Assembly (NCBI GenBank): GCA_023133655.1
Contig: JAGLWB010000328.1
Location: forward strand, 7,681-71,680
DNA: 64,000 nt
Source: Bacteroidales bacterium
GTDB lineage: Bacteria > Bacteroidota > Bacteroidia > Bacteroidales > JAGONC01
Reading direction: 5' to 3'
Both the position numbers and the translations under genes were made by a program. Position 1 is the stretch's first letter; every line of letters starts with the position of its first letter. The notes below the pieces were generated by a model. The model saw only the letters and a program-made list of their open reading frames with translations, was not told the origin of the DNA and made no database searches. Below are positions 1-64,000 of this stretch, piece after piece.

Positions 1-314
1 CCTGCTGTAATAAACAGCATCTTAGTTTGGTTTTGTAAAGCCTCCTTTATTTCATCCACATGATTGAGGGCAGCTTCTTTACCTACCGATGGGATCGATC
101 CGGCACCTAAACCCAACGTGCCAAGTTGCACTTTATTTGGAATAGGGCTGGTTTCTAAAGCTTGTATGTCGGTGTTGCATAATATAAAGTCAACCCCCTG
201 TATTCCTTGCTTGAACATGTGGGTAACCGCATTACAACCACCACCTCCAACGCCAATAACTTTTATGTACGATGACTGATCTTTTGGAGAATCAAATTTT
301 AGCATTTCAGGCAT
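1..314 (-). CDS. ftsZ: Cell division GTPase FtsZ, N-terminal part (gene runs off the window start)
   Basis: Not listed in the ORF track. Hand translation of the minus strand from the ATG (complement of 312-314) gives MPEMLKFDSPKDQSSYIKVIGVGGGGCNAVTHMFKQGIQGVDFILCNTDIQALETS..LGAGS.., which is the FtsZ N-terminal VIGVGGGGxNAV / NTDxQAL pattern. It lies directly downstream of ftsA, as in dcw clusters. Confidence 0.9.
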   Translation of the reverse strand, partial: MPEMLKFDSPKDQSSYIKVIGVGGGGCNAVTHMFKQGIQGVDFILCNTDIQALETSPIPNKVQLGTLGLGAGSIPSVGKEAALNHVDEIKEALQNQTKMLFITA

Positions 315-410
315 AATTTCAATCGTTAAAATTAGTTTTTAATATATTTCTAATTGACAAGCTACTATTTTTTTATTCACAAATTCTTGGTTAATTATTC
401 ACAATGTTTT

Positions 411-1685
411 TTAGTCAACACCTTCTTCATCAAACCACGATTTAATTTTGTCAAAGAAACTGGACCCTTCCTCTCTTGGTTCCCCTTTTTTTTCGCTGGG
501 TAGTACCCTTTCTTTTTTCATTCGACCTTTTTCAGCTCTTTCGAGACCTATCATTACAAGCCCTACTCCGGTAGCATACATAGGGCTTGCAATCTCTTCA
601 GGAACATCTTGCCCGAGGTGCTCATTCGGATACCCGATCCTGGTATCCATTCCGGTAATAAACTCTGTGAGCTGGGCAATATGAAGAAGTTGTGCACCAC
701 CTCCGGTAAGCACAATTCCTGCTATGAGTTTATTCTCACACCCACTGTTTTTTATTTCAAAATGGATATGTTCGATAATTTCTTCCATGCGAGCTTGTAT
801 GATTCCTGCAAGGTTTTTTAAGGAGATTTCTTTTGGAGGACGGCCTCTCAACCCTGGAATTGCAACAATCTCCTGTTCTTTATTCTCACTTGCCAGAGCC
901 GAACCAAACTTAACTTTTAGCTCCTCTGCATGTTTTTTTATGATTGTGCATCCTTCTTTTACATCATCTGTAATAATGTCGCCTCCAAATGGGATGACCG
1001 CAGTGTGCCTGATAATTCCATCCTGAAAGATGGCAATATCGGTTGTACCACCACCTATATCCACCAGCACAACACCTGCTTCTTTTTCTTCTTCACTGAT
1101 AACCGATTCAGCCGATGCAATTGGCTCCAGAATCAACTCTGTTACTTCAAGATTTGTCTTTCGAACACATTTATAAATATTCTTTGCTGCTGCGGTTTGC
1201 CCGGTGATGATATGAAAATTAGCTTCCAATGATATCCCTGACATCCCTACCGGTTCTGTTATGCCCCGTTCTCCATCTATCATATATTCCTGAGGGATTA
1301 CCTCAATTATTTCTTCTCCGGGACTCATGGCAAGTTTATACATGTTTTCATTTAATCGGTCGATATCTTCCTGGCTTATCTCATTGTCGTTGTTGTTACG
1401 GATCAAACTCCCATGATGCTGCAAACTCTTAATGTGTTGCCCGGCAATACCTACACTGACAGTTTCAATATTTACTCCTGATTTAATCTCAGCTTCTCTT
1501 ATGGCTTTATGTATGGAGTTAACCGTATGTTCAATATTTGATACAACGCCTCTTTTAACTCCGATCGATTCGGATTTCCCGGACCCTAATATTTCAATTT
1601 TATTATATTCGTTCACCCGGCCAACAATAGCAGCAATCTTTGTTGTGCCAATATCCAGACCTACAATAATTTCTGATGTGTCCAT
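411..1685 (-). CDS. ftsA: Cell division protein FtsA (actin-like ATPase)
   Basis: 424-aa ORF with an ATG start. Actin-fold phosphate motifs GLDIGTTKIAAIVG and VLVDIGGGTTDIAIF. Located between ftsQ and ftsZ. Confidence 0.95.
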   Translation of the reverse strand: MDTSEIIVGLDIGTTKIAAIVGRVNEYNKIEILGSGKSESIGVKRGVVSNIEHTVNSIHKAIREAEIKSGVNIETVSVGIAGQHIKSLQHHGSLIRNNNDNEISQEDIDRLNENMYKLAMSPGEEIIEVIPQEYMIDGERGITEPVGMSGISLEANFHIITGQTAAAKNIYKCVRKTNLEVTELILEPIASAESVISEEEKEAGVVLVDIGGGTTDIAIFQDGIIRHTAVIPFGGDIITDDVKEGCTIIKKHAEELKVKFGSALASENKEQEIVAIPGLRGRPPKEISLKNLAGIIQARMEEIIEHIHFEIKNSGCENKLIAGIVLTGGGAQLLHIAQLTEFITGMDTRIGYPNEHLGQDVPEEIASPMYATGVGLVMIGLERAEKGRMKKERVLPSEKKGEPREEGSSFFDKIKSWFDEEGVD

Positions 1686-1692
1686 TTTTATT

Positions 1693-2484
1693 TTATTTAG
1701 AACAAACTATTTGATTAGCATATTTCAGATTGATAATTTTGTATTTTTCCCACCCCTCTTGTTCAAGGATTTTTGTGTAAAAGATTTTTAATTTCCAGAA
1801 TTTTTTTTCCATATCATTAATTTTCCCGAAATGAATAATATGGCTTCCCACTTTTGGAACCAATTCAAACTCTTTTGATCCATTAATGAAGATCTGCTCA
1901 ATCTGGGCTTTTAAGAATTTGTCATTGTTTATGCAATTAACCAACAAATAAACCTTCTCAAGATCAGACAGATCTCTCTCCTCCAATTCGTTATGTTTAA
2001 TACCTATTTTTAACGAAGTAACATCATTAAGAGGATCTGTTAAATTGCCATTGGCGATGATAACCCTGGCTGCTTTTTGTGGATGTAACGGCATTAAGTA
2101 CCCATCGGCATCAATGTAACAGCCTTTTCCATTATTATTAATAACCCTGACTCTGGGTTGCCTCTGTTGTATTCTTACATGCAAAGTCCCATTTATTGTA
2201 GTATAAACATCCACTTTTTTTGAATATGGGATATTTTGTATTATCTGGTTCAGTTCTTCCAGGCTTAATTCTGACATAAACCTACCTATTACCGAGTCAT
2301 ACTCATTATTAATGAGCGAAAGAATATCATTATTCGTGATAAATGATTCGCTATTATTATGATCTATTGTGATTTTGATTTCACGAATCCTCACAGACTT
2401 CTGCTTTTTCTCAATAAATCCCAAAATAATGACTACGATTGCCGCCAGGAGCATCATCAGAATGATATGTAGTAGTCTTTTCAT
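1693..2484 (-). CDS. ftsQ: Cell division protein FtsQ (POTRA-type)
   Basis: 263-aa ORF with one N-terminal TM helix (LLHIILMMLLAAIVVIILGF) followed by a POTRA-like region. Conserved position between murC and ftsA. Confidence 0.8.
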   Translation of the reverse strand: MKRLLHIILMMLLAAIVVIILGFIEKKQKSVRIREIKITIDHNNSESFITNNDILSLINNEYDSVIGRFMSELSLEELNQIIQNIPYSKKVDVYTTINGTLHVRIQQRQPRVRVINNNGKGCYIDADGYLMPLHPQKAARVIIANGNLTDPLNDVTSLKIGIKHNELEERDLSDLEKVYLLVNCINNDKFLKAQIEQIFINGSKEFELVPKVGSHIIHFGKINDMEKKFWKLKIFYTKILEQEGWEKYKIINLKYANQIVCSK

Positions 2485-2499
2485 TGCCGCCTCAAATAC

Positions 2500-3864
2500 T
2501 TAATTTATCATCTTTGTCTTTAAGTAGTTTTCTATTGGTATTACTAATCTGTCTATATCTCCTGCACCCAATGTTAGGAGAACTTCAAACTTTTTTTGAT
2601 TTAACACATCTATGATATCCCGTTTTTTGCACACCATTTTTTGCGCCTTATCTATCTTCTGTAATAGCATGTCAGAGCTGATTCCCTCAATTGGTGTTTC
2701 TCTTGCTGGATAGATTGGTAGTAGTATTACTTCATCCAACATCTCCAGGCTTTTAGCAAAATCTTCAGCAAAATCCCGCGTTCTTGAATAAAGGTGGGGT
2801 TGAAAGATTCCGGTTATTTTTTTCCCGGGATAGGTTTCTTTCACAGCCAGGATGATTGCTTTCAATTCTTCAGGGTGATGTGCATAATCGTCGATAAAGA
2901 CGATTTTCTGTGAATTTATTCGAATATCAAACCTTCTTTCTACGCCCTTGTATGTGAGTAATGATTTTGAAATTTGCTCAGGTGATATTCCTACAGATAG
3001 GCAAACAGCTACTGCAGCCAATGCATTTTCGACATTAAATGACCCCAGTACCTGCAGTTTTATATCTTCAATGAACCTGTTTGCGGCATGTAAATGGAAA
3101 TGTTGAACACCATTATTTACGGTGAGATTTAAAGCCTGAAAATCAACATTGTGGGTTAGGCCGTAAGTTTTAATTGTAATATCCTGTCTGTTAACCCGCA
3201 AAAGATCATTTTTAATAATGAGTGTACCAGCTGGCTTAATATTATTAATGAATTGGGTGAATGAATCAAACAAATGATCCTTTTTGTGATAAATATCTAA
3301 ATGGTCGGGGTCAATGGAGCTTATTACAGCTACATCGGGCTGTAAATTCAAAAATGACCGGTCGAATTCATCCGCTTCAACAATCAAAAATTCTGCATCA
3401 GGCGAAATCACGAAATTGGACTCGAAATTTTTACTAATGCCTCCGATAAAAGCAATGATATCCTTTCCGCAGTCTTTCAGAATATACGAAATGATGGATG
3501 TAATGGTTGTTTTTCCATGAGATCCGGCAACAGCTATCGTAAAAAAGTCTTTAGATAGAAACCCAAGTAATTCAGCTCGTTTTGTTGTTGGGATATTAGT
3601 TTTTTTAAAGTATTGAAACTCAGCATTATCTGATGGGATAGCCGGGGTAAATACCACCAGGTCTATATTTTCTGGAATGTGCGATGGATTTTCATCGTAG
3701 TGAATATCAATTCCTTCTGCTTCAAGTTTTCTGGTCAAATCTGTTTCGGTCTTATCATAGCCATAAACTGCTACTTTATGGTAATGAAAGTAACGAGCTA
3801 ATGCGCTCATACCAATCCCTCCAATACCAAGAAAGTAAATATTTTTTATGTTTGACAGATCCAT
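2500..3864 (-). CDS. murC: UDP-N-acetylmuramate--L-alanine ligase
   Basis: 454 aa. N-terminal FLGIGGIGMSALA motif and the Mur-ligase P-loop GSHGKTTITS. dcw context. Confidence 0.95.
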   Translation of the reverse strand: MDLSNIKNIYFLGIGGIGMSALARYFHYHKVAVYGYDKTETDLTRKLEAEGIDIHYDENPSHIPENIDLVVFTPAIPSDNAEFQYFKKTNIPTTKRAELLGFLSKDFFTIAVAGSHGKTTITSIISYILKDCGKDIIAFIGGISKNFESNFVISPDAEFLIVEADEFDRSFLNLQPDVAVISSIDPDHLDIYHKKDHLFDSFTQFINNIKPAGTLIIKNDLLRVNRQDITIKTYGLTHNVDFQALNLTVNNGVQHFHLHAANRFIEDIKLQVLGSFNVENALAAVAVCLSVGISPEQISKSLLTYKGVERRFDIRINSQKIVFIDDYAHHPEELKAIILAVKETYPGKKITGIFQPHLYSRTRDFAEDFAKSLEMLDEVILLPIYPARETPIEGISSDMLLQKIDKAQKMVCKKRDIIDVLNQKKFEVLLTLGAGDIDRLVIPIENYLKTKMIN

Positions 3865-3893
3865 TTTTAGAGCACTTATTTTTTTTTAACTTT

Positions 3894-5048
3894 TCATTGT
3901 TTTTTAGCTAGCGCCAGAATTTCGTCTGCGATCACATCCGCTGCATTAAGGTGCGCCAGCTTTGCAATATTAGTTGCCAGAAGTGACCTTTTTTTTGTCT
4001 CTTCAATGAGGTTGATTATCAAATTCCCAATACTCTCCTTTGCATCAGAGTCCCTGACCATTAATGCTGCATTTTTTTTAACCAATGCCATGGCATTTTT
4101 GGTTTGATGATCTTCAGCAGCATGTGGTAAAGGGACAAATATGGTTGGCTTCTTAACAGCACACAATTCGGAAATAGCAATTGCGCCAGCACGCGACACT
4201 ACTAAATCAGCTGCTGCATAGGCATAATCCATTCGCTGGATAAAAGCATGGACTTTTATCTGTGGTGTTTTTTGCTGCTCGATAATGTTTCTCGCGGTGT
4301 TATAGTATTTCTCGCCAGTTTGCCAGATAATTTGCACATCTTTGCTGGTAATTAGTTCAATGTTTGACCTGATACTTTCATTGATTGAAAGTGCACCCTG
4401 GCTTCCACCGATCACGAGAAGTGTTGTTTTTTCTTGATTTAGTTGAAAGTAGGAGAGAGCATCTTTCCTTTTTCCTTTTAGGTCCACGATTTCTTTTCGT
4501 ACAGGATTACCTGTTATTAGGATCTTTTCTTTTGGGAAGTATTTTTCCATACCCTCATATGCCACACATATTTTATTTGCTGCTTTACAAAGCAATTTGT
4601 TTGTTATTCCAGGGTAGGAATTTTGTTCCTGAAGAACAGTTGGAACCCCTTTTTTTGAAGCCACTTTTAGAGCAGGCCCACTGGCATACCCTCCAACACC
4701 CACAGCAATGTCAGGTTTAAACCTGTTAATTATCATTAACGCCTGAGTCAGGCTAAAAATGACCTTAAATGGGAAGAGTATGTTTTTCAATGTTATTCTG
4801 CGTTGGAAGCCACTGATCCACAAACCTTCTATCTGATACCCGGCTTCTGGTATTTTTTTCATTTCCATGCGACCTAGTGCACCAACGAAAAGAATATCTG
4901 CATCACATTTTTGTTTTAACGCATTTGCAATGGCCAATGCCGGGAAAATATGCCCTCCCGTTCCTCCTCCACTTATCAATATTTTTACTTTATGCTGTGG
5001 CAATGTTTGTTGTAGTTTTATGTTGAGTTTCAATATCTCTGCTAACAC
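3894..5048 (-). CDS. murG: Undecaprenyldiphospho-muramoylpentapeptide beta-N-acetylglucosaminyltransferase
   Basis: ISGGGTGGHIFPALA signature. The ORF-track start is a GTG at 5048 that overlaps ftsW by 59 nt. An in-frame TTG at 5003 (..PQHKVKILISGGGTGGH) is an alternative start, and there is no ATG upstream of the motif. Confidence 0.93.
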   Translation of the reverse strand: MLAEILKLNIKLQQTLPQHKVKILISGGGTGGHIFPALAIANALKQKCDADILFVGALGRMEMKKIPEAGYQIEGLWISGFQRRITLKNILFPFKVIFSLTQALMIINRFKPDIAVGVGGYASGPALKVASKKGVPTVLQEQNSYPGITNKLLCKAANKICVAYEGMEKYFPKEKILITGNPVRKEIVDLKGKRKDALSYFQLNQEKTTLLVIGGSQGALSINESIRSNIELITSKDVQIIWQTGEKYYNTARNIIEQQKTPQIKVHAFIQRMDYAYAAADLVVSRAGAIAISELCAVKKPTIFVPLPHAAEDHQTKNAMALVKKNAALMVRDSDAKESIGNLIINLIEETKKRSLLATNIAKLAHLNAADVIADEILALAKKQ

Positions 5049-6132
5049 TTAGAATTATACCGATGGCAATACTTGTGAACCATAATGATGTCCCGCCCAT
5101 TGATACCAAAGGGAGAGTGAGCCCTGTAACAGGGAGAAGGCCTAAGGAGACGGCCATATGTATGAACGCCTGGAATACCAGGCTTAAACTTAATCCAATA
5201 GTCAAAAATGCCCCGAAGTGCCTGGGGCTCCGTATTACGATTTTTATTGAACGGTGAAGAAGAATCAAATACATAAATAGAATGAGAAAACCACCAATTA
5301 ATCCGAATTCTTCAATGATGATGGCATAGATGTAATCTGAATAGGGGTGAGGAAGAAAATCTTTCTGCATACTGTTACCGGGCATCTTGCCAAAGATGCC
5401 TCCTGTGGCTATAGCGATTTTTGCTTGCTCCGCCTGATAGTTTCCCTCATCATTATTGCCTTTGAACTGTTCAACCCTGTTTTTCCATGTACCAAATCTT
5501 CCAACATCCGGATATTGATAAATGATCATAATTAATAAACCCATCATAACTACACTAATTCCAATCAGAGCAAATATGTATTTTAGATTTACCCTTCCAA
5601 TGAAAATTAATACCAGGGAGGTAAGGAACAAAAGCCCCGCAGTTGAAAAGTCGGCTGGTAAAATTAGCCCACAAACAAGCAGAATGGGTAGAATGATGGG
5701 TACGAAGGTCGACTTAAATTCTTTTATTTCGTTTTGTTTTTTGGTAAGCAACCGTGCAATGAAAATAATTAATGCCAACTTAGCAAAATCGGAAGGCTGG
5801 AATGAAATGTTAATCATCGGCAATGTATACCACCGGGATGCTTCATTAATAGAGGTACCAAAAAACAATGTATAAGCAAGAAGAGGAATGGCAATATATA
5901 GCGCAATTTGGGAAATTCGAGCGTAGTATGTATATTTTATCAAATGAGCCAAATACATGAGGCCTAATGCCAGGATCATGATTCCAAAGTGTTTGAAAAG
6001 ATAATATTCGGTATTCCCCGACTGGTATTTATAAGCCAGGGTCCCGGTAGAACTGTAAACAGCAAGTATCGAAAAAATCGATAAAATAATTACTACAATC
6101 CAGATAACCTTATCTCCCTTTATGAAATTCAT
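4990..6132 (-). CDS. ftsW: Peptidoglycan glycosyltransferase FtsW (SEDS family)
   Basis: 380-aa polytopic membrane ORF of the FtsW/RodA/SpoVE type (..PSDFAKLALII.., ..LPHPYSDYIYAII.EE.G..G). Located between murD and murG. Confidence 0.9.
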   Translation of the reverse strand: MNFIKGDKVIWIVVIILSIFSILAVYSSTGTLAYKYQSGNTEYYLFKHFGIMILALGLMYLAHLIKYTYYARISQIALYIAIPLLAYTLFFGTSINEASRWYTLPMINISFQPSDFAKLALIIFIARLLTKKQNEIKEFKSTFVPIILPILLVCGLILPADFSTAGLLFLTSLVLIFIGRVNLKYIFALIGISVVMMGLLIMIIYQYPDVGRFGTWKNRVEQFKGNNDEGNYQAEQAKIAIATGGIFGKMPGNSMQKDFLPHPYSDYIYAIIIEEFGLIGGFLILFMYLILLHRSIKIVIRSPRHFGAFLTIGLSLSLVFQAFIHMAVSLGLLPVTGLTLPLVSMGGTSLWFTSIAIGIILSVSRDIETQHKTTTNIATA

Positions 6133-6177
6133 TTTTAACTGTACTTTTTACGTTTAAAGCAACCCCCCAACAAGTTA

Positions 6178-7554
6178 TCAAAGCTTTTTTACAGCATTCT
6201 TAAATTTTCGTCCCCGGTCTTCGTAATTGTTGAATAAATCGAAACTGGCGCAAGCCGGGGATAAAAGAACAGTCTCACCATCTGCTGCTAGTTGGTATGC
6301 AGCCTGTACCGCTTCTTCTGCGGAATGAGCCTCAGTCATAATATCTACCTGATCAGAAAAAGCTTTGATTAGTTTTGTATTATCCAATCCCAGGCAAATA
6401 ATGGCTTTTACTTTTTTTCTAACCAGTTCTTTCAACTGACTGTAATCATTGCCCTTATCAATACCTCCTGCGACCCATATAATAGGTTTGTTAACAGATT
6501 CAAGAGCATACCATGTAGCATTAATATTTGTTGCTTTGGAATCATTAATAAATTCAATTCCATGGACCCTGGCAACATACTCCAATCGATGTTCGATATG
6601 CTGAAAATCTGAAAGACTTTCCCTAATGGTTTCTTTCCGAATGTCCAATATCCTGGCTGCAATACCTGCAGCCATTGAATTGTAAATGTTGTGTCGGCCT
6701 TGTAGTGCTAAATTTTCTAAAGTCATTTCTAGTGTTTCACCGTTTATGTTAATAATTAATTTATTTCCTTTTTTGTATTCACTTTCACTCATTTCTGATG
6801 TTAGGGGGTGCGATAAACAGGCCCCTTCATCTGTAATGCGCTGAAATATGGAGAATGGATATTTCTTTGCCGCTATATTTCGCTTCGATAATTCACTCTC
6901 TATTATTTCGTCATCAGCACAATATATTATTGCATCGAGGTTAGACTGGTTCTGAATAATCCTGAGCTTTGAGTTGATATATCTCGAAAACTCATTATTG
7001 TACCTGTCAAGATGATCGGGTGTAATATTGAGTATTACTGCTATATCAGCTTTAAAATCATACATTCCGTCAAGCTGAAAACTGCTAATTTCAAGCACAT
7101 AAAAGTCATGTTCTTTTTTAGCAATTAACCCGGCAAAACTTTTTCCTATGTTTCCTGCTATACCGGTATTCAGTCTGGCTCTGGATAGTATGTTACCTGT
7201 TAGGAGCGTGGTTGTTGTTTTTCCATTACTACCCGTTATGCAAATCTTTTTTGCAGTACAATATCTTCCGGCAAACTCTATCTCCGAAATAACGGGTATA
7301 TGCTTCTTTTTTAGCAGGGTGATCAATGGTAAATTGTCAGGTATTCCTGGACTTTTTACGATCTCATCAGCTTGCAAAATTTTTTCACAGGTATGCCTCC
7401 CTTCCTCAAATGCTATCTCATAATGTGAAAGAACGTTCTTGTATTTGTTTTTTATGATTCCATTATCTGAAACAAAAGCCTCCAACCCTTTTTTCTTTGC
7501 CAGAAGAGCGGCACCAACGCCACTTTCCCCTGCCCCCAGTACCGCAACATGCAT
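6178..7554 (-). CDS. murD: UDP-N-acetylmuramoylalanine--D-glutamate ligase
   Basis: VAVLGAGESGVGAA N-terminal fold and the GSNGKTTTT P-loop. The ORF-track start (7575) is a TTG. The first ATG (7554) gives MHVAVLGAGESG, the usual MurD N-terminus, so I report that one. Confidence 0.93.
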   Translation of the reverse strand: MHVAVLGAGESGVGAALLAKKKGLEAFVSDNGIIKNKYKNVLSHYEIAFEEGRHTCEKILQADEIVKSPGIPDNLPLITLLKKKHIPVISEIEFAGRYCTAKKICITGSNGKTTTTLLTGNILSRARLNTGIAGNIGKSFAGLIAKKEHDFYVLEISSFQLDGMYDFKADIAVILNITPDHLDRYNNEFSRYINSKLRIIQNQSNLDAIIYCADDEIIESELSKRNIAAKKYPFSIFQRITDEGACLSHPLTSEMSESEYKKGNKLIININGETLEMTLENLALQGRHNIYNSMAAGIAARILDIRKETIRESLSDFQHIEHRLEYVARVHGIEFINDSKATNINATWYALESVNKPIIWVAGGIDKGNDYSQLKELVRKKVKAIICLGLDNTKLIKAFSDQVDIMTEAHSAEEAVQAAYQLAADGETVLLSPACASFDLFNNYEDRGRKFKNAVKKL

Positions 7555-7599
7555 ATGTCTTTTGTTTTCATTCAATGTTATCTTGTTAATTGTGTTTAG

Positions 7600-8850
7600 T
7601 TATCTAATTTTTAATGTTATGATTGTAATAACTGCCAGCATCACTCCAACAATCAGGAAACGCATTACAATTTTTGGTTCAGAGTACCCTAAAAGCTGGT
7701 AATGATGATGTAGGGGAGCCATTTTGAAGATTCTTTTTCCAGCCCCATATTTTCTTTTTGTGAATTTAAAGTAGCCCACCTGCATAATCACCGACAGGTT
7801 TTCAATAAGGAATATCCCACATAAAATAGGGATCAGGATTTCTTTGCGGATAATGATTGCAAAAACAGCAATAATTCCTCCCAGGGCAAGGCTGCCGGTA
7901 TCTCCCATGAAAACCTGGGCAGGGTAACTGTTATACCATAAAAACCCTATACAGGCACCGACAAATGCACTGATGTAAATTGTCAATTCACCAATATTTG
8001 GGATGTACATGATGTTCAGGTAATCGGCAAAAATGATATTCCCGGATACCCAGGCCAGAATTCCCAGGGTTGCACCAATTACTGCAGAGGTGCCAGTGGC
8101 TAAACCATCCAGTCCGTCTGTAAGATTCGCACCGTTTGACACAGCGATAATAATAAGTATCACTATAGGAATGAAAATCAGGAAAGCCCATTTGTATGAT
8201 TTTTCGCCTAAGAATGATAAGAAAATAGCGTAATCAAATTCATTGTTTTTGAAAAAAGGAATGGTTGTTTTGGTTGAGTTTATTGGTTTTGAGTTGAATT
8301 TGTCACCAGGTGCTACCCTGCCATTTTCAGCTGATTGGGCTAACACAGTGATCTCCTCCCGGCTTAATTTTTCCCTTATAACGATTGAATCACTAAAAAC
8401 CATGGTTAACCCAACTATTAACCCTAACCCAACTTGTCCGAAAATTTTGAACTTCCCTGCAAGCCCCTTTTTGTCTTTTTTAAATATTTTTATATAATCA
8501 TCAATAAATCCAATTAATGCCAGCCATCCAGTTGATATTAAAATCAATGTGATGTAAATATTATTTAGCTTAGCAAATAGAAGGGTAGGGATCAGGATGG
8601 CGCCAAGAATAATCAACCCTCCCATGCTTGGCGTTCCTTGTTTTGCGTTTTGTCCTTCTAATCCAAGATCCCTGACAGCCTCACCAACTTGTTTTTTCTT
8701 TAGGTAGTTGATTAGTTTTTTCCCAAATAATAATGAGATGATAAGAGAAGTAGTTACCGCCAAAGCAGCCCGGAATGAAATGTATTCAAATAGCCCGGCA
8801 CCGGGAAAGTTAAAAGCCTCTTCTAAATATTTAAACAAATGATAAAACAT
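7600..8850 (-). CDS. mraY: Phospho-N-acetylmuramoyl-pentapeptide transferase
   Basis: 416-aa polytopic ORF with MraY motifs (..GTPSMGG.., ..[13 protein letters not shown].., ..[11 protein letters not shown].., ..APLHHHY). Confidence 0.95.
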
Positions 8851-8858
8851 ACTGGTAA

Positions 8859-10328
8859 TTATGTTAGTTTATTTGATGATAGCACTGTTTTTATAATTTC
8901 CTTATCATTGAAAGGATACCTTATCCCTTTAATTTCCTGATAGGTCTCATGACCCTTCCCTGCTATCAGTATGATATCGTCAGGATTAGCCAATGCACAG
9001 GCTGTTTTAATGGCTTCCTTTCTGTCTATGATTTTTATAATTTTCATTTGGTTTACTTCATCAACATTTTTTGTCATTTCTTCAATGATTGCAGAGGGTG
9101 ATTCTGATCTGGGGTTATCAGAAGTCAGAATAACTTTGTCGCTGTAGTCGCAAGCTACCATTCCCATCAATGGCCGTTTTGTTGTATCTCTGTCTCCTCC
9201 CGCACCAACTACAGTTATTACCTTTGCCTGAGATGATTTTAGCGAGATAATAGTCATCAACACATTGTATAAGGCATCAGGTGTGTGTGCATAATCCACA
9301 ATAGCAGATATGTTGTTGTTACTTTTTATTATTTCAAATCTTCCATCTGCCGTTTTTAAAGCACTGAGAGAGGGAAATACTTTTTCTTTGTCTTCACCGA
9401 GCAGGCTTGCTGTGGCATAGGCTGCTAAAAGATTGTATGCGTTGAATGTCCCTGCAAGTTGAACCCAAACATTATTTCCGTCAATGAAAAGTTGCATGCC
9501 TTCCAGGCTGTCCTCGATGACCTTGCATCTGAAGTCTGCCATTGATCTCAGACTGTAAGTGTACTTTTTAGCCAGGGTATTCTGGAGCATCACGCTTCCA
9601 TTTTTATCATCTGTGTTGGTTAATGCAAAAGCAGTGGAAGGTAAATGGTCAAAAAAACTTTTTTTTGTGGATATATATAAATCAAATGATTTATGATAGT
9701 CGAGATGTTCGTGACTGATATTTGTGAATATTGCACCGTCAAACTCTAAACCTTCTATTCTTTTTTGATCAATAGCATGCGAACTGACTTCCATGAAGCA
9801 AACAGAACATTTATTTCTAACCATCTGATCAAGCAACCTGTTGATTTGCAATACATCAGGAGTTGTATGGGTCGAAGGTATTAATTGATCATTTATTCTG
9901 TTATTTATTGTCGATAGCAGTCCGACATTATATTTAAGATCTCTGAAAAGATTAAAAAGTAAAGTTGCAACTGTTGTTTTCCCGTTGGTTCCGGTAATTC
10001 CAATAAGTTTTATCTTGCTTGAAGGATGGTCATAGTAATGTGATGAAATGATTCCCAGTGCAAAAGAGGAGTTTTTAACCTGAATATAAGTAACAATGCT
10101 TGAACAGTGATCCGGAATTTGCTCACATACAATGCTTTGTGCCCCGGCTTTAACTGCTGTGTTAATAAATTTATGGCCATCAGAATGTAGGCCTTTGATA
10201 GCAACGAAAAGACTACCCGGAGTTACGTCTCTTGAATCAAAATGGATTTGAGTAACCGGAATATTTTTTTCGCCGATAATTTTAACTATCTCAACTTCCC
10301 TCAATATGTCTGTTAGCGTTCTTCTCAA
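8859..10328 (-). CDS. murE: UDP-N-acetylmuramoyl-L-alanyl-D-glutamate--2,6-diaminopimelate ligase
   Basis: 489 aa. [11 protein letters not shown]-loop, DYAHTPDAL, and a DNPR motif (TSDNPRSE) typical of mDAP-adding MurE. TTG start at 10328, with no nearby ATG. Confidence 0.93.
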
Positions 10329-10340
10329 AATAAATATCTA

Positions 10341-12461
10341 TTAGTTTGATGCTAATATCAACGTAACTTCGTCGCCAGTTTCGATTTTTTTACCGGGGTT
10401 TATAGATTGTTTTTTAACATGGCCACAACCATGTATTTTTGTTCGTAATCCTAAATTCTCAAGTAAATACACTGCATTTTTTGCTCCCATTCCAACTACA
10501 TCAGGAATACAATGACGCGCAGGTGTGTGTTCGCAAAATGTAATTTTCCCATTATCTTTGTAAAGTGCCTCTCCCCAGTTAAACCTTCCGGAATTGCTTG
10601 TGTCGAGATCATAACCCAATGAAGAATAAATTATGAGCAGATCTTCTTTATACCCTGTTTTTATGTTTGGCAGGCTTCTTTTGTCGGTTTGAACGATTTC
10701 TTCCTGGTAAATATTCATCTGTGTTGCATATACTTTGTCAGCAATTTCTTTAAATACCGGGCCAGCTACCAGGCTTCCATAGTATATGCCCTTTGATGGC
10801 CTGTTAATAATTACAATGCATGAGTATTTTGGATTGTCAGCAGGAAAATACCCGACAAATGAAGCTTTGTAGTCTGTTTTGTTATACCCCTCATTTTTAT
10901 TGGCTAGTTGTGCTGTTCCTGTCTTACCGGCAATTTTGTAAACCGGATTCTTTAAATTTTTAGCAGTACCTTGTTCGACAACTCCTACGAGTAATTCTTT
11001 TGCCTTCTCGATGGTTTTGTTTGAACAGATGGATTTATTAATAACTTCTGTTTTGAATGTTTTTACAAGAACTCCCGATCTCATGATCTCTGTCACAAGC
11101 ATAGGTTTAACCATTATACCGTCATTTGCAACGGCATTATAGAAAGTCAGTAATTGAAGGGGAGTTAGGGCAACTTCATATCCTGTGGCCATCCATGGAA
11201 GGGAAAGATTTGACCACGAAGGGTGATCCGGAGTTTTAATATCGGGTTTCCCTTCCCCTTGTATTTCTATCCCCAGTGTGTTTTGTATGCCAAAACTGTA
11301 TAGTCTTTCGCAGAATTTTTCCGGGTTGTTTTTGTAAGCTTTTTCAATAATCCCGGAGATACCTACATTTGACGAGTGCTCAAAGGCGGTTTTCATCGTA
11401 ATGTTTCCATCACCGATCTTGTGTGAATCTCTCATGGTTCGACCATAATAGACAGTCCAGCCATCACCAGTATAAACCGAATCAGTAAGATCGATGAGCC
11501 CATCCTCCAATGCGGCCATCATTGAAACCAATTTGAATGTTGATCCGGGCTCTGAACTTTCACCAACAGCATAATTGTAAATTTCTTCATAAATACCGTT
11601 GTTGTTTTTTTTCAGGTTAGCAATAGCCTTGATATGACCGGTTTCAACTTCCATTAGAATGGCACAGCCATGGTGTGCATCATGTTCTTGCAATTGTTTT
11701 AGTAAAGCATTCTCGGCAACATCCTGAATGTTCATATCGATTGTGGTGATAATATCACAACCATTCTGAGGTTCAATCTCAAATTTTTCATTCACAGGAG
11801 CCCAAACCCCCTGAGCCATCTTCCTGACAAGTCGCATACCCCCGGTACCTCTTAAGTAATCGCTATACGCTCCTTCCAGGCCAACATAAGCGTTTGCATT
11901 TTGAGATTCATAACCGATAGTCCTGGCTGCCAGTAGGCTAAATGGCATTTCGCGTTTTGTTCGTGGGATAATGATCAAACCACCTTTGTATTTACCCAAC
12001 TTGAAAATAGGGAAGTGCTTTAAAGCATTAAGTTCGCTGTAAGTGACCCTACGCTTAATAAGGAAATAACGATCCGTTTTAGTTCGTGCCTGCGTTATAA
12101 TTTGTTTGTATTTTGTTTGAGATCTGTCTTTAAATAGATGCGATAGCCGGTATGCCAGAGAGTCAATATTGTCATAAAAAATTTTATCAGAGAGGTGAGG
12201 TGTTGCAGCATCCATCCTGATGTCGAAAAGTGGAATCGAGGTGGCAATTAAACTTCCGTCGCTTGCAAAAATATTCCCGCGAACAGCTTTAACCTGTTCG
12301 TACCTGACCCTTTGTTCGTTAGCAAAAGATTTCCATTCATCACCCTCATAAACCAAAACAAAGACTGCTTTACCAATTATGATGAAAGCAAAGGCCAAAA
12401 TACCCAGATAAACCAGGTAAACTCTCCAGAGAATGTCTTTCTTAATATTTTTTGCACTCAC
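10341..12461 (-). CDS. ftsI: Division-specific class B penicillin-binding protein (transpeptidase) with C-terminal PASTA-like domain
   Basis: 706 aa. N-terminal TM helix, transpeptidase motifs STFK (..PGSTFKLV..), SSN (..HSSNVG..) and KTGT (..AGKTGTAQ..). The C-terminal IPDVVGMGAKNAVYLLENLGL.. resembles PASTA. GTG start. Confidence 0.9.
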   Translation of the reverse strand: MSAKNIKKDILWRVYLVYLGILAFAFIIIGKAVFVLVYEGDEWKSFANEQRVRYEQVKAVRGNIFASDGSLIATSIPLFDIRMDAATPHLSDKIFYDNIDSLAYRLSHLFKDRSQTKYKQIITQARTKTDRYFLIKRRVTYSELNALKHFPIFKLGKYKGGLIIIPRTKREMPFSLLAARTIGYESQNANAYVGLEGAYSDYLRGTGGMRLVRKMAQGVWAPVNEKFEIEPQNGCDIITTIDMNIQDVAENALLKQLQEHDAHHGCAILMEVETGHIKAIANLKKNNNGIYEEIYNYAVGESSEPGSTFKLVSMMAALEDGLIDLTDSVYTGDGWTVYYGRTMRDSHKIGDGNITMKTAFEHSSNVGISGIIEKAYKNNPEKFCERLYSFGIQNTLGIEIQGEGKPDIKTPDHPSWSNLSLPWMATGYEVALTPLQLLTFYNAVANDGIMVKPMLVTEIMRSGVLVKTFKTEVINKSICSNKTIEKAKELLVGVVEQGTAKNLKNPVYKIAGKTGTAQLANKNEGYNKTDYKASFVGYFPADNPKYSCIVIINRPSKGIYYGSLVAGPVFKEIADKVYATQMNIYQEEIVQTDKRSLPNIKTGYKEDLLIIYSSLGYDLDTSNSGRFNWGEALYKDNGKITFCEHTPARHCIPDVVGMGAKNAVYLLENLGLRTKIHGCGHVKKQSINPGKKIETGDEVTLILASN

Positions 12462-12483
12462 AATTGATAATTCTTATTTATTC

Positions 12484-12867
12484 TTAGTCAGCTAATATCT
12501 TACATGGAGGTGTAGTTGATTCTTTGATGCCTGTTGGATATAATCTTTTTGCCACCTCTGATTGTTTGCTAATTGATGTTAATTCTGTTTCTGTAGTAAT
12601 AAATTCGTACCTTAACTCTTTTAATTCCTTCTTAATACGGTCGCTTTCAATAATGATCCTTTCAGCTTCATAGGAGTTAGCTATGTAAATGATGGCAAGC
12701 AACGTGAGATAAAGAAGGAATGGTAATAGACTGATAACCGTTTTTCTTGTGAGAAATGAACCATCAAAAATTGATTGAACCGTTTTTATTAATTGTTGAT
12801 CTGAAGAAGGTTTCTTTCCCACCTGAGATTGCTTTGTAGTTTTGTATCTGTTTTTTTTCACAGCCAT
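12484..12867 (-). CDS. FtsL-like small bitopic division protein
   Basis: Small ORF between rsmH and ftsI with a single TM helix (VISLLPFLLYLTLLAIIYI) followed by a coiled-coil-like segment. The ORF-track start (GTG, 12909) overlaps rsmH by 41 nt. The ATG at 12867 (MAVKKNRYK..) sits 1 nt after the rsmH stop and is reported here. Confidence 0.6.
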   Translation of the reverse strand: MAVKKNRYKTTKQSQVGKKPSSDQQLIKTVQSIFDGSFLTRKTVISLLPFLLYLTLLAIIYIANSYEAERIIIESDRIKKELKELRYEFITTETELTSISKQSEVAKRLYPTGIKESTTPPCKILAD

Positions 12868-12868
12868 T

Positions 12869-13765
12869 TTATATTTTTTCAGCAATTCGCATTTTGGCAC
12901 TTCTGGCACGTGGATTATCTATTATTTCATTTTTAGAAGGAATAATGGGCTTTTTACTTATTACCCGCAGGTCAACCATTGCTTTGCCAAAAAAATCTTT
13001 TTCAATAACTCCTTCAAAATTGCCGGACCTGAAGAAATTTTTTACCAGACGGTCTTCCAGCGAATGATAAGAGATGATAACAATCCGCCCCCCGGGTTTA
13101 AGTACCTGAATAGTTTGGCTTAACATTTCTTTCAGCGAAGCTAACTCCTGATTAACTTCAATGCGTAAGGCCTGGAAGACCCGGGCGAGGTATTTATTTT
13201 CTTTTTCTTTTGGCGCACATTTGATTATTACTTCTTTGAAATGGTTAATCGTTTCTATGAGCCTGCTGTTTCGTTCTTTTACAATAACCCCTGTTAATGC
13301 TTTGGCATTTTTTATCTCACCATATGTTGAAAATATCCTGGATAATTTATCTGCCGGGTACTGGTTTACGACAACCTGGGCGGTTAATTCTTTTTCCTTA
13401 TTCATCCGCAGGTCGAGATATTTTCCATTCCGTGTTGAGAACCCTCTTTCAGGGCAGTCAATTTGATGTGAAGAAACACCCAGGTCGGCCAGGATGCCAT
13501 CAACTGGCAACTCACCGTAATAGGAAAGGAAGTTCTTCAGGTATCTGAAGTTGTGATTTAAAAGAAGCAGTCGGTTATCCTCAATTCTGTTAGGAAGGGC
13601 ATCCTGGTCCTGATCAAATGCTATAAGTTTACCGTTTTTTAGTTTATTAAGTATCTCTCTGGAATGCCCACCACCGCCATAGGTGAGGTCAACATAACGG
13701 CCGTCAGGTTTTATGGAAAGCCCATCAATGCTTTCTTTAAGAAGAACAGGTGTGTGGTAACTCAT
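12869..13765 (-). CDS. rsmH: 16S rRNA (cytosine1402-N4)-methyltransferase
   Basis: 298 aa. YHTPVLL..., DLTYGGGGHS and ISYHSLEDR motifs of the RsmH/MraW family. Second gene of the dcw cluster. Confidence 0.95.
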   Translation of the reverse strand: MSYHTPVLLKESIDGLSIKPDGRYVDLTYGGGGHSREILNKLKNGKLIAFDQDQDALPNRIEDNRLLLLNHNFRYLKNFLSYYGELPVDGILADLGVSSHQIDCPERGFSTRNGKYLDLRMNKEKELTAQVVVNQYPADKLSRIFSTYGEIKNAKALTGVIVKERNSRLIETINHFKEVIIKCAPKEKENKYLARVFQALRIEVNQELASLKEMLSQTIQVLKPGGRIVIISYHSLEDRLVKNFFRSGNFEGVIEKDFFGKAMVDLRVISKKPIIPSKNEIIDNPRARSAKMRIAEKI

Positions 13766-13770
13766 TATTT

Positions 13771-14232
13771 CTACTGATCCAGTACGTCAATATTTCCCAT
13801 TACATCTTCAGCCAGTGTTGAAAAATCTTCTGGTTCGTCGGTTAACAGGTTGATGTAAGTTTCTTTATCCCATACCTCGATCCTGTTCGAATAAGCAAAC
13901 AACACGATAGTCTTGCTGATATCTGCATACCCTAACAGGTTTTTGGGAAGCAACAACCGGTTATTTCCATCCAGGTGCAGCTCGGTAGCACCTCTTTGAA
14001 AGTATCTCACAAAATCACGGTTCTTTTTAACATAAAGGTTGAGTTTGTTAATCTCCTCACTTATGTCTCTCCACTCATTCATTGGATACAACACCAGGCA
14101 TTTTTCAAACCCACGGTTTATGACAAACCTCTCCTCTGCTTCAGGAGGAATTTGCTTTTTCAGTAATGCTGGTACCATAATTCGACCCTTGGCATCTATC
14201 TTACATTCATATTCACCAAGAAGATTTGCCAT
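13771..14232 (-). CDS. mraZ: Transcriptional regulator MraZ
   Basis: 153 aa. Duplicated SpoVT/AbrB-like halves, with DAKGRIMVPA in the first half and DGNNRLLLPK in the second. First gene of the dcw cluster. Confidence 0.95.
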   Translation of the reverse strand: MANLLGEYECKIDAKGRIMVPALLKKQIPPEAEERFVINRGFEKCLVLYPMNEWRDISEEINKLNLYVKKNRDFVRYFQRGATELHLDGNNRLLLPKNLLGYADISKTIVLFAYSNRIEVWDKETYINLLTDEPEDFSTLAEDVMGNIDVLDQ

Positions 14233-14270
14233 AAACTTTTTGTTTGAAGGCGTAAATATAATAAATTATT

Positions 14271-14300
14271 TACCACATTTTACCACATTTTACCACTTTG
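14271..14300 (-). promoter_or_regulatory. Putative MraZ operator: three direct repeats with exact 10-bp phasing (GTGGTAAAAT GTGGTAAAAT GTGGTAAATA on the mraZ sense strand)
   Basis: Plus strand reads taccacattt taccacattt taccactttg. The repeats lie 39-68 nt upstream of the mraZ ATG (14232). They are immediately followed (14253-14260, sense TATATTTA) by a near match to the Bacteroidota -7 box TAnnTTTG. Confidence 0.55.
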
Positions 14301-14514
14301 TTAATAAAAAGTTTCATTTTCTTAATAAAAAAATCACTGGAATGTTTTAACTTACAGAGAATAAGGAGGTTAGGATAAACAGCCTGTTAATTATTTACAA
14401 CCCTCAAGGATTAAAAATCTAATGGCTTGATAATCAATTGTTTGTAATTATTTTTAACTTGATAATGATTAATTCGCTAAATTTGTAATTCCAAAAACTT
14501 CTTTTTTTGCATCC

Positions 14515-15387
14515 ATGACAGGTAACAAATCACATAATCAACCATCAGTTCCGATGAAGGAACCATTTATTGATCTGGGAAAAGTCATTGCTGGTAAGAA
14601 CCCACGGTTATTGAAAATTCTGCCTTGGTTTGTGATGAACTACCTTAAAAGAATTATTCATGTTGATTCGGTAAATGATTTTTTGGCCAGAAACCAGGAT
14701 CTCTTCGGTATTGATTTTGCAAATGCTGTTTTAAAGGAGATGGGAGCGAAAATTAAAGTATATGGCCTTGAAAATGTTCCTGCTACCGATCGTTTTATTG
14801 TAGCATCAAACCATCCGCTTGGTGGTTTGGATGGATTGGCCCTTATCAGTGTTATCGGAAGGGTAAGAAACGATGTAGTGTTTCCTGTGAATGACCTTCT
14901 CATGGCTTTACCCAATTTTAAAGGGCTATTTATTCCGATCAATAAGCATGGTAGAAATACTGAAAATATCAGAATTATGGAAAAATCATTTGCTTCTGAT
15001 ACCGCCATGTTGTATTTTCCTGCAGGGCTATGCTCCAGAAAGCAATCCGGGCATATCATTGATCTGGAATGGAAGAAAACTATTATTTCCAAAGCCCGGC
15101 AACACGAACGAAATGTTATTCCAGTGCATATTGACGGAAGAAATTCGGGTTTTTTCTATAATTTATCCAATTTTCGAAAAAAGCTTGGCATAAAAGCCAA
15201 TATTGAAATGTTTTTCCTCGTTAATGAAATGTATAAACAGAAAAACCAAACCTTGACATTTAGGATTGGGATGCCTATCCCTTTTAATACGTTTGATAAG
15301 CGATTTAGTGATAAAGACTGGGCATCTCTCGTTAAAAAGCATGTGTATCAGTTAAAAAATAATGAAAAGGAAGAATTCCATTATTAA
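14515..15387 (+). CDS. Lysolipid O-acyltransferase of the PlsC/LPLAT superfamily (OlsA/GlsA-like)
   Basis: 290 aa. SNHPLGGLDG resembles the HX4-5D acyltransferase catalytic box, and FPAGLCSRK resembles the second LPLAT block. Paired 24 nt upstream of an OlsB-like gene. Confidence 0.65.
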   Translation: MTGNKSHNQPSVPMKEPFIDLGKVIAGKNPRLLKILPWFVMNYLKRIIHVDSVNDFLARNQDLFGIDFANAVLKEMGAKIKVYGLENVPATDRFIVASNHPLGGLDGLALISVIGRVRNDVVFPVNDLLMALPNFKGLFIPINKHGRNTENIRIMEKSFASDTAMLYFPAGLCSRKQSGHIIDLEWKKTIISKARQHERNVIPVHIDGRNSGFFYNLSNFRKKLGIKANIEMFFLVNEMYKQKNQTLTFRIGMPIPFNTFDKRFSDKDWASLVKKHVYQLKNNEKEEFHY

Positions 15388-15410
15388 TATAATTACTTAA
15401 TTTTTTTATC

Positions 15411-16343
15411 ATGAAACCAATTATTCCTCTTGTTGACCCCGAGCTGATCGAATCAGAACTAACGGATGATAAATTTGTAAGAGATACCAATAATGGCGGG
15501 AAAAAGATATATATTATTACGCATCATGACTCGCCAAATACTATGAGGGAACTTGGACGATTGCGTGAGGTAAGCTTCAGGGACGCTGGTGGAGGAACTG
15601 GTAAAGAGGTTGATATTGATGAATATGATACAGCTTCCTTCCCATTTAAACAGTTGATTGTGTGGAGCCCTTTGGACAGAGAAATTGTTGGCGGTTACAG
15701 GTATAATGAAGGAGTTAACATTCCTACAGATGAACAGGGGAATTTAAAAAGCCCAACTTCCAGGTTGTTTAAGATATCCCAGGAGTTTGTTGATGAGTAC
15801 CTGCCCTATACAATTGAATTGGGAAGATCATTTGTGCAACCTGCTTTTCAACCAACCTTCAATATAAGAAAAGGAATTTATTCACTTGATAATCTATGGG
15901 ATGGCTTAGGAGCATTAACCATAGATAATCCGGATGTTCGGTATTTCTTTGGAAAAATTACGATGTATCCACGTTTCAATATTCTCGCTCGTGACATGAT
16001 TCTCTATTTTTTGCAAAAGTATTTTCCCGATTCTGATCAATTGGTTGTTCCTTGCAATCCGGTTCAACTTGTAACTGAAGAACAAGAACTTGAACACATC
16101 TTTTTCGGAAAAGATTACAATGAGGATTACAAGATTTTAATTAATAAGGTTCGGATGTTAAAAGAAAATATTCCTCCTCTTGTTAATGCCTATATGAACC
16201 TTTCCTCAACTATGCGGGTATTTGGAACAGCTATTAACGATCATTTTGGTAATGTTGAAGAAACCGGTATTCTCATAACTATCAAAGATATTTATGACAT
16301 AAAAAAGGATCGTCATGTTTCTTCATATAAAATGAAGAGCTAA
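15411..16343 (+). CDS. GNAT-fold 'hemolysin-like' N-acyltransferase (OlsB/GlsB-like aminoacyl-lipid synthase)
   Basis: 310 aa. The sequence pattern (..LGRLREVSFRDAGGGTGKE.D.DEYD.., ..IELGRSFVQP.FQ..) is the one I associate with OlsB-type N-acyltransferases, often annotated as putative hemolysin. Adjacent to the LPLAT gene. Confidence 0.6.
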   Translation: MKPIIPLVDPELIESELTDDKFVRDTNNGGKKIYIITHHDSPNTMRELGRLREVSFRDAGGGTGKEVDIDEYDTASFPFKQLIVWSPLDREIVGGYRYNEGVNIPTDEQGNLKSPTSRLFKISQEFVDEYLPYTIELGRSFVQPAFQPTFNIRKGIYSLDNLWDGLGALTIDNPDVRYFFGKITMYPRFNILARDMILYFLQKYFPDSDQLVVPCNPVQLVTEEQELEHIFFGKDYNEDYKILINKVRMLKENIPPLVNAYMNLSSTMRVFGTAINDHFGNVEETGILITIKDIYDIKKDRHVSSYKMKS

Positions 16344-16353
16344 TATTACTGGT

Positions 16354-16956
16354 ATGTTGATAAAGGATGCGATCTATGTGTTGAGCAGCCCTGATGTGGC
16401 CAAATGCCCAAAGCCGGTTTTGCCTGAATATGCTTTTATTGGCAGGTCGAATGTTGGTAAATCTTCATTAATAAATATGGTTACCGGAAGGAAACAACTT
16501 GCCAGAATATCTCGAACACCCGGGAAGACACAAACAATCAATCATTTTTTGGTCAATGATGAGTGGTACCTGGTGGATTTACCAGGTATGGGATTTGCGA
16601 AAATATCAAAAACAATAAGACAAAAATGGAAGAAAATGATACGTGATTATTTGCTTCTCAGACAGAACCTGTTAAATACTTTTTTCCTTGTCGATTCACG
16701 TATTGCACCTCAAGCAATCGATCTTGAATTTATCAACTGGCTGGGTGTTAATCAACTGCCATTTACTATCGTTTTTACAAAAACTGATAAATTAACAAAA
16801 ATCAGGTTGAACGATGCGCTTTCAAGGTATCGGATAGAATTACAAGGCACATGGGAAGAAATTCCCGCAATTATTGTTTCTTCAGCCAGGAACCGAAACG
16901 GTGGAAAAGAGATTATTGCACTAATTGAAGAATCAAACAAAATATTTGGTTCTTAA
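16354..16956 (+). CDS. engB: Ribosome biogenesis GTP-binding protein EngB/YihA/YsxC
   Basis: 200 aa. G1 GRSNVGKSSLIN, G3 DLPGMGFA and G4 TKTDK motifs in the EngB arrangement. Confidence 0.9.
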   Translation: MLIKDAIYVLSSPDVAKCPKPVLPEYAFIGRSNVGKSSLINMVTGRKQLARISRTPGKTQTINHFLVNDEWYLVDLPGMGFAKISKTIRQKWKKMIRDYLLLRQNLLNTFFLVDSRIAPQAIDLEFINWLGVNQLPFTIVFTKTDKLTKIRLNDALSRYRIELQGTWEEIPAIIVSSARNRNGGKEIIALIEESNKIFGS

Positions 16957-16968
16957 CCATTAACCTGT

Positions 16969-17295
16969 TTATTTGAATTCCAGTAGTAAATATTCTTTGG
17001 GAACTTGCTCTCCTGCTTTAACATGGATTTTTTTAATAATACCTTCTATAGGAGATAAGATATAGTTGTTCATCTTCATTGCCTCGAGTACTATCAATTT
17101 ATCTTGAATATTTACTTTGCTCCCTGCCTTAACATTTATTTTTTTTATCGACCCCGGAATAAATGAAAATACTTTTTTGGGGTCGTTTGGTTTATACGTT
17201 TTTCGGGAAAGGAATTTTTTTGTTAATCGCGTACGGTATTTAATGTTGTCGATGGTGATGGTCTTAAAATTATTTTTTGGGTTGGTATTATTCAT
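16969..17295 (-). CDS. Biotin carboxyl-carrier (biotinyl/lipoyl attachment) protein
   Basis: 108 aa. Biotinylation motif LEAMKMNN in a C-terminal hammerhead-type domain. Downstream of a carboxyltransferase gene. Confidence 0.8.
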   Translation of the reverse strand: MNNTNPKNNFKTITIDNIKYRTRLTKKFLSRKTYKPNDPKKVFSFIPGSIKKINVKAGSKVNIQDKLIVLEAMKMNNYILSPIEGIIKKIHVKAGEQVPKEYLLLEFK

Positions 17296-17372
17296 ATTCT
17301 CAGATTTTTAGAAATATTGTTTTTATCTTTTTTAGTAGATTAAAACTAAAAGTTAAACTTAAAAAATGAAAA

Positions 17373-18923
17373 TTAGAATGGAGGTATGCCATGTTTCTTC
17401 TCCGGTAAATACACTTTTTTATCAGATGAAACCTCCAGGGCATAGATAAGTTGTTTTCTGGTTTCACTTGGATCAATTACTGCATCGATATATCCGTATG
17501 CTGCAGCCACATATGGGTTTGCAAATTTTTCTTTGTATTCTTTGATTTTTTGTTTTCGGACTTCTTCCGGGTTTTCTGCATTTTTGATTTCATTCCGAAA
17601 GATAATATTGGCTGCACCTTCCGGTCCCATCACAGCTATTTCAGCAGTAGGCCAGGCGAAAACAAAATCCGCTTTCAGGTGGTGTGAGCACATGGCAATA
17701 TATCCTCCGCCATATGCTTTGCGAAGGATAACAGTAATTTTGGGTACTGTTGCCTCTGAATAAGCATATAATAATTTTGCCCCGTGCCTGATCACACCTG
17801 CATGTTCCTGGTCGACACCAGGCAGGTATCCTGGCAGATCGACAAGTGTAACCAATGGTATGTTGAATGCATCACAAAACCTGATAAATCGAGCCGCTTT
17901 ATCAGATGAGTCAACATCCAGAACACCGGCAAGAACAAGTGGTTGATTGCCCACAAAACCTACCGTTTCGCCACCTAGTCTGGCAAAACCTATAACGATA
18001 TTTTGTGCAAAAAGCTTTTGCACTTCCAGGAACTCAGAGTCGTCACAAATAGATTTAATAATCTCTCTGATATCATATGGTTGTCTGGGATTTGTCGGAA
18101 ATATCTCGTCAATTTTATATGTTCTGCTTCTTGGTGGTTTTTTGGGGAAGGATTTTGCTTTTCTTTCATTGTTCCATGGAATAAAGCTTACCAGTTGCTT
18201 GATTTGATCAAGGCATTCCTGTTCGCTTTCCGCGAAAAAATGGGCATTCCCGGATGTTTCAGCATGAACTCTGGCTCCTCCTAGATCCTCCATGGAAATT
18301 TCTTCGCCAATGGTTGTTTTGATTACCTCAGGACCGGTTATGAACATTTTTGAGATTTTATCGACTACAAAGACAAAGTCGGTAAGGGCAGGGGAATAAA
18401 CAGCTCCTCCGGCACAGGGTCCAAGAATAACCGAGATTTGAGGTATCAATCCGGAAGCCATTGTGTTACGATAAAAAATTTCCCCGTAACCAGCAAGTGA
18501 GTTAACCCCTTCCTGAATTCTGGCCCCTCCGGAATCGTTGATTCCGATTAAGGGTACTTTAAGATTCAGGGCATGGTCCATGATTTTGGTGATCTTTTTA
18601 GCATGCATCCACCCCAGCGATCCTCCTGCAACAGTAAAATCTTGTGCAAAAATACATGCCGGATAGCCGCTTATCGTTCCGGTTCCGGTTATTACACCAT
18701 CACCCGGAAGGTATTTCTTATCCATATCGAAATCCTTGCCAGCATGTTCTACAAAAAGATCGTATTCATGAAAGGATTTTGGGTCCAGCAGTGCGATGAT
18801 TCTTTCGCGGGCTGTCATTTTTCCGGTAGCTTTTTGCTTCTCGATGGCTTTAGTTCCACCACCCTTTAAAGCATATCGCATCCGCTTTTTTAGATCCGAA
18901 GTTTTCCTTCTCAAAGAAGTCAT
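17373..18923 (-). CDS. Acyl-CoA carboxyltransferase (methylmalonyl-CoA decarboxylase alpha / propionyl-CoA carboxylase beta family)
   Basis: 516 aa. Typical family blocks (..TARERI..LLD..SF.E.., ..AQDFTV.GGSLG.., ..SGGARIQEG.., ..LGPCAGGAVYSPALTDF.., ..AYGGGY.AM..). Confidence 0.9.
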   Translation of the reverse strand: MTSLRRKTSDLKKRMRYALKGGGTKAIEKQKATGKMTARERIIALLDPKSFHEYDLFVEHAGKDFDMDKKYLPGDGVITGTGTISGYPACIFAQDFTVAGGSLGWMHAKKITKIMDHALNLKVPLIGINDSGGARIQEGVNSLAGYGEIFYRNTMASGLIPQISVILGPCAGGAVYSPALTDFVFVVDKISKMFITGPEVIKTTIGEEISMEDLGGARVHAETSGNAHFFAESEQECLDQIKQLVSFIPWNNERKAKSFPKKPPRSRTYKIDEIFPTNPRQPYDIREIIKSICDDSEFLEVQKLFAQNIVIGFARLGGETVGFVGNQPLVLAGVLDVDSSDKAARFIRFCDAFNIPLVTLVDLPGYLPGVDQEHAGVIRHGAKLLYAYSEATVPKITVILRKAYGGGYIAMCSHHLKADFVFAWPTAEIAVMGPEGAANIIFRNEIKNAENPEEVRKQKIKEYKEKFANPYVAAAYGYIDAVIDPSETRKQLIYALEVSSDKKVYLPEKKHGIPPF

Positions 18924-19163
18924 ACTTGGTGTTTTGGTTTAAAGAAAACACTTTCGCAAGTATGCAAAATTAATGATTAATTTTATAGTTCCTATTAAAA
19001 TCCTTTTTCGGGTGTTTTTTTGATCTTATTAAGAATGGTAAGCAGCATTTCAACTAACAGAAAAACAAGATAATAGCTCTGAGTTGATGCATTTCTTCTT
19101 TATTCATTCTAAATAAGCATAAATGATTGTGCGTTTTTTAACTAATTTTGAAAAAAATGAAAT

Positions 19164-19520
19164 ATGAACATTGAAGAATTCCGAAATTATTGCCTGGCAA
19201 AAAATGGTGTGACTGAGAGTTTGCCTTTTGATAATGAAACGCTCGTTTTTAAAGTGATGAATAAAATGTTTGGCCTGACTAATATTCATGGCGATTTTAG
19301 TATAAATCTTAAGTGTGACACCGAAAAAGCCATTGAGCTTAGAGGCCTGTACCCCTCGGTGCTACCCGGGTATCATATGAATAAGAAACACTGGAATACG
19401 ATTATAATTGATGGATCTGTTAATGATGATTTGTTATTTGAGTGGATTGATGAATCGTACAACCTGGTTGTTGAAAACCTACCAGTGAAAGTAAGAAATG
19501 AACTTCGCAGGGGAGGCTAA
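19164..19520 (+). CDS. MmcQ/YjbR family protein
   Basis: 118 aa. Pattern ..FKVMNKMFG...LKCD.E.A.EL......PGYHMNKKHWNT.. matches my memory of the YjbR/MmcQ fold family. Confidence 0.7.
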   Translation: MNIEEFRNYCLAKNGVTESLPFDNETLVFKVMNKMFGLTNIHGDFSINLKCDTEKAIELRGLYPSVLPGYHMNKKHWNTIIIDGSVNDDLLFEWIDESYNLVVENLPVKVRNELRRGG

Positions 19521-21961
19521 AATTTCACCAGTGTAATTCCATCCCCGCCTCTCTCAACATGTTCGTCTGCAAATTGTTTAATTTCATCAGTTCTTTTTAA
19601 ATAGTCTCTGATCACTTTGCGTAGTATTCCATCGCCTTTTCCATGTAAAATGCTAACTTCTCGTATATTAAGAAGAATGGCTTCGTCAATATATTTTTGA
19701 ATGTCTGCCAAAGCCTCATCAGCTCGCTTTCCTCTAACATCGATCGATAATTTAAAATGTGCCATTCTAATGTTCAGCTGATTGGAAATATTTTTATATG
19801 TGCTTCTCTGTTTTTTTGGTTGTTTAATACTTGTATTTACAGAAAGCTTGTCTAACTTTTCAAGTGCTGCCTTAATGGTAATGTTGTTGAAAATAGCAAC
19901 CGCATTTTTTCCTTTAATATCAATAACCTCTCCAGGAGAATTTTGTCCTTTCAGCCTGACAAAATCTCCCTTTTTTATTTTTTCTCCTTTTGGGATATTT
20001 TGAAACTTTTGAACCTGTTCTGTTTTTTCAACCTTTTTTATTTTTTTAGCCTCCCTGACTTTTTCATCCTTTTTAGCCTTTTCTTGAATTTCCTCAGCGA
20101 ACACCTTAAGATTCTCCCTTATTTTTTTGGTCTCTTTTTTTTCCGCTTGTGCTTCTTTAATTTCTTTAATTGTCCTTTCAATCAGTTTGTTAGAGTCTTC
20201 CACGATTTTCCTGGCTTCGTTTCTGGCTTCTTCCAATAATCGTTTTTTGTCATTTTCCAGGCTGTTTAGCAGTCTTTGATATTTGTCAGTTACTTCTTTT
20301 AGAAGATCATCTGCCACCCTCAATTCTGTTTCTTTTTTATCCAATATTTCTTTATCCAACTCGAGTTGTTGTAACTGTTGATCAAAGTCGAGTTGACCTT
20401 TGCCTGTTTTGATAGTTGCATTATCAAGAACATCGTTTGGGAATCCAATTTTTTTTGCTATCTCAAATGCATATGAACTTCCGGGCCGACCGATTTTTAG
20501 TCGGTATAACGGTTGCATTTTTTTTGAATCAAAGAGCATTGCTCCATTAACAATACCAGGGTGATTGTTCGCTAATAACTTCAAATTAGCATAGTGAGTA
20601 GTAATGACACTATAGCTACCTATTTTATTCATTTTTTCAATGGTAGCCTCAGCAATAGCACCGCCAAGATGTGGTTCTGTACCAGTTCCAAATTCATCAA
20701 TCAGAAAAAGAGACTTCTTGTTAGCCTGTTGTATGAAGTACTTAATATTAAGTAGGTGAGAACTATATGTGCTTAAATCATTTTCTATGGACTGCTCATC
20801 ACCAATATCAATAAAGATTTTTTGAAAAATGCCAACAACCGATTTTTCATCAAGGGGGATCAACAAACCGCATTGGATCATGTATTGTAGAAGACCTATT
20901 GTTTTTAGGCAGATTGACTTACCACCTGCGTTGGGGCCGGAAATGATCAGGATTTTTTGTTTATCATTGAGGCTTACAAATAAAGGAACTACCTTTTTCT
21001 TTTGCTCCTTATGTGAAAGAAAAAGCAGGGGGTGTATCGCATTCTTCCATTCAATAACAGGGGTATCCTTCAATACCGGCCGGTTACCATTTATCATCAG
21101 GGCAAGTTTAGCTTTTGCCTGAATAAAGTCAATCATTCCTAAAAAATAATAAGCATAAATCAGATTATCGATGCATGGTCTTATTTGCTCAGTGAAATTG
21201 ATCAGAATCTTAATGATCTCACGTCGTTCTTCATTTTCCAGATCTCTTATCTTATTATTAATGTCAAAAATATCCGTGGGTTCAATGTAAACAGTCTGGC
21301 CTGAAGCAGAAGAATCATGAATAAATCCCTTTATGTTTCTTTTGTATGTAACAGGTACAGGAAGAACCATCCGGCCATTTCTAATCGTAACTGCAGCATC
21401 TTTATTAATCCATCCACCTATTTGAGCAGCTTTTAATGTTTGTCCAATTTTTTTATCAATGGCTACCTGTTTATGAATGATTTCAGCACGGATTTTTTTT
21501 AGTTCAGGGGACGCATTATTTTTGATATTTCCTTTTTCATCTATGATTTTTTCAGCCCCTTCCATGATAGCCTTATCTAAAACAACTTCTGCTGATAGTT
21601 TCTGTAATTCAGGGTATGAATCAGTCTCTTTTTGTATATGGTCAAGGCACGAAGAAATTGTAAGCAGGGAAAGTCGCAGTTTAGATAATGAGTTAATTTC
21701 AATAAATGTTCCCGGGGTCTTAATTCTGGTCAATTCCGGGATCATGTTGATATAATCCTGAGAAGGGAAGGAAGGATCTTCACCAATGATTGATAAAAAT
21801 TCCCAGACCTGATTTATTAGTTTTGAAACGTGGTGGTAATTGTCGGAAAATACTATCTTGTCAACATAATATTCACCTAATGTGCTTAAGCATTTCTGTT
21901 TAAGTAAATTACGAATGGTGATAAACCCCAGCTTATTTTCAACGACAAATGAAGTGTGCAA
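19517..21961 (-). CDS. mutS2: Endonuclease MutS2 (MutS ATPase domain plus C-terminal Smr)
   Basis: 814 aa. Walker A GPNAGGKS, DEFGTGTEP, a long Lys/Glu coiled coil, and a C-terminal Smr domain (DVRGKRADEAL..ILHGKGDGILR). TTG start. Confidence 0.9.
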   Translation of the reverse strand: MHTSFVVENKLGFITIRNLLKQKCLSTLGEYYVDKIVFSDNYHHVSKLINQVWEFLSIIGEDPSFPSQDYINMIPELTRIKTPGTFIEINSLSKLRLSLLTISSCLDHIQKETDSYPELQKLSAEVVLDKAIMEGAEKIIDEKGNIKNNASPELKKIRAEIIHKQVAIDKKIGQTLKAAQIGGWINKDAAVTIRNGRMVLPVPVTYKRNIKGFIHDSSASGQTVYIEPTDIFDINNKIRDLENEERREIIKILINFTEQIRPCIDNLIYAYYFLGMIDFIQAKAKLALMINGNRPVLKDTPVIEWKNAIHPLLFLSHKEQKKKVVPLFVSLNDKQKILIISGPNAGGKSICLKTIGLLQYMIQCGLLIPLDEKSVVGIFQKIFIDIGDEQSIENDLSTYSSHLLNIKYFIQQANKKSLFLIDEFGTGTEPHLGGAIAEATIEKMNKIGSYSVITTHYANLKLLANNHPGIVNGAMLFDSKKMQPLYRLKIGRPGSSYAFEIAKKIGFPNDVLDNATIKTGKGQLDFDQQLQQLELDKEILDKKETELRVADDLLKEVTDKYQRLLNSLENDKKRLLEEARNEARKIVEDSNKLIERTIKEIKEAQAEKKETKKIRENLKVFAEEIQEKAKKDEKVREAKKIKKVEKTEQVQKFQNIPKGEKIKKGDFVRLKGQNSPGEVIDIKGKNAVAIFNNITIKAALEKLDKLSVNTSIKQPKKQRSTYKNISNQLNIRMAHFKLSIDVRGKRADEALADIQKYIDEAILLNIREVSILHGKGDGILRKVIRDYLKRTDEIKQFADEHVERGGDGITLVKF

Positions 21962-22254
21962 ATTCGTTTTTTCGCAAAGTTACGATAAAATTAGCTGGGG
22001 GAACGGGGTTAATAATCACACTTTTTATTTGGTAAATCCGTTAATAATATGTATTATTGCAAGAAAACAGGAAGGTTTGGGATTTTATGACTTAGTAAAA
22101 TAATAAGTTCGCCTTCCATGTCCATTGGAATATGGCTTATTTTATTGCTATTTGTTTGGGGTTGTCAACAATTTTGCTAACTTATCAACATCCTGAAAAA
22201 TTCTTTAATAAATATGTATTACCTTTTTGTAAAATTTGGATAAACTATTGATTA

Positions 22255-22836
22255 ATGCTCCAAAACCCTGACGAGGCTATACTTGAAGGAATACTTCATG
22301 GCGATGAGAAAGTGCTCAAATACGTTTATAATGAATATTATCACACCATTAGAAATTTGATCACTCGTAATTCAGGCTCTGAGCTGGATGTAGAAGATGT
22401 ATTTCAGGATGCCATGGTTATTATTTATGAGAAAGTCAGAGATAAGGAGTTGGTTTTAGAATGTTCTTTCAAAACGTTTTTATATTCGGTTTGCAGAAAT
22501 TTGTGGTTACAACGTTTGGAGAAAACCCGATCTTCAGGAAGAATAGTTGATGATATAGAAAATATCATTGATCTTTCAGATGAACTGATGTTTGAAATTT
22601 ATAACGAGGAGAATGAGAAATACAGATTATTTCAGCATCACTTTCTAAGACTGAGTAAAGATTGCAGGAAAGTTTTGTTATTGTTTCTTAACAAGACGGC
22701 ATTAAAGGAGATCGCGGAGGTTATGGGATATAAGACTGAGAAATATGCCAAAACCAGAAAATTTCTTTGTAAAGAAAACTTAAAGAAACGAATTCTTAAC
22801 GATACAAGAAGTAAAAAATTTTATATCAATGAATGA
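22255..22836 (+). CDS. ECF-type RNA polymerase sigma-70 factor
   Basis: 193 aa. Region-2-like DVFQDAMVIIYEK...FKTFLYSVCRNLWL and a region-4 HTH (ALKEIAEVMGYKTEKYAKTRKFLCKENL). Confidence 0.8.
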   Translation: MLQNPDEAILEGILHGDEKVLKYVYNEYYHTIRNLITRNSGSELDVEDVFQDAMVIIYEKVRDKELVLECSFKTFLYSVCRNLWLQRLEKTRSSGRIVDDIENIIDLSDELMFEIYNEENEKYRLFQHHFLRLSKDCRKVLLLFLNKTALKEIAEVMGYKTEKYAKTRKFLCKENLKKRILNDTRSKKFYINE

Positions 22837-23587
22837 TAACCTAAAATATGCTTTGTTGGTTGACAGGTATGTTAATGGCGAAATGAATAAAGAAGAAATT
22901 ATGTCATTTGAGGAAGAACTTCAGAAAAACAAAGGTTTACAGGCGAATGTTCAGCTTGAGAAGGACCTTAATATGATCCTTGCTCAAAAGGATATTCTTG
23001 AGTTTCGCCAAAAAATGGCTGAAGTGATGATGCGCCAGAAAGAAATTAAGCAACCAGCCAAAACCTTCAGACTAACAAGCCGACGAATTCAACTTGCTGC
23101 CGCTTCAATCACTATACTGATTTTGGTTTCTGCAGCTTTATTTCTTTTTCTTCCCAGGCAATACTCAAATACTAAACTTTTTAATAAGTATTATGATTCT
23201 GACAGGCCTGTGCATGTCACTCGTTCAGGAGATATTGATCTTGTTGAGGCTTTGAGAAATTATCAACAAAAGAATTATGAACAGGCCATCCTTCTATTTA
23301 ACGATATATTGATTACCGATCCCAATAATTCTGCTATTAGATTTTATACAGGAATATCATTTATTGAGACAGAAAAGTTTACCGATGCTATTAGCTGTTT
23401 TCAGGAGATTATTAGAAATAATCACAGCCTTTATGTGGAACCGGCAGAATGGCATCTAGGTCTCAGTTATTTAAGAAATGGGGATGAAGACCTGGCCATT
23501 GCCCAATTTAAGAAAGTTGCCAACGATGACATAAGTTATTATAATTCAAAGGCGACTAAAATCTTAGAACAAATGAATTCTGAGTAA
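22829..23587 (+). CDS. Single-pass membrane TPR protein, putative cognate anti-sigma/regulatory partner
   Basis: 252 aa. Overlaps the sigma gene stop by 8 nt (translational coupling). Cytoplasmic N-terminus, one TM helix (IQLAAASITILILVSAALFLFL) and C-terminal TPR-like repeats. The anti-sigma role is inferred from context only. Confidence 0.5.
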   Translation: MNDNLKYALLVDRYVNGEMNKEEIMSFEEELQKNKGLQANVQLEKDLNMILAQKDILEFRQKMAEVMMRQKEIKQPAKTFRLTSRRIQLAAASITILILVSAALFLFLPRQYSNTKLFNKYYDSDRPVHVTRSGDIDLVEALRNYQQKNYEQAILLFNDILITDPNNSAIRFYTGISFIETEKFTDAISCFQEIIRNNHSLYVEPAEWHLGLSYLRNGDEDLAIAQFKKVANDDISYYNSKATKILEQMNSE

Positions 23588-23822
23588 CAGATAAATTTTC
23601 CTTTCGTCAATTACCTATCTCATTGGAAATTTTTTGACTCCATCCACTTAATAATGTCATTCAATATTTGGGAATAATGATGTCATCTCAGCATGTCTTT
23701 TATCATATTCGCCCAAATAATATTAAAACCGTTGAAGTCATTTATTAATCTAAAATGAATTTAAATAACTTGGTTGTTACTTTAATTTTATCTGATTTAT
23801 TCATAGATTAATTTAATTTTTA

Positions 23823-23830
23823 TAAATTTG
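23823..23830 (+). promoter_or_regulatory. Candidate Bacteroidota -7 promoter box (TAAATTTG = TAnnTTTG) upstream of PFOR
   Basis: Exact match to the TAnnTTTG consensus, 75 nt upstream of the nifJ ATG in a 317-nt AT-rich intergenic region. I saw no clean -33 TTTG. Confidence 0.3.
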
Positions 23831-23904
23831 CATCCTTAAAAAAAAATTATTAAACCCTTTGATATCAAGACTTTTATAATATTAATCTTTAACCGGTATT
23901 AGTT

Positions 23905-26900
23905 ATGGCAAAGAAAAAGAATTTTATCACCTGCGATGGAAATATGGCAGCGTCTCACATTGCTTATATGTTCAGTGAAGTTGCATGTATTTACCCTATT
24001 ACACCCTCTTCGACAATGGCTGAGTATATTGATGAGTGGGCTGCTGTGGGAAGAAAAAATATTTTCGGAGAAACTGTTAAGGTAAAAGAGATGCAGTCAG
24101 AGGCAGGTGCTGCAGGTGCTGTTCATGGTGCCTTGCAAGCCGGTGCATTGACAACGACATATACTGCCTCACAAGGGTTATTGCTCATGATCCCTAATAT
24201 GTATAAAATGGCGGGAGAATTGCTTCCTGCTGTCTTTCATGTCAGTGCGAGGAGTATTGCTGCACATGCTCTCTCTATTTTTGGTGATCACAACGATATA
24301 TATGCTGTCAGGCAAACAGGTTTTGCATTGCTCTCCAGTGGTAGCATTCAGCAAATTATGGACTTGGCTGCAGTAGCCCACCTTACTGCAATCAGATCGA
24401 GGATCCCTTTCCTTCATTTTTTTGACGGATTCAGATCATCACATGAGATTCAGAAAATTGAAGCCCTTGGAAACGATGACCTGGCTCCCTTTATCGATCA
24501 AAAGGAGTTACTTGAATTCAGGCAAAGAGCTCTTAATCCCGAAAATCCGGTTACCAGAGGTACTGCACAAAATCCTGATATCTACTTCCAGGCCAAAGAG
24601 GCTGTAAATAGATTTTATGAACCAGTTGCAGATATTGTTGAAGAATACATGCAGGAGATTCACAAACTTACCGGAAGAGAGTATCATCCGTTTACTTATT
24701 ATGGAGCTCCTGACGCTGATCGTATTATTATCGCCATGACCACTGTAACTGAAACAATTAAGGAAATGGTTGATAATCTCAACGCGAAAGGTGAAAAAGT
24801 TGGTTTGATTACCTGTCATCTTTACAGGCCATTTTCTGCCAAATATTTTTTCAAGGTGTTCCCTGAGACAGCTAAACGGATTGCCGTGCTTGACAGAACC
24901 AAAGAACCCGGTGCACTTGGCGAACCATTGTATCTCGATGTTAGAGAGCTTTTCTATGATAGGGAAAACCGCCCGTTGATTGTTGGTGGACGTTATGGGC
25001 TCAGCTCAAAAGATACAACACCGGCACACATTCTTTCTGTGTTTGAGAATCTAAAATTAACAGAACCAAAGAATGGATTTACTATCAGTATTGTTGATGA
25101 TGTAACATTCCAATCACTTCCTTTACTGCCAGAGATCAGTACCTCGCTGTCTGGTACCTACGAAGCCAAATTTTATGGTATTGGAGCGGATGGAACAGTA
25201 GGAGCTAACAAAAATTCTATTAAGATTATTGGTGATACAACTGATAAACATTGCCAGGCTTATTTTGCATACGACTCCAAAAAGTCAGGGGGGATCACTA
25301 CTTCGCACCTTAGATTTGGCGACACACCCATTCACTCAACTTACCTGGTTAATTCACCGGATTTTGTGGCCTGCCATGTTTCTTCCTATCTTGATAAGTA
25401 TGATATGTTGAAAGGGTTAAAAAAAGGAGGAATATTTTTGTTTAATAGTCTGTGGAGCCCTGAAGAAACCTGTAACAGGCTCCCTGATTCCATGAAAAAA
25501 TATTTAGCCGAAAATAACATTAAGTTTTTTATTATTAATGCTACTAAGATTGCAGAGGATATTGGGCTGGGAACCAGAACAAATACGATCATGCAGTCTG
25601 CTTTTTTTAAGATTGCCAGGATCATTCCTTATGATGCTTCTGTTACGGAAATGCGGAAAGCTATCATAAAAACTTTTGGCAAGAAAGGTGAGGATATTGT
25701 AAACCTGAACTTTGCTGCTGTTGAGAGGGGAGGAGAGGTAGAAGAGGTTGATATTCCCAAAGAATGGGCAAGTATTGAAATTAAGAAGGAACAAAAAGAA
25801 GAAAAACAACTTCCTGCATTTATTAATAATGTAGCGAATCCAATAAATTCACTTAAAGGCGACGATTTGCCTGTAAGTGCATTCAAGGGCAGGGAAGATG
25901 GTACTTTCCCTCCCGGAACAACTGCTTTTGAAAAAAGAGGTATTGCCGTGAATATTCCTGAATGGGATGTTGATAATTGTATTCAATGCAACCAGTGCGC
26001 ATATGTATGCCCTCATGCTGCTATCAGGCCGTTTTTGCTTGATGAGAACGAAGTTAAGAATGCCCCTGAAGGGATCCTTACCAAGAAAGCAGTTGGAAAA
26101 GCCTTTGCTGGTCTGCAATTCCGCATTCAGGTCTCACCACTTGATTGTACAGGTTGTGGTAATTGTGCTGATGTGTGTCCTTCAAAGGAGAAAGCTCTGG
26201 TAATGAAACCACTGGGAACACAGATGGCGGAAGTAGACCATTGGAATTATATGGATTCCAATGTTAGTTACAAGGAAAACCTGGTTGAGAAAGAAAAAAC
26301 GGTAAAAAATAGCCAGTTTGCTCAACCTCTTTTTGAATTTTCGGGTGCTTGTGCGGGATGTGGCGAAACACCATATGTAAAGCTTATTACCCAGCTCTTT
26401 GGCGAAAGAATGATGGTTGCCAATGCAACCGGTTGCTCCTCTATTTATGGAGGCGCTGCTCCCTCAACGCCCTATTGTACACATAAACAAAGCGGACATG
26501 GTGTGGCTTGGGCGAATTCGCTTTTTGAGGATACTGCTGAATATGGGTTTGGTATGCTTATGGGTGTGGAGAAGTTAAGAGAACGTATTGTAAGATTGAT
26601 GAAAGGGGAACATGGAAATTTATCAGAAAAAGCGAAAGAGGCTTTCAAAGAATGGCTTGAGGCAAAAGACGATGCCAAAGGTTCAACTGATGCTTCGAAA
26701 AAACTGATACCAATACTAGAAAAAGAGAAAGACCCGATTGCAAAAGAGATATTGAACCTGCAATACTATCTGATTAAAAAATCGGTTTGGTCTTTTGGTG
26801 GTGATGGCTGGGCTTATGATATTGGCTATGGCGGACTGGATCATGTACTGGCTTCCGGCGATAATATCAATGTTCTTGTCCTGGATACTGAAGTATACTC

Positions 26901-27444
26901 AAATACAGGTGGCCAGGCCTCAAAGTCTACGCCAACTGGTGCTGTGGCCAAATTTGCAGCTTCCGGAAAAAAAATTCGGAAAAAAGACCTTGGGGCGATG
27001 ATCATGAACTATGGCTATGTGTATGTAGCACAGATTGCTATGGGGGCCAGCCAGTCACAAACATTGAAGGCGATAAGAGAAGCTGAAGCTTATCCGGGGC
27101 CTTCTCTCATCATTGCCTATTCTCCATGTATCAATCATGGCTTGAGGTTGGGAATGGGAAAAACCCAGGAAGAAGAAAAAAGAGCTGTTGAAGCCGGGTA
27201 CTGGCAACTGTATAGATATAATCCTGTATTGGAAGAGGAAGGAAAAAATCCGTTCCAACTTGACTCTAAGGAACCTGATTGGACACGGTTCCAGGAGTTT
27301 CTTAACGGAGAAGTCAGGTACACCTCTCTCAAGAGGTCTTTCCCTGCTGAAGCTAAAGTATTATTTTCTGCAGCAGAAAAAGACGCTCAAAGGAGATATA
27401 AAAGCTATCTCAGAATGGCGGCTATGGATTATTCTAATGAATAG
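23905..27444 (+). CDS. nifJ: Pyruvate:ferredoxin (flavodoxin) oxidoreductase, single-chain PFOR
   Basis: 1179 aa. Two ferredoxin-type 4Fe-4S motifs (CIQCNQCAYVCP, CTGCGNCADVCP), the TPP-binding GGDGWAYDIG block and the ~1170-aa size of fused PFOR. Confidence 0.95.
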   Translation: MAKKKNFITCDGNMAASHIAYMFSEVACIYPITPSSTMAEYIDEWAAVGRKNIFGETVKVKEMQSEAGAAGAVHGALQAGALTTTYTASQGLLLMIPNMYKMAGELLPAVFHVSARSIAAHALSIFGDHNDIYAVRQTGFALLSSGSIQQIMDLAAVAHLTAIRSRIPFLHFFDGFRSSHEIQKIEALGNDDLAPFIDQKELLEFRQRALNPENPVTRGTAQNPDIYFQAKEAVNRFYEPVADIVEEYMQEIHKLTGREYHPFTYYGAPDADRIIIAMTTVTETIKEMVDNLNAKGEKVGLITCHLYRPFSAKYFFKVFPETAKRIAVLDRTKEPGALGEPLYLDVRELFYDRENRPLIVGGRYGLSSKDTTPAHILSVFENLKLTEPKNGFTISIVDDVTFQSLPLLPEISTSLSGTYEAKFYGIGADGTVGANKNSIKIIGDTTDKHCQAYFAYDSKKSGGITTSHLRFGDTPIHSTYLVNSPDFVACHVSSYLDKYDMLKGLKKGGIFLFNSLWSPEETCNRLPDSMKKYLAENNIKFFIINATKIAEDIGLGTRTNTIMQSAFFKIARIIPYDASVTEMRKAIIKTFGKKGEDIVNLNFAAVERGGEVEEVDIPKEWASIEIKKEQKEEKQLPAFINNVANPINSLKGDDLPVSAFKGREDGTFPPGTTAFEKRGIAVNIPEWDVDNCIQCNQCAYVCPHAAIRPFLLDENEVKNAPEGILTKKAVGKAFAGLQFRIQVSPLDCTGCGNCADVCPSKEKALVMKPLGTQMAEVDHWNYMDSNVSYKENLVEKEKTVKNSQFAQPLFEFSGACAGCGETPYVKLITQLFGERMMVANATGCSSIYGGAAPSTPYCTHKQSGHGVAWANSLFEDTAEYGFGMLMGVEKLRERIVRLMKGEHGNLSEKAKEAFKEWLEAKDDAKGSTDASKKLIPILEKEKDPIAKEILNLQYYLIKKSVWSFGGDGWAYDIGYGGLDHVLASGDNINVLVLDTEVYSNTGGQASKSTPTGAVAKFAASGKKIRKKDLGAMIMNYGYVYVAQIAMGASQSQTLKAIREAEAYPGPSLIIAYSPCINHGLRLGMGKTQEEEKRAVEAGYWQLYRYNPVLEEEGKNPFQLDSKEPDWTRFQEFLNGEVRYTSLKRSFPAEAKVLFSAAEKDAQRRYKSYLRMAAMDYSNE

Positions 27445-27470
27445 GAAAGCTGATTTAAAAGGGTAATTTA

Positions 27471-28187
27471 TTACTTTTCTTTTTTATTTACGCCTATTGG
27501 TATTTCTGCGAAAATATTTAATGAAGAATTGAATGTTTTGTCATCACCTTCTTTATTAATATTTACCAACCCATAATAATACCGTACACCTAAATTCACT
27601 CCTGGCCCATTAGGAAATTTATAGCCAATACCGGCTGACAATCCGGCGTCAATTCTTTTGTATTGTTCTCCAACATCATTTTTAAACACTAGATCGTCCT
27701 TTTTATAGATTGTGTTTCTGAATTCATCAATTGCTTTGCTACGCAAACCAGCCTGAAATCCTAAATTAACATACAAATTATTTTCAAATTTGTATTTAAT
27801 CATTACAGGAACATAAAAATAATTAAGTTTTCTAATTACTTCACCGTCAACAAATGAACTATCCAGGTCTGGATCTTCTAGAGAGTAAACAGGAATACCG
27901 GAGGCACCAACCCGCGATTTAACCAAAACGCCAGTATATAAGTACCAGTTACTTTTTAATAAAAAATCAAAATAAAAACCCAGGTTGAAATTATTCAGTC
28001 CGGTTGAGTTTTCCAGGCCTATTAAGGATGACCTGTTATATCCCCCGGTCAGGCCAAATTCAATTTCACCGGTGTTTAGCTTATCGCCTAATAATAATGA
28101 TATCAGCACCTGTGAATTTGAACTAACAGGAAAAACACAGTTTATTGCCACTGATATTATTATCACTAATAGTAGTTTAGATTTCAT
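27471..28187 (-). CDS. Small outer-membrane beta-barrel protein (OMP_b-brl_2 / PorT-like porin family)
   Basis: 238 aa. Signal peptide, alternating-hydrophobic beta-strand pattern, aromatic-rich strands (GVNLGVRYYYGLVNI). Confidence 0.6.
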   Translation of the reverse strand: MKSKLLLVIIISVAINCVFPVSSNSQVLISLLLGDKLNTGEIEFGLTGGYNRSSLIGLENSTGLNNFNLGFYFDFLLKSNWYLYTGVLVKSRVGASGIPVYSLEDPDLDSSFVDGEVIRKLNYFYVPVMIKYKFENNLYVNLGFQAGLRSKAIDEFRNTIYKKDDLVFKNDVGEQYKRIDAGLSAGIGYKFPNGPGVNLGVRYYYGLVNINKEGDDKTFNSSLNIFAEIPIGVNKKEK

Positions 28188-28206
28188 TGCTTATTTTTTT
28201 GTTTTT

Positions 28207-29730
28207 CTAATTAGTGCCAAAACTAAGGGTTGCTCCCAGGAACAAACTAATTTTATTGTAATTGAGGATCATGGTATTTTCACGTGTGCCCTGTAAAGGT
28301 GCGTTTTCCACTGTATTGTACTCCACCGGGTCAGCCATATTGATTAGTTGTAACTGGTCTTTTTTCCTGCCATACGAATATTGTAACCCGGCAATGATAT
28401 TTATTTTTAAAATTGTTAACTGCCCTCCGCCAGTGATATGATATACATTATAAACAAGATCCTGCAACCGGTTATAGTTACTGAGTTCGCCATAATCCAG
28501 ATTCTTGAGGTAATTGAAATCGGTTCTGAATCCGGTAAGAATAAGCATATCTTCCGAAATATCCCATCGATACCCCAGGGCAACATTAACTACTGATTTA
28601 GCACCGTATGCGTAACTTAACCAGTCTTTGGTTTCTAATTTTTCATAGTTTTCCTGAGTGGTAATGTTTGGGTTTTCACTGGCCACGACCAATTTGTAAG
28701 GAGTGATTTCATTAAAATATTCGATGGTGGCAAAGAAGGTCTTTTTGTTGTCTTGATTATCATAGGTAAAACCGAATGCAATGGATAATGGATTTTTCAT
28801 CCCAACACTTATTTCATTTTTGGTTTGAGTATCAACTATCAGCATATCCGGCAAGAATTCGTTTCCGTTCGGATTACTAATGTTACTTTGTTTTATTTTT
28901 CCGGATGCGACTTTACCACCCGAGAAAAGCCCAACCGACGGAGTTGTTATATTGATGCCTATCCCTAATCTTTCGGGTTTATATTTAAAACCAAACTTCC
29001 AGATAAGCCTGTTATTATTAAACTTGACATATTCAATTTTCTGAGCTGTTGCGCTATAAAATGGTACAGCCAGGTTATTATTATAGACAGTATCTGTAAG
29101 GGGATATGCTTCAACATCCAGCATGTATTGGTATTCAAGGTTTTTTATTGATAAGAACATGCTCATGCCAACCGAAAGTGCGTTATCAATTTTATATGAC
29201 CCACCAAAGCCGAGCCAGTCATCTCTGAAATATTGGCTTGTTCTGAACGTTCCGATATATTTTTCATTGCCTTCAAGATTTGTTAATATATCCATCATTT
29301 TTTCTTCTGTATAGGCCATTTCCATATCCAGGAATTCATTGTTCAGAACGGCAAATTCGAGACTAAGGCGTTTGTTGTTTTTGGGCTGGACAAGATAAGA
29401 TATAAACCTAGGTTGAAGTTGGAATTTAGATTCTTTTAGGTTAATATCATTACCCAAAGCGTTTTTATAATTGAAGAATTCAATTGCGAACAGGCTGGCA
29501 TTAACAGAGAGTTTCGACGTTTCGATTTCTGAAATGTTTGCAGGGTTATAATAGATGGCACTGACACCGGTACCGCCTCCAACAACAGCTCCTGCTAGCA
29601 ATGAAGCTTCTTCATTGAAATTTTGCGACCAGTATCTGTTTGTCTGGCCATACGACAGAGAGGATAGGCAGTGTACTAAAATAAAAATAAAGATTTTAGA
29701 ACTCAGCTTGATGAAGGTCTGTTTTCTCAC
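28207..29730 (-). CDS. Outer-membrane beta-barrel protein, FadL/TodX/PorV-like (tentative)
   Basis: 507 aa. Signal peptide, N-terminal LLAGAVVGGGTGVSAIYYNPANISE resembling the FadL-family G..G.....A.YYNPA motif, and a C-terminal strand ending LGATLSFG. GTG start. Confidence 0.45.
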   Translation of the reverse strand: MRKQTFIKLSSKIFIFILVHCLSSLSYGQTNRYWSQNFNEEASLLAGAVVGGGTGVSAIYYNPANISEIETSKLSVNASLFAIEFFNYKNALGNDINLKESKFQLQPRFISYLVQPKNNKRLSLEFAVLNNEFLDMEMAYTEEKMMDILTNLEGNEKYIGTFRTSQYFRDDWLGFGGSYKIDNALSVGMSMFLSIKNLEYQYMLDVEAYPLTDTVYNNNLAVPFYSATAQKIEYVKFNNNRLIWKFGFKYKPERLGIGINITTPSVGLFSGGKVASGKIKQSNISNPNGNEFLPDMLIVDTQTKNEISVGMKNPLSIAFGFTYDNQDNKKTFFATIEYFNEITPYKLVVASENPNITTQENYEKLETKDWLSYAYGAKSVVNVALGYRWDISEDMLILTGFRTDFNYLKNLDYGELSNYNRLQDLVYNVYHITGGGQLTILKINIIAGLQYSYGRKKDQLQLINMADPVEYNTVENAPLQGTRENTMILNYNKISLFLGATLSFGTN

Positions 29731-29807
29731 GGTATTTCTAATAGTTATTTTAGGTTAATATTAATTTGTCAGGTGAAATTCTGGTCTGGTACTTGAGTAT
29801 ACATTTG

Positions 29808-29830
29808 CTGTCAGGTGAAACACCTGACAG
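29808..29830 (-). terminator. Perfect 10-bp stem hairpin (CTGTCAGGTG-AAA-CACCTGACAG) downstream of the TonB-dependent receptor gene
   Basis: Read directly from the sequence. Lies 58 nt after the receptor stop (29888) and 78 nt upstream of the next gene's start (29730). There is no U-tract, so terminator versus operator is unresolved. A further direct copy of TGTCAGGTGAAA lies at 29767-29778. Confidence 0.4.
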
Positions 29831-29887
29831 ACACAAAGATAGTGTGTTCCTTCCTAAATAATAAATAGCATTCATTGATTTGTGATT

Positions 29888-32287
29888 TTAAATATTCAGG
29901 GTATACTGGATCAAAATAGTTCTCATTTCTTCAGCTTTCAAAGGCCTTAATGAGTAGGTTCGATTCAGAAAGTTATTGCCGATGATTGCTATTTTATGCC
30001 TATCGTTGAATTTATAACTGATTCTTCCGTCCATTATCACATTCCCGTTATTATGGTTGTAAAAATAATCCATATACAATATTGGTTGCAGCGATCCCCC
30101 TGATTGTATTGTCGCTTTTTCAAAATCTTCAATGGCTTTGTCGAGGTTTTCTATTTTACTATAGTATTTAATGCTAAAACCGAACGCCCAATTTTTTATG
30201 TTATACTCGATGTCTCCTTTTAATGTGTGTAGAAATCTGTATTTCAGGATATTGTTACTTGGATCGATGCTTGTTGAGCGGTAACTAAATTCAGTATTCC
30301 CACCCGGGTTGTAGTCATGGGCAAAGACATAATCCGGTTCAAGTGTTTTAGGTAAAATATAGTTGTATCCCAAAATGATCCTTAATTTTCCATGTTTACC
30401 TGCCTTTGCCATACCGGTATGAGAAATATCAATCCCGGTTATTTTTGATTTCCCGGTATTAAGGAATTTAAATCCGGCAATAGCAAAAGTATAATTTGGA
30501 TCCCAGAACCCAAATAAATACTCAATGGTGTTTTTATATTCCTGGGAAAAGAAAGCAATATCAATATAACCAAAATATTTACCAAACTTCAGTCCTTGTT
30601 TAATACCTATTTCAGCATTCCAGCTTGATTCGGGTAGAAGGTAGGGGTTCTCAAAAACAGCAATGGCTCCCATGCTTAACCTTATATATCTTTCGGCAAT
30701 TGTAGGAAACCTGTAACCTTGCCCATAAGAAGCCCTAAGGTTGGTTTCCTGAAGAAGCTTAATTGTAGCTCCAATTCTGAATATAGATTTTGTATCTTTC
30801 AATGTGTCATTTAATTGGAAATATTCCAACCTTGCGCCATAGGATAAATTGATCAGCTGGAATAATTTATGGTTTAACTCGGTGTAGGCCGAGAAGTTAA
30901 AAAGTGTATTGTGTGGTGAGCCTGAACCACCGTACATTTTTGCATCTGAAGAGGTATATTGTGAAATCAACCCTCCAATAAATTCAAGGTTATTTAAGAA
31001 AGCATATTCTCTTCTGAACTGATAGTCGCCGATAATCATTGTTTGCCGGTTCGACTGGTTATTACTCATGTCATTATCAAGATAGAAAATCCTTGCTTTT
31101 AAGCTATGTTTGATCCCGGTTTGTGTATAGTAATTAAAAAAAGGATCAATGTAGAAAGTGGTTATATTCTGTAGGATAGCTGCCCCGGGATAAGCGCGGT
31201 AAAACCCTGCTGTGTCATCAAGCCAGACAAGGGCCATGTTTGTGTTATTATGCAATAAATTTCCATTCACTCCATAATTCAGTCCCTGAATACTTTTTGA
31301 ACGATACCTGAGGTTAAAGTTAAATCGGTATCGTTGTTTTCTCATCTGTTTATCGCTGAAATTACTGACAGTATCAATAACCATAGGGCCTGGTTTTGGC
31401 GCACCCTGGTATCCGTGGTCGAGGTTTAGATTTGCTCCAACAACTAGATCAAGGTTGCCTATCATTCGGGAGTGGAGCAAGTAAGTGCCGGCAATATAAG
31501 GGAAATCGTTCCACCATTTGGCTTCTTTATTTTGCGGAGAAGAATAAAAACCGGAATAAGTAGTTACCCTGGTTACCGGTTTAAGCCCAGGGTATTTGGT
31601 TCGGATATAGATAGCACCACTTAACGCCGAAGCACCTGATAAAACGGAAGTAGCGCCTTTGATAACTTCAATTTGGTCAATATTTTCTATAGGTATCAAA
31701 TCCCATATTGGCCTTCCTGCATCGCCGGAAAGTAAAGGCATTTCATCAACAAAAACAGCTACTTTACTTCCAACACCAAAGGTAAATCCGCTTCCTCCAC
31801 GTATCTGGGCTTCCCCATCGAGGATATTTAACCCGGGGGTTTGATCTAAGGCTGTTTCAATATTACGTGTGTTTTTGCTTTCGATGAGGTCTGCTTTAAT
31901 TATTTCCACTGAAACAGAGATCTCTTCATAATTTTTTTCAAATTTCCCTACCTTAATTTCAATTTCCTTTAGTTCACTTACGTAAGGAGTCAGTGTAATG
32001 TTTTTTTCAATGGTTTGACCTGATTTTATCAAGACTGTTACAGTATCGGATTTCATTCCGGTATAGTGAATAACAAATGCATGTGATCCGGGATAAACAC
32101 TGATAGAAAAGAATCCATTTAAGTCAGCAGCAGAGCCAATTGTCGGGTCGGATTTGAGTATGATTGATGCACCTATCAACGGCTCACCGGTGTCGTCAGT
32201 AACGCGGCCCCTGAAAAAACCAGTATCCTGTGAAAACACCTTTGCTTGAAAGGTTAAAAAGAAAAGTATGATGAAAAAACGCATCAT
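29888..32287 (-). CDS. TonB-dependent outer-membrane receptor with N-terminal carboxypeptidase-regulatory-like domain
   Basis: 799 aa. Signal peptide, CarboxypepD_reg-like FRGRVTDDTGEPLIGASI.., plug (..IEVIKGATSVLSGASALSGAIYIRTK..), a long beta-barrel and a C-terminal aromatic-rich last strand. Confidence 0.85.
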   Translation of the reverse strand: MMRFFIILFFLTFQAKVFSQDTGFFRGRVTDDTGEPLIGASIILKSDPTIGSAADLNGFFSISVYPGSHAFVIHYTGMKSDTVTVLIKSGQTIEKNITLTPYVSELKEIEIKVGKFEKNYEEISVSVEIIKADLIESKNTRNIETALDQTPGLNILDGEAQIRGGSGFTFGVGSKVAVFVDEMPLLSGDAGRPIWDLIPIENIDQIEVIKGATSVLSGASALSGAIYIRTKYPGLKPVTRVTTYSGFYSSPQNKEAKWWNDFPYIAGTYLLHSRMIGNLDLVVGANLNLDHGYQGAPKPGPMVIDTVSNFSDKQMRKQRYRFNFNLRYRSKSIQGLNYGVNGNLLHNNTNMALVWLDDTAGFYRAYPGAAILQNITTFYIDPFFNYYTQTGIKHSLKARIFYLDNDMSNNQSNRQTMIIGDYQFRREYAFLNNLEFIGGLISQYTSSDAKMYGGSGSPHNTLFNFSAYTELNHKLFQLINLSYGARLEYFQLNDTLKDTKSIFRIGATIKLLQETNLRASYGQGYRFPTIAERYIRLSMGAIAVFENPYLLPESSWNAEIGIKQGLKFGKYFGYIDIAFFSQEYKNTIEYLFGFWDPNYTFAIAGFKFLNTGKSKITGIDISHTGMAKAGKHGKLRIILGYNYILPKTLEPDYVFAHDYNPGGNTEFSYRSTSIDPSNNILKYRFLHTLKGDIEYNIKNWAFGFSIKYYSKIENLDKAIEDFEKATIQSGGSLQPILYMDYFYNHNNGNVIMDGRISYKFNDRHKIAIIGNNFLNRTYSLRPLKAEEMRTILIQYTLNI

Positions 32288-33231
32288 TGAATAAGAATCT
32301 TCCGGGAGATAATTCCTTTTTCACTGATAATGGATCCGATATAAATACCTTCCGGAAAGTTAGTATCAATTTTCATTAAATCACCTGATATTTTTTGCTG
32401 AAAGATAATCTTTCCGTTTAAGTTGGTTAGTTGAAAGAGGCTGCTTCCGTCAAATTCCTGATGAAGTGATTTGAAATAGAATGCATCATTATAAAAATAA
32501 AAGGCTGCAGTTTCTCCCGGTATTTTATCGATTGCCCCGGGGTTATAAATGAGTTCAAGATCATCGAACAGCGCTATACTGCCCTCAACGGCTTCAAGAC
32601 CATCCCCTGAATTAAAAACAATTAGAATAAACTCGGGAGTCTCCTCACTAATATACTCAAAGGGGATTGAAAAACGAGCCCATGTGTCAACCGTTTCAGA
32701 TAGGGAATTATATTCGGCATCAGCAATCCAGTTACTTTGTGTGTTTCTGGGAGGCAATGATCCTTCATTCACATGCAGAATGGCTCTGATTCTGCACCGA
32801 TCATTTTCTACTGGGAAAAATTTATACCATCCGGCCAGGCTATCAGGCCGTGCTGTAAGTTGTGTATGCCACCGTTCATCATTAATATCTGTATAAACAT
32901 AACCACTGTCGGGATTAAACTCAGCATGGACCCTGCCATTGGTCATTGTGCCTGTTGCAACAATAGAAAATACAGCCATATTTTTCAGCAGGACTGAATA
33001 ATTTCCGTTATGGGCATCTGTGCTAAGCTCCCAAACAACCGGGGCTGCCGGATTTGTTAGATCGTTATCGGACGTTTTAATTGAACTCCAGTCGACCGGC
33101 TCATCTGAAACGGTTCCTGCGTCTTCCCAATCTTCAAAACCGGGATTTTCAATAATTTGTTGGGAAAATGAAGCAATGGTAAATCCCAGAAAGGTTATGA
33201 AAATTAGTGTTTTCATATGCCAGTCATTCAT
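32284..33231 (-). CDS. Secreted protein with PCMD-like N-terminal domain and T9SS C-terminal sorting domain
   Basis: N-terminal NPGFEDWEDAG..PVDWSS pattern (PCMD-like jelly-roll). C-terminal ~75 aa look like a T9SS CTD (..FQLTNLNGKIIFQQKI...PEGIYIGSIISEKGIISRKILIQ). The stop overlaps the receptor ATG (ATGA). The ORF-track TTG start (33252) overlaps sppA, so I report the ATG at 33231; the ATG at 33216 (MKTLIF..) is equally possible. Confidence 0.6.
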   Translation of the reverse strand: MNDWHMKTLIFITFLGFTIASFSQQIIENPGFEDWEDAGTVSDEPVDWSSIKTSDNDLTNPAAPVVWELSTDAHNGNYSVLLKNMAVFSIVATGTMTNGRVHAEFNPDSGYVYTDINDERWHTQLTARPDSLAGWYKFFPVENDRCRIRAILHVNEGSLPPRNTQSNWIADAEYNSLSETVDTWARFSIPFEYISEETPEFILIVFNSGDGLEAVEGSIALFDDLELIYNPGAIDKIPGETAAFYFYNDAFYFKSLHQEFDGSSLFQLTNLNGKIIFQQKISGDLMKIDTNFPEGIYIGSIISEKGIISRKILIQ

Positions 33232-33232
33232 C

Positions 33233-35011
33233 TCAATTGATACTGATCTCAAATGGCAATCTTGCCTGAACGCCTTTCATTTCTGAGACATCTTTAATGT
33301 AGTGGTAGTATTTGTAATTTACTCCCAATTCTTTTTCAATCATTGATTGTGCACCTTTACCCATCAGTTCATCCATGATTTGTTGGAAAGGATCTTTTTG
33401 TTTGGGTAATGAAAGAATTTTGTACTCTTCCACTTCTGCCATTTCTGCTGCCAGAATGATGGCATCATCTAACCCGCCAAAGTCATCAATAAGGCCTATT
33501 TCTTTAGCGTCTGTTCCACTCCATACCCTTCCCTGTGCTATTTCATCTACTTCTTCCACAGTCATATTTCTGGCTTCTGAAACATATTTAAGGAACTTTT
33601 GATAAACACTTTCCACGAAGGTTTGCATGACTATCGCTTCATACCCGGTCATTTTTCGGTTTATAGATGGGAAACCGGCATTTTCATTGGTAGCAGCGTT
33701 ATCGAAGGTAATCCCCAGTTTATCGTTATAGAATCCTTGAAGATTAGGCAGAAAACCAAACACGCCGATAGATCCGGTAATTGTATTCTCATCAGCAATA
33801 ATTTTATCCGCATGGCAGGAGATCCAATAGCCTCCGGAAGCAGCCACATTTCCATAGGATGCAACAACCGGTTTTTCTTTTTTGGCAAGAATAAGCTCGC
33901 GAAGGATGATATCGGATGCCAGTGCATCGCCGCCGGGGCTATTGACTCTAAGGACAATTGCCCTGATATTCGTATCGAGGCGGGCCTGGCGGATAGCTTT
34001 TGAAAGCCGATCAGCACCAATGGTGTAATCATCACCTTCTCCCATCCCAATGCTTCCAAGGGCATAAACGACGGCTATCTTGTTACGGGTATATTTTCTC
34101 TTTCCTTTGTCTACTTTTGCAGCTATGTATTTGGTTAATTTGATAAAAGGAATTTTTTCTTTTTCTTCCAATTCAAGACGATTCCTGAGTTCAGCAAGAA
34201 TCTCATCTTTGTATAATAATCCATCGATCAGTTTTTTTTCTTTAGCATTTTCATTCAGTTTAAACACAGAAAGCTTATCAGCAATCTCATTTAATTCTTT
34301 TTCGGAGATATTTCTGCTTTCAGAGATTCCTGCAACAACATGATCCCAAAGAGAGAAAATAAGCTTAGTCATTTGCTTCCTGTTGGCTTCACTCATTTTG
34401 TCAAGAAAGAATGGTTCTAAAGCACTTTTAAATTTATTGTTTTCAGGACGTATAATTTGAGGTTCAATGTTTAATTTATCGAGCGTCCCTTTCAGGAACA
34501 TAAGCTCCGCATTAAGTCCTTTGAAAATCATTATTCCCATTGGATTCATGTACACATTATCTGCGACAGATGCCAGGTAGTAGGATGCTTGGGTATAATA
34601 GTCAGCATAAGAGATTATCCATTTTTCTGATTCTTTAAAATCTAATAGTTCCTTTCGGATTTCATCAATCGTGGCAAAACCAGCCTGCAGGTTACTTAGA
34701 TCAAGATAGATTCCCTTGATGTGGTCATCTTCTTTGGCTTTTTTAATATTCTTCAGGATATCATCCAATCCCGGATTTTTTTCCATTGAGAATTTAGTAA
34801 AATTTGTAAAATCAGGTGTAACCGGGGCCCTGTCGCGGATTGGCTTGTCAAATGCCATGTGTAATATGGCATTTTTTGGAACAATAACTATTTCTTTTTT
34901 ACCCATCGATAGGGCAGCGGCAAACATTGCCATTAAAAGAAAAAACAAAACGATGATGGTCAGGCAAAAGCCTAACATCGATGCAAACATAAATTTAAAA
35001 AATTGTTTCAT
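33233..35011 (-). CDS. sppA: Signal peptide peptidase SppA, 67K type (tandem S49 domains)
   Basis: 592 aa. N-terminal TM helix, two ClpP/crotonase-like S49 halves, ..NSPGGDALASD.. and ..YGNVAASGGYWISCHADKI.. blocks. Confidence 0.9.
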   Translation of the reverse strand: MKQFFKFMFASMLGFCLTIIVLFFLLMAMFAAALSMGKKEIVIVPKNAILHMAFDKPIRDRAPVTPDFTNFTKFSMEKNPGLDDILKNIKKAKEDDHIKGIYLDLSNLQAGFATIDEIRKELLDFKESEKWIISYADYYTQASYYLASVADNVYMNPMGIMIFKGLNAELMFLKGTLDKLNIEPQIIRPENNKFKSALEPFFLDKMSEANRKQMTKLIFSLWDHVVAGISESRNISEKELNEIADKLSVFKLNENAKEKKLIDGLLYKDEILAELRNRLELEEKEKIPFIKLTKYIAAKVDKGKRKYTRNKIAVVYALGSIGMGEGDDYTIGADRLSKAIRQARLDTNIRAIVLRVNSPGGDALASDIILRELILAKKEKPVVASYGNVAASGGYWISCHADKIIADENTITGSIGVFGFLPNLQGFYNDKLGITFDNAATNENAGFPSINRKMTGYEAIVMQTFVESVYQKFLKYVSEARNMTVEEVDEIAQGRVWSGTDAKEIGLIDDFGGLDDAIILAAEMAEVEEYKILSLPKQKDPFQQIMDELMGKGAQSMIEKELGVNYKYYHYIKDVSEMKGVQARLPFEISIN

Positions 35012-35076
35012 GGCGTATAATTTTTAATTAGGGCGTTAATTTAATAAAAATTTCCGAGAAGTATCCAATCATGTTG

Positions 35077-35084
35077 TAATTTTG
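35077..35084 (+). promoter_or_regulatory. Candidate Bacteroidota -7 promoter box (TAATTTTG = TAnnTTTG) upstream of folK
   Basis: Exact consensus match 23 nt upstream of the folK ATG at 35107, which implies a very short leader. Confidence 0.35.
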
Positions 35085-35106
35085 TCGCTAATATGAAACG
35101 TTGACT

Positions 35107-35598
35107 ATGAGTATTGCATATTTACTATTAGGAGGAAATGTTGGTAACAGGGAGTTAATGCTGCAAGAATCTGTTAATCTTGTGGCTGAAAAAGTTGGGG
35201 ATATAGTTGCCCGATCAGCATTATATGAAACGGAACCATGGGGGTTTGAAGATGAGAACTTGTTTTTAAATCAGGCATTAAAGGTTGAAACCGACATGTC
35301 ACCTTCTTCTCTGCTTAATACTTTATTGCTGATTGAGCAATCATTGGGACGTACAAGGCCAGTTAAAAAGTTTTCATCCCGAACCATTGATATTGATATT
35401 CTCTTTTTTGATAATTTGCTTGTCAGCTTGGCAAACCTGATAATTCCTCATCCTTTTTTGCATGAACGGAGGTTCGTGTTAGCTCCCCTGGCAGAAATTG
35501 CCGGGGATCTAATTCATCCAACCTTTAATACCACCATTGGTGAGTTACTGAAACAATGCTCTGATAAATTATCTGTCAAAATTTTCAGGGAAGTATAA
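35107..35598 (+). CDS. folK: 2-amino-4-hydroxy-6-hydroxymethyldihydropteridine diphosphokinase (HPPK)
   Basis: Pattern ..AYLLLGGNVGNR.., ..YETEPWG.., ..RTIDIDILFFD.., ..IPHP....R.FVL.PL.EI. The ORF-track start (35101) is a TTG. The ATG at 35107 gives MSIAYLLLGGN, the usual HPPK N-terminus. Confidence 0.9.
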   Translation: MSIAYLLLGGNVGNRELMLQESVNLVAEKVGDIVARSALYETEPWGFEDENLFLNQALKVETDMSPSSLLNTLLLIEQSLGRTRPVKKFSSRTIDIDILFFDNLLVSLANLIIPHPFLHERRFVLAPLAEIAGDLIHPTFNTTIGELLKQCSDKLSVKIFREV

Positions 35599-35632
35599 GA
35601 AATGATTGGAATTTTATAAATGTTAGTTAGAT

Positions 35633-36265
35633 ATGGATTATAATTTCATAAGCATAGAAGGAAATATTGGCGTTGGCAAGACTTCTTTGGCAACTCGTAT
35701 TGCAGACCAATACAACGCAAAACTAATCCTTGAGCAGTTTGAAGATAATCCTTTTCTGCCTAAATTTTATAAAGACCCTGATAAATATGCTTTCCCACTT
35801 GAGCTCTCATTTCTGGCATCAAGGTATCAGCAACTAAAAGATGAGCTTCCTTCCCAGGATTTGTTCAGAACATTTACTATTTCTGATTATTTTATCAATA
35901 AGTCATTCATATTTGCCAGTAGGACGATTAAGGAAGATGAACTAACATTATATACAAGGTTATTTGATATCATCAACACCAATCTTCCAAGTCCGGATCT
36001 TCTTGTTTATTTGTATGTAGATATTGAGCGGTTGATCAGCAATATCAAACTTAGGGGACGATCGTATGAACAGGAAATAAAAAATTCGTATCTTGAGAGT
36101 ATTCAGGATAGTTATTTTGAATACTTAAGGCAACAGCAGGAAATGCGGATCTTGATCATTGACGTCAATAACATGGATTTTGTTAACAATGAGGCCAATT
36201 ATAAGCGGTTAGTTACTGCTATTTTTCAACCTTATGATTTCGGAATTAACAGAGTGATTTTGTAG
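35633..36265 (+). CDS. Deoxynucleoside kinase (dAK/dGK/dCK family)
   Basis: 210 aa. P-loop IEGNIGVGKTSL, ..ER.. and DRSI-like blocks (..FTISDYF..), and the LID-region arginines RGRSYEQ. Confidence 0.85.
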   Translation: MDYNFISIEGNIGVGKTSLATRIADQYNAKLILEQFEDNPFLPKFYKDPDKYAFPLELSFLASRYQQLKDELPSQDLFRTFTISDYFINKSFIFASRTIKEDELTLYTRLFDIINTNLPSPDLLVYLYVDIERLISNIKLRGRSYEQEIKNSYLESIQDSYFEYLRQQQEMRILIIDVNNMDFVNNEANYKRLVTAIFQPYDFGINRVIL

Positions 36266-36282
36266 AATTGGCTTGAACGGGC

Positions 36283-36318
36283 AAAAAAAAAGCTTCCTGG
36301 ATCCAGGAAGCTTTTTTT
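36283..36318. terminator. Bidirectional intrinsic terminator between convergent genes
   Basis: A9-AGCTTCCTG-GATC-CAGGAAGCT-T6: a perfect 9-bp GC-containing stem flanked by an A-run and a T-run. Sits between the dNK stop (36265) and the stop of the minus-strand gene (36333). Confidence 0.75.
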
Positions 36319-36332
36319 CTTGTAAATCTATT

Positions 36333-38060
36333 TTATTTCACCAGATTCTGGAATTCCTCTTCATTGAAATAATTGATGAATTCCCTATCTTCGGCAATGT
36401 GTGTTTTATATTTTTCTTTGACTTCGATTGTTTTAGCAAGGTTGTCATAAACCATCCTGGCATTATCAGTGCGTGCACCAATAATGGCTTTCAGATAATT
36501 AACTTTTGCATTTTCTTCAGCACAATCCAGGTCTGTTTTTGCTCCGTTTGTATTTCCTGTAAGCATTTTGGCGAGTGCCACATTATAGTTACATTTTTTA
36601 CTTCCAAACAGATTCAGGGCTTTGTCGTAATCTCCGTTGATAATACTAACTATCCCAAGGTTATATCCTACGGGTGCGCCAAGTTTTTTTGCATCATTGT
36701 AAAATCCGGCAGCCTTGTCATAATCTTTTTCCTTTGAAGCAAGTGCACCAAGGTTATTAACAACCATTGGGTTATTGGATGAGAGCTCATCGGCTTTAGC
36801 AAGGAGAGTGGCTGCATCTTCAAGTTCCCAATTAGTTAAATGAATCCACGCTGCATTGTTATAGCCTTTCCAGTCGTTAGGATAAAGGGTCATATAAGAT
36901 TTATAGATCTTCAGCTTGGTATCCAGGTCTTCTGTAAGAGTTCCTGCATAAAGAAGTTCTTTATCGTTAAGTTCTTCCGGATTTGTAACTGCCAGGCGGG
37001 CAATCTCTTCTGCAGTACGTTTTGGCTCGAAGCAGTTAACTTTCAGAACAGCCCTTCTGAGAGGGGGGAGAATATCATCAGCAATTTCTTTGTAAACCAC
37101 CGTCATATTCCTGATTTCTTCTTCTCTTTTGGTTACGTCGGGTTGTGAATGAACTACATTCAAAATAGCATTTTTATCTTCAATGTCAGATTTTTCAATC
37201 AGGTTCATAAACCCGTCCCAGTCCTCTCCATGGGCCTTAGTGTTGAATTTAACTTCTGTTTCTGAATCAAGAAGTTTTGTCATGTATTTTTGACCTGTCT
37301 CAGCTCTATTTTCCGACAAGCCCTCATTGAATGCTTCTTCACCATCAGGTGATGCCCAAGCATTGACATCAATATCTCTTATTTCCCAACCCTGAGCTAT
37401 AAAAGCTTTAAATTCCTCAAGTACCTCTTTATTTTGTTCATCTTTATTGAGAGGCAGTCTCCAATTCAGGTTATACTTATTTATAAGAAAGAAGATCTTT
37501 GCTTGCTTTGAAATGATGGTTTCAAGCTCATAATATCCGGAAACATCCATGTTTAGCATCTCAGCAGTTTCTCTATCTGCATTGAATATGTTTTCGTCAT
37601 GATAAACATTTTGAGAGGTATTGATAACGCCATCTGCCAGTTTAATCGGTTCTAAGAGAGTAGGATTTTTACCTTTTTTAAGAAAGGTTGTATTTGTCCA
37701 TAATTCACTTGCCTCCATGCCGGGTTCAAAATCAAAGACATCTGAATAATTAACTTTCCCACCGGTTTGAGCATAGATCACTTCTCCTTCGCCAACGGCT
37801 TTTTCTCCAAGAAGTGTAATTTTTTTAAGTTCTTTTTGGCCATCTTTGTACTTAATTATTGGTTGATACTCAATGACATCTTTTTTATTGAATGATTTCT
37901 CAGGTACGGTTGCTGTAATATTAACACTCACCTTACCGCCGTGATTTTCCAGTACCGGGGGGGTAACTGCGTAATCATCCGGCATTTTTGTAGTAACACA
38001 ACTGCTGACAAACATAGCAGCAGCAACGAAAGCAAAAAGCTTAAGTAGATTTTTTTTCAT
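36333..38060 (-). CDS. Envelope lipoprotein with degenerate OmpA-like segment and C-terminal TPR repeats (paralog A)
   Basis: 575 aa. Lipoprotein-type signal (..AAAMFVSSC). Central ..DVNAWASPDGEEAFNEGLSENRAETGQKYM.. resembles the OmpA_C core (GhTD..G....N..LS..RA). C-terminal TPR-like helices. Paralogous to 38413-39759. Confidence 0.55.
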   Translation of the reverse strand: MKKNLLKLFAFVAAAMFVSSCVTTKMPDDYAVTPPVLENHGGKVSVNITATVPEKSFNKKDVIEYQPIIKYKDGQKELKKITLLGEKAVGEGEVIYAQTGGKVNYSDVFDFEPGMEASELWTNTTFLKKGKNPTLLEPIKLADGVINTSQNVYHDENIFNADRETAEMLNMDVSGYYELETIISKQAKIFFLINKYNLNWRLPLNKDEQNKEVLEEFKAFIAQGWEIRDIDVNAWASPDGEEAFNEGLSENRAETGQKYMTKLLDSETEVKFNTKAHGEDWDGFMNLIEKSDIEDKNAILNVVHSQPDVTKREEEIRNMTVVYKEIADDILPPLRRAVLKVNCFEPKRTAEEIARLAVTNPEELNDKELLYAGTLTEDLDTKLKIYKSYMTLYPNDWKGYNNAAWIHLTNWELEDAATLLAKADELSSNNPMVVNNLGALASKEKDYDKAAGFYNDAKKLGAPVGYNLGIVSIINGDYDKALNLFGSKKCNYNVALAKMLTGNTNGAKTDLDCAEENAKVNYLKAIIGARTDNARMVYDNLAKTIEVKEKYKTHIAEDREFINYFNEEEFQNLVK

Positions 38061-38196
38061 AATGTATAGTTTAATGTTTTTACTAGAGATTTATCTGCAT
38101 GATCAATTTCAATACAAATATATAAAATAACCCTGTTAATTAGCAAATTTAAGTTCATTTTTTATAATTTAGCGTTTATGGATGTACGAAAGATGC

Positions 38197-38278
38197 AGGA
38201 ACAAAAGAGAAAAAGATAAGGAGAAAAGCGAGAAGCGAGAAGAGAGAAGCGAGAAGAGAGAAGAGAAAAGCGAAAGGG
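38197..38278. repeat. Strand-asymmetric polypurine tract with imperfect 14-nt tandem repeat
   Basis: 82 nt on the plus strand with only 6 pyrimidines by my count. AGAAGCGAGAAGAG occurs twice in tandem (38231-38258), followed by a degenerate third copy. Intergenic between two minus-strand paralogs. Confidence 0.8.
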
Positions 38279-38412
38279 TTACGTATCTTTACAATGCTTT
38301 AAGCTATAACGATGCTTTTATTGTTTCTAAGACTGCAGTTGAAAAATATAGTTCTCATCCAGAATTTAGTGGAGAAATTAATTTCCTCAGGAAGATAATG
38401 AAGGAGTGTAGA

Positions 38413-39759
38413 TTATCTGGCAATTGAGATGATTTCAATTAATTGTTTGGTCAATTCGGTATCCGGTGCGCATTTGAGGGTTTCCATCGCTTCTTTTTCA
38501 TTGCCGGTGAGTAATAATGCCAGGCCATAGTTGTGGTTACAGGTCGTACCATTCAGGTGTTTTAGAGCTTCCGTATAATTTCCGGTTTGTAAAGCCTGTA
38601 TGCCTGAAAAATAGCTCATATCCATGCCATTTTTCATGGCTAGCTGAATATATGTCTGAGCCTTCCCGGTATCACCGGTTTTTAGCGCAATGGCAGCCAT
38701 GTTATTAGCAATTATTGGGTTTTTCGGTGATAGAGATGAAGCTTTGTTAAGGTATGGCACTGCTTTGTTGAACTCTTCGGCCATTATGTAAGTGCAGGCA
38801 AGGTTGTTAGGAGCCCGCCACTCTTCAGTGTCTTTTTTAGTTGCCTTTTCATAGATTTGTTGTTTTTGCCAGTTGTCTTCCGTTAAAGTAGCAGCGTAAA
38901 TAAGTTCTTTATAAGAGAGTAAATCAGGAGAAGAAATTGACAGGTGTGCAATTTCTTTATTTGACCGTTTTTGTTCAACAAAAATGATAGTGAAGGTTGC
39001 TTTCCTGAGTGAAGGGAAAATAAATTGAGCTATATCATTGTATTCGCCGGATGATTTTAGTATTTGTTCATTGAGGCTGGGATCATCGGTTTTTTGCAAG
39101 TTTGAAACAATGGTGTTTTTGTTGTTGAGGTTGGAGTTTTCCAATGCCTGAACTAGCCCATCCCAGTCTTCCCCATGAGCAAGTATTTCAGTATCATATA
39201 ATTTTTCGGGAGACATGGTTTTGTCAGCTATTTTTGACAAAAATATTGCACCTGACTCAGCTCTTTTCTGTGATAGACTAATATTATTTTTCTCAGGGCC
39301 ATCGGGTGAAGACCATGCCTCTACCTGTGCTTCTTTTATGGCCCATCCGTTATCTATTAATTCTAACAGTTTTTTTAATTTTTGCCATGTAAACATTTCT
39401 TTATTCAAGGCCGAATTTAAATCGATCGTGTACCTGTTTTTTTCGAAATATACTGTAATATCTTTTGTAAGAGCCGTTTCCCTTTTGTCGTAATATTTTG
39501 AGAGGCTCATACTAAAATTTTTTGCTGTTTCACGGTTAGCCCACAAGATTTTTTCATCATGTACTATGAAGTTAGAGACTGCCGTTGTGTCTTCAGCAAA
39601 ATATTCAGTAATAATTTTTTTCAGTTCCGGGGTGGGCGTATCAAAATTGTTCGATTGGCTATTATCGATTTTTTTTTGTATGTTACAACTAGAAACAATT
39701 AGTATGCTAAGGGTGAGGAACAGGATAGATTTAAATTTGGTCTTCATGATATTTTTCAT
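38413..39759 (-). CDS. Envelope lipoprotein with degenerate OmpA-like segment and C-terminal TPR repeats (paralog B)
   Basis: 448 aa. Lipoprotein-type signal (..LSILIVSSC). ..VEAWSSPDGPEKNNISLSQKRAESGAIFL.. aligns with the paralog's OmpA-like core. GEDWDG.. and ..FPSLRKA.. blocks are shared with 36333-38060. TPR-like tail. Confidence 0.55.
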   Translation of the reverse strand: MKNIMKTKFKSILFLTLSILIVSSCNIQKKIDNSQSNNFDTPTPELKKIITEYFAEDTTAVSNFIVHDEKILWANRETAKNFSMSLSKYYDKRETALTKDITVYFEKNRYTIDLNSALNKEMFTWQKLKKLLELIDNGWAIKEAQVEAWSSPDGPEKNNISLSQKRAESGAIFLSKIADKTMSPEKLYDTEILAHGEDWDGLVQALENSNLNNKNTIVSNLQKTDDPSLNEQILKSSGEYNDIAQFIFPSLRKATFTIIFVEQKRSNKEIAHLSISSPDLLSYKELIYAATLTEDNWQKQQIYEKATKKDTEEWRAPNNLACTYIMAEEFNKAVPYLNKASSLSPKNPIIANNMAAIALKTGDTGKAQTYIQLAMKNGMDMSYFSGIQALQTGNYTEALKHLNGTTCNHNYGLALLLTGNEKEAMETLKCAPDTELTKQLIEIISIAR

Positions 39760-39871
39760 TTTTGCAAAGATCGAAAGATTATTTTAAAATAACAGAAAAT
39801 AAAGGCATTAGATCAGTATAATTAAATGCATTCTCTAACGCCTTGGTAAACAACAGACAGTAAAATAAACT

Positions 39872-41626
39872 CTAGTAGCAATTAATTCTATTTTCGTCAA
39901 TCTCAGCTACCCACGCATCTGAATATCCTTTGGATTTAATCACCGCGCAATAGTCATCTGCTTCTTTTCTGGTTTTGAAATTGCCAATGATATATCGTAC
40001 AAGCCCGTCTTTTCCTTTACATCTTCTAACCTCCGAGAGCTTCATAAATTTGGGGTTATTATCTTTGCCAGCACCGATTTGTATAGTAAAGTTCCCAATT
40101 TCTTCAGGTGAATATTTAATGGTTTCATTTACTGGCTCAACAGGAAGGTCCTCATAGGCAGCTTTTCCCTGAATCAGGTGTATCTCCACTCTCCGGTTCC
40201 GTGCCTGGCCCTCTGAGGTAGTGTTCGGAGCGATGGGTCTGCTTTCACCATATCCCATAGCAGCCACCCTTTCGGCCGGAATTCCTTTGTCGATGAAATA
40301 TTGCCTTACAGACTGTGCCCGGTTTTGCGATAATCGGAGGTTCATCTCTTCGTTTCCAACATTATCTGTATGTCCTTCAATGTAAAATCCTGATGACGGA
40401 TATTTTTTCATGATCAAATATATATCATTGAGATTAGTATAGGAGAGGGATTTGATTTTGAAGCTGCCTGTTGCAAATTCAATATTTTCAGCATGGAATT
40501 GCAGGGTTTCTTCAATAACGACTAATTCCTCTTTTTTAATTAATGGGCAGCCGGAATTTTCTATTGCACCTTTTTCATCAGGGCATTTATCATCTTTATC
40601 AGGTACACCATCGCCATCTTTGTCGGGGCAACCATTTAGGGCCACAACACCCGGCAGGGAAGGGCATTCATCATCTTTGTCAGGAACGCCATCATTATCT
40701 TTATCAGGGCATCCGAAGGTGACTTTCGATCCTGGTTCGTTGGGGCACTGGTCATCTATATCAGGGATGCCATCCCTATCGGCATCAGGGCATCCATTAA
40801 GCTCCTTAAGACCTCTTTTCCTGGGGCACTGGTCATCAATATCGGGAATTCCATCACGATCCCTGTCGGGACATCCCTGGAATTCGTGCAGTCCTTTTTT
40901 CGTCGGGCAGCGATCCAGGCTGTCCACTATACCATCCTCATCAGCATCTGGGCATCCTGACATTTCCGGGATCCCCGGATGGTGAGGGCATACATCTTTT
41001 TTATCCGGAATACCATCGCCATCTGTATCTTTTGCCTTACCGAGGCGAAATTTCACGCCTAATGAAAAATGAAAATAATCGTGATAGTTTGCAATATAAT
41101 CATAAGTGCCGTTAAAGTTAACAGCCATGTTATCTATTATCCATGCTTCTAAACCAATTCCATACCCTGTCATTAAATAGGTTTTATTATTCATATGCGT
41201 TGCTCCAACACTACCGGATAAATATGGTGTAAACCAGCTGTATTCATTTAAGATATAGCCATTGGCAAGGCTATATTGAAGTTCAATAGCCCCATTCCAA
41301 AAAAAATCATCGGTCAATGGGATTATTTCATTATCGGCGATTGTCAGGGTGGACCCGTCGATCTTCATGAAGGCCCACGACGCTTCAGCATTAAATGAAG
41401 GATTCAAATACCTACCAGCAGATAACTTTGTAGGCCAGGGTTCACCTATCCAGTTTGCATTGGTGAGCTGTTCAGAGAGTGTCATTTCAACAGCCTGAAA
41501 ATCGACCCAGTGCCAGCTCAGCCCAAAAGTCCAGGGCAACATCTTGTGCTGGGCAAAGGATCTATTTTCAAAGAGAAAAAGTAAGGTAAAAACAAGCAAG
41601 GCTGTGAAAAATAATCTCTTCTTCAT
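39872..41626 (-). CDS. OmpA-family protein: N-terminal barrel-like domain, thrombospondin type-3 (Ca-binding) repeats, OmpA_C domain, C-terminal SPOR-like domain
   Basis: 584 aa. Signal peptide, repeated DxDxDGxPDxxDxCP units ([30 protein letters not shown], ...), OmpA_C core ([31 protein letters not shown]), then FTIQIGAGKD...YIIGNFKTRKEADDY..KGYSDAWV, which resembles SPOR. Confidence 0.85.
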   Translation of the reverse strand: MKKRLFFTALLVFTLLFLFENRSFAQHKMLPWTFGLSWHWVDFQAVEMTLSEQLTNANWIGEPWPTKLSAGRYLNPSFNAEASWAFMKIDGSTLTIADNEIIPLTDDFFWNGAIELQYSLANGYILNEYSWFTPYLSGSVGATHMNNKTYLMTGYGIGLEAWIIDNMAVNFNGTYDYIANYHDYFHFSLGVKFRLGKAKDTDGDGIPDKKDVCPHHPGIPEMSGCPDADEDGIVDSLDRCPTKKGLHEFQGCPDRDRDGIPDIDDQCPRKRGLKELNGCPDADRDGIPDIDDQCPNEPGSKVTFGCPDKDNDGVPDKDDECPSLPGVVALNGCPDKDGDGVPDKDDKCPDEKGAIENSGCPLIKKEELVVIEETLQFHAENIEFATGSFKIKSLSYTNLNDIYLIMKKYPSSGFYIEGHTDNVGNEEMNLRLSQNRAQSVRQYFIDKGIPAERVAAMGYGESRPIAPNTTSEGQARNRRVEIHLIQGKAAYEDLPVEPVNETIKYSPEEIGNFTIQIGAGKDNNPKFMKLSEVRRCKGKDGLVRYIIGNFKTRKEADDYCAVIKSKGYSDAWVAEIDENRINCY

Positions 41627-41730
41627 GGCAGAGGGATATAGTTATTCCTTTTTTAACGAGAAAAGATGCAAAAGGTTCTTAATTTGGCTGCAAGCTGCAA
41701 GCTACAAGTTGAAGAGTCCCGATTTTCATC

Positions 41731-43177
41731 GCATTGGCGTCAACCTAACAGAAATATTAACAATTGATTGTTTAAGACTATTTAACTTTAGTGTCTTGTA
41801 GATTAAAAGGATACGGAAACTTGCATTAAACTTTACCACAAGAAAAATGCAAGCAAACCGTACCCCATTATCGAATGACAATATTAGGCAAATTTTTGGT
41901 AGATATCAAGCAAAATCACTAGCAAAAAAAATAGGAGCAAGCCAACGTAAGGATAGAAAATTTTCTGTAGTTGACATCATCATAAGTTACTGGCAGCTAT
42001 TATCAGTGGGTGAGTTTAGTTACGATAAATGGGCAACACAAATAAGTATACTTACAAACAAAAGTATTAGCGGACAGGCTGTATGGAAGCGCATAGGTCC
42101 GGAGATGGTTGAACTTATCAAACAATTACTCCAAAAATCTTTTAAGCAGAAGTATGATACTCTTATTGATTCGGCACTATTTCAATTTTTTCCTAATGTT
42201 TATATTCAAGACGCAACACATTTCGGTTTGCCTAGATCTCTGTCCTCAATATTTCCAGGGAGCTATTCTAAATTTGGCAAAGCTGCCACAGCAAAAATTC
42301 AGGCAGTTTTCAATATACGAAGGGGCATTTTTTCAGGCTTTGAACTTGCTTCATTTAGAGATAACGACCAAAAGGATGCTAATAGAATAACTAAGAACCT
42401 AAAAGAGAAAGATTTAGTTATTAGAGACTTAGGATATTTTGTATTAAAAGTTTTTTCCAATATTGCAAAACAAAGGGCTTTTTTTTTAAGTCGATTCAGA
42501 TTCGGCGTAATTGTTTTTGATAAAGAAACCATAAAGCCTTTAGATTTGCAAAAATTGCTAAAAAAGAAAAAGGGAATTGTTGATATCCATGTTAAATTAG
42601 GGAGAGAAGAAAAACTTAATTGTAGGTTAGTAGCAGTTCCCGTTCCAGAAGATGTAGCAAACAAAAGGAAGCGAAAAGCTAAAAAAGACAGAAGTAAAAA
42701 AGCAAATCATTCAAAAGAATACCTGAACCTGCTTGGCTACACGATCTATATTACAAACGTTTCTCAAGACATATGGTCTATTGAACAAATCGAAAAAGCC
42801 TACAGAAGCAGATGGTATATTGAGATATTATTTAAGGGATGGAAAAGCAATCTTAATATGAAAATAACCATTCCTAAGAGATATATAAATCAACAGCGTG
42901 TTGAGTTCTTTTTTTATGCTAGCCTTCTGATGGTAAATTTATTAGTTATTCCAATATTTTTCAGGGCACAAAAGTGTGGAATTAAAAAGAAACAATATAT
43001 AAGCATATTGAAAACTTGCGCTTATATATCACAGAATATGGGATTATTTATTAACTCAAAAAAATGGAATTACTTAATTGAGCATATTCATTACTCTTGT
43101 ATGTATGAATCTAGAAATGACAGAATAAATTCAATCGCTCATCTAGTTGATTTTACTCCTTAGGTTGACGCCAATGC
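41731..43177 (+). mobile_element. Intact IS4-family insertion sequence (1447 bp) with 18-bp perfect terminal inverted repeats and 10-bp target-site duplication
   Basis: IR-L 41731-41748 GCATTGGCGTCAACCTAA. IR-R 43160-43177 TTAGGTTGACGCCAATGC is its exact reverse complement. Flanking direct repeats GATTTTCATC lie at 41721-41730 and 43178-43187. A single transposase ORF sits inside, with its stop codon in IR-R. Confidence 0.9.
41847..43163 (+). CDS. IS4-family DDE transposase
   Basis: 438 aa. DDE candidates (..YIQDATHF.., ..LVIRDLGYF..) and an exact Y-(2)-R-(3)-E-(6)-K signature in YRSRWYIEILFKGWK. Confidence 0.9.
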   Translation: MQANRTPLSNDNIRQIFGRYQAKSLAKKIGASQRKDRKFSVVDIIISYWQLLSVGEFSYDKWATQISILTNKSISGQAVWKRIGPEMVELIKQLLQKSFKQKYDTLIDSALFQFFPNVYIQDATHFGLPRSLSSIFPGSYSKFGKAATAKIQAVFNIRRGIFSGFELASFRDNDQKDANRITKNLKEKDLVIRDLGYFVLKVFSNIAKQRAFFLSRFRFGVIVFDKETIKPLDLQKLLKKKKGIVDIHVKLGREEKLNCRLVAVPVPEDVANKRKRKAKKDRSKKANHSKEYLNLLGYTIYITNVSQDIWSIEQIEKAYRSRWYIEILFKGWKSNLNMKITIPKRYINQQRVEFFFYASLLMVNLLVIPIFFRAQKCGIKKKQYISILKTCAYISQNMGLFINSKKWNYLIEHIHYSCMYESRNDRINSIAHLVDFTP

Positions 43178-43217
43178 GATTTTCATCGGGATAAACTCCG
43201 TGACGAGATCCCGGTGT

Positions 43218-43254
43218 AAAAAAAAAAGGGACCTTCAAAGAAAGTCCCTTTTTG
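43218..43254 (-). terminator. Intrinsic terminator of the upstream OmpA/TSP3 gene
   Basis: On the minus strand: A-run, GGGAC stem, 11-nt loop, GTCCC stem, then T10. Lies 19 nt after the stop at 43273. Confidence 0.65.
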
Positions 43255-43272
43255 CTGACGATTAATTATTAT

Positions 43273-44856
43273 TTATTCTTCTTTTTGCAGCATATGAATT
43301 TCCACACGACGGTTATGCGCACGGCCTTCAACCGTTGCATTGGTATCGATTGGTTTTGATTCACCGTAACCGATAGCTGTTAGCCTGTCGGCATCAATGC
43401 CATGGTCAATAAAGTATTGTTGGATAGCAAATGCCCTATTTTGTGACAGATCAAGGTTGAGATCATCGCCGCCAACATTGTCGGTGTGCCCTTCAATAAT
43501 ATATTTAGTAGCAGGATATTCGAGCATGATCTTAATGATATTATTCAGGTTAGGTAAAGAAAAATTCCTTATAGTATATTTTCCTGTTTCAAATTCGATA
43601 TTATCAGCCTCGAATGCAAGTTTTTCTTCAATTTGTTGAATGACCACCTGTTCAATAATTGGGCAGCCATCATTTTCGATTGGCCCGGGTGTGTCAGGGC
43701 ATTTATCATGGATATCTGCAACACCGTCTTCATCTCTGTCAGGGCAGCCATTAAGTGCTACGGGGCCTGGATCGTTCGGGCATTCGTCATCTTTATCCAG
43801 AACACCATCGCCATCGGTATCAGGGCAGCCATTCAATTCTTTCGGGCCAGGAGTATCGGGACACAGATCATCTTTATCAGGAACGCCATCACCATCTCTA
43901 TCTGGACAGCCTTGAGTTTCTTTTGGTCCCGGATCATTTGGACACAGATCGTCTTTATCGGGTATACCATCGCCATCAGTATCAGGGCAACCATTTGATT
44001 CTTTGGGGCCTGGAACTTTCGGACATTCATCAATATTATCGGGTAAACCGTCACCATCGGTATCAGGACAACCCCTGAACTCAAATGGGCCTGGAATATC
44101 CGGGCAGAGATCCAGTGTATCGACCAGGCCATCACCATCGGTGTCGGGGCAACCATCAAATTCGGGCAATCCGGGCATCAGCGGACAGGCGTCTTTTTTA
44201 TCCGGAATACCATCTTTATCGGTATCTTTTGCCGCGCCAAACCTGCCTTTTAATCCAAGGGAGTAATGCATGTAGTCGTGATAATCAGGCATGTAGTCGT
44301 AGGCCGCTTCAAAGTTGAAAGCCAAATGCTCCCAGAACCAGGCTTCCACACCCACACCATAGTCCAGTAGGAAATAAATTGTTCCATTCATTTTTGTGGC
44401 TCCAATTCCTCCAAAGATATAAGGTGTAAACCAGGAATACTCACTTAGTATGTACCCATTGGCAAAGCTGTATTGAAGTTCCAGGTCTAAATTACCGTAA
44501 AACTTATCTTTATCCAGCAGGAGATAGTCATCAAGATATTGGGGCAAACGCTTCCACAACAGGATCGAATCCTGTCCGAATTTCTGAAAAGCAAAAGATG
44601 CTTCGATATTCAATGATGGGATTAAATATCTTCCTATTGAGAATTTAGCAGGGTAAAGCTCTCCGATCCATTCCGCATCGGTAATTTGCTCACCAACAGG
44701 TTTTCCAACGGCGTAAAAGTCAGTCCAGTGCCAGGCTGTGCTGAAAGTCCAGGGCAAGGTTTTGGTTTGTGCTTCTGTTTTAAACGATGAAAATAAAAAT
44801 ATAGCCAGGATAAGGAGCAGGAAAGGGTTTCGAATCGTTGGTACAAGTTTTTTCAT
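43273..44856 (-). CDS. OmpA-family protein with thrombospondin type-3 repeats (paralog of 39872-41626, no SPOR tail)
   Basis: The N-terminal domain aligns with the paralog ([23 protein letters not shown] vs MLPWTFGLSWHWVDFQAV..NWIGE). About 8 DTDGDGxPDxxDxCP units. OmpA_C core [28 protein letters not shown]. The ORF-track start (44892) is a TTG. The ATG at 44856 gives a normal signal peptide ([22 protein letters not shown]). Confidence 0.85.
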
Positions 44857-45227
44857 AGTTTTTTTGGTTAGGTTAGTAATTGATAGCTTCAAGAAAAAAA
44901 AAAGTTATTTATTTCGTATCGCGTATACTCGATACCTCAAGTAAGCAAATATACGACCTAATTTTTCAAAAAAAAAATATTCGGAGGAATAATTAGAAAT
45001 GAATTTTTAGTTTTATGGTTAAAATAGTGCAAATCAGCCTTAATTTGAAAATTTTGAAATCCTCCGGTGGGAGGACGAGCAAAGATTGTTTGGAGATGCT
45101 TGAACCTACACTTTGTTCATTTCCATTCTGTTTGACGTCATAGTTTTCCCGACACTAACTGATAAATTAAATATCAGAATATAGGAACTAATTAGCTTTA
45201 TTTATTAAAAGAATATTAAGTTACAAT

Positions 45228-45510
45228 CTATCTATTTGTGATATAAAATTTCCAGGAATCCTCTATCCCTTCTTTTAAGGTTTCACTTCCAAAATAGGGG
45301 ATAACTCCCGGGGCGCTGGCACGATAATCATAGTAGCCCGGTGGCAGTTTAATTGTTCTTTTTAATCTCATCTTTAATCTCCACATATTTTTCATCAATA
45401 AATCCTTCTGTATTCGACAAAATGTCAATAGCTTCATAAAATCCATTGATTTTTTCTTTTGAGATGATAAATATTGGATGACCTTCCGGAACTGATACCA
45501 GGATTTTGGA
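45228..45510 (-). pseudogene. Possible decayed Phd/YefM-YoeB-type toxin-antitoxin remnant (tentative)
   Basis: Hand translation of the minus strand. An open segment with no start codon (45510-45349) reads ..VSVPEGHPIFIISKEKINGFYEAIDILSNTEGFIDEKYVEIKDEIKKNN*, resembling the C-terminal half of YefM-type antitoxins (..SL.EYNSL.ET.YLLSSP.N...L). The next frame (tail of ORF 45228-45446) reads ..PYFGSETLKEGIEDSWKFYITNR*, resembling YoeB ..[28 protein letters not shown].. but truncated before the catalytic C-terminus. This is similarity by memory only. Confidence 0.25.
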
Positions 45511-45753
45511 TCAATTTTTTTATCTGGGTATAAGGGGCTGATAGTCTGTTAGGTATAAAATGTTACATTCGATAATAAATTTTGCATTCATTAATTTAGT
45601 CAATACCTTTTTCCACCAAACCTTGTTTTTCCTAAAATAAGCATATCAATTAACATATTTCTAACTTTTTTCTCAAAAATAACGTTTATACAGTTTTTTT
45701 CAGCTGCGGCTTTTTTCCCCTTAAGCATATTAACTTTTCATAAACAACTACGG

Positions 45754-45779
45754 AAAAATACTAGAAAATTAGTATTTTT
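45754..45779 (+). promoter_or_regulatory. Perfect 10-bp inverted repeat (AAAAATACTA-N6-TAGTATTTTT) 32 nt upstream of the 1240-aa ORF
   Basis: Read directly from the sequence. It could be an operator for a dimeric regulator or a 5'-UTR hairpin. The background is AT-rich, so a chance occurrence is not excluded. Confidence 0.3.
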
Positions 45780-45811
45780 AGAGATTGATTTGAACCTATA
45801 ATCAGAATCCT

Positions 45812-48800
45812 ATGGAATATCAATATCCTTTCCTAAACCGCAAATCAGAAATTGATGAATTAAAAGCTGCTTTTGCAGAAAAAATTATTAAAAATAAAAC
45901 TACCCTTGGATACATAATTCAAGGAAGAAAAAAAATTGGAAAATCCAGGTTAATTGAGGAGTTTCTTAATATTGTTGAGAATGATATTGAGATTCATTCT
46001 GATGTTCCCAATTTTACAAGGGATAAACATGTTATAAACTATATTTGTGATAAGGATATTATCAAGCCTTATTTGCCATTTATTAAAATTGCTGAAGAAA
46101 TTCGAAAAAAAAATAAACTCATCAATATTTCTATTAAATTTGTTCAACTGGGGCTTGCTATTTTTGGAATCAATGATGCTTTAAAAGCGTTAAAAGATTT
46201 GGTTGATAATATTCAAAGCGGGAAAAGTGAGAGAGTTTTGGATAAGAAAGAAGTTACAACCTTTAATCGATATAGAAATTTTATAAGGCGTAGGAGTAAA
46301 AAGGTACCCCTGATAATTTTCATTCAAAATATCCAGTGGATTGATAATTATTCTTTGAAACTAATTAAGAAGTTGGTATATGAAGAACACTCTATGTGGG
46401 GAATGATCATTCTTGAAGAAGACGAAGGCGAGATTGAAGAGGAGATCCAGAATGGGATTAACCAATTTAAGCTTGAGGGTAAATTTCAAAGGTTGGTTTT
46501 AACGTCACTTGATAAGAATTTCCCACAAAAATTATTAACACCACGATTCGGACCAGAATTTATTAATGGTGAAGAAAATGATATTCTTTATTCAATATCT
46601 GAAGGCTGCCCTGGTATTTTAATTGAATTCATTGACAGTTGTCTGAAGAATAACTGGATTTTTTTTAAAGATAACAAATGTTATAAGGCAGATGATTTTT
46701 TTGAAAAGATTAAACCTGCTTCTCAAAAATTGCTGGAGCTCATCATTTCATTATATGAGGACAGAGAATTATCAGCCGGGGAACTACGGCTGATTAAACA
46801 AATGTCAGTTATGTGGGGGGTTTCTGATAAAAGAGTATCTGATACAATTTATATGGTAAAAGATATCATGAATTCCAGGTATAAATTGATACAGGATTTA
46901 GGGCCCGGTATAATTAGCAGAAATTGTTTTTTGGCTTTGGATAAAGAAAATAACAGAATGATTATTGAATATATTAGGTCTATTGGCAAACCACATAAAA
47001 GATCATTTTACACCAGGGAGATTGAGCACCGATATTTATTAGAAGCCAAAGAAATAAAAATTTGTGATGAAGGTGTGATGGTGATTTGGAATTATTTTGA
47101 GGGCAAAAGAAGCAGGCAAATACGCATTAAAGCGTTTGAAACTCGTATCTTAGATGTTAAAAATAAGTTTCTTCAAATTTCACTCGGCTTGGCTGAATTG
47201 CATAGAAATGAAAGTATACATGGTTGCCTAAGGCCTGAATCGATAATTGAGAAGGCGGACGGTAATTTTCAATTAGCTTCCTTTGATTTTTCTGTATTAA
47301 ATGAGATAACAGATTTTTATCTTAACATAGATTCGGATAATATTTATTATTTGGCACCGGAAACATTAGACTGTAAGTTAATCGATGCAAGAAGTGACAT
47401 CTATTCATTAGGAGTTTTGTTTTATAAGTCACTGACTGATAAATTTCCATATCATGGAACTGATAAGTCTGAATTAATCAGTGCCATTAAAAATGGCAAA
47501 CTTCAATTCAGTGGATATTTGCATTCCTTAATTCCTGATGATGTAAGGTCAATTATTAAAAAAAGCTTAGATTTTGATCCTAACAAAAGATACAAGTCAG
47601 CTAAGGAATTCCATGAGGATTTGAAGAAGATAGAATTAAAAAAACCTGAACCAATCCAAGATCCGGTTAAACCCCCATCACCCAGGAAGAGGATTATTAA
47701 ATGGGCAGCCTTAATATTTATTCCAATTTTATTATTTGTTGGAATTTATTATCTGATTTTTTTTCGAGAATCAACATTTAAGAAAAGTATTACTGATAAA
47801 ATTACTTTTAATGTAGATGCTTTTTCCCAAAATGCAAATCCGGATAGAATTATTTCCAGTGATGTGTTAGAATACCTTTTAATTGATGATCTTATTCAGA
47901 GTAGTAATCTGGTTGTTCTTACACCTAAGGAATTTAAAAAAATACATCCAAGCAGTCTTAAAGAAAATTTTTTTCCAATTTTGGAAATATCTGCATCCAT
48001 AATTAATAGAGAATTTAATTATAAAATAAAACTGGAACTAAAGAACAACATTACGGGAAACTCACAAGATTCAAGTTTTAGTTTTAATGAACCATCGCAA
48101 TTATTGAAAGGTGGTATAAATTCAATTACCCGAAAAGTATTGAATCAAATGAACATTGCAAAGCTCAAGAATTCAACATTCACACAAGACTGGGATGCTT
48201 TTATTGATTTTTATGAAGGTGAGAAAGCCTGGTTAAGGTTAGATAAAACACTAGCTCACCGGAGTTTTACAAGTGCCATAAATATTGATCCAGCGTTTAT
48301 TTTATGTAAGCTCAGGTTAGCCGATATTTATCGTTTTGAAGGTAATAATTCAAAAGCCCTTGAAACTTTAAATACTGTTAAACCTGAACTTGGTTTGTTA
48401 AGTATTGCTGATTCACTTAAAGCTGTGGCACTTCAGAATATTTTAGAAGGGAATATTAGAAAAGCTATTGATAATTACAAAGCTCTAATTGAATTTTTAC
48501 CTGCCAGAAAAGATTCATATTATAACTTGGCTGAGGCGTATTTTCAACTGAGAGAAATCCTGAATGCAAAAGTAAACTATGAGCTTGCGTTATCCATTGA
48601 TCCAGAATTCACTCCAGCCATAAACCATTACGGTTATTGCTTTTCCCATTTGGGTGATCATCAGGAAGCACTCAGGCAATTCAGGCGTTACGTTGAACTT
48701 GATTCTTCAGCTAATTCTTTTGATAGTATGGGTGATGGATTTCTGGCAGCTGGAATACTTGATAGTGCGATCTGGGCAAAAAATGAAGGATTAAAGTTGG

Positions 48801-49534
48801 ATCCTGATTTAGAGTATTTATACAACAGTCTTGGATATATATATAGCAGAAGGGGGGAGTTTGATAAAGCAGAAGAGAATATTGATAATTTTATAAAACT
48901 ATCAAAAAATTACAATGAACTAATCGCAGAGGGCTTAGTTAATAAAAGCCTTGTTTATTTCAGGCAAGGCAAGGTTAACCAGGCATATGATACTTGTATG
49001 AAAGCAAAAGAATTGTATGATCCCAACGATCTGATTTCCAGGAATCATAAAATGCATTGGTTAATAGCTCAGATTTATTTTCAGAAGAGAGAGTTTGAAA
49101 ATGTTATCAGTAAGGTTGATGAGATGGAAGGTATTATTAACCACTTTGATGTAAATTTTGATAATTATCATGAAATCATAAAGTATTATCTGCATTTACA
49201 AGCTTTATTGGGCAGCCATAATTCAGATTTGGAGGTAATTAAAGAAAAGGCATCAATTTTTGATTTTGAGATCAAGGAGAAGGTAAAAGATTGGGGATCT
49301 CCATTTGATCTGGCTTTTTTTAATACAGAGTTTGCCAGAATATATATGTCTTTAGAAAATGATGATCTGGCAATAATAAGATTGAATAAAGCGCTAGCGT
49401 ATAATCCAAATTTTGCCCTGGCTCATTATTACCTGAGTAATATTTATGGAACAAGAGGGGATGATCAATTAGAAAAAAAACATTTAATTTCTTTTCGTAA
49501 TAACTGGCATGGAACCAGTCTTCAGTTTTATTAA
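45812..49534 (+). CDS. Multidomain membrane protein: N-terminal AAA_16/STAND-like P-loop domain, degenerate Ser/Thr-kinase-like domain (pseudokinase), one TM helix, TolB-N/FlgO-like segment, long TPR array
   Basis: 1240 aa. FLNRKSEIDEL..GRKKIGKSRL (Walker A, aa 38-45). LIIFIQNIQWID at the Walker-B position. Hanks-fold blocks (IHGCLRPES, DFS, YYLAPE, SDIYSLGVLFY, DP.KRY.SA.EF). TM helix ~aa 630-651. TPR consensus repeats from ~aa 790 to the end. Confidence 0.75.
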   Translation: MEYQYPFLNRKSEIDELKAAFAEKIIKNKTTLGYIIQGRKKIGKSRLIEEFLNIVENDIEIHSDVPNFTRDKHVINYICDKDIIKPYLPFIKIAEEIRKKNKLINISIKFVQLGLAIFGINDALKALKDLVDNIQSGKSERVLDKKEVTTFNRYRNFIRRRSKKVPLIIFIQNIQWIDNYSLKLIKKLVYEEHSMWGMIILEEDEGEIEEEIQNGINQFKLEGKFQRLVLTSLDKNFPQKLLTPRFGPEFINGEENDILYSISEGCPGILIEFIDSCLKNNWIFFKDNKCYKADDFFEKIKPASQKLLELIISLYEDRELSAGELRLIKQMSVMWGVSDKRVSDTIYMVKDIMNSRYKLIQDLGPGIISRNCFLALDKENNRMIIEYIRSIGKPHKRSFYTREIEHRYLLEAKEIKICDEGVMVIWNYFEGKRSRQIRIKAFETRILDVKNKFLQISLGLAELHRNESIHGCLRPESIIEKADGNFQLASFDFSVLNEITDFYLNIDSDNIYYLAPETLDCKLIDARSDIYSLGVLFYKSLTDKFPYHGTDKSELISAIKNGKLQFSGYLHSLIPDDVRSIIKKSLDFDPNKRYKSAKEFHEDLKKIELKKPEPIQDPVKPPSPRKRIIKWAALIFIPILLFVGIYYLIFFRESTFKKSITDKITFNVDAFSQNANPDRIISSDVLEYLLIDDLIQSSNLVVLTPKEFKKIHPSSLKENFFPILEISASIINREFNYKIKLELKNNITGNSQDSSFSFNEPSQLLKGGINSITRKVLNQMNIAKLKNSTFTQDWDAFIDFYEGEKAWLRLDKTLAHRSFTSAINIDPAFILCKLRLADIYRFEGNNSKALETLNTVKPELGLLSIADSLKAVALQNILEGNIRKAIDNYKALIEFLPARKDSYYNLAEAYFQLREILNAKVNYELALSIDPEFTPAINHYGYCFSHLGDHQEALRQFRRYVELDSSANSFDSMGDGFLAAGILDSAIWAKNEGLKLDPDLEYLYNSLGYIYSRRGEFDKAEENIDNFIKLSKNYNELIAEGLVNKSLVYFRQGKVNQAYDTCMKAKELYDPNDLISRNHKMHWLIAQIYFQKREFENVISKVDEMEGIINHFDVNFDNYHEIIKYYLHLQALLGSHNSDLEVIKEKASIFDFEIKEKVKDWGSPFDLAFFNTEFARIYMSLENDDLAIIRLNKALAYNPNFALAHYYLSNIYGTRGDDQLEKKHLISFRNNWHGTSLQFY

Positions 49535-49578
49535 GGATTTCACAAATTTATTCTGTACAATGTTGGAGTAGCAGAAAA

Positions 49579-51354
49579 TCAGAAATTATTTTTAAAATGA
49601 AACCGAAATATTGTCCATTTTCTAGGGGGCCGAACCAATTCCCGATCAAAAATTAAATCTCCCGGGGTGCGTGAGAATAAAGTATTTGTAATTTTTCTGA
49701 ATCTAAAGGAAGAAATACCGATGATTGCAACAATGGAAATCAATGTTAAGAAAAGTGGATACCCCCATTCGTAAAGGTTAAAATATCTTTCAAATTCAAG
49801 GCTTTCCCAAGAGAATAATTTCAGAAAGAAATAAACAACAAATGAATAACCTAATAAAGTGGCTATGACCAGGGCAAATAGAGTTGGGAATATGATATAA
49901 ACCATCATTAATGTTTTATAGATATCCTTGAGGCCTTTGGTCCCAAATGCCATTAAAGTCCCAATATTCATTTTAATAATATCGAAGTGGTTTTTGAATA
50001 TGTTTGTTACAAATGTTGTCACAGAGTATATACTTATAATTAAGAGAATAAAAGAGATTCCAATTGTCAATCGAATCACATAATTAAAATTTTTCTTGGC
50101 ATGTACCTGAGCGATATCTATTCTGGGGAAGTCAGAGTGTTTATTTTTGAAATAATTTGAGAAATCTTCTATTTTTGAAAGATCATTAAAATGAACAGAA
50201 ATTCGAGTAAGCGGAAAGTCCAAATACGTCATTTGTTCAGGTGATATTAAATTCGGTGTATATAATTGGACAAGGAGATCTTTAAATTCCTTTAAATCCT
50301 CATGCAATATTAATTTATGAAAAATCTCTTCTACATCTGAAAAATCAGGGCTCTTACCTGTCAGCCTTATGTTACATATAAATCCACCATAGGGCGAGTC
50401 ACTGTAATCATCCTTCTTGATAAGTCTAAACGGTGTTCTATATCCTCTTAATATTTCCTTTGAAGTACTGAAGATATCTTTGACTCTATTTATTATCGTA
50501 TCAGCAATGATTGTATCTGTTGTATTGATGTGAAATATTAAATCTTTTGTATGTATTGGATCGAAAGGAATAGGGCTCCCGTCTCCTCTACCGTAATAAA
50601 TGTTATAAAACATATACTCAGTGACCAAAAAATCGATCGATGTTTCAGAATCGTTTGGCAGATTCTCCACCACCGCCAATATTGGAACAGGTATGTCGGC
50701 ATATCTTTTATTCTTGGTCTTAAGTCTTATTTGAACAAACCTTGAATCTAAATTTAAGCCAATTTGATCAAGTAAATTTTCAGTAACAATGATGCCGCAG
50801 GAAGAAGGATCATCAAAGCTACTGTATTTATTTGATTTTAAATTATCTGAAGAAAGAATCGTACTTAAAATTGGATTATCAAGATCAATTGTCCTTCCAT
50901 CTGTTCGGTAAGGATTAGGTAGATCATTCTTATTCACAAAATATCTGGGAAATACTGAAAATCCAGTCAGGTTATTAATATTATATTGCTTTTTCAGAAT
51001 TGAATCAGGTTGGATTTCTTCAATTATCATATTAGCACTATCCTGTAAGTCATAAGGAACAATAATATTGGAGAAATTTACGAAAGGATCGTTCATTTTT
51101 TTATCGAGATACATAATGCTACCTCCAGAAAAACCAATTGCCAGAAAAGTAATTAGCAGTATCCATAATAAGACTCTGAAATTCTTGTATCTATTTTTTC
51201 GATCAAGCAATACGGATCCCTCATGTTCGAAAAAGAGTCTTTTAAATTCATTGTGATTGCCTGTATCCTTATTAAAAACCCTTTCATAAAACATACAAAG
51301 ACTTGTAAAAATATTTTGCGTGGATAAATAACTGTGTTTATCTTTTCGTGCCAT
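49579..51354 (-). CDS. MacB/FtsX-type (type VII) ABC transporter permease with large periplasmic domain
   Basis: 591 aa. TM1 ~aa 60-83, a ~340-aa extracytoplasmic domain (..GIIVTENLLDQIGL..IPVPILAVVENLP..), then 3 TM helices with the FtsX block KMNIGTLMAFGTKG. Lies 9 nt downstream of the ABC ATPase gene. Confidence 0.75.
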   Translation of the reverse strand: MARKDKHSYLSTQNIFTSLCMFYERVFNKDTGNHNEFKRLFFEHEGSVLLDRKNRYKNFRVLLWILLITFLAIGFSGGSIMYLDKKMNDPFVNFSNIIVPYDLQDSANMIIEEIQPDSILKKQYNINNLTGFSVFPRYFVNKNDLPNPYRTDGRTIDLDNPILSTILSSDNLKSNKYSSFDDPSSCGIIVTENLLDQIGLNLDSRFVQIRLKTKNKRYADIPVPILAVVENLPNDSETSIDFLVTEYMFYNIYYGRGDGSPIPFDPIHTKDLIFHINTTDTIIADTIINRVKDIFSTSKEILRGYRTPFRLIKKDDYSDSPYGGFICNIRLTGKSPDFSDVEEIFHKLILHEDLKEFKDLLVQLYTPNLISPEQMTYLDFPLTRISVHFNDLSKIEDFSNYFKNKHSDFPRIDIAQVHAKKNFNYVIRLTIGISFILLIISIYSVTTFVTNIFKNHFDIIKMNIGTLMAFGTKGLKDIYKTLMMVYIIFPTLFALVIATLLGYSFVVYFFLKLFSWESLEFERYFNLYEWGYPLFLTLISIVAIIGISSFRFRKITNTLFSRTPGDLIFDRELVRPPRKWTIFRFHFKNNF

Positions 51355-51363
51355 AGCTTCAGG

Positions 51364-53238
51364 TTATCTAAGATTAGTTCTCAATTCATGTTCCAATTCT
51401 TCATGGGTATATTCCTTTTTTGTAAGGCTTTTCCAGGTACTTTTCCTGGAAAGATCATGACCTTCTTCATCAAAAAGAAAATTTACAAAATCAAATAATT
51501 TTTTAGTTATTAAACCATTTTTTAAAAATTCAACATTTAATGAATCAATTAATTCATGAATTCTTATTATAAAGCCTTCCTTTAGGATAAAAGGCAATTT
51601 CTTTAAGATCTTTAAATTAATAAATGACGTGAAATCAGAGCTTGACTTTTCCATTGTTAAAGTTGCATCCATTTCTGCATTAGCTGTGATAAGTTCTAGT
51701 TTATCTAATAATGCAAAAATTTTTTTGTCATAATTATCCTCTTTGAAGTTTACTCCGTTTGGTTTTTTAATATCGATTGATTTAATAGCTTTGTCAATAT
51801 CCTGGAAAATAGGATAAAATATTTCATCATATATTTGACTAATTAATTTTTTTGTATCGGTTGATTGATATAGAGTATTTTGAATATTACTTTGATCAAG
51901 TTCTTTTAAGATTCCACTTATATCTTCAAAAAGTCTTTTACATATAGCGCTTATGGTTTTTTGAATCCCCTCTTCTACATTTAAATTATATGTCTGAACA
52001 AGATCATTAAAATAGAGTGTGATGTATTCAGAAAGGTTGAATTCATATGTTCCTTTTAAACGGTTGACAATTTCATGAATTTCTTCAGAGATATCATCTC
52101 TGGATTCGAAATTTTCGATTAAATAATTTATAATTGCTTTAGTATATATTATTGAAGTTATTTTTTTGAAAGTTATTAAGACGTTTTTATTCTTCTTTAT
52201 TATTTCATTAATTCGTTTAGATTTCATTTCATCCTTAAAGAGAGAATTTATTTCCTTTTTATAGTCACAGAAGACCCTTGTCTCGGTTACATCCTGTCTG
52301 AAGAGATTAATATGCTTTTTATCACAAAAAGATAAAATGTTTTCTTTGAAGGGATCAAACAGTTTGTGTGTTTCGCTTTTTGCATTAAGGCAATTATTGT
52401 TTGCTTTAAGTATATCTTCAGCTTCAACATTTTTATCCCTATCAAATATATTTTTTTTCTGTATCTCACCTAGTCCGTTGATCAGATTTTTATTCAACAA
52501 AATAATTCTGTCCGCAAAATACAATGCGAGATTGAGGTCGTGTGATACAATAATAGCCGACTTTTTATCATGATCGATATATTCTTTTAAAATGGACATC
52601 ACTTCAGTTGAATTCCTATGATCGAGATTTCCGGTAGGCTCGTCCCCGAATAAAATATTGAATTCAGGTACGATGGCACGGGCGAAAGCTATTCTTTGTC
52701 GTTCTCCACCGGAAATATTTTTGGGAGAAACTTCAATTGGCAGATGCCCTAATTCAAGATCAAGAAATATTATTAATGCTTTCATATATGAACACAGATA
52801 GGGAGAACCACCTCCCTTTACCATATCTGTAATACACACATTATCTATTGCTGAGAAATTGGGCATGAGATTTGTTTCCTGGAAAATAAAGCTCATATGG
52901 ACATTTCGAATATCTATACGTTCTGTAAAAATTTTGTCATTCCAGATTTCATCATTAATATAATCTTTAGTATACACTCCCCCTTTTGCTTCCGGCTGTT
53001 CAAACTTAATACTTGAAGATCCTTTGGGATTGGGTTGTATTGTGTTATTCATTATACCAAGGGTTTCAAGGAATGTACTTTTCCCTGATCCTGATGCTCC
53101 CACTATAATGGTGATCTTCTCCCTGGGTATTATTAATTCATCGATTTGATTATTGATATTCAGGACTTCTATGAATTTATTGTTTTGAGAATCTTTATAA
53201 TAACAATTCGATTGTTGAATACTGAATAATTTTTTCAT
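51364..53238 (-). CDS. ABC transporter ATP-binding protein with ~360-aa C-terminal extension of unknown fold
   Basis: 624 aa. Walker A GASGSGKST (aa 47-55), Q-loop FIFQE, signature ISGGERQRIAFARA, Walker B ILFGDEPTGNLD (D199/E200), H-loop IIVSHD. The ABC core ends near aa 262. I cannot assign aa 263-624 (nt 51364-52452) to any family; it looks helical and Lys/Glu/Ile-rich. Confidence 0.85.
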   Translation of the reverse strand: MKKLFSIQQSNCYYKDSQNNKFIEVLNINNQIDELIIPREKITIIVGASGSGKSTFLETLGIMNNTIQPNPKGSSSIKFEQPEAKGGVYTKDYINDEIWNDKIFTERIDIRNVHMSFIFQETNLMPNFSAIDNVCITDMVKGGGSPYLCSYMKALIIFLDLELGHLPIEVSPKNISGGERQRIAFARAIVPEFNILFGDEPTGNLDHRNSTEVMSILKEYIDHDKKSAIIVSHDLNLALYFADRIILLNKNLINGLGEIQKKNIFDRDKNVEAEDILKANNNCLNAKSETHKLFDPFKENILSFCDKKHINLFRQDVTETRVFCDYKKEINSLFKDEMKSKRINEIIKKNKNVLITFKKITSIIYTKAIINYLIENFESRDDISEEIHEIVNRLKGTYEFNLSEYITLYFNDLVQTYNLNVEEGIQKTISAICKRLFEDISGILKELDQSNIQNTLYQSTDTKKLISQIYDEIFYPIFQDIDKAIKSIDIKKPNGVNFKEDNYDKKIFALLDKLELITANAEMDATLTMEKSSSDFTSFINLKILKKLPFILKEGFIIRIHELIDSLNVEFLKNGLITKKLFDFVNFLFDEEGHDLSRKSTWKSLTKKEYTHEELEHELRTNLR

Positions 53239-53247
53239 AGTTTTCTA

Positions 53248-53680
53248 TTAGTTACATTTCTGGTTATAACACGGGAAATAATACAAAGGTACCCAAAAAA
53301 CACCGAATGTCGTGAACATTCTTGTTCCATATTCTTCAAATGGATAAATAGCTCTAAGTTTTTGAAGTTTCTGGTATGATTGTCTAACTTCTTTTCTAAA
53401 TTCAGTTAAATTGGGCAATCCATTATTCCTGTGTGTAGTATTACATCGGTTTGGGTCTAAAATATCGCCAACTGTCAAATTACAAATTTTTGAACATTCA
53501 GTTAACTTGGAATCAGTTATGTTGGCTATTAAATAACACATTTTGCATATTTTAATATCATCTGGATTTACAGGTTTATCTCCAGAAAATATTAATGGTT
53601 ATATATTTGTTCAGGATTGGTAATTGATTCACCATTAATTTTTCTGGGTGTTTTCAGAAATTCCTGACAAGAAGAATTTC
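53248..53680 (-). pseudogene. Decayed partial duplicate of the 3' end of the upstream 844-aa gene; the last 97 codons remain an intact ATG-initiated ORF (53248-53541)
   Basis: The ORF 53248-53541 aligns with aa 762-844 of ORF 53789-56323 at about 58/83 identical residues by hand alignment, with all five Cys conserved. In-frame homology continues upstream of the ATG (PLIFSGDKPVNPDDIKIC vs ALIYSGDQTVNPDDLTIC) to a TAA. Further upstream, homology (LSGISENTQKN vs FRGVSENTLRN) is in another frame and carries stops. Confidence 0.65.
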
Positions 53681-53788
53681 CAACAAAAAATACACTACAA
53701 ATTAGAAAATGTAGTATAACGTATAGAGGAAAGGGTTTCAAAATATGTGATTTAGTCTACAAGCTTTTATATAATAAAATTAGTTTCG

Positions 53789-56323
53789 TTAATTACAATC
53801 ATAACTACTGCAAGTGAAATAGTATACAGGAATCCAATAAACACTAAATGTTTTAAACCCCCTGGTTCCATATTCCTCAAAAGGATAAATAGATTTAATT
53901 TTTTGAAGTTCATGGTATGAGTTCCTAACTTCTCTTCTGAATTCAGTTAAATTGGGCAAATCATTATTCCTTGGTATAGTATTGCATTGGGTTGGATCTA
54001 AAATATCGCCAACTGTCAAATTACAAATTCTTGAACAAGTACCAAGTTCGGTAATTGGTGAATCAATAATCATTTGGAATAATTCGCAAATTGTAAGATC
54101 ATCCGGGTTTACTGTTTGGTCTCCTGAATAAATTAATGCTAATCTCTCAAAAACATCGTGCAAACGATTCCTTAAAGTGTTTTCTGAAACTCCTCTGAAC
54201 ATTGATTCAATAAGATCAAGTTCTCTCGTGAATTGTTCCAGTTCATCAACGGTCACCATAACATCAAAAGCCCACCAATCGCCATTAGAATTGGATGGCT
54301 GAATAAATGAAAAACCTTCTTTGTAGAACTGGTTCTTTTCACTTAAAACTTTTTCAAGAATGCCTTCTTCAATGATTTCATTTATTGACATATCGGGATA
54401 AACCTTTCTAAGCATTTCGAGTATTTCCCTTGTAATTGTGGCAATATCGGCGGTGAAATCCCCACCTGGCAAATTTATTCCATATTCGTCAAGTATCTCT
54501 TCTAAACTTTTATGTCCGTATGATAACTCATGTAAGACTTCCATAAGCATCTTAGTACCATAACTCGCATCAATTATTATGCGTTCTATATTTTCGGTTA
54601 GGTATGATTCATTCATCCTTTCGTTTGGTTCTGCATATATGAGTTTATGGACCAGTGACGATTTTTCACTGAATGATACAATATTATTATCTGTATCATC
54701 ATGTGTCTTTGAATCAGATGCTATACCCGAACGTCTTAGTAAATTTTGTTGATTAGATCTTTCAATCAATTGTGTAATTTGATTTTTGAAATCTCGATAA
54801 GTAGTATCCTTACAATTTTGATTCAAGGAATCACAAATCTTGTAATCTGTTTGAAATGCCAAGAGATTACAATTTAGCGTATCTATTAAGTTGATTAATT
54901 CAGGTAATATGGGTTGTCCGGCGTCAGTAACTGATGTCCAATCGTCAGTTCTTTCATGATCACCTGCATCCCCAATTAATACAATGATATTTGTTTCATC
55001 CTCTCTTTCATGTCCAATTATATACTCAAGTGCATACCATAAGCCATAATACATTGCCTCCGGTAAATCAGGATCTCCCCTGTCTTTGTTAGGATCATAA
55101 ACATTGGTTAAAAAATCAGAAACTTGCGAGTAGTCACTAACTATATTCTGTTCTTCAATAGCATAACTGTCATGAAATGAATCTCTGTAAACTACAGCTC
55201 CCCAATTAAGCTTGATACCTGTAGGATTTTTTGGATCAATAATTTGTGGATTCCTGTTTAACTCCCTAACACCATTATTAATTGCATCAACAACAGGGTT
55301 AAAATATTCTCTCATACTCATAGTTCCATCTATGACAAATACGACATTCATTATATTTTTAGGTGACTTGCTGAAGGCCTCACGCAAAGAATCTATTATT
55401 GCTGTAATTCTTATGCCCTTGTCATCGGTAATATCTCCTAATCTTCCCAACATTATGTTGTTTACCTCACAATTGTTTTGATCCTGAGTTATTATTCCTG
55501 TCTTTTTTCCAAGATAAGGAAGTCTGAACATTGAGCCGTGCCATTTTTTATTTGTAACCTGATCTCTGGCCCAGATTTGTGGAGCATTAACTCCTGCACA
55601 TATATCGTTGGTGTCAAGAATCAATGCCGGAGACCTATCAGTTGAACAGTAATTAGGTTGTACACAACCTCTTGAGTCCCATTGTGTAACAAATCTTTTA
55701 TCGATCCAGCCCTTTATTGTAAGAGGAAGGTTTCTTTCAATATTTGATGGGAATGCATCTTGCTCGCCCAGTAACAAAAAATCCCCAATTTGTTTGTAGA
55801 TATAATAAATGGTATATACCTGTGATCCTCTACCTGCAATTCTCTTTGTATCATCCAAAGGAACACTAAAGAAATTAAAGTCTTCCGTTATTGTTTCAAT
55901 AGTATTAACAATCATTGCTTTATATGAGGTCCTATTAGCTTTTTGTATACAATGAGGTAGAAGGATCAATTTTTCCTTTTTTATCCAACCAATGGAATTA
56001 CTATTACCTAATCTGGCTAATTCAACCCAAGAATCATTTTCATCGATAACATTGAAGGATTCTAAATAATCCAGAGATGTTCGATTTCCTGCTCCTTCAG
56101 ATGGCTGGGATTTAGTTCTATTCCCTGTACGGTCTGAAAAAACAATCCAGTCTAATGTTCCACGTTCATCAGCAATCTGGTGATAAATTTGTGATGGGTT
56201 GGTAATTACTACACCTCTGATCCTTTCGGGTACTCTTAAAAGGACCTGGCTATAAACTGGAACGGTAAATGCAATTAATAAAATGAATATGATTAAACTT
56301 CTTATGTAAAATAAAGCTTTCAT
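53789..56323 (-). CDS. Secreted protein: signal peptide, SH3b-like region(s), vWA domain with MIDAS-like DxTxS, helical region, Cys-rich C-terminal module
   Basis: 844 aa. Signal peptide (..FTVPVYSQ). SH3b-like ..FNVIDENDSWVELARLGNSNSIGWIKKEKL.. vWA: NVVFVIDGTMSM (D332-x-T334-x-S336) ... IIVLIGDAGDHE (aa ~326-495, nt 54839-55348). The C-terminal 85 aa carry 5 Cys. Confidence 0.7.
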   Translation of the reverse strand: MKALFYIRSLIIFILLIAFTVPVYSQVLLRVPERIRGVVITNPSQIYHQIADERGTLDWIVFSDRTGNRTKSQPSEGAGNRTSLDYLESFNVIDENDSWVELARLGNSNSIGWIKKEKLILLPHCIQKANRTSYKAMIVNTIETITEDFNFFSVPLDDTKRIAGRGSQVYTIYYIYKQIGDFLLLGEQDAFPSNIERNLPLTIKGWIDKRFVTQWDSRGCVQPNYCSTDRSPALILDTNDICAGVNAPQIWARDQVTNKKWHGSMFRLPYLGKKTGIITQDQNNCEVNNIMLGRLGDITDDKGIRITAIIDSLREAFSKSPKNIMNVVFVIDGTMSMREYFNPVVDAINNGVRELNRNPQIIDPKNPTGIKLNWGAVVYRDSFHDSYAIEEQNIVSDYSQVSDFLTNVYDPNKDRGDPDLPEAMYYGLWYALEYIIGHEREDETNIIVLIGDAGDHERTDDWTSVTDAGQPILPELINLIDTLNCNLLAFQTDYKICDSLNQNCKDTTYRDFKNQITQLIERSNQQNLLRRSGIASDSKTHDDTDNNIVSFSEKSSLVHKLIYAEPNERMNESYLTENIERIIIDASYGTKMLMEVLHELSYGHKSLEEILDEYGINLPGGDFTADIATITREILEMLRKVYPDMSINEIIEEGILEKVLSEKNQFYKEGFSFIQPSNSNGDWWAFDVMVTVDELEQFTRELDLIESMFRGVSENTLRNRLHDVFERLALIYSGDQTVNPDDLTICELFQMIIDSPITELGTCSRICNLTVGDILDPTQCNTIPRNNDLPNLTEFRREVRNSYHELQKIKSIYPFEEYGTRGFKTFSVYWIPVYYFTCSSYDCN

Positions 56324-56341
56324 TGTGTTTTAGTTTAGAAA

Positions 56342-58762
56342 TTAGTATTGAAGTTTTGGATCTTTAATGAAATAATAATCAGCTTGCTCTTCGCTTATAC
56401 CTTTCGATTGATTAAAGTATTCGAATTCAGTGTTTGAGAAATACTTGTCTTCAATCAAATAAGTTTGTATATTATAGTGAATTTCTTTTTTTATGTCATT
56501 CAGCGGAATATCATTAAAATATATAGAACTTAATTCAGAAATAAGCCTTGTAGCATCACTTTGAGAAGAAAACAAATAGTCCTTTCGAGTAATTAAACTA
56601 TTCTCTGTGTAAAACAAATGCATATTTACTTTCCTTCTGCTTGCATTCAAATAAGTGTCAAGTTTAAGAGATGAAGCCGCAAGAACAGTAATTTCATCAT
56701 CTGCACTTAACCTTCTTGATCCATATTTGTTTAGTATACCATAATATAACTCATCTGATGAATTTACGGTATTAAAATCTTCATAATTTCCGAATAAAAC
56801 TGGATCTTGGATATCAGTGCTGATATATATTAAATAATTCTGGTTCAGGCGATTAATGCTTCTTACTATTTTTTTAACCTGGTCAACAATTATCTCTCTC
56901 TTTGGCCTATATGAGATATTCGAATAATCATCTTCATAAAGGCTTACATATATCAGATTAAATGGTGTTAGTTCTTCAGTAGCAAGGTTGATTGATTGTT
57001 CAATTTCATTTTCATTGAATAAATCAGTGAGTTTTAGAGAAAGATAATCATTATTGACATCATTTGCAGATTTGATTTCATCACATATTATATCATACAT
57101 ATACGGTTTCCTGATTTTTAATGTCAATGTATTATTTCCTGAAAGTCTGAAATTTAGCCTGTTATTCCCATTACCAATTGATCCATTCTTATAAATATTG
57201 TCCTCCTCATCAACCAGGTAGTAATCCAGTTTAGCCGGGCTGTTATTCAGGTATATATTTAATTGTTTTTTAATATCTCCCTTCATAACATACTTGCTGG
57301 CCTTTTTTCCTGATGGTAATCGTGTTGGCTTATGATAAGGAACATTCGGTCGTATTAAATTAAAAGCAATACCGATATTGCCTCCCCAGTGAATGGTCCT
57401 TGTTGGATTTGCGTTAATCAGACTATTATATTCACCATAATCAGGTGATAAGTGATAATTATTTTCTTTTGAAATGGAGGTTATATCAAATATCACAGAA
57501 GGGCCAAAGTAAATTTCAAAATAACTATTTATTGGTATGCTAAATGTTAAGGCAGAATATCCTGATAAATAAACAGTGTTTAATTCATTCGTGATTTCTT
57601 GCTTTGGTAATATAGTATCAATGAAACCATAATATGGGAGATCGTATAATAATACTGATACAGAGTCCAATGTAACTGGATGTTTAAATCGATATAATCC
57701 CCTGTAAGATATTGAGTTAGTGTAGTCCTGATTATAACTGAAATTATGATTGAAAGGGAAATTAATACTTAACCCTAATTCAAACTGTAAGGAAGGTCTT
57801 GGATTTTTTTTATTATTGACCCACTTATTTGGAAGATAATAATCTAAGTAAAAACCAACCGGAACACCAATAGATGAGAATTTCGATTCTTCATAAACAT
57901 CGAAACCGATTAATAATTTAGTATAGTTTTGTCCTTCAATATCTTTATCTTTATAACTATCGCTAAAATCACTTAAATTAATTTTAGTATTGAAAGCCCG
58001 GTAGTTTATTCCACCACTTACTCCATACTTAAAATTTTTTGTTGAAATTCCGTTTAGATCCCAATAGGATTTCAGACTGAGAGCGATGCTTCTGCTTGAT
58101 TCATAAGAGAGTGTTTTGTACTTAGGGGATATCTCGGATGTTGAAAATTCCAGAGGGCCGAATAATGCTTCTACTTTTATTTTATCCGGTATGGATTTTT
58201 TATACCAGGATTGATCAACAATGGCCTCTTTAGGTTTTGCTATTTTATAGATTCTAAAAACTGATTCTCCTTTAATTGATTTCTCTATTATCGTAAAAGT
58301 GAGGCGAGTGCTATTCGCAAAATACCTGATTGGAGGATCCTCAACCATATCATCGATCGACATGTTTTTATTGAGTGATAAAGTTATAATATTGATTTCA
58401 CCCTTCTGTTCAATCTTGTGTAATATCAGATCATTAAATGATACCATAAAACCTTTTGGGTAGTGTTTTTCTATTAAACCACAATATTTGCTTACAGTGA
58501 TATACTCCTGGATTGAATCAATGTGAACTATATCATTATATACCAAAACAGCCGGATCATTAAAATACCTGATAAATCTATTTCTGTTTTCTTCAGAATA
58601 GGTAAAGTATCCAAAATTTTGAGAATAAATACTTAAACTGGCCGACTTCTCAAATTGAACAAGAAAGTTCTGTAACTCTATGTTTAAGTTTTGGCTATAA
58701 GTCAGTTTACATAATAGGAAAAAAACCAGAATTACTGATATTTTGATTTTCATAATTTTCAT
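56342..58762 (-). CDS. Outer-membrane protein: N-terminal domain plus beta-barrel (paralogous to 60217-61770) plus ~300-aa C-terminal extension of unknown function
   Basis: Signal peptide (MKIMKIKISVILVFFLLCKLTYSQ). The barrel-like middle shares blocks with the 517-aa ORF (GVSGGINYRAF/GFSVGLNYSSF, NYTKLLIG/DYTKLISG, SISYRGLYRF/SITYRGKYYF). The ORF-track start (58798) is a GTG overlapping the upstream gene by 35 nt. The ATG at 58762 lies 1 nt after that gene's stop. Confidence 0.55.
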   Translation of the reverse strand: MKIMKIKISVILVFFLLCKLTYSQNLNIELQNFLVQFEKSASLSIYSQNFGYFTYSEENRNRFIRYFNDPAVLVYNDIVHIDSIQEYITVSKYCGLIEKHYPKGFMVSFNDLILHKIEQKGEINIITLSLNKNMSIDDMVEDPPIRYFANSTRLTFTIIEKSIKGESVFRIYKIAKPKEAIVDQSWYKKSIPDKIKVEALFGPLEFSTSEISPKYKTLSYESSRSIALSLKSYWDLNGISTKNFKYGVSGGINYRAFNTKINLSDFSDSYKDKDIEGQNYTKLLIGFDVYEESKFSSIGVPVGFYLDYYLPNKWVNNKKNPRPSLQFELGLSINFPFNHNFSYNQDYTNSISYRGLYRFKHPVTLDSVSVLLYDLPYYGFIDTILPKQEITNELNTVYLSGYSALTFSIPINSYFEIYFGPSVIFDITSISKENNYHLSPDYGEYNSLINANPTRTIHWGGNIGIAFNLIRPNVPYHKPTRLPSGKKASKYVMKGDIKKQLNIYLNNSPAKLDYYLVDEEDNIYKNGSIGNGNNRLNFRLSGNNTLTLKIRKPYMYDIICDEIKSANDVNNDYLSLKLTDLFNENEIEQSINLATEELTPFNLIYVSLYEDDYSNISYRPKREIIVDQVKKIVRSINRLNQNYLIYISTDIQDPVLFGNYEDFNTVNSSDELYYGILNKYGSRRLSADDEITVLAASSLKLDTYLNASRRKVNMHLFYTENSLITRKDYLFSSQSDATRLISELSSIYFNDIPLNDIKKEIHYNIQTYLIEDKYFSNTEFEYFNQSKGISEEQADYYFIKDPKLQY

Positions 58763-58763
58763 T

Positions 58764-60182
58764 TTATTCGATAATAAAACTTTCTGAATAAACTTCACCT
58801 GATGTTGTTCTCACGACAACAACGTATAATCCTTTTGAAAGACCAGATACAGGTATTTTTGCCATGTGCTGGTTGTTTTTTGATGAATAATGGAATTCAT
58901 TAATACGAATTCCCTGGCAATTATAAATTTCAAATGATGAAATTGAAGAATTCCCGGGTTTTTCTAACTCGATATTTAATACTTCATTACATGGATTTGG
59001 ATATACTTTTATTGCTTCAGAATCCTTAGAATTAAATTCATTAGATTTATTACTGTTTTCATCAAATAGTATGAATGTATTGCATTTATTCTGTTTGTTA
59101 TTATATACTTCTACGAAATAATCATATTTATCAAAATCTACTTCTTCATATAAATAGAAATTTTTTTCTATAATTGGAAGTAAGCGAGTAGTGTCATCTT
59201 CCTCAATAAGTCCCCATAGATAATATAAATCGAGCAAATGGGTGACTGAAGAATCGACAAGGCAGACAAACAAATTCGAACCCGATTGTTTTGGTTGAAT
59301 GACAAGATTTTGAGGAGAAACATTAGTTGTTAGTAAAACTTTACTCTCAGCAAGATTCTTACAACCATTAGTATCCATTTCAGTAACGCTGACTACAAAT
59401 TCTGTGGGGCTTTCAACAGTTGGCCAGTCAACTGTAATTGAGTGGGAACCTGACTCCTCAACAATACCGGGGATTTCCCAATAATACTCATGCCCCTCGT
59501 AATTTTCTGTCACAAATAATGCGTTTTCCTCTCCGCTGCAAAAGGTTAAGTCACCATAAATAAAAGGATCTGGCAGTTTAGTGATTTTTATTGTATCAGA
59601 TGTGGAATTGACACATGAATTAAAGTCTTCAACGGTTAATTCTACAACATAGGAAGTATCTCCAATATCGTAGTAATGTTGCGGATCCGGGATGATTGAA
59701 AAAAAGCTATCACCAAAATCCCAATGATAAGTTAACGAATCAGGATTAATGCTTGAAGAACTAATCTGAAATGATGTAGAATCGCCAAAGCAGGTGTTAG
59801 AATAAGTGAATTCAATTTCAGGTAAAGGATTAACACTTAGATCAGCAGAATCTGATTCTGTTTCATTGATAATACATTTAAATAAACAATTATTCAGGAA
59901 CAACGAGGACTTCAAAATAATTAATGTATCTCCATCTTTTGAATAATTAATCGTATCATTATCGCTAATTTCAAGCCAATTTACCGGATCAGGTTTGCTA
60001 TAAAACCATGTATATTCTAATGATGAAGAACCGGATGAATCAACTTTTACCCAGAATTTTGAAGTTTGTCCATCACAAACAATTGTATTAATTGGTTGTT
60101 CTAATATCTCCAATTCCTGACTATACAAAACAGATAGACAACTGAAGAATAAAACAGTAACCAGAAGTTTAAGTATTTTCAT
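58764..60182 (-). CDS. T9SS-secreted protein with Ig-like and PKD domains and type-A C-terminal sorting domain
   Basis: 472 aa. Signal peptide, PKD signature YHWDFGDS...VELTVEDFNSC, a Cys-pair Ig-like module (GDLTFCSGEENALF...DTNGC), and the CTD KVYPNPCNEVLNIEL...GLYVVVVRTTSGEVYSESFIIE. Confidence 0.75.
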   Translation of the reverse strand: MKILKLLVTVLFFSCLSVLYSQELEILEQPINTIVCDGQTSKFWVKVDSSGSSSLEYTWFYSKPDPVNWLEISDNDTINYSKDGDTLIILKSSLFLNNCLFKCIINETESDSADLSVNPLPEIEFTYSNTCFGDSTSFQISSSSINPDSLTYHWDFGDSFFSIIPDPQHYYDIGDTSYVVELTVEDFNSCVNSTSDTIKITKLPDPFIYGDLTFCSGEENALFVTENYEGHEYYWEIPGIVEESGSHSITVDWPTVESPTEFVVSVTEMDTNGCKNLAESKVLLTTNVSPQNLVIQPKQSGSNLFVCLVDSSVTHLLDLYYLWGLIEEDDTTRLLPIIEKNFYLYEEVDFDKYDYFVEVYNNKQNKCNTFILFDENSNKSNEFNSKDSEAIKVYPNPCNEVLNIELEKPGNSSISSFEIYNCQGIRINEFHYSSKNNQHMAKIPVSGLSKGLYVVVVRTTSGEVYSESFIIE

Positions 60183-60216
60183 TGATTATTAATGTTATAT
60201 GTAATTTTTTAAGTAT

Positions 60217-61770
60217 TTATTTAATGCTTTTTGCTTTGAGTAAATACGTTACTCCTACGAGTATTGAAATATCGTTATACTGAATGCTCTCGCAGTGTTC
60301 GAATATATTATTTATTATTCCTGATGATTCAGATAAAATATAAGTCTTATTTACAGGGCTTAAACCTGGTATAAATCCATAGTTATATTTGCCTGAAATA
60401 TTGAAAGACCAGTTTTTTGATATCTCATAACCCAACCCTAAAGTTATATAAGCCGATACAGCATGTTTAGGTGTATTATTGCTGTTTTCAGTGATTTGCA
60501 GATCAGAGGTTGTATAATATCCATAGCTTGAAATATTTTCTAAAATATAATAATTAGAAATATCGCCCGGAAAAGCAAAATAATACTTTCCTCTGTAAGT
60601 AATAGATCCTGGATCCTCAATTGAGGTGACATAAGTAGATATATAGGAGTAATTAACACCTAAGTTTAAATAGAGATTTAATAATCTGCTCTTGCTTAAT
60701 TCTTTTAGTTTCAATTTTGACTTAAATGCTGCATATAAGCCAATTAAGCTCAAATCTGCAGTTTGTTTAATATTCGATCCTGATATTAGTTTAGTATAAT
60801 CTTCCGAGAGGATATCTTGCTGGTTTTGGATTGAATCGAAATATGTAACATAATCAGAGGTTATTTGAAAAGAAGAATAATTTAATCCTACACTAAAACC
60901 ATTGGTTATTTTTTGAGGGCCATCATTGAAAAAGTAGCTAATCCCTAATGAAGCAACAGGATTTATTGAGTAAAATGATTCTTCAGGTTTTTGTGGAATA
61001 TTATATTTACAGGTACCTTTGTTAAAACCAATTCCGATATCGACATCCAGGAAAAGCCGGTCCTGACTTCTTAAATGGTTAGAGATTATTTTCCTGATGT
61101 CTTTTTGTATCTCTTCATAAATACCATATATTTTAATTTCAGGTTCCTGGCTTTTCCAATTCTTTACCCGATAAGTGATAGTTGCATTATAATATCTGTC
61201 GAAATTAATATCTCTATTTCCTTCAGTACCTAATGAATCATTTCGTGATTCTTTTCTGAAATCCCCATAAATATAAAATGTACAATAAAAATTTAAAAAT
61301 AAATAGTTGGGATCGATATATGCATTTTCCCAATCATATGGTTCAAATCCTTCAGCCAAACCAATGGGGTAAATCTCGGAGTAAAATTGAACTTCACAGC
61401 TATGGTCGCAATACCATGCAATTAATGAATCAACGAATTGATTAACAGGAATAACTCTGTCGATTGGATTCGATTCCATCTCGAAAAGATTTTTTCGATC
61501 AATTAATTTATGGGGTAATACTGGTTCACGATCTCTACTGGAATAAAATAAAGTTTCAATACTGTTAGCTATTGCAGTATCAATTATATGCTTTTCGTTC
61601 TTATAAAGATCAATAGAACTTAGCCTGGTTGAGAGCTCACGGTTAAGCCTTTTTGACTCACTAATAAGAGTTGCTTTTTGAGATTTTAAAAGTTTTTGAG
61701 CAATACTTCTCGCTGGAATGAAAACAATGATTATTAATAACAGTAATATTAGAATTTTTTTATAAGTCAT
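60217..61770 (-). CDS. Outer-membrane protein: N-terminal domain plus beta-barrel (paralogous to 56342-58762)
   Basis: 517 aa. Signal peptide (..IIIVFIPARSIAQ). The C-terminal ~280 aa show alternating beta-strand pattern and blocks shared with the 818-aa ORF (see that entry). I do not recognise the family. Confidence 0.5.
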   Translation of the reverse strand: MTYKKILILLLLIIIVFIPARSIAQKLLKSQKATLISESKRLNRELSTRLSSIDLYKNEKHIIDTAIANSIETLFYSSRDREPVLPHKLIDRKNLFEMESNPIDRVIPVNQFVDSLIAWYCDHSCEVQFYSEIYPIGLAEGFEPYDWENAYIDPNYLFLNFYCTFYIYGDFRKESRNDSLGTEGNRDINFDRYYNATITYRVKNWKSQEPEIKIYGIYEEIQKDIRKIISNHLRSQDRLFLDVDIGIGFNKGTCKYNIPQKPEESFYSINPVASLGISYFFNDGPQKITNGFSVGLNYSSFQITSDYVTYFDSIQNQQDILSEDYTKLISGSNIKQTADLSLIGLYAAFKSKLKLKELSKSRLLNLYLNLGVNYSYISTYVTSIEDPGSITYRGKYYFAFPGDISNYYILENISSYGYYTTSDLQITENSNNTPKHAVSAYITLGLGYEISKNWSFNISGKYNYGFIPGLSPVNKTYILSESSGIINNIFEHCESIQYNDISILVGVTYLLKAKSIK

Positions 61771-61798
61771 TATATGATCAGTTTTAAATCAATTAATA

Positions 61799-63589
61799 TT
61801 AGTTCTTGATCAATTTATAGGTATAAGTTGTTACTGAATTTGAAAGATGCAGAATATATATCCCTGGCTTATAATTAGCCAAATTTAGTTTATGAATTAA
61901 ATATTCCCCGGATTTATCCAACTCATTTTCAAAGAGAATTTTACCTTCTATGGAGAAAATCCGGCAATTATACAATCCCTGATAATCATTAAAAATCTCG
62001 ATCATATAAGTGTTAGGGATATTTGATAAAAGGACATTAATTCCATGGTTTTCAAAGTTTTGAGGAATTATATCTTTAAGAAAATAAAGTGAGTTCAATG
62101 AACTAGCTTTAGTGCCTGGGAAAGAAAGAGTTGCACAGTCGAAATGTAATGTATCATATACAGTCTTTACATAAAAGGTGTCATAATCATTGATCTGATT
62201 ATCAACGTAGTGGTATGGCCTGTTTTTATCTGTTCTGCGAAGAAAATCTAATGTTTTGGTATTTGAATTATAGGAATACCAATAATAATAATTAGCCGTG
62301 AGGTCGCTACAAACTAATAGTTGATCTTTAACGATTAAATAAGATTTAATTGTAGAAGGATCATATCCTATATCAATTAGGAAAGATTCAGAAGTATAAC
62401 ATCCTGCACTATTTAAAACTGTAACCTCTATATAACCATCACCTGGCTTACCCCAATTAATTAATAACGAGTCCGGAGAAATATAAGAGACTTTTTCTGC
62501 TCCTTTTATCGTGTCCCATTTAATTAATTCATAATCATTATTATCTAAGTGATATAAAGCCTCATTCTGGTATGAACATACCTGAACATCTCCAATTAAA
62601 TTAATTTCGGAAACTGGAAGGATAAATACATTTTTTGATGTGGTAAATGTTCTCCCGTCTACTATGTAATCGTAATAGATAGTAGTAAGTCCTGTATCTG
62701 TGAGTATGGGATTAAACATGGTAGTTTCGCCATAAATTGCATCTCCATGGAATCTCCCGCCGGGTGGAATTCCTTCTAATCGAAAGAAATCATCATAATG
62801 GCAGACTGTATCTACTACGAGCTCACCTAAGGATATGTCGAGGTAGAAGAGTTTAATAGAAAAAGGATCTGAGAGTTCATTTGGATCATCAGGGGGGTGG
62901 GGATAATCTCCATTAGCCCAAAAGGTAATAATATTTTCTCCACCCTGTAAGAATTGAACATTAATACCTAATGTAATGTCATTTGTATCATTTGTATGTG
63001 AATCCACATCATAATTTACCGTCTCCCCATTTAGTTCAATAATATATTGTGTTATTTTATTAGTATTATCACTCACGTCACATGCAGCGTAGGAGTGTAC
63101 TTGTAATGTAATACTACTATCATATACTACATTAAAAAGTAAAGGGTCCGGCTCAAATTCATTTTCATTATCAATGATGTTGATTATCTCAATATTAGGT
63201 TTGCAATAATAAACTGTATCTTCAGCTATCAATGTATCATCAGGAAAAACTGCTTTAATCTCAATAAAATTTTCATATTCCGTGGTAGATGGAAAATCAA
63301 AAGAAATATTATAGAGCTTTAAATCCGAGTAATAGGAATCGCTTACAACAGCTGAATCTGGGATACCATTTATTGAATAAATAAACAAGTCTATATCGTT
63401 ATTCGGGCAATTATGAATAATTACAGAATATGAAATTACAGGGTCTCCAAAGGTTGATTCATTATTTGATATATCCAGAATTCTGTTTTTATTCGAGTAA
63501 TTTTCTGTAATAGCGTAAGAAGAAGTTGATAATAGAGAATATGATAGTAAAGTGATTATAACAAAAAAATACCGAATGATTTTTTTCAT
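61799..63589 (-). CDS. T9SS-secreted multi-Ig-like-domain protein with C-terminal sorting domain
   Basis: 596 aa. Signal peptide (..LLSTSSYA). A Cys-pair Ig-like module homologous to the 472-aa ORF (GDVQVCSYQNEALYHL...LNSAGC). CTD-like tail (..IFSIEGKILFENELDKSGEYLIHKLNLANYKPGIYILHLSNSVTTYTYKLIKN). Confidence 0.7.
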   Translation of the reverse strand: MKKIIRYFFVIITLLSYSLLSTSSYAITENYSNKNRILDISNNESTFGDPVISYSVIIHNCPNNDIDLFIYSINGIPDSAVVSDSYYSDLKLYNISFDFPSTTEYENFIEIKAVFPDDTLIAEDTVYYCKPNIEIINIIDNENEFEPDPLLFNVVYDSSITLQVHSYAACDVSDNTNKITQYIIELNGETVNYDVDSHTNDTNDITLGINVQFLQGGENIITFWANGDYPHPPDDPNELSDPFSIKLFYLDISLGELVVDTVCHYDDFFRLEGIPPGGRFHGDAIYGETTMFNPILTDTGLTTIYYDYIVDGRTFTTSKNVFILPVSEINLIGDVQVCSYQNEALYHLDNNDYELIKWDTIKGAEKVSYISPDSLLINWGKPGDGYIEVTVLNSAGCYTSESFLIDIGYDPSTIKSYLIVKDQLLVCSDLTANYYYWYSYNSNTKTLDFLRRTDKNRPYHYVDNQINDYDTFYVKTVYDTLHFDCATLSFPGTKASSLNSLYFLKDIIPQNFENHGINVLLSNIPNTYMIEIFNDYQGLYNCRIFSIEGKILFENELDKSGEYLIHKLNLANYKPGIYILHLSNSVTTYTYKLIKN

Positions 63590-63615
63590 GATATTGTTAT
63601 TAGTTTATTAACTGA

Positions 63616-64000
63616 TTAATACTTAATAAGTTTAAAGGTCCTATAAACACTTGGATTAATTATTTTGCCAATATAAAAACCTTTTTCAAGAAATTTCAGA
63701 TTTATTTTCTGAATTGTATTCACATCTTTCTTATTAAATATTTTATATAAAACCTCCCTTCCGTTCATATCAGTTATCGTAAATATTAAATCAGCATCTA
63801 TTTCACCTGAGATTTTAATGTTTACAAATTCATAACTTGGGTTAGGATAGTATGAAATGGTCAGTGGTTGATTTATAATATTATTAATGCCTACCACAAT
63901 AGAAGCCACAAAGAACTCAATAGTATCTCTATCTACTCCGCATTCATTAGAGTCGATTAAAATAATACTAAAAATACTATCCCGGTAATCATCAATATTT
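63616..64000 (-). CDS. C-terminal part of a larger T9SS-sorted protein (5' end beyond window)
   Basis: The ORF-track 'start' at 63909 is an internal GTG. My hand translation of the same frame stays open to position 64000 (..NIDDYRDSIFSIILIDSNECGVDRDTIEFFVASIVV..). The tail has the type-A CTD pattern ISYYPNPSYEFVNIKI...GFYIGKIINPSVYRTFKLIKY. Confidence 0.65.
   Translation of the reverse strand, partial: NIDDYRDSIFSIILIDSNECGVDRDTIEFFVASIVVGINNIINQPLTISYYPNPSYEFVNIKISGEIDADLIFTITDMNGREVLYKIFNKKDVNTIQKINLKFLEKGFYIGKIINPSVYRTFKLIKY

What the first reader, a model, noticed from the sequence alone, without database searches (positions are those of the whole stretch)
49579..53238. MacB/FtsX-type ABC pair whose ATPase carries a ~360-aa C-terminal tail with no recognisable domain
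Seen: the ATPase has all canonical catalytic motifs: GASGSGKST, FIFQE, ISGGERQRIAFARA, ILFGDEPTGNLD and IIVSHD. It also has a ~50-aa insertion between Walker A and the Q-loop (..NNTIQPNPKGSSSIKFEQPEAKGGVYTKDYINDEIWNDKIF..). After aa ~262 a further ~360 aa follow (nt 51364-52452) that are Ile/Lys/Glu/Asp-rich and presumably helical. The permease (9 nt downstream) has the 1+3 TM FtsX topology, the KMNIGTLMAFGTKG block and a ~340-aa periplasmic domain. No membrane-fusion (MacA/HlyD-like) or TolC-like gene is present. The locus instead contains a vWA protein and unfamiliar barrels. Knowledge: FtsE, LolD and MacB nucleotide-binding domains are ~220-250 aa and normally lack large C-terminal additions. 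In type VII ABC systems the cytoplasmic ATPase cycle is transmitted to the periplasmic domain. Inference: the tail may be a regulatory or docking platform, for example for the neighbouring STAND/pseudokinase protein, or an oligomerisation device.
Basis: partly seen in the sequence, partly recalled or inferred. Interest (0 to 1): 0.55.

Follow-up and report, generated by a model that had tools for sequence, protein, structure and literature searches.

The report
Split TssR-linked ABC pump, orphan tail
The long "tail" on this ABC ATPase is the over-grown, fast-evolving linker of a MacB-like transporter gene cut in two by one in-frame stop codon. The pair belongs to a Bacteroidota-wide transporter family, not described in the papers I could search, that always sits next to a TssR-like protein of the type VI secretion membrane complex.

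Summary
On the minus strand, a 624-aa ABC ATPase (51364-53238) has about 362 aa after the nucleotide-binding domain (NBD). A 591-aa four-helix FtsX/MacB-type permease (49579-51354) starts 9 nt downstream. The tail is a true orphan: a search of 1.84 billion proteins, Pfam and PDB found nothing. It is helical, non-repetitive and intact in five assemblies.

The tail is best read as a linker remnant, not a fused domain. In many relatives the NBD and permease form one MacB-like protein. The NBD-to-permease spacer is about 55-100 aa in most of 78 loci and 175-300 aa in two clades. It is 414 aa here, the longest. Here the two ORFs share one reading frame, separated by a single TAA.

The family occurs in at least 225 Bacteroidota species. 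A TssR-like vWA gene lies directly upstream in 52 of 56 loci. Some loci lie inside complete T6SSiii clusters. Others carry FHA-PP2C-kinase cassettes, recalling TagQRST-PpkA of Pseudomonas. Most, like this one, stand alone.

No evidence links the tail to the neighbouring pseudokinase. The tail itself is of modest interest; the TssR-ABC module is worth following up.

The parts
51364..53238 (-). ABC ATPase gene, 624 aa (NBD plus tail), ending in TAA at 51364-51366
   Evidence: ORF and translation. Pfam ABC_tran E=2.8e-16. Best NCBIfam matches are LolD, FtsE and MacB, all below their cutoffs. The same 624-aa gene is called in independent assemblies.
52453..53238 (-). Nucleotide-binding domain, aa 1-262, with all catalytic motifs and a net ~21-aa insertion between Walker A and the Q-loop
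   Evidence: Motifs read. Alignment to MJ0796 and LolD chains covers aa 41-250. Relatives of the family carry an insertion in the same region (WA-to-signature spacing 117-120 aa; 129-130 aa in the window and P0004).
51367..52452 (-). Orphan helical tail, aa 263-624: the expanded N-terminal part of the NBD-to-TM1 linker
   Evidence: Only self-hits in the word-indexed search and in the exhaustive phmmer search (the second hit, P0028, is an unrelated repeat protein). No Pfam or PDB match. AF2 gives pLDDT 36 with all-helical DSSP. Hydrophobic periodicity of 3.73 residues, no internal repeats, no TM helix. It aligns topologically with the linkers of fused relatives.
51355..51366 (-). Junction: TAA stop plus a 9-nt spacer (CCT GAA GCT), in frame with the permease ATG
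   Evidence: Sequence and translation across the junction read ...RTNLR*PEAMARKDK.
49579..51354 (-). FtsX/MacB-type permease, 591 aa: cytoplasmic N-terminal helices, TM1, a ~340-aa periplasmic domain, then TM2-4
   Evidence: Hydropathy. AF2 model pLDDT 80.6, pTM 0.69. Foldseek top hits are LolE/LolC, MacB, YtrF, HrtB, YbbP, BceB and FtsX, with E down to 1e-8. Family of 26 protein clusters and at least 225 species loci.
53248..53541 (-). 97-aa ORF: a duplicated copy of the C-terminal 100 aa of the TssR-like protein, probably a remnant
   Evidence: BLASTP 65% identity, E=7e-45, to TssR-like aa 745-844. 249-nt direct repeat at 80% identity.
53789..56323 (-). TssR-like vWA envelope protein, 844 aa, Sec signal without a lipobox Cys; the conserved upstream partner of the ABC pair
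   Evidence: Pfam TssR_VWA 58.7 bits and TssR N-barrel 33.7 bits, both above cutoff. N-terminus read. A TssR-like gene lies directly upstream of the NBD in 52 of 56 related loci.
56342..58798 (-). 818-aa secreted protein with no Pfam family; contains a barrel region of the OMP517/L10_516 family; conserved in the window-like clade
   Evidence: No Pfam hit. Homologues occupy the same position in L003, L006, L014, L016 and L017. Hit by the X530 barrel profile.
58764..60182 (-). PKD-domain protein with a T9SS C-terminal sorting domain, 472 aa (TssP also has PKD domains)
   Evidence: Pfam PKD_4 and Por_Secre_tail. Homologues in L006, L014, L016 and L017, with cross-hits to the PKD gene of T6SS-embedded loci.
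60217..61770 (-). 517-aa outer-membrane beta-barrel protein, a conserved module member
   Evidence: Weak Pfam OMP_b-brl hit. hhalign gives 98.6% probability to the 516-aa family found in T6SSiii loci. The family is present in 31 of 49 loci with at least 6 kb upstream.
61799..63589 (-). 596-aa T9SS-sorted protein at the head of the cluster
   Evidence: Por_Secre_tail hits. Homologues in L014, L016 and L057. Upstream lie a 973-aa beta-helix T9SS protein and then mutS.
45812..49534 (+). Divergently transcribed STAND NTPase - pseudokinase - TM - TPR protein, 1240 aa. It is a neighbour; membership of the system is not shown.
   Evidence: Pfam AAA_16, Pkinase and TPR. HRD reads HGC, DFG reads DFS, and a hydrophobic segment sits after the kinase domain (about aa 630-655). 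Absent from the nearest relatives.

Best explanation
The ATPase and permease are the two halves of a MacB-architecture type VII ABC mechanotransducer (NBD, linker, TM1, periplasmic domain, TM2-4). The transporter belongs to a Bacteroidota-specific family that is genetically coupled to TssR-like vWA envelope proteins.

Origin of the tail. In this lineage the cytoplasmic NBD-to-TM1 linker has expanded from about 60 aa to about 414 aa of amphipathic helices. The gene is cut inside that linker by one in-frame TAA. About 85% of the linker therefore remains as a C-terminal 'tail' on the ATPase, and the rest forms the N-terminal cytoplasmic helices of the permease. The tail is thus a fast-evolving tether or spacer, not an acquired domain. 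This origin is shown by the data.

Inferred roles of the tail. It may keep the free ATPase associated with its permease by packing against the permease N-terminal helices. It may also offer a lineage-specific cytoplasmic surface.

Inferred mechanism of the system. ATP binding and hydrolysis drive conformational changes in the enlarged periplasmic domain. These changes act on, or report the state of, an envelope assembly built from the TssR-like protein, a PKD protein and a ~517-aa outer-membrane barrel. In some relatives this module is part of a T6SSiii locus. In others it is wired to FHA/PP2C/Ser-Thr-kinase signalling, analogous to TagQRST-PpkA. Here it stands alone.
For: Linker origin:
- Fused relatives (P0004 at 1009 aa, P0008 at 1034 aa, and many at 801-866 aa) carry the NBD and permease in one chain.
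- The alignment places the window tail between the conserved post-NBD helix and the pre-TM1 motif.
- Across 78 loci the spacer is 50-100 aa in 48, 100-125 aa in 3 and 175-300 aa in 27. It is 414 aa in the window.
- The two ORFs are in frame across one TAA.
- The closest relative, L003, is split at the homologous position (MKRKG against MARKD).

Orphan and helical character.

Real coding sequence.

Type VII ABC identity.

TssR coupling: a TssR-like gene lies directly upstream in 52 of 56 loci, and one gene away in the other 4.

T6SSiii embedding: L010 carries TssK, TssO, TssR, ABC-FtsX, ClpV, TssC, Hcp, VgrG and TssE. Six further loci have at least 2 core genes (L061, L065, L068, L075, L076, L079, L083).

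Signalling cassettes: Pkinase at E~1e-50 in 14 loci, PP2C in 11 and FHA in 11. L090 shows a co-directional PP2C-kinase-...-TssR-NBD-FtsX-...-FHA operon.

Shared barrel family.

Background from the literature: type VII ABC systems work by mechanotransmission (PMC12646458). TagTS is an ABC-like complex acting with the lipoprotein TagQ and with TagR upstream of PpkA (PMC13584744). TssR is a vWA component of the T6SSiii membrane complex that binds the PKD protein TssP (PMC10781749).
Against: - No structural model of the tail is usable (pLDDT 36).
- No complex prediction was possible, so the tethering role is inference only.
- The extra 120-230 aa relative to the nearest relatives is unexplained.
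- The window TssR-like protein has no lipobox Cys, unlike B. fragilis TssR.
- No T6SS core, FHA or PP2C gene lies in the 64-kb window, so the output of the module here is unknown.
- Gene neighbourhood does not prove physical interaction between FtsX and TssR.
- The in-frame stop, a duplicated TssR fragment and a nearby IS element are also compatible with a decaying locus.
Confidence: 0.62

Rival explanations
1. The tail is a dedicated regulatory or docking platform. For example, it could bind the cytoplasmic STAND/pseudokinase part of the neighbouring 1240-aa protein, or dimerise the ATPases.
For: - The tail is long, amphipathic-helical and intact.
- The neighbour has a cytoplasmic NTPase plus pseudokinase, then a TM helix and TPR repeats.
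- Kinase/PP2C/FHA cassettes recur beside the module in 15 of 80 related loci.
- Long spacers occur only in loci with no separately encoded signalling cassette and no T6SS genes. The linker could therefore substitute for a missing partner.
Against: - The tail has no homologue anywhere and almost no similarity even to the closest relative's spacer. A conserved binding interface is therefore unlikely.
- The STAND/pseudokinase gene is absent from L006, L014, L016 and L017.
- All kinase-associated loci have short spacers.
- No interaction test was possible.
Confidence: 0.17
2. The locus is decaying. A nonsense mutation has recently broken a fused MacB-like gene, and the tail is a relic without function of its own.
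For: - A single in-frame TAA separates the two ORFs.
- A duplicated fragment of the TssR-like gene lies immediately upstream.
- An IS-type transposase lies at 41847-43163.
- No T6SS or signalling partners are present in the window.
Against: - Both halves are intact ORFs of 624 and 591 codons in a 30% GC context where stops are frequent.
- An ATG follows the stop by three codons.
- The 38%-identical relative L003 is split at the homologous site with a homologous start, which points to an old and stable fission.
- Two-gene versions are common and evidently functional in the family.
- All six upstream module genes are intact.
Confidence: 0.1
3. The pair is an ordinary substrate-handling type VII ABC system, an efflux or lipoprotein/surface-protein export machine like MacAB-TolC or LolCDE. 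The TssR-like/PKD proteins would act as periplasmic adaptors and the 517-aa barrel as the outer-membrane exit. The T9SS-sorted neighbours might be cargo or surface partners.
For: - The fold is closest to LolC/E and MacB, and the NBD is closest to LolD.
- An outer-membrane barrel and periplasmic proteins are conserved in the operon.
- T9SS C-terminal-domain proteins lie in the cluster.
Against: - There is no HlyD-type adaptor, no TolC-type duct and no LolA.
- LolD, MacB and FtsE equivalog scores are far below cutoff.
- The embedding next to tssR in T6SSiii loci and the FHA/PP2C/kinase cassettes point to a structural or signalling role.
- The window TssR-like protein has no lipobox.
Confidence: 0.2
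4. The tail results from a sequencing or assembly frameshift that joined a separate downstream gene to the ATPase.
For: None found.
Against: - The sequence is identical without indels in five assemblies from different samples and pipelines.
- No other frame is open.
- Fused relatives have a continuous linker at this position.
Confidence: 0.01

Closest known systems
MacB (type VII ABC transporter, MacAB-TolC)
   Same: - Domain order in fused relatives is NBD, linker, TM1, periplasmic domain, TM2-4.
- The permease model matches MacB chains (5lil, 5gko, 5nik) at E 1e-7 to 1e-8.
- The NBD aligns to the MacB NBD.
   Different: - No MacA/HlyD adaptor or TolC.
- The periplasmic domain is about 340 aa, against about 200 aa.
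- The linker is expanded up to 414 aa and the gene is split here.
- The partners are TssR-like vWA, PKD and a ~517-aa barrel.
LolCDE lipoprotein extractor
   Same: - LolE/LolC are the best structural matches.
- LolD is the best NBD match.
- The ATPase and permease are separate polypeptides.
   Different: - The LolD equivalog score is 123 against a cutoff of 308.
- There is a single permease gene.
- No LolA is encoded nearby.
- The window TssR-like partner lacks a lipobox Cys.
TagT-TagS of the TagQRST-PpkA-Fha1-PppA threonine phosphorylation pathway (P. aeruginosa H1-T6SS)
   Same: It is a type VII-like ABC pair (COG1136/COG4591) encoded in a T6SS context. It works with envelope proteins upstream of a Hanks kinase, a PP2C phosphatase and an FHA protein (PMC13584744). 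Relatives of the window pair sit in T6SSiii loci or beside kinase/PP2C/FHA cassettes. Some of those kinases carry an FGE-sulfatase domain. The review assigns TagR to COG1262, which from my own knowledge is the FGE/SUMF1-domain COG.
   Different: - The phylum and the T6SS class differ.
- Specific orthology to TagTS was not tested.
- The partner is TssR-like, not TagQ or TagR.
- In the sampled loci the T6SS core genes and the kinase cassettes never co-occur.
- The window has only a pseudokinase and no FHA or PP2C.
T6SSiii membrane complex TssNQOPR (Bacteroides fragilis)
   Same: - The upstream gene is a TssR homologue with the vWA and N-barrel domains.
- A PKD protein lies nearby, as with TssP, which binds TssR (PMC10781749).
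   Different: - No TssN, TssO or TssQ, and no sheath, tube or baseplate genes, in the window.
- The B. fragilis complex has no ABC component (no occurrence of 'ABC', 'FtsX' or 'ATPase' in PMC10781749).
- That paper reports no membrane-complex homologues outside T6SS loci. Here TssR-like genes are mostly outside them.
FtsEX-EnvC/PcsB
   Same: It is a mechanotransmitting type VII ABC that controls a periplasmic partner rather than transporting a substrate. FtsX chains are among the fold hits.
   Different: - The FtsE equivalog score is 99.7 against a cutoff of 265.
- The periplasmic domain is much larger.
- There is no coiled-coil hydrolase activator.
- The housekeeping division cluster lies elsewhere in the window (411-12461).

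Membership tests
Type VII ABC (MacB/LolCDE/FtsEX superfamily) | ABC NBD with Walker A, Q-loop, signature, Walker B, D-loop and H-loop | tested here: met
   Motifs read. ABC_tran E=2.8e-16. Aligned to LolD, MJ0796 and MacB NBDs.
Type VII ABC (MacB/LolCDE/FtsEX superfamily) | Permease with four TM helices (1+3) and a large periplasmic domain between TM1 and TM2 | tested here: met
   Hydropathy peaks at about 57-83, 425-451, 478-512 and 527-550. AF2 model pLDDT 80.6.
Type VII ABC (MacB/LolCDE/FtsEX superfamily) | MacB/LolC-type fold of the TM bundle and periplasmic domain | tested here: met
   The Foldseek PDB top 40 are almost exclusively LolC/E, MacB, YtrF, HrtB, YbbP, BceB and FtsX. Isolated LolE and MacB periplasmic domains also match.
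Type VII ABC (MacB/LolCDE/FtsEX superfamily) | Pfam FtsX (PF02687) above the gathering score | tested here: not met
   The window permease scores 17.5 bits against a cutoff of 25.5. Many relatives do carry PF02687. This reflects sequence divergence, not a different fold.
MacAB-TolC tripartite pump | Adjacent HlyD/MacA-type membrane-fusion protein and a TolC-type outer-membrane factor | tested here: not met
   No HlyD, MFP or OEP domains in any locus gene. MacB equivalog score is 88 against a cutoff of 966.
LolCDE | LolD equivalog score, and LolC/LolE permeases with a LolA partner | tested here: not met
   TIGR02211 scores 123.4 against a cutoff of 307.75. The permease has no NCBIfam hit. No LolA gene in the locus.
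FtsEX | FtsE equivalog score, and a small FtsX periplasmic domain binding an EnvC/PcsB-type activator | tested here: not met
   TIGR02673 scores 99.7 against a cutoff of 264.85. The periplasmic domain is about 340 aa. No such activator lies nearby.
T6SSiii locus (TssNQOPR membrane complex plus core) | TssR homologue | tested here: met
   PF20782 scores 58.7 and PF17643 scores 33.7 bits, both above the 25.7 cutoff.
T6SSiii locus (TssNQOPR membrane complex plus core) | Sheath, tube, spike, baseplate and ClpV genes (TssB, C, D, E, F, G, K, VgrG) and TssN/O/Q nearby | tested here: not met
   None found in the 64-kb window using phmmer with core proteins from seven T6SSiii loci or Pfam. Upstream flank runs to mutS without T6SS genes. 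The rest of the genome could not be searched.
TagQRST-PpkA-type threonine phosphorylation pathway | Active Hanks kinase, PP2C phosphatase and FHA protein encoded with the ABC-like pair | tested here: not met
   The window has only a kinase-like domain, with HRD reading HGC and DFG reading DFS, and no FHA or PP2C. The feature is met in 13 related loci, for example L090, L034 and L074.
TagQRST-PpkA-type threonine phosphorylation pathway | Specific orthology of the ABC pair to TagT/TagS, and presence of TagQ/TagR | not tested
   No P. aeruginosa sequences were available in the tools used. The resemblance is by architecture and context only (PMC13584744).

The most novel reading that the evidence does not exclude
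The TssR-like protein, PKD protein, ~517-aa barrel and this ABC/FtsX pair form a previously undescribed Bacteroidota trans-envelope, ATP-driven device. It would be the ancestor or a sibling of part of the T6SSiii membrane complex. In some lineages it controls or energises T6SSiii assembly. In others it feeds an FHA/PP2C/Ser-Thr-kinase relay, making it a functional counterpart of TagQRST-PpkA. In lineages lacking those partners, the hyper-expanded cytoplasmic linker, which is the 'tail' here, has taken over the role of cytoplasmic adaptor.
Probability: 0.3. Interest if true: 0.8.

Novelty: new variant of a known kind. Interest (0 to 1): 0.58.

Why it matters
The tail, taken alone, shows how an apparent 'novel domain' can arise. 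It is an interdomain linker that expanded and was then stranded by gene fission. Annotators should take this as a caution, and it is only mildly interesting.

The wider result matters more. A type VII ABC transporter is the near-obligate neighbour of TssR-like genes in at least 225 Bacteroidota species. TssR is known only as a component of the T6SSiii membrane complex. The 2024 paper that defined that complex lists no ABC component and reports no homologues outside T6SS loci. Here most TssR-like genes with this ABC partner lie outside T6SS loci. Some lie inside them, immediately next to tssR and clpV.

This gives T6SS researchers three things:
- A testable candidate for an ATP-dependent step or checkpoint in T6SSiii membrane-complex assembly.
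- A candidate Bacteroidota analogue of the Pseudomonas TagQRST-PpkA sensing pathway.
- A possible evolutionary source for TssR.

Cultured carriers exist, for example Roseimarinus sediminis DSM 28824 (L051).

Tried and rejected
- **Homologues of the tail.** The word-indexed search of 5.8 billion proteins and the exhaustive phmmer search of 1.84 billion representatives returned only the protein itself. One further hit, the repeat protein P0028, is spurious.
- **Structure of the tail.** Single-sequence AF2 gave pLDDT 36. I ran no further search on it because the matches would be meaningless.
- **Known domains in the tail.** Pfam at E<=1 and PDB sequences at E<=1 gave nothing.
- **Tail against the 78 other family spacers.** Only the closest relative scored, at 13 bits. 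There is no conserved 'tail domain' even within the long-linker clade.
- **Internal repeats or paralogues in the window.** None.
- **Anti-phage defence reading.** PADLOC gave only generic ABC and kinase domain hits, so I rejected it.
- **Frameshift or assembly artefact.** Rejected.
- **Conservation of the STAND/pseudokinase neighbour.** It is not found in the nearest relatives.
- **Selection analysis on the tail.** Not possible, because the available copies differ by 0-2 nucleotides.
- **Literature.** Searches for an ABC/FtsX component of T6SSiii found none.
- I did not use the third large protein search or the metagenome scan, because the 80 genome loci already answered the distribution question.

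Full report
**1. Checking the observation**

The two genes lie on the minus strand. The ATPase occupies 51364-53238 (624 aa) and the permease 49579-51354 (591 aa).

Pfam ABC_tran covers aa 35-202. Alignments to LolD, MJ0796, MacB and FtsE chains end at about aa 250. About 362 residues (nt 51367-52452) therefore follow the nucleotide-binding domain (NBD).

The Walker A to Q-loop insertion is real but smaller than stated. It is a net ~21 aa relative to MJ0796, not ~50 aa, because the quoted stretch includes the normal beta-subdomain. An insertion in the same region occurs across the family.

The permease has four hydrophobic helices and a periplasmic domain of about 340 aa. The window is Bacteroidales chromosome: it carries the dcw cluster, PFOR and T9SS-sorted proteins, and the source name is 'MAG: Bacteroidales bacterium'.

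**2. Is the tail real coding sequence?**

Yes.
- The tail frame has no stop in 362 codons, while the other five frames have 14-57 stops.
- At 30% GC, the chance of an open frame of this length is about 5e-16.
- The gene is 99.9-100% identical, without indels, in five assemblies from different samples and pipelines (L001 and L002 full length; L011-L013 covering codons 1-480).

An assembly or sequencing frameshift is excluded.

**3. Does the tail resemble anything?**

No.
- A word-indexed search of 5.8 billion proteins and an exhaustive phmmer pass over 1.84 billion cluster representatives returned only the protein itself. One additional hit was a spurious repeat protein.
- Pfam gave nothing above cutoff, and PDB sequences gave nothing at E<=1.
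- Single-sequence AlphaFold2 was uninformative about the fold (pLDDT 36), although its secondary structure is all helical.
- The hydrophobicity spectrum peaks at 3.73 residues, 14.8 times the mean power, which is typical of amphipathic helices. There are no internal repeats, no TM segment and no paralogue in the window.

**4. What the tail is**

The permease has a small but clear family of 26 protein clusters. Many members are single MacB-like polypeptides with the NBD at the N-terminus, ranging from 783 to 1034 aa.

An alignment of the NBD-to-TM1 region is informative. It shows a conserved post-NBD helix (NIFDR...FK..l) and a conserved pre-TM1 amphipathic motif (dF+kLFy.kEg..LlGk). A variable insert lies between them, and the window tail is that insert.

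I measured the spacer in 78 loci, from the residue aligned to NBD position 250 to the residue aligned to permease position 40:

| Spacer length | Number of loci |
|---|---|
| 50-100 aa | 48 |
| 100-125 aa | 3 |
| 175-300 aa | 27 (a Prolixibacteraceae clade at ~277 aa, and the window's own clade at 188-296 aa) |
| 414 aa | the window, the longest |

The insert sequences are not conserved between clades. Even the closest relative, L003 (38% identical permease), gives only 13 bits.

The window ATPase and permease ORFs are in the same reading frame...RTNLR-TAA-PEA-MARKDK. L003 is split at the homologous point (MKRKG...), with a 22-nt out-of-frame spacer. The fission is therefore probably old and stable, not a fresh lesion.

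The tail is therefore the expanded interdomain linker of a MacB-architecture transporter, stranded on the ATPase by gene fission. It is not an acquired domain. This explains both its position and its lack of homologues.

**5. Type VII ABC membership**

An AlphaFold2 model of the permease built on a 25-sequence family alignment is confident (pLDDT 80.6, pTM 0.69). Its best PDB matches are LolE/LolC, MacB, YtrF, HrtB, YbbP, BceB and FtsX. Isolated LolE and MacB periplasmic domains also match.

The fold-level features of the superfamily are met. The specific equivalogs are all far below cutoff:

| Equivalog | Score | Cutoff |
|---|---|---|
| LolD | 123 | 308 |
| FtsE | 100 | 265 |
| MacB | 88 | 966 |

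There is no HlyD/MacA, TolC or LolA gene in the locus. The pair is a distinct subfamily.

**6. The system it belongs to**

The 'vWA protein' immediately upstream (53789-56323) is TssR-like. Pfam TssR_VWA and the TssR N-barrel both score above cutoff.

A scan of one genome per GTDB species found the permease family in at least 225 species. Of the 80 loci kept, nearly all carry Bacteroidota record titles. I compared the window proteins, and proteins from a T6SS locus, with six-frame ORFs of those loci:
- A TssR-like gene lies directly upstream of the NBD in 52 of 56 loci that have enough upstream DNA. In the other four it is one gene away. Several loci have tandem TssR paralogues.
- A ~500-aa outer-membrane barrel family is present in 31 of 49 loci with at least 6 kb upstream. 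The window 517-aa protein belongs to it, with hhalign probability 98.6% to the T6SS-locus version.
- A PKD protein often accompanies these genes.
- The window's own clade (L006, L014, L016, L017) keeps the full order: T9SS protein, barrel, PKD, ~815-aa protein, TssR-like, ABC-FtsX.
- That clade also keeps a position beside mutS, which argues for vertical chromosomal inheritance.

**7. Three genomic contexts**

(i) **Inside complete T6SSiii loci.** In L010 the fused ABC-FtsX gene sits between tssR and clpV, with TssK, TssO, TssC, Hcp, VgrG and TssE around it. L061, L065, L068, L075, L076, L079 and L083 are similar.

(ii) **With a Ser/Thr phospho-signalling cassette.** Genuine Hanks kinases (Pkinase E~1e-50) occur in 14 loci, PP2C in 11 and FHA in 11, and 13 loci carry at least two of the three. 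In L090 the genes run co-directionally as PP2C, kinase, barrel-family protein, two small proteins, TssR, NBD, FtsX, BACON protein, FHA/DUF805. In L034 and L074 an FHA gene begins right after the permease, followed by PP2C and, further downstream, the kinase. Some kinases carry an extracytoplasmic FGE-sulfatase domain.

(iii) **Stand-alone.** This is the commonest case: only 6 of 39 well-flanked loci have at least two T6SS core genes. The window belongs here. It has no T6SS core, FHA or PP2C gene anywhere in 64 kb.

Contexts (i) and (ii) did not overlap in this sample, and both have only short spacers. Long spacers occur only in context (iii).

**8. Comparison with the literature**

- TssR is a vWA component of the B. 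fragilis T6SSiii membrane complex TssNQOPR and binds the PKD protein TssP. That paper mentions no ABC, FtsX or ATPase component. It states that no membrane-complex homologues are detected outside T6SS loci (PMC10781749).
- A 2026 review of T6SS accessory genes lists only TagA, TagB and TagC for Bacteroidota. It describes TagT/TagS (COG1136/COG4591) as an ABC-like complex acting with the lipoprotein TagQ and with TagR (COG1262) upstream of PpkA-Fha1-PppA in Pseudomonas (PMC13584744).
- Type VII ABC systems act by mechanotransmission rather than by transport across the membrane (PMC12646458).
- Full-text searches found no description of an ABC/FtsX partner of TssR or of T6SSiii.

The TssR-ABC/FtsX module therefore appears undescribed in the papers I could search. 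TagTS is its closest functional analogue, and MacB its closest architectural relative.

**9. Mechanism**

Shown:
- The linker origin of the tail.
- The type VII ABC fold.
- The obligate TssR-like neighbourhood.
- The three genomic contexts.

Inferred:
- ATP-driven movements of the enlarged periplasmic domain act on, or sense, an envelope assembly of TssR-like, PKD and barrel proteins.
- The tail keeps the detached ATPase with its permease and may give a lineage-specific cytoplasmic surface.

The 1240-aa neighbour is a STAND NTPase, then a pseudokinase (HRD reads HGC, DFG reads DFS), then a TM helix, then TPR repeats. It is missing from the nearest relatives.

A decay scenario is possible but disfavoured. 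It rests on the in-frame stop, a duplicated TssR fragment at 53248-53541 and a nearby IS element. Against it, all genes are intact and the split is shared with L003.

**10. Verdict**

The tail itself is a new variant of a known thing: an expanded and split linker in a type VII ABC transporter. It is of modest interest. The system it led to is of real interest to T6SS and envelope biologists. That system is a Bacteroidota-wide TssR-coupled ABC/FtsX module found in T6SSiii loci, beside kinase/PP2C/FHA cassettes, or alone.

Overall interest is 0.58.

Noticed in passing
window 51355-51366 (-): The ATPase and permease ORFs are in the same frame, separated only by TAA plus three codons (PEA) before the ATG. 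The pair is effectively one MacB-like gene with a single in-frame stop. Read-through would give a fused protein of about 1219 aa.
   Followed up: partly
window 53248-53541 (-) and 53789-54037: A 97-aa ORF between the TssR-like gene and the ATPase copies the last 100 aa of the TssR-like protein (65% aa identity). The underlying 249-nt direct repeat is 80% identical with 541-nt spacing. It has no signal peptide and is probably a remnant of a TssR paralogue.
   Followed up: yes
L090:1492-15469; also L034, L048, L053, L054, L060, L074, L026, L077, L082, L089, L091, L092: FHA, PP2C and Hanks-kinase genes are packed co-directionally with the TssR-ABC-FtsX module in several Bacteroidota clades. Some of the kinases carry FGE-sulfatase domains. 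The arrangement resembles the TagQRST-PpkA-PppA-Fha1 pathway, but no T6SS core genes lie within 10 kb.
   Followed up: partly
L010:7613-15164; L065, L075, L076, L083: In T6SSiii loci of Flavobacteriales, Chitinophagales and Saprospiraceae MAGs, a fused ABC-FtsX gene sits directly between tssR and clpV. The T6SSiii papers I read mention no such component.
   Followed up: partly
80 related loci (L014-L093): TssR-like genes, which are T6SSiii membrane-complex homologues, mostly lie outside T6SS loci when paired with this ABC system (33 of 39 well-flanked loci). This is at odds with the published statement that no membrane-complex homologues occur outside T6SS loci (PMC10781749).
   Followed up: partly
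L008:78-9142; L026, L054, L022, L053, L064: Tandem arrays of two to four TssR paralogues, some truncated to ~470-510 aa, lie upstream of the ABC pair.
   Followed up: no
L009, L024, L051 and other Prolixibacteraceae loci (fused proteins of 1030-1035 aa): The ~277-aa linker of this clade is conserved within the clade. It contains two hydrophobic stretches (for example ALLGFFPWLILSIAPLASSIFAKF) that could form an extra membrane hairpin. A conserved ~606-aa ABC-like gene lies about 3 kb upstream.
   Followed up: no
all related loci: Long NBD-TMD spacers (188-414 aa) occur only in loci that have neither T6SS core genes nor kinase/PP2C/FHA cassettes nearby. Every locus with those partners has a short spacer (55-101 aa).
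   Followed up: partly
window 45812-49534 (+): The 1240-aa neighbour is a membrane protein: STAND NTPase (AAA_16), then a kinase-like domain lacking the catalytic Asp (HGC for HRD), then one TM helix (about aa 630-655), then about 580 aa of TPR repeats, presumably periplasmic.
   Followed up: partly
window 39872-44892: A DDE transposase (41847-43163) sits between two paralogous OmpA/thrombospondin-repeat genes (39872-41626 and 43273-44892). The region from 46 kb to the window end has 30-33% GC, with one 2-kb bin at 34.6%, against 32-42% (mostly 35-41%) for the rest of the window.
   Followed up: no
L011:3-2645; L014:13402-16035; L017:14617-17277: The module lies within a few kb of mutS in the window organism and in two related species. 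This suggests a conserved chromosomal position rather than a mobile island.
   Followed up: no
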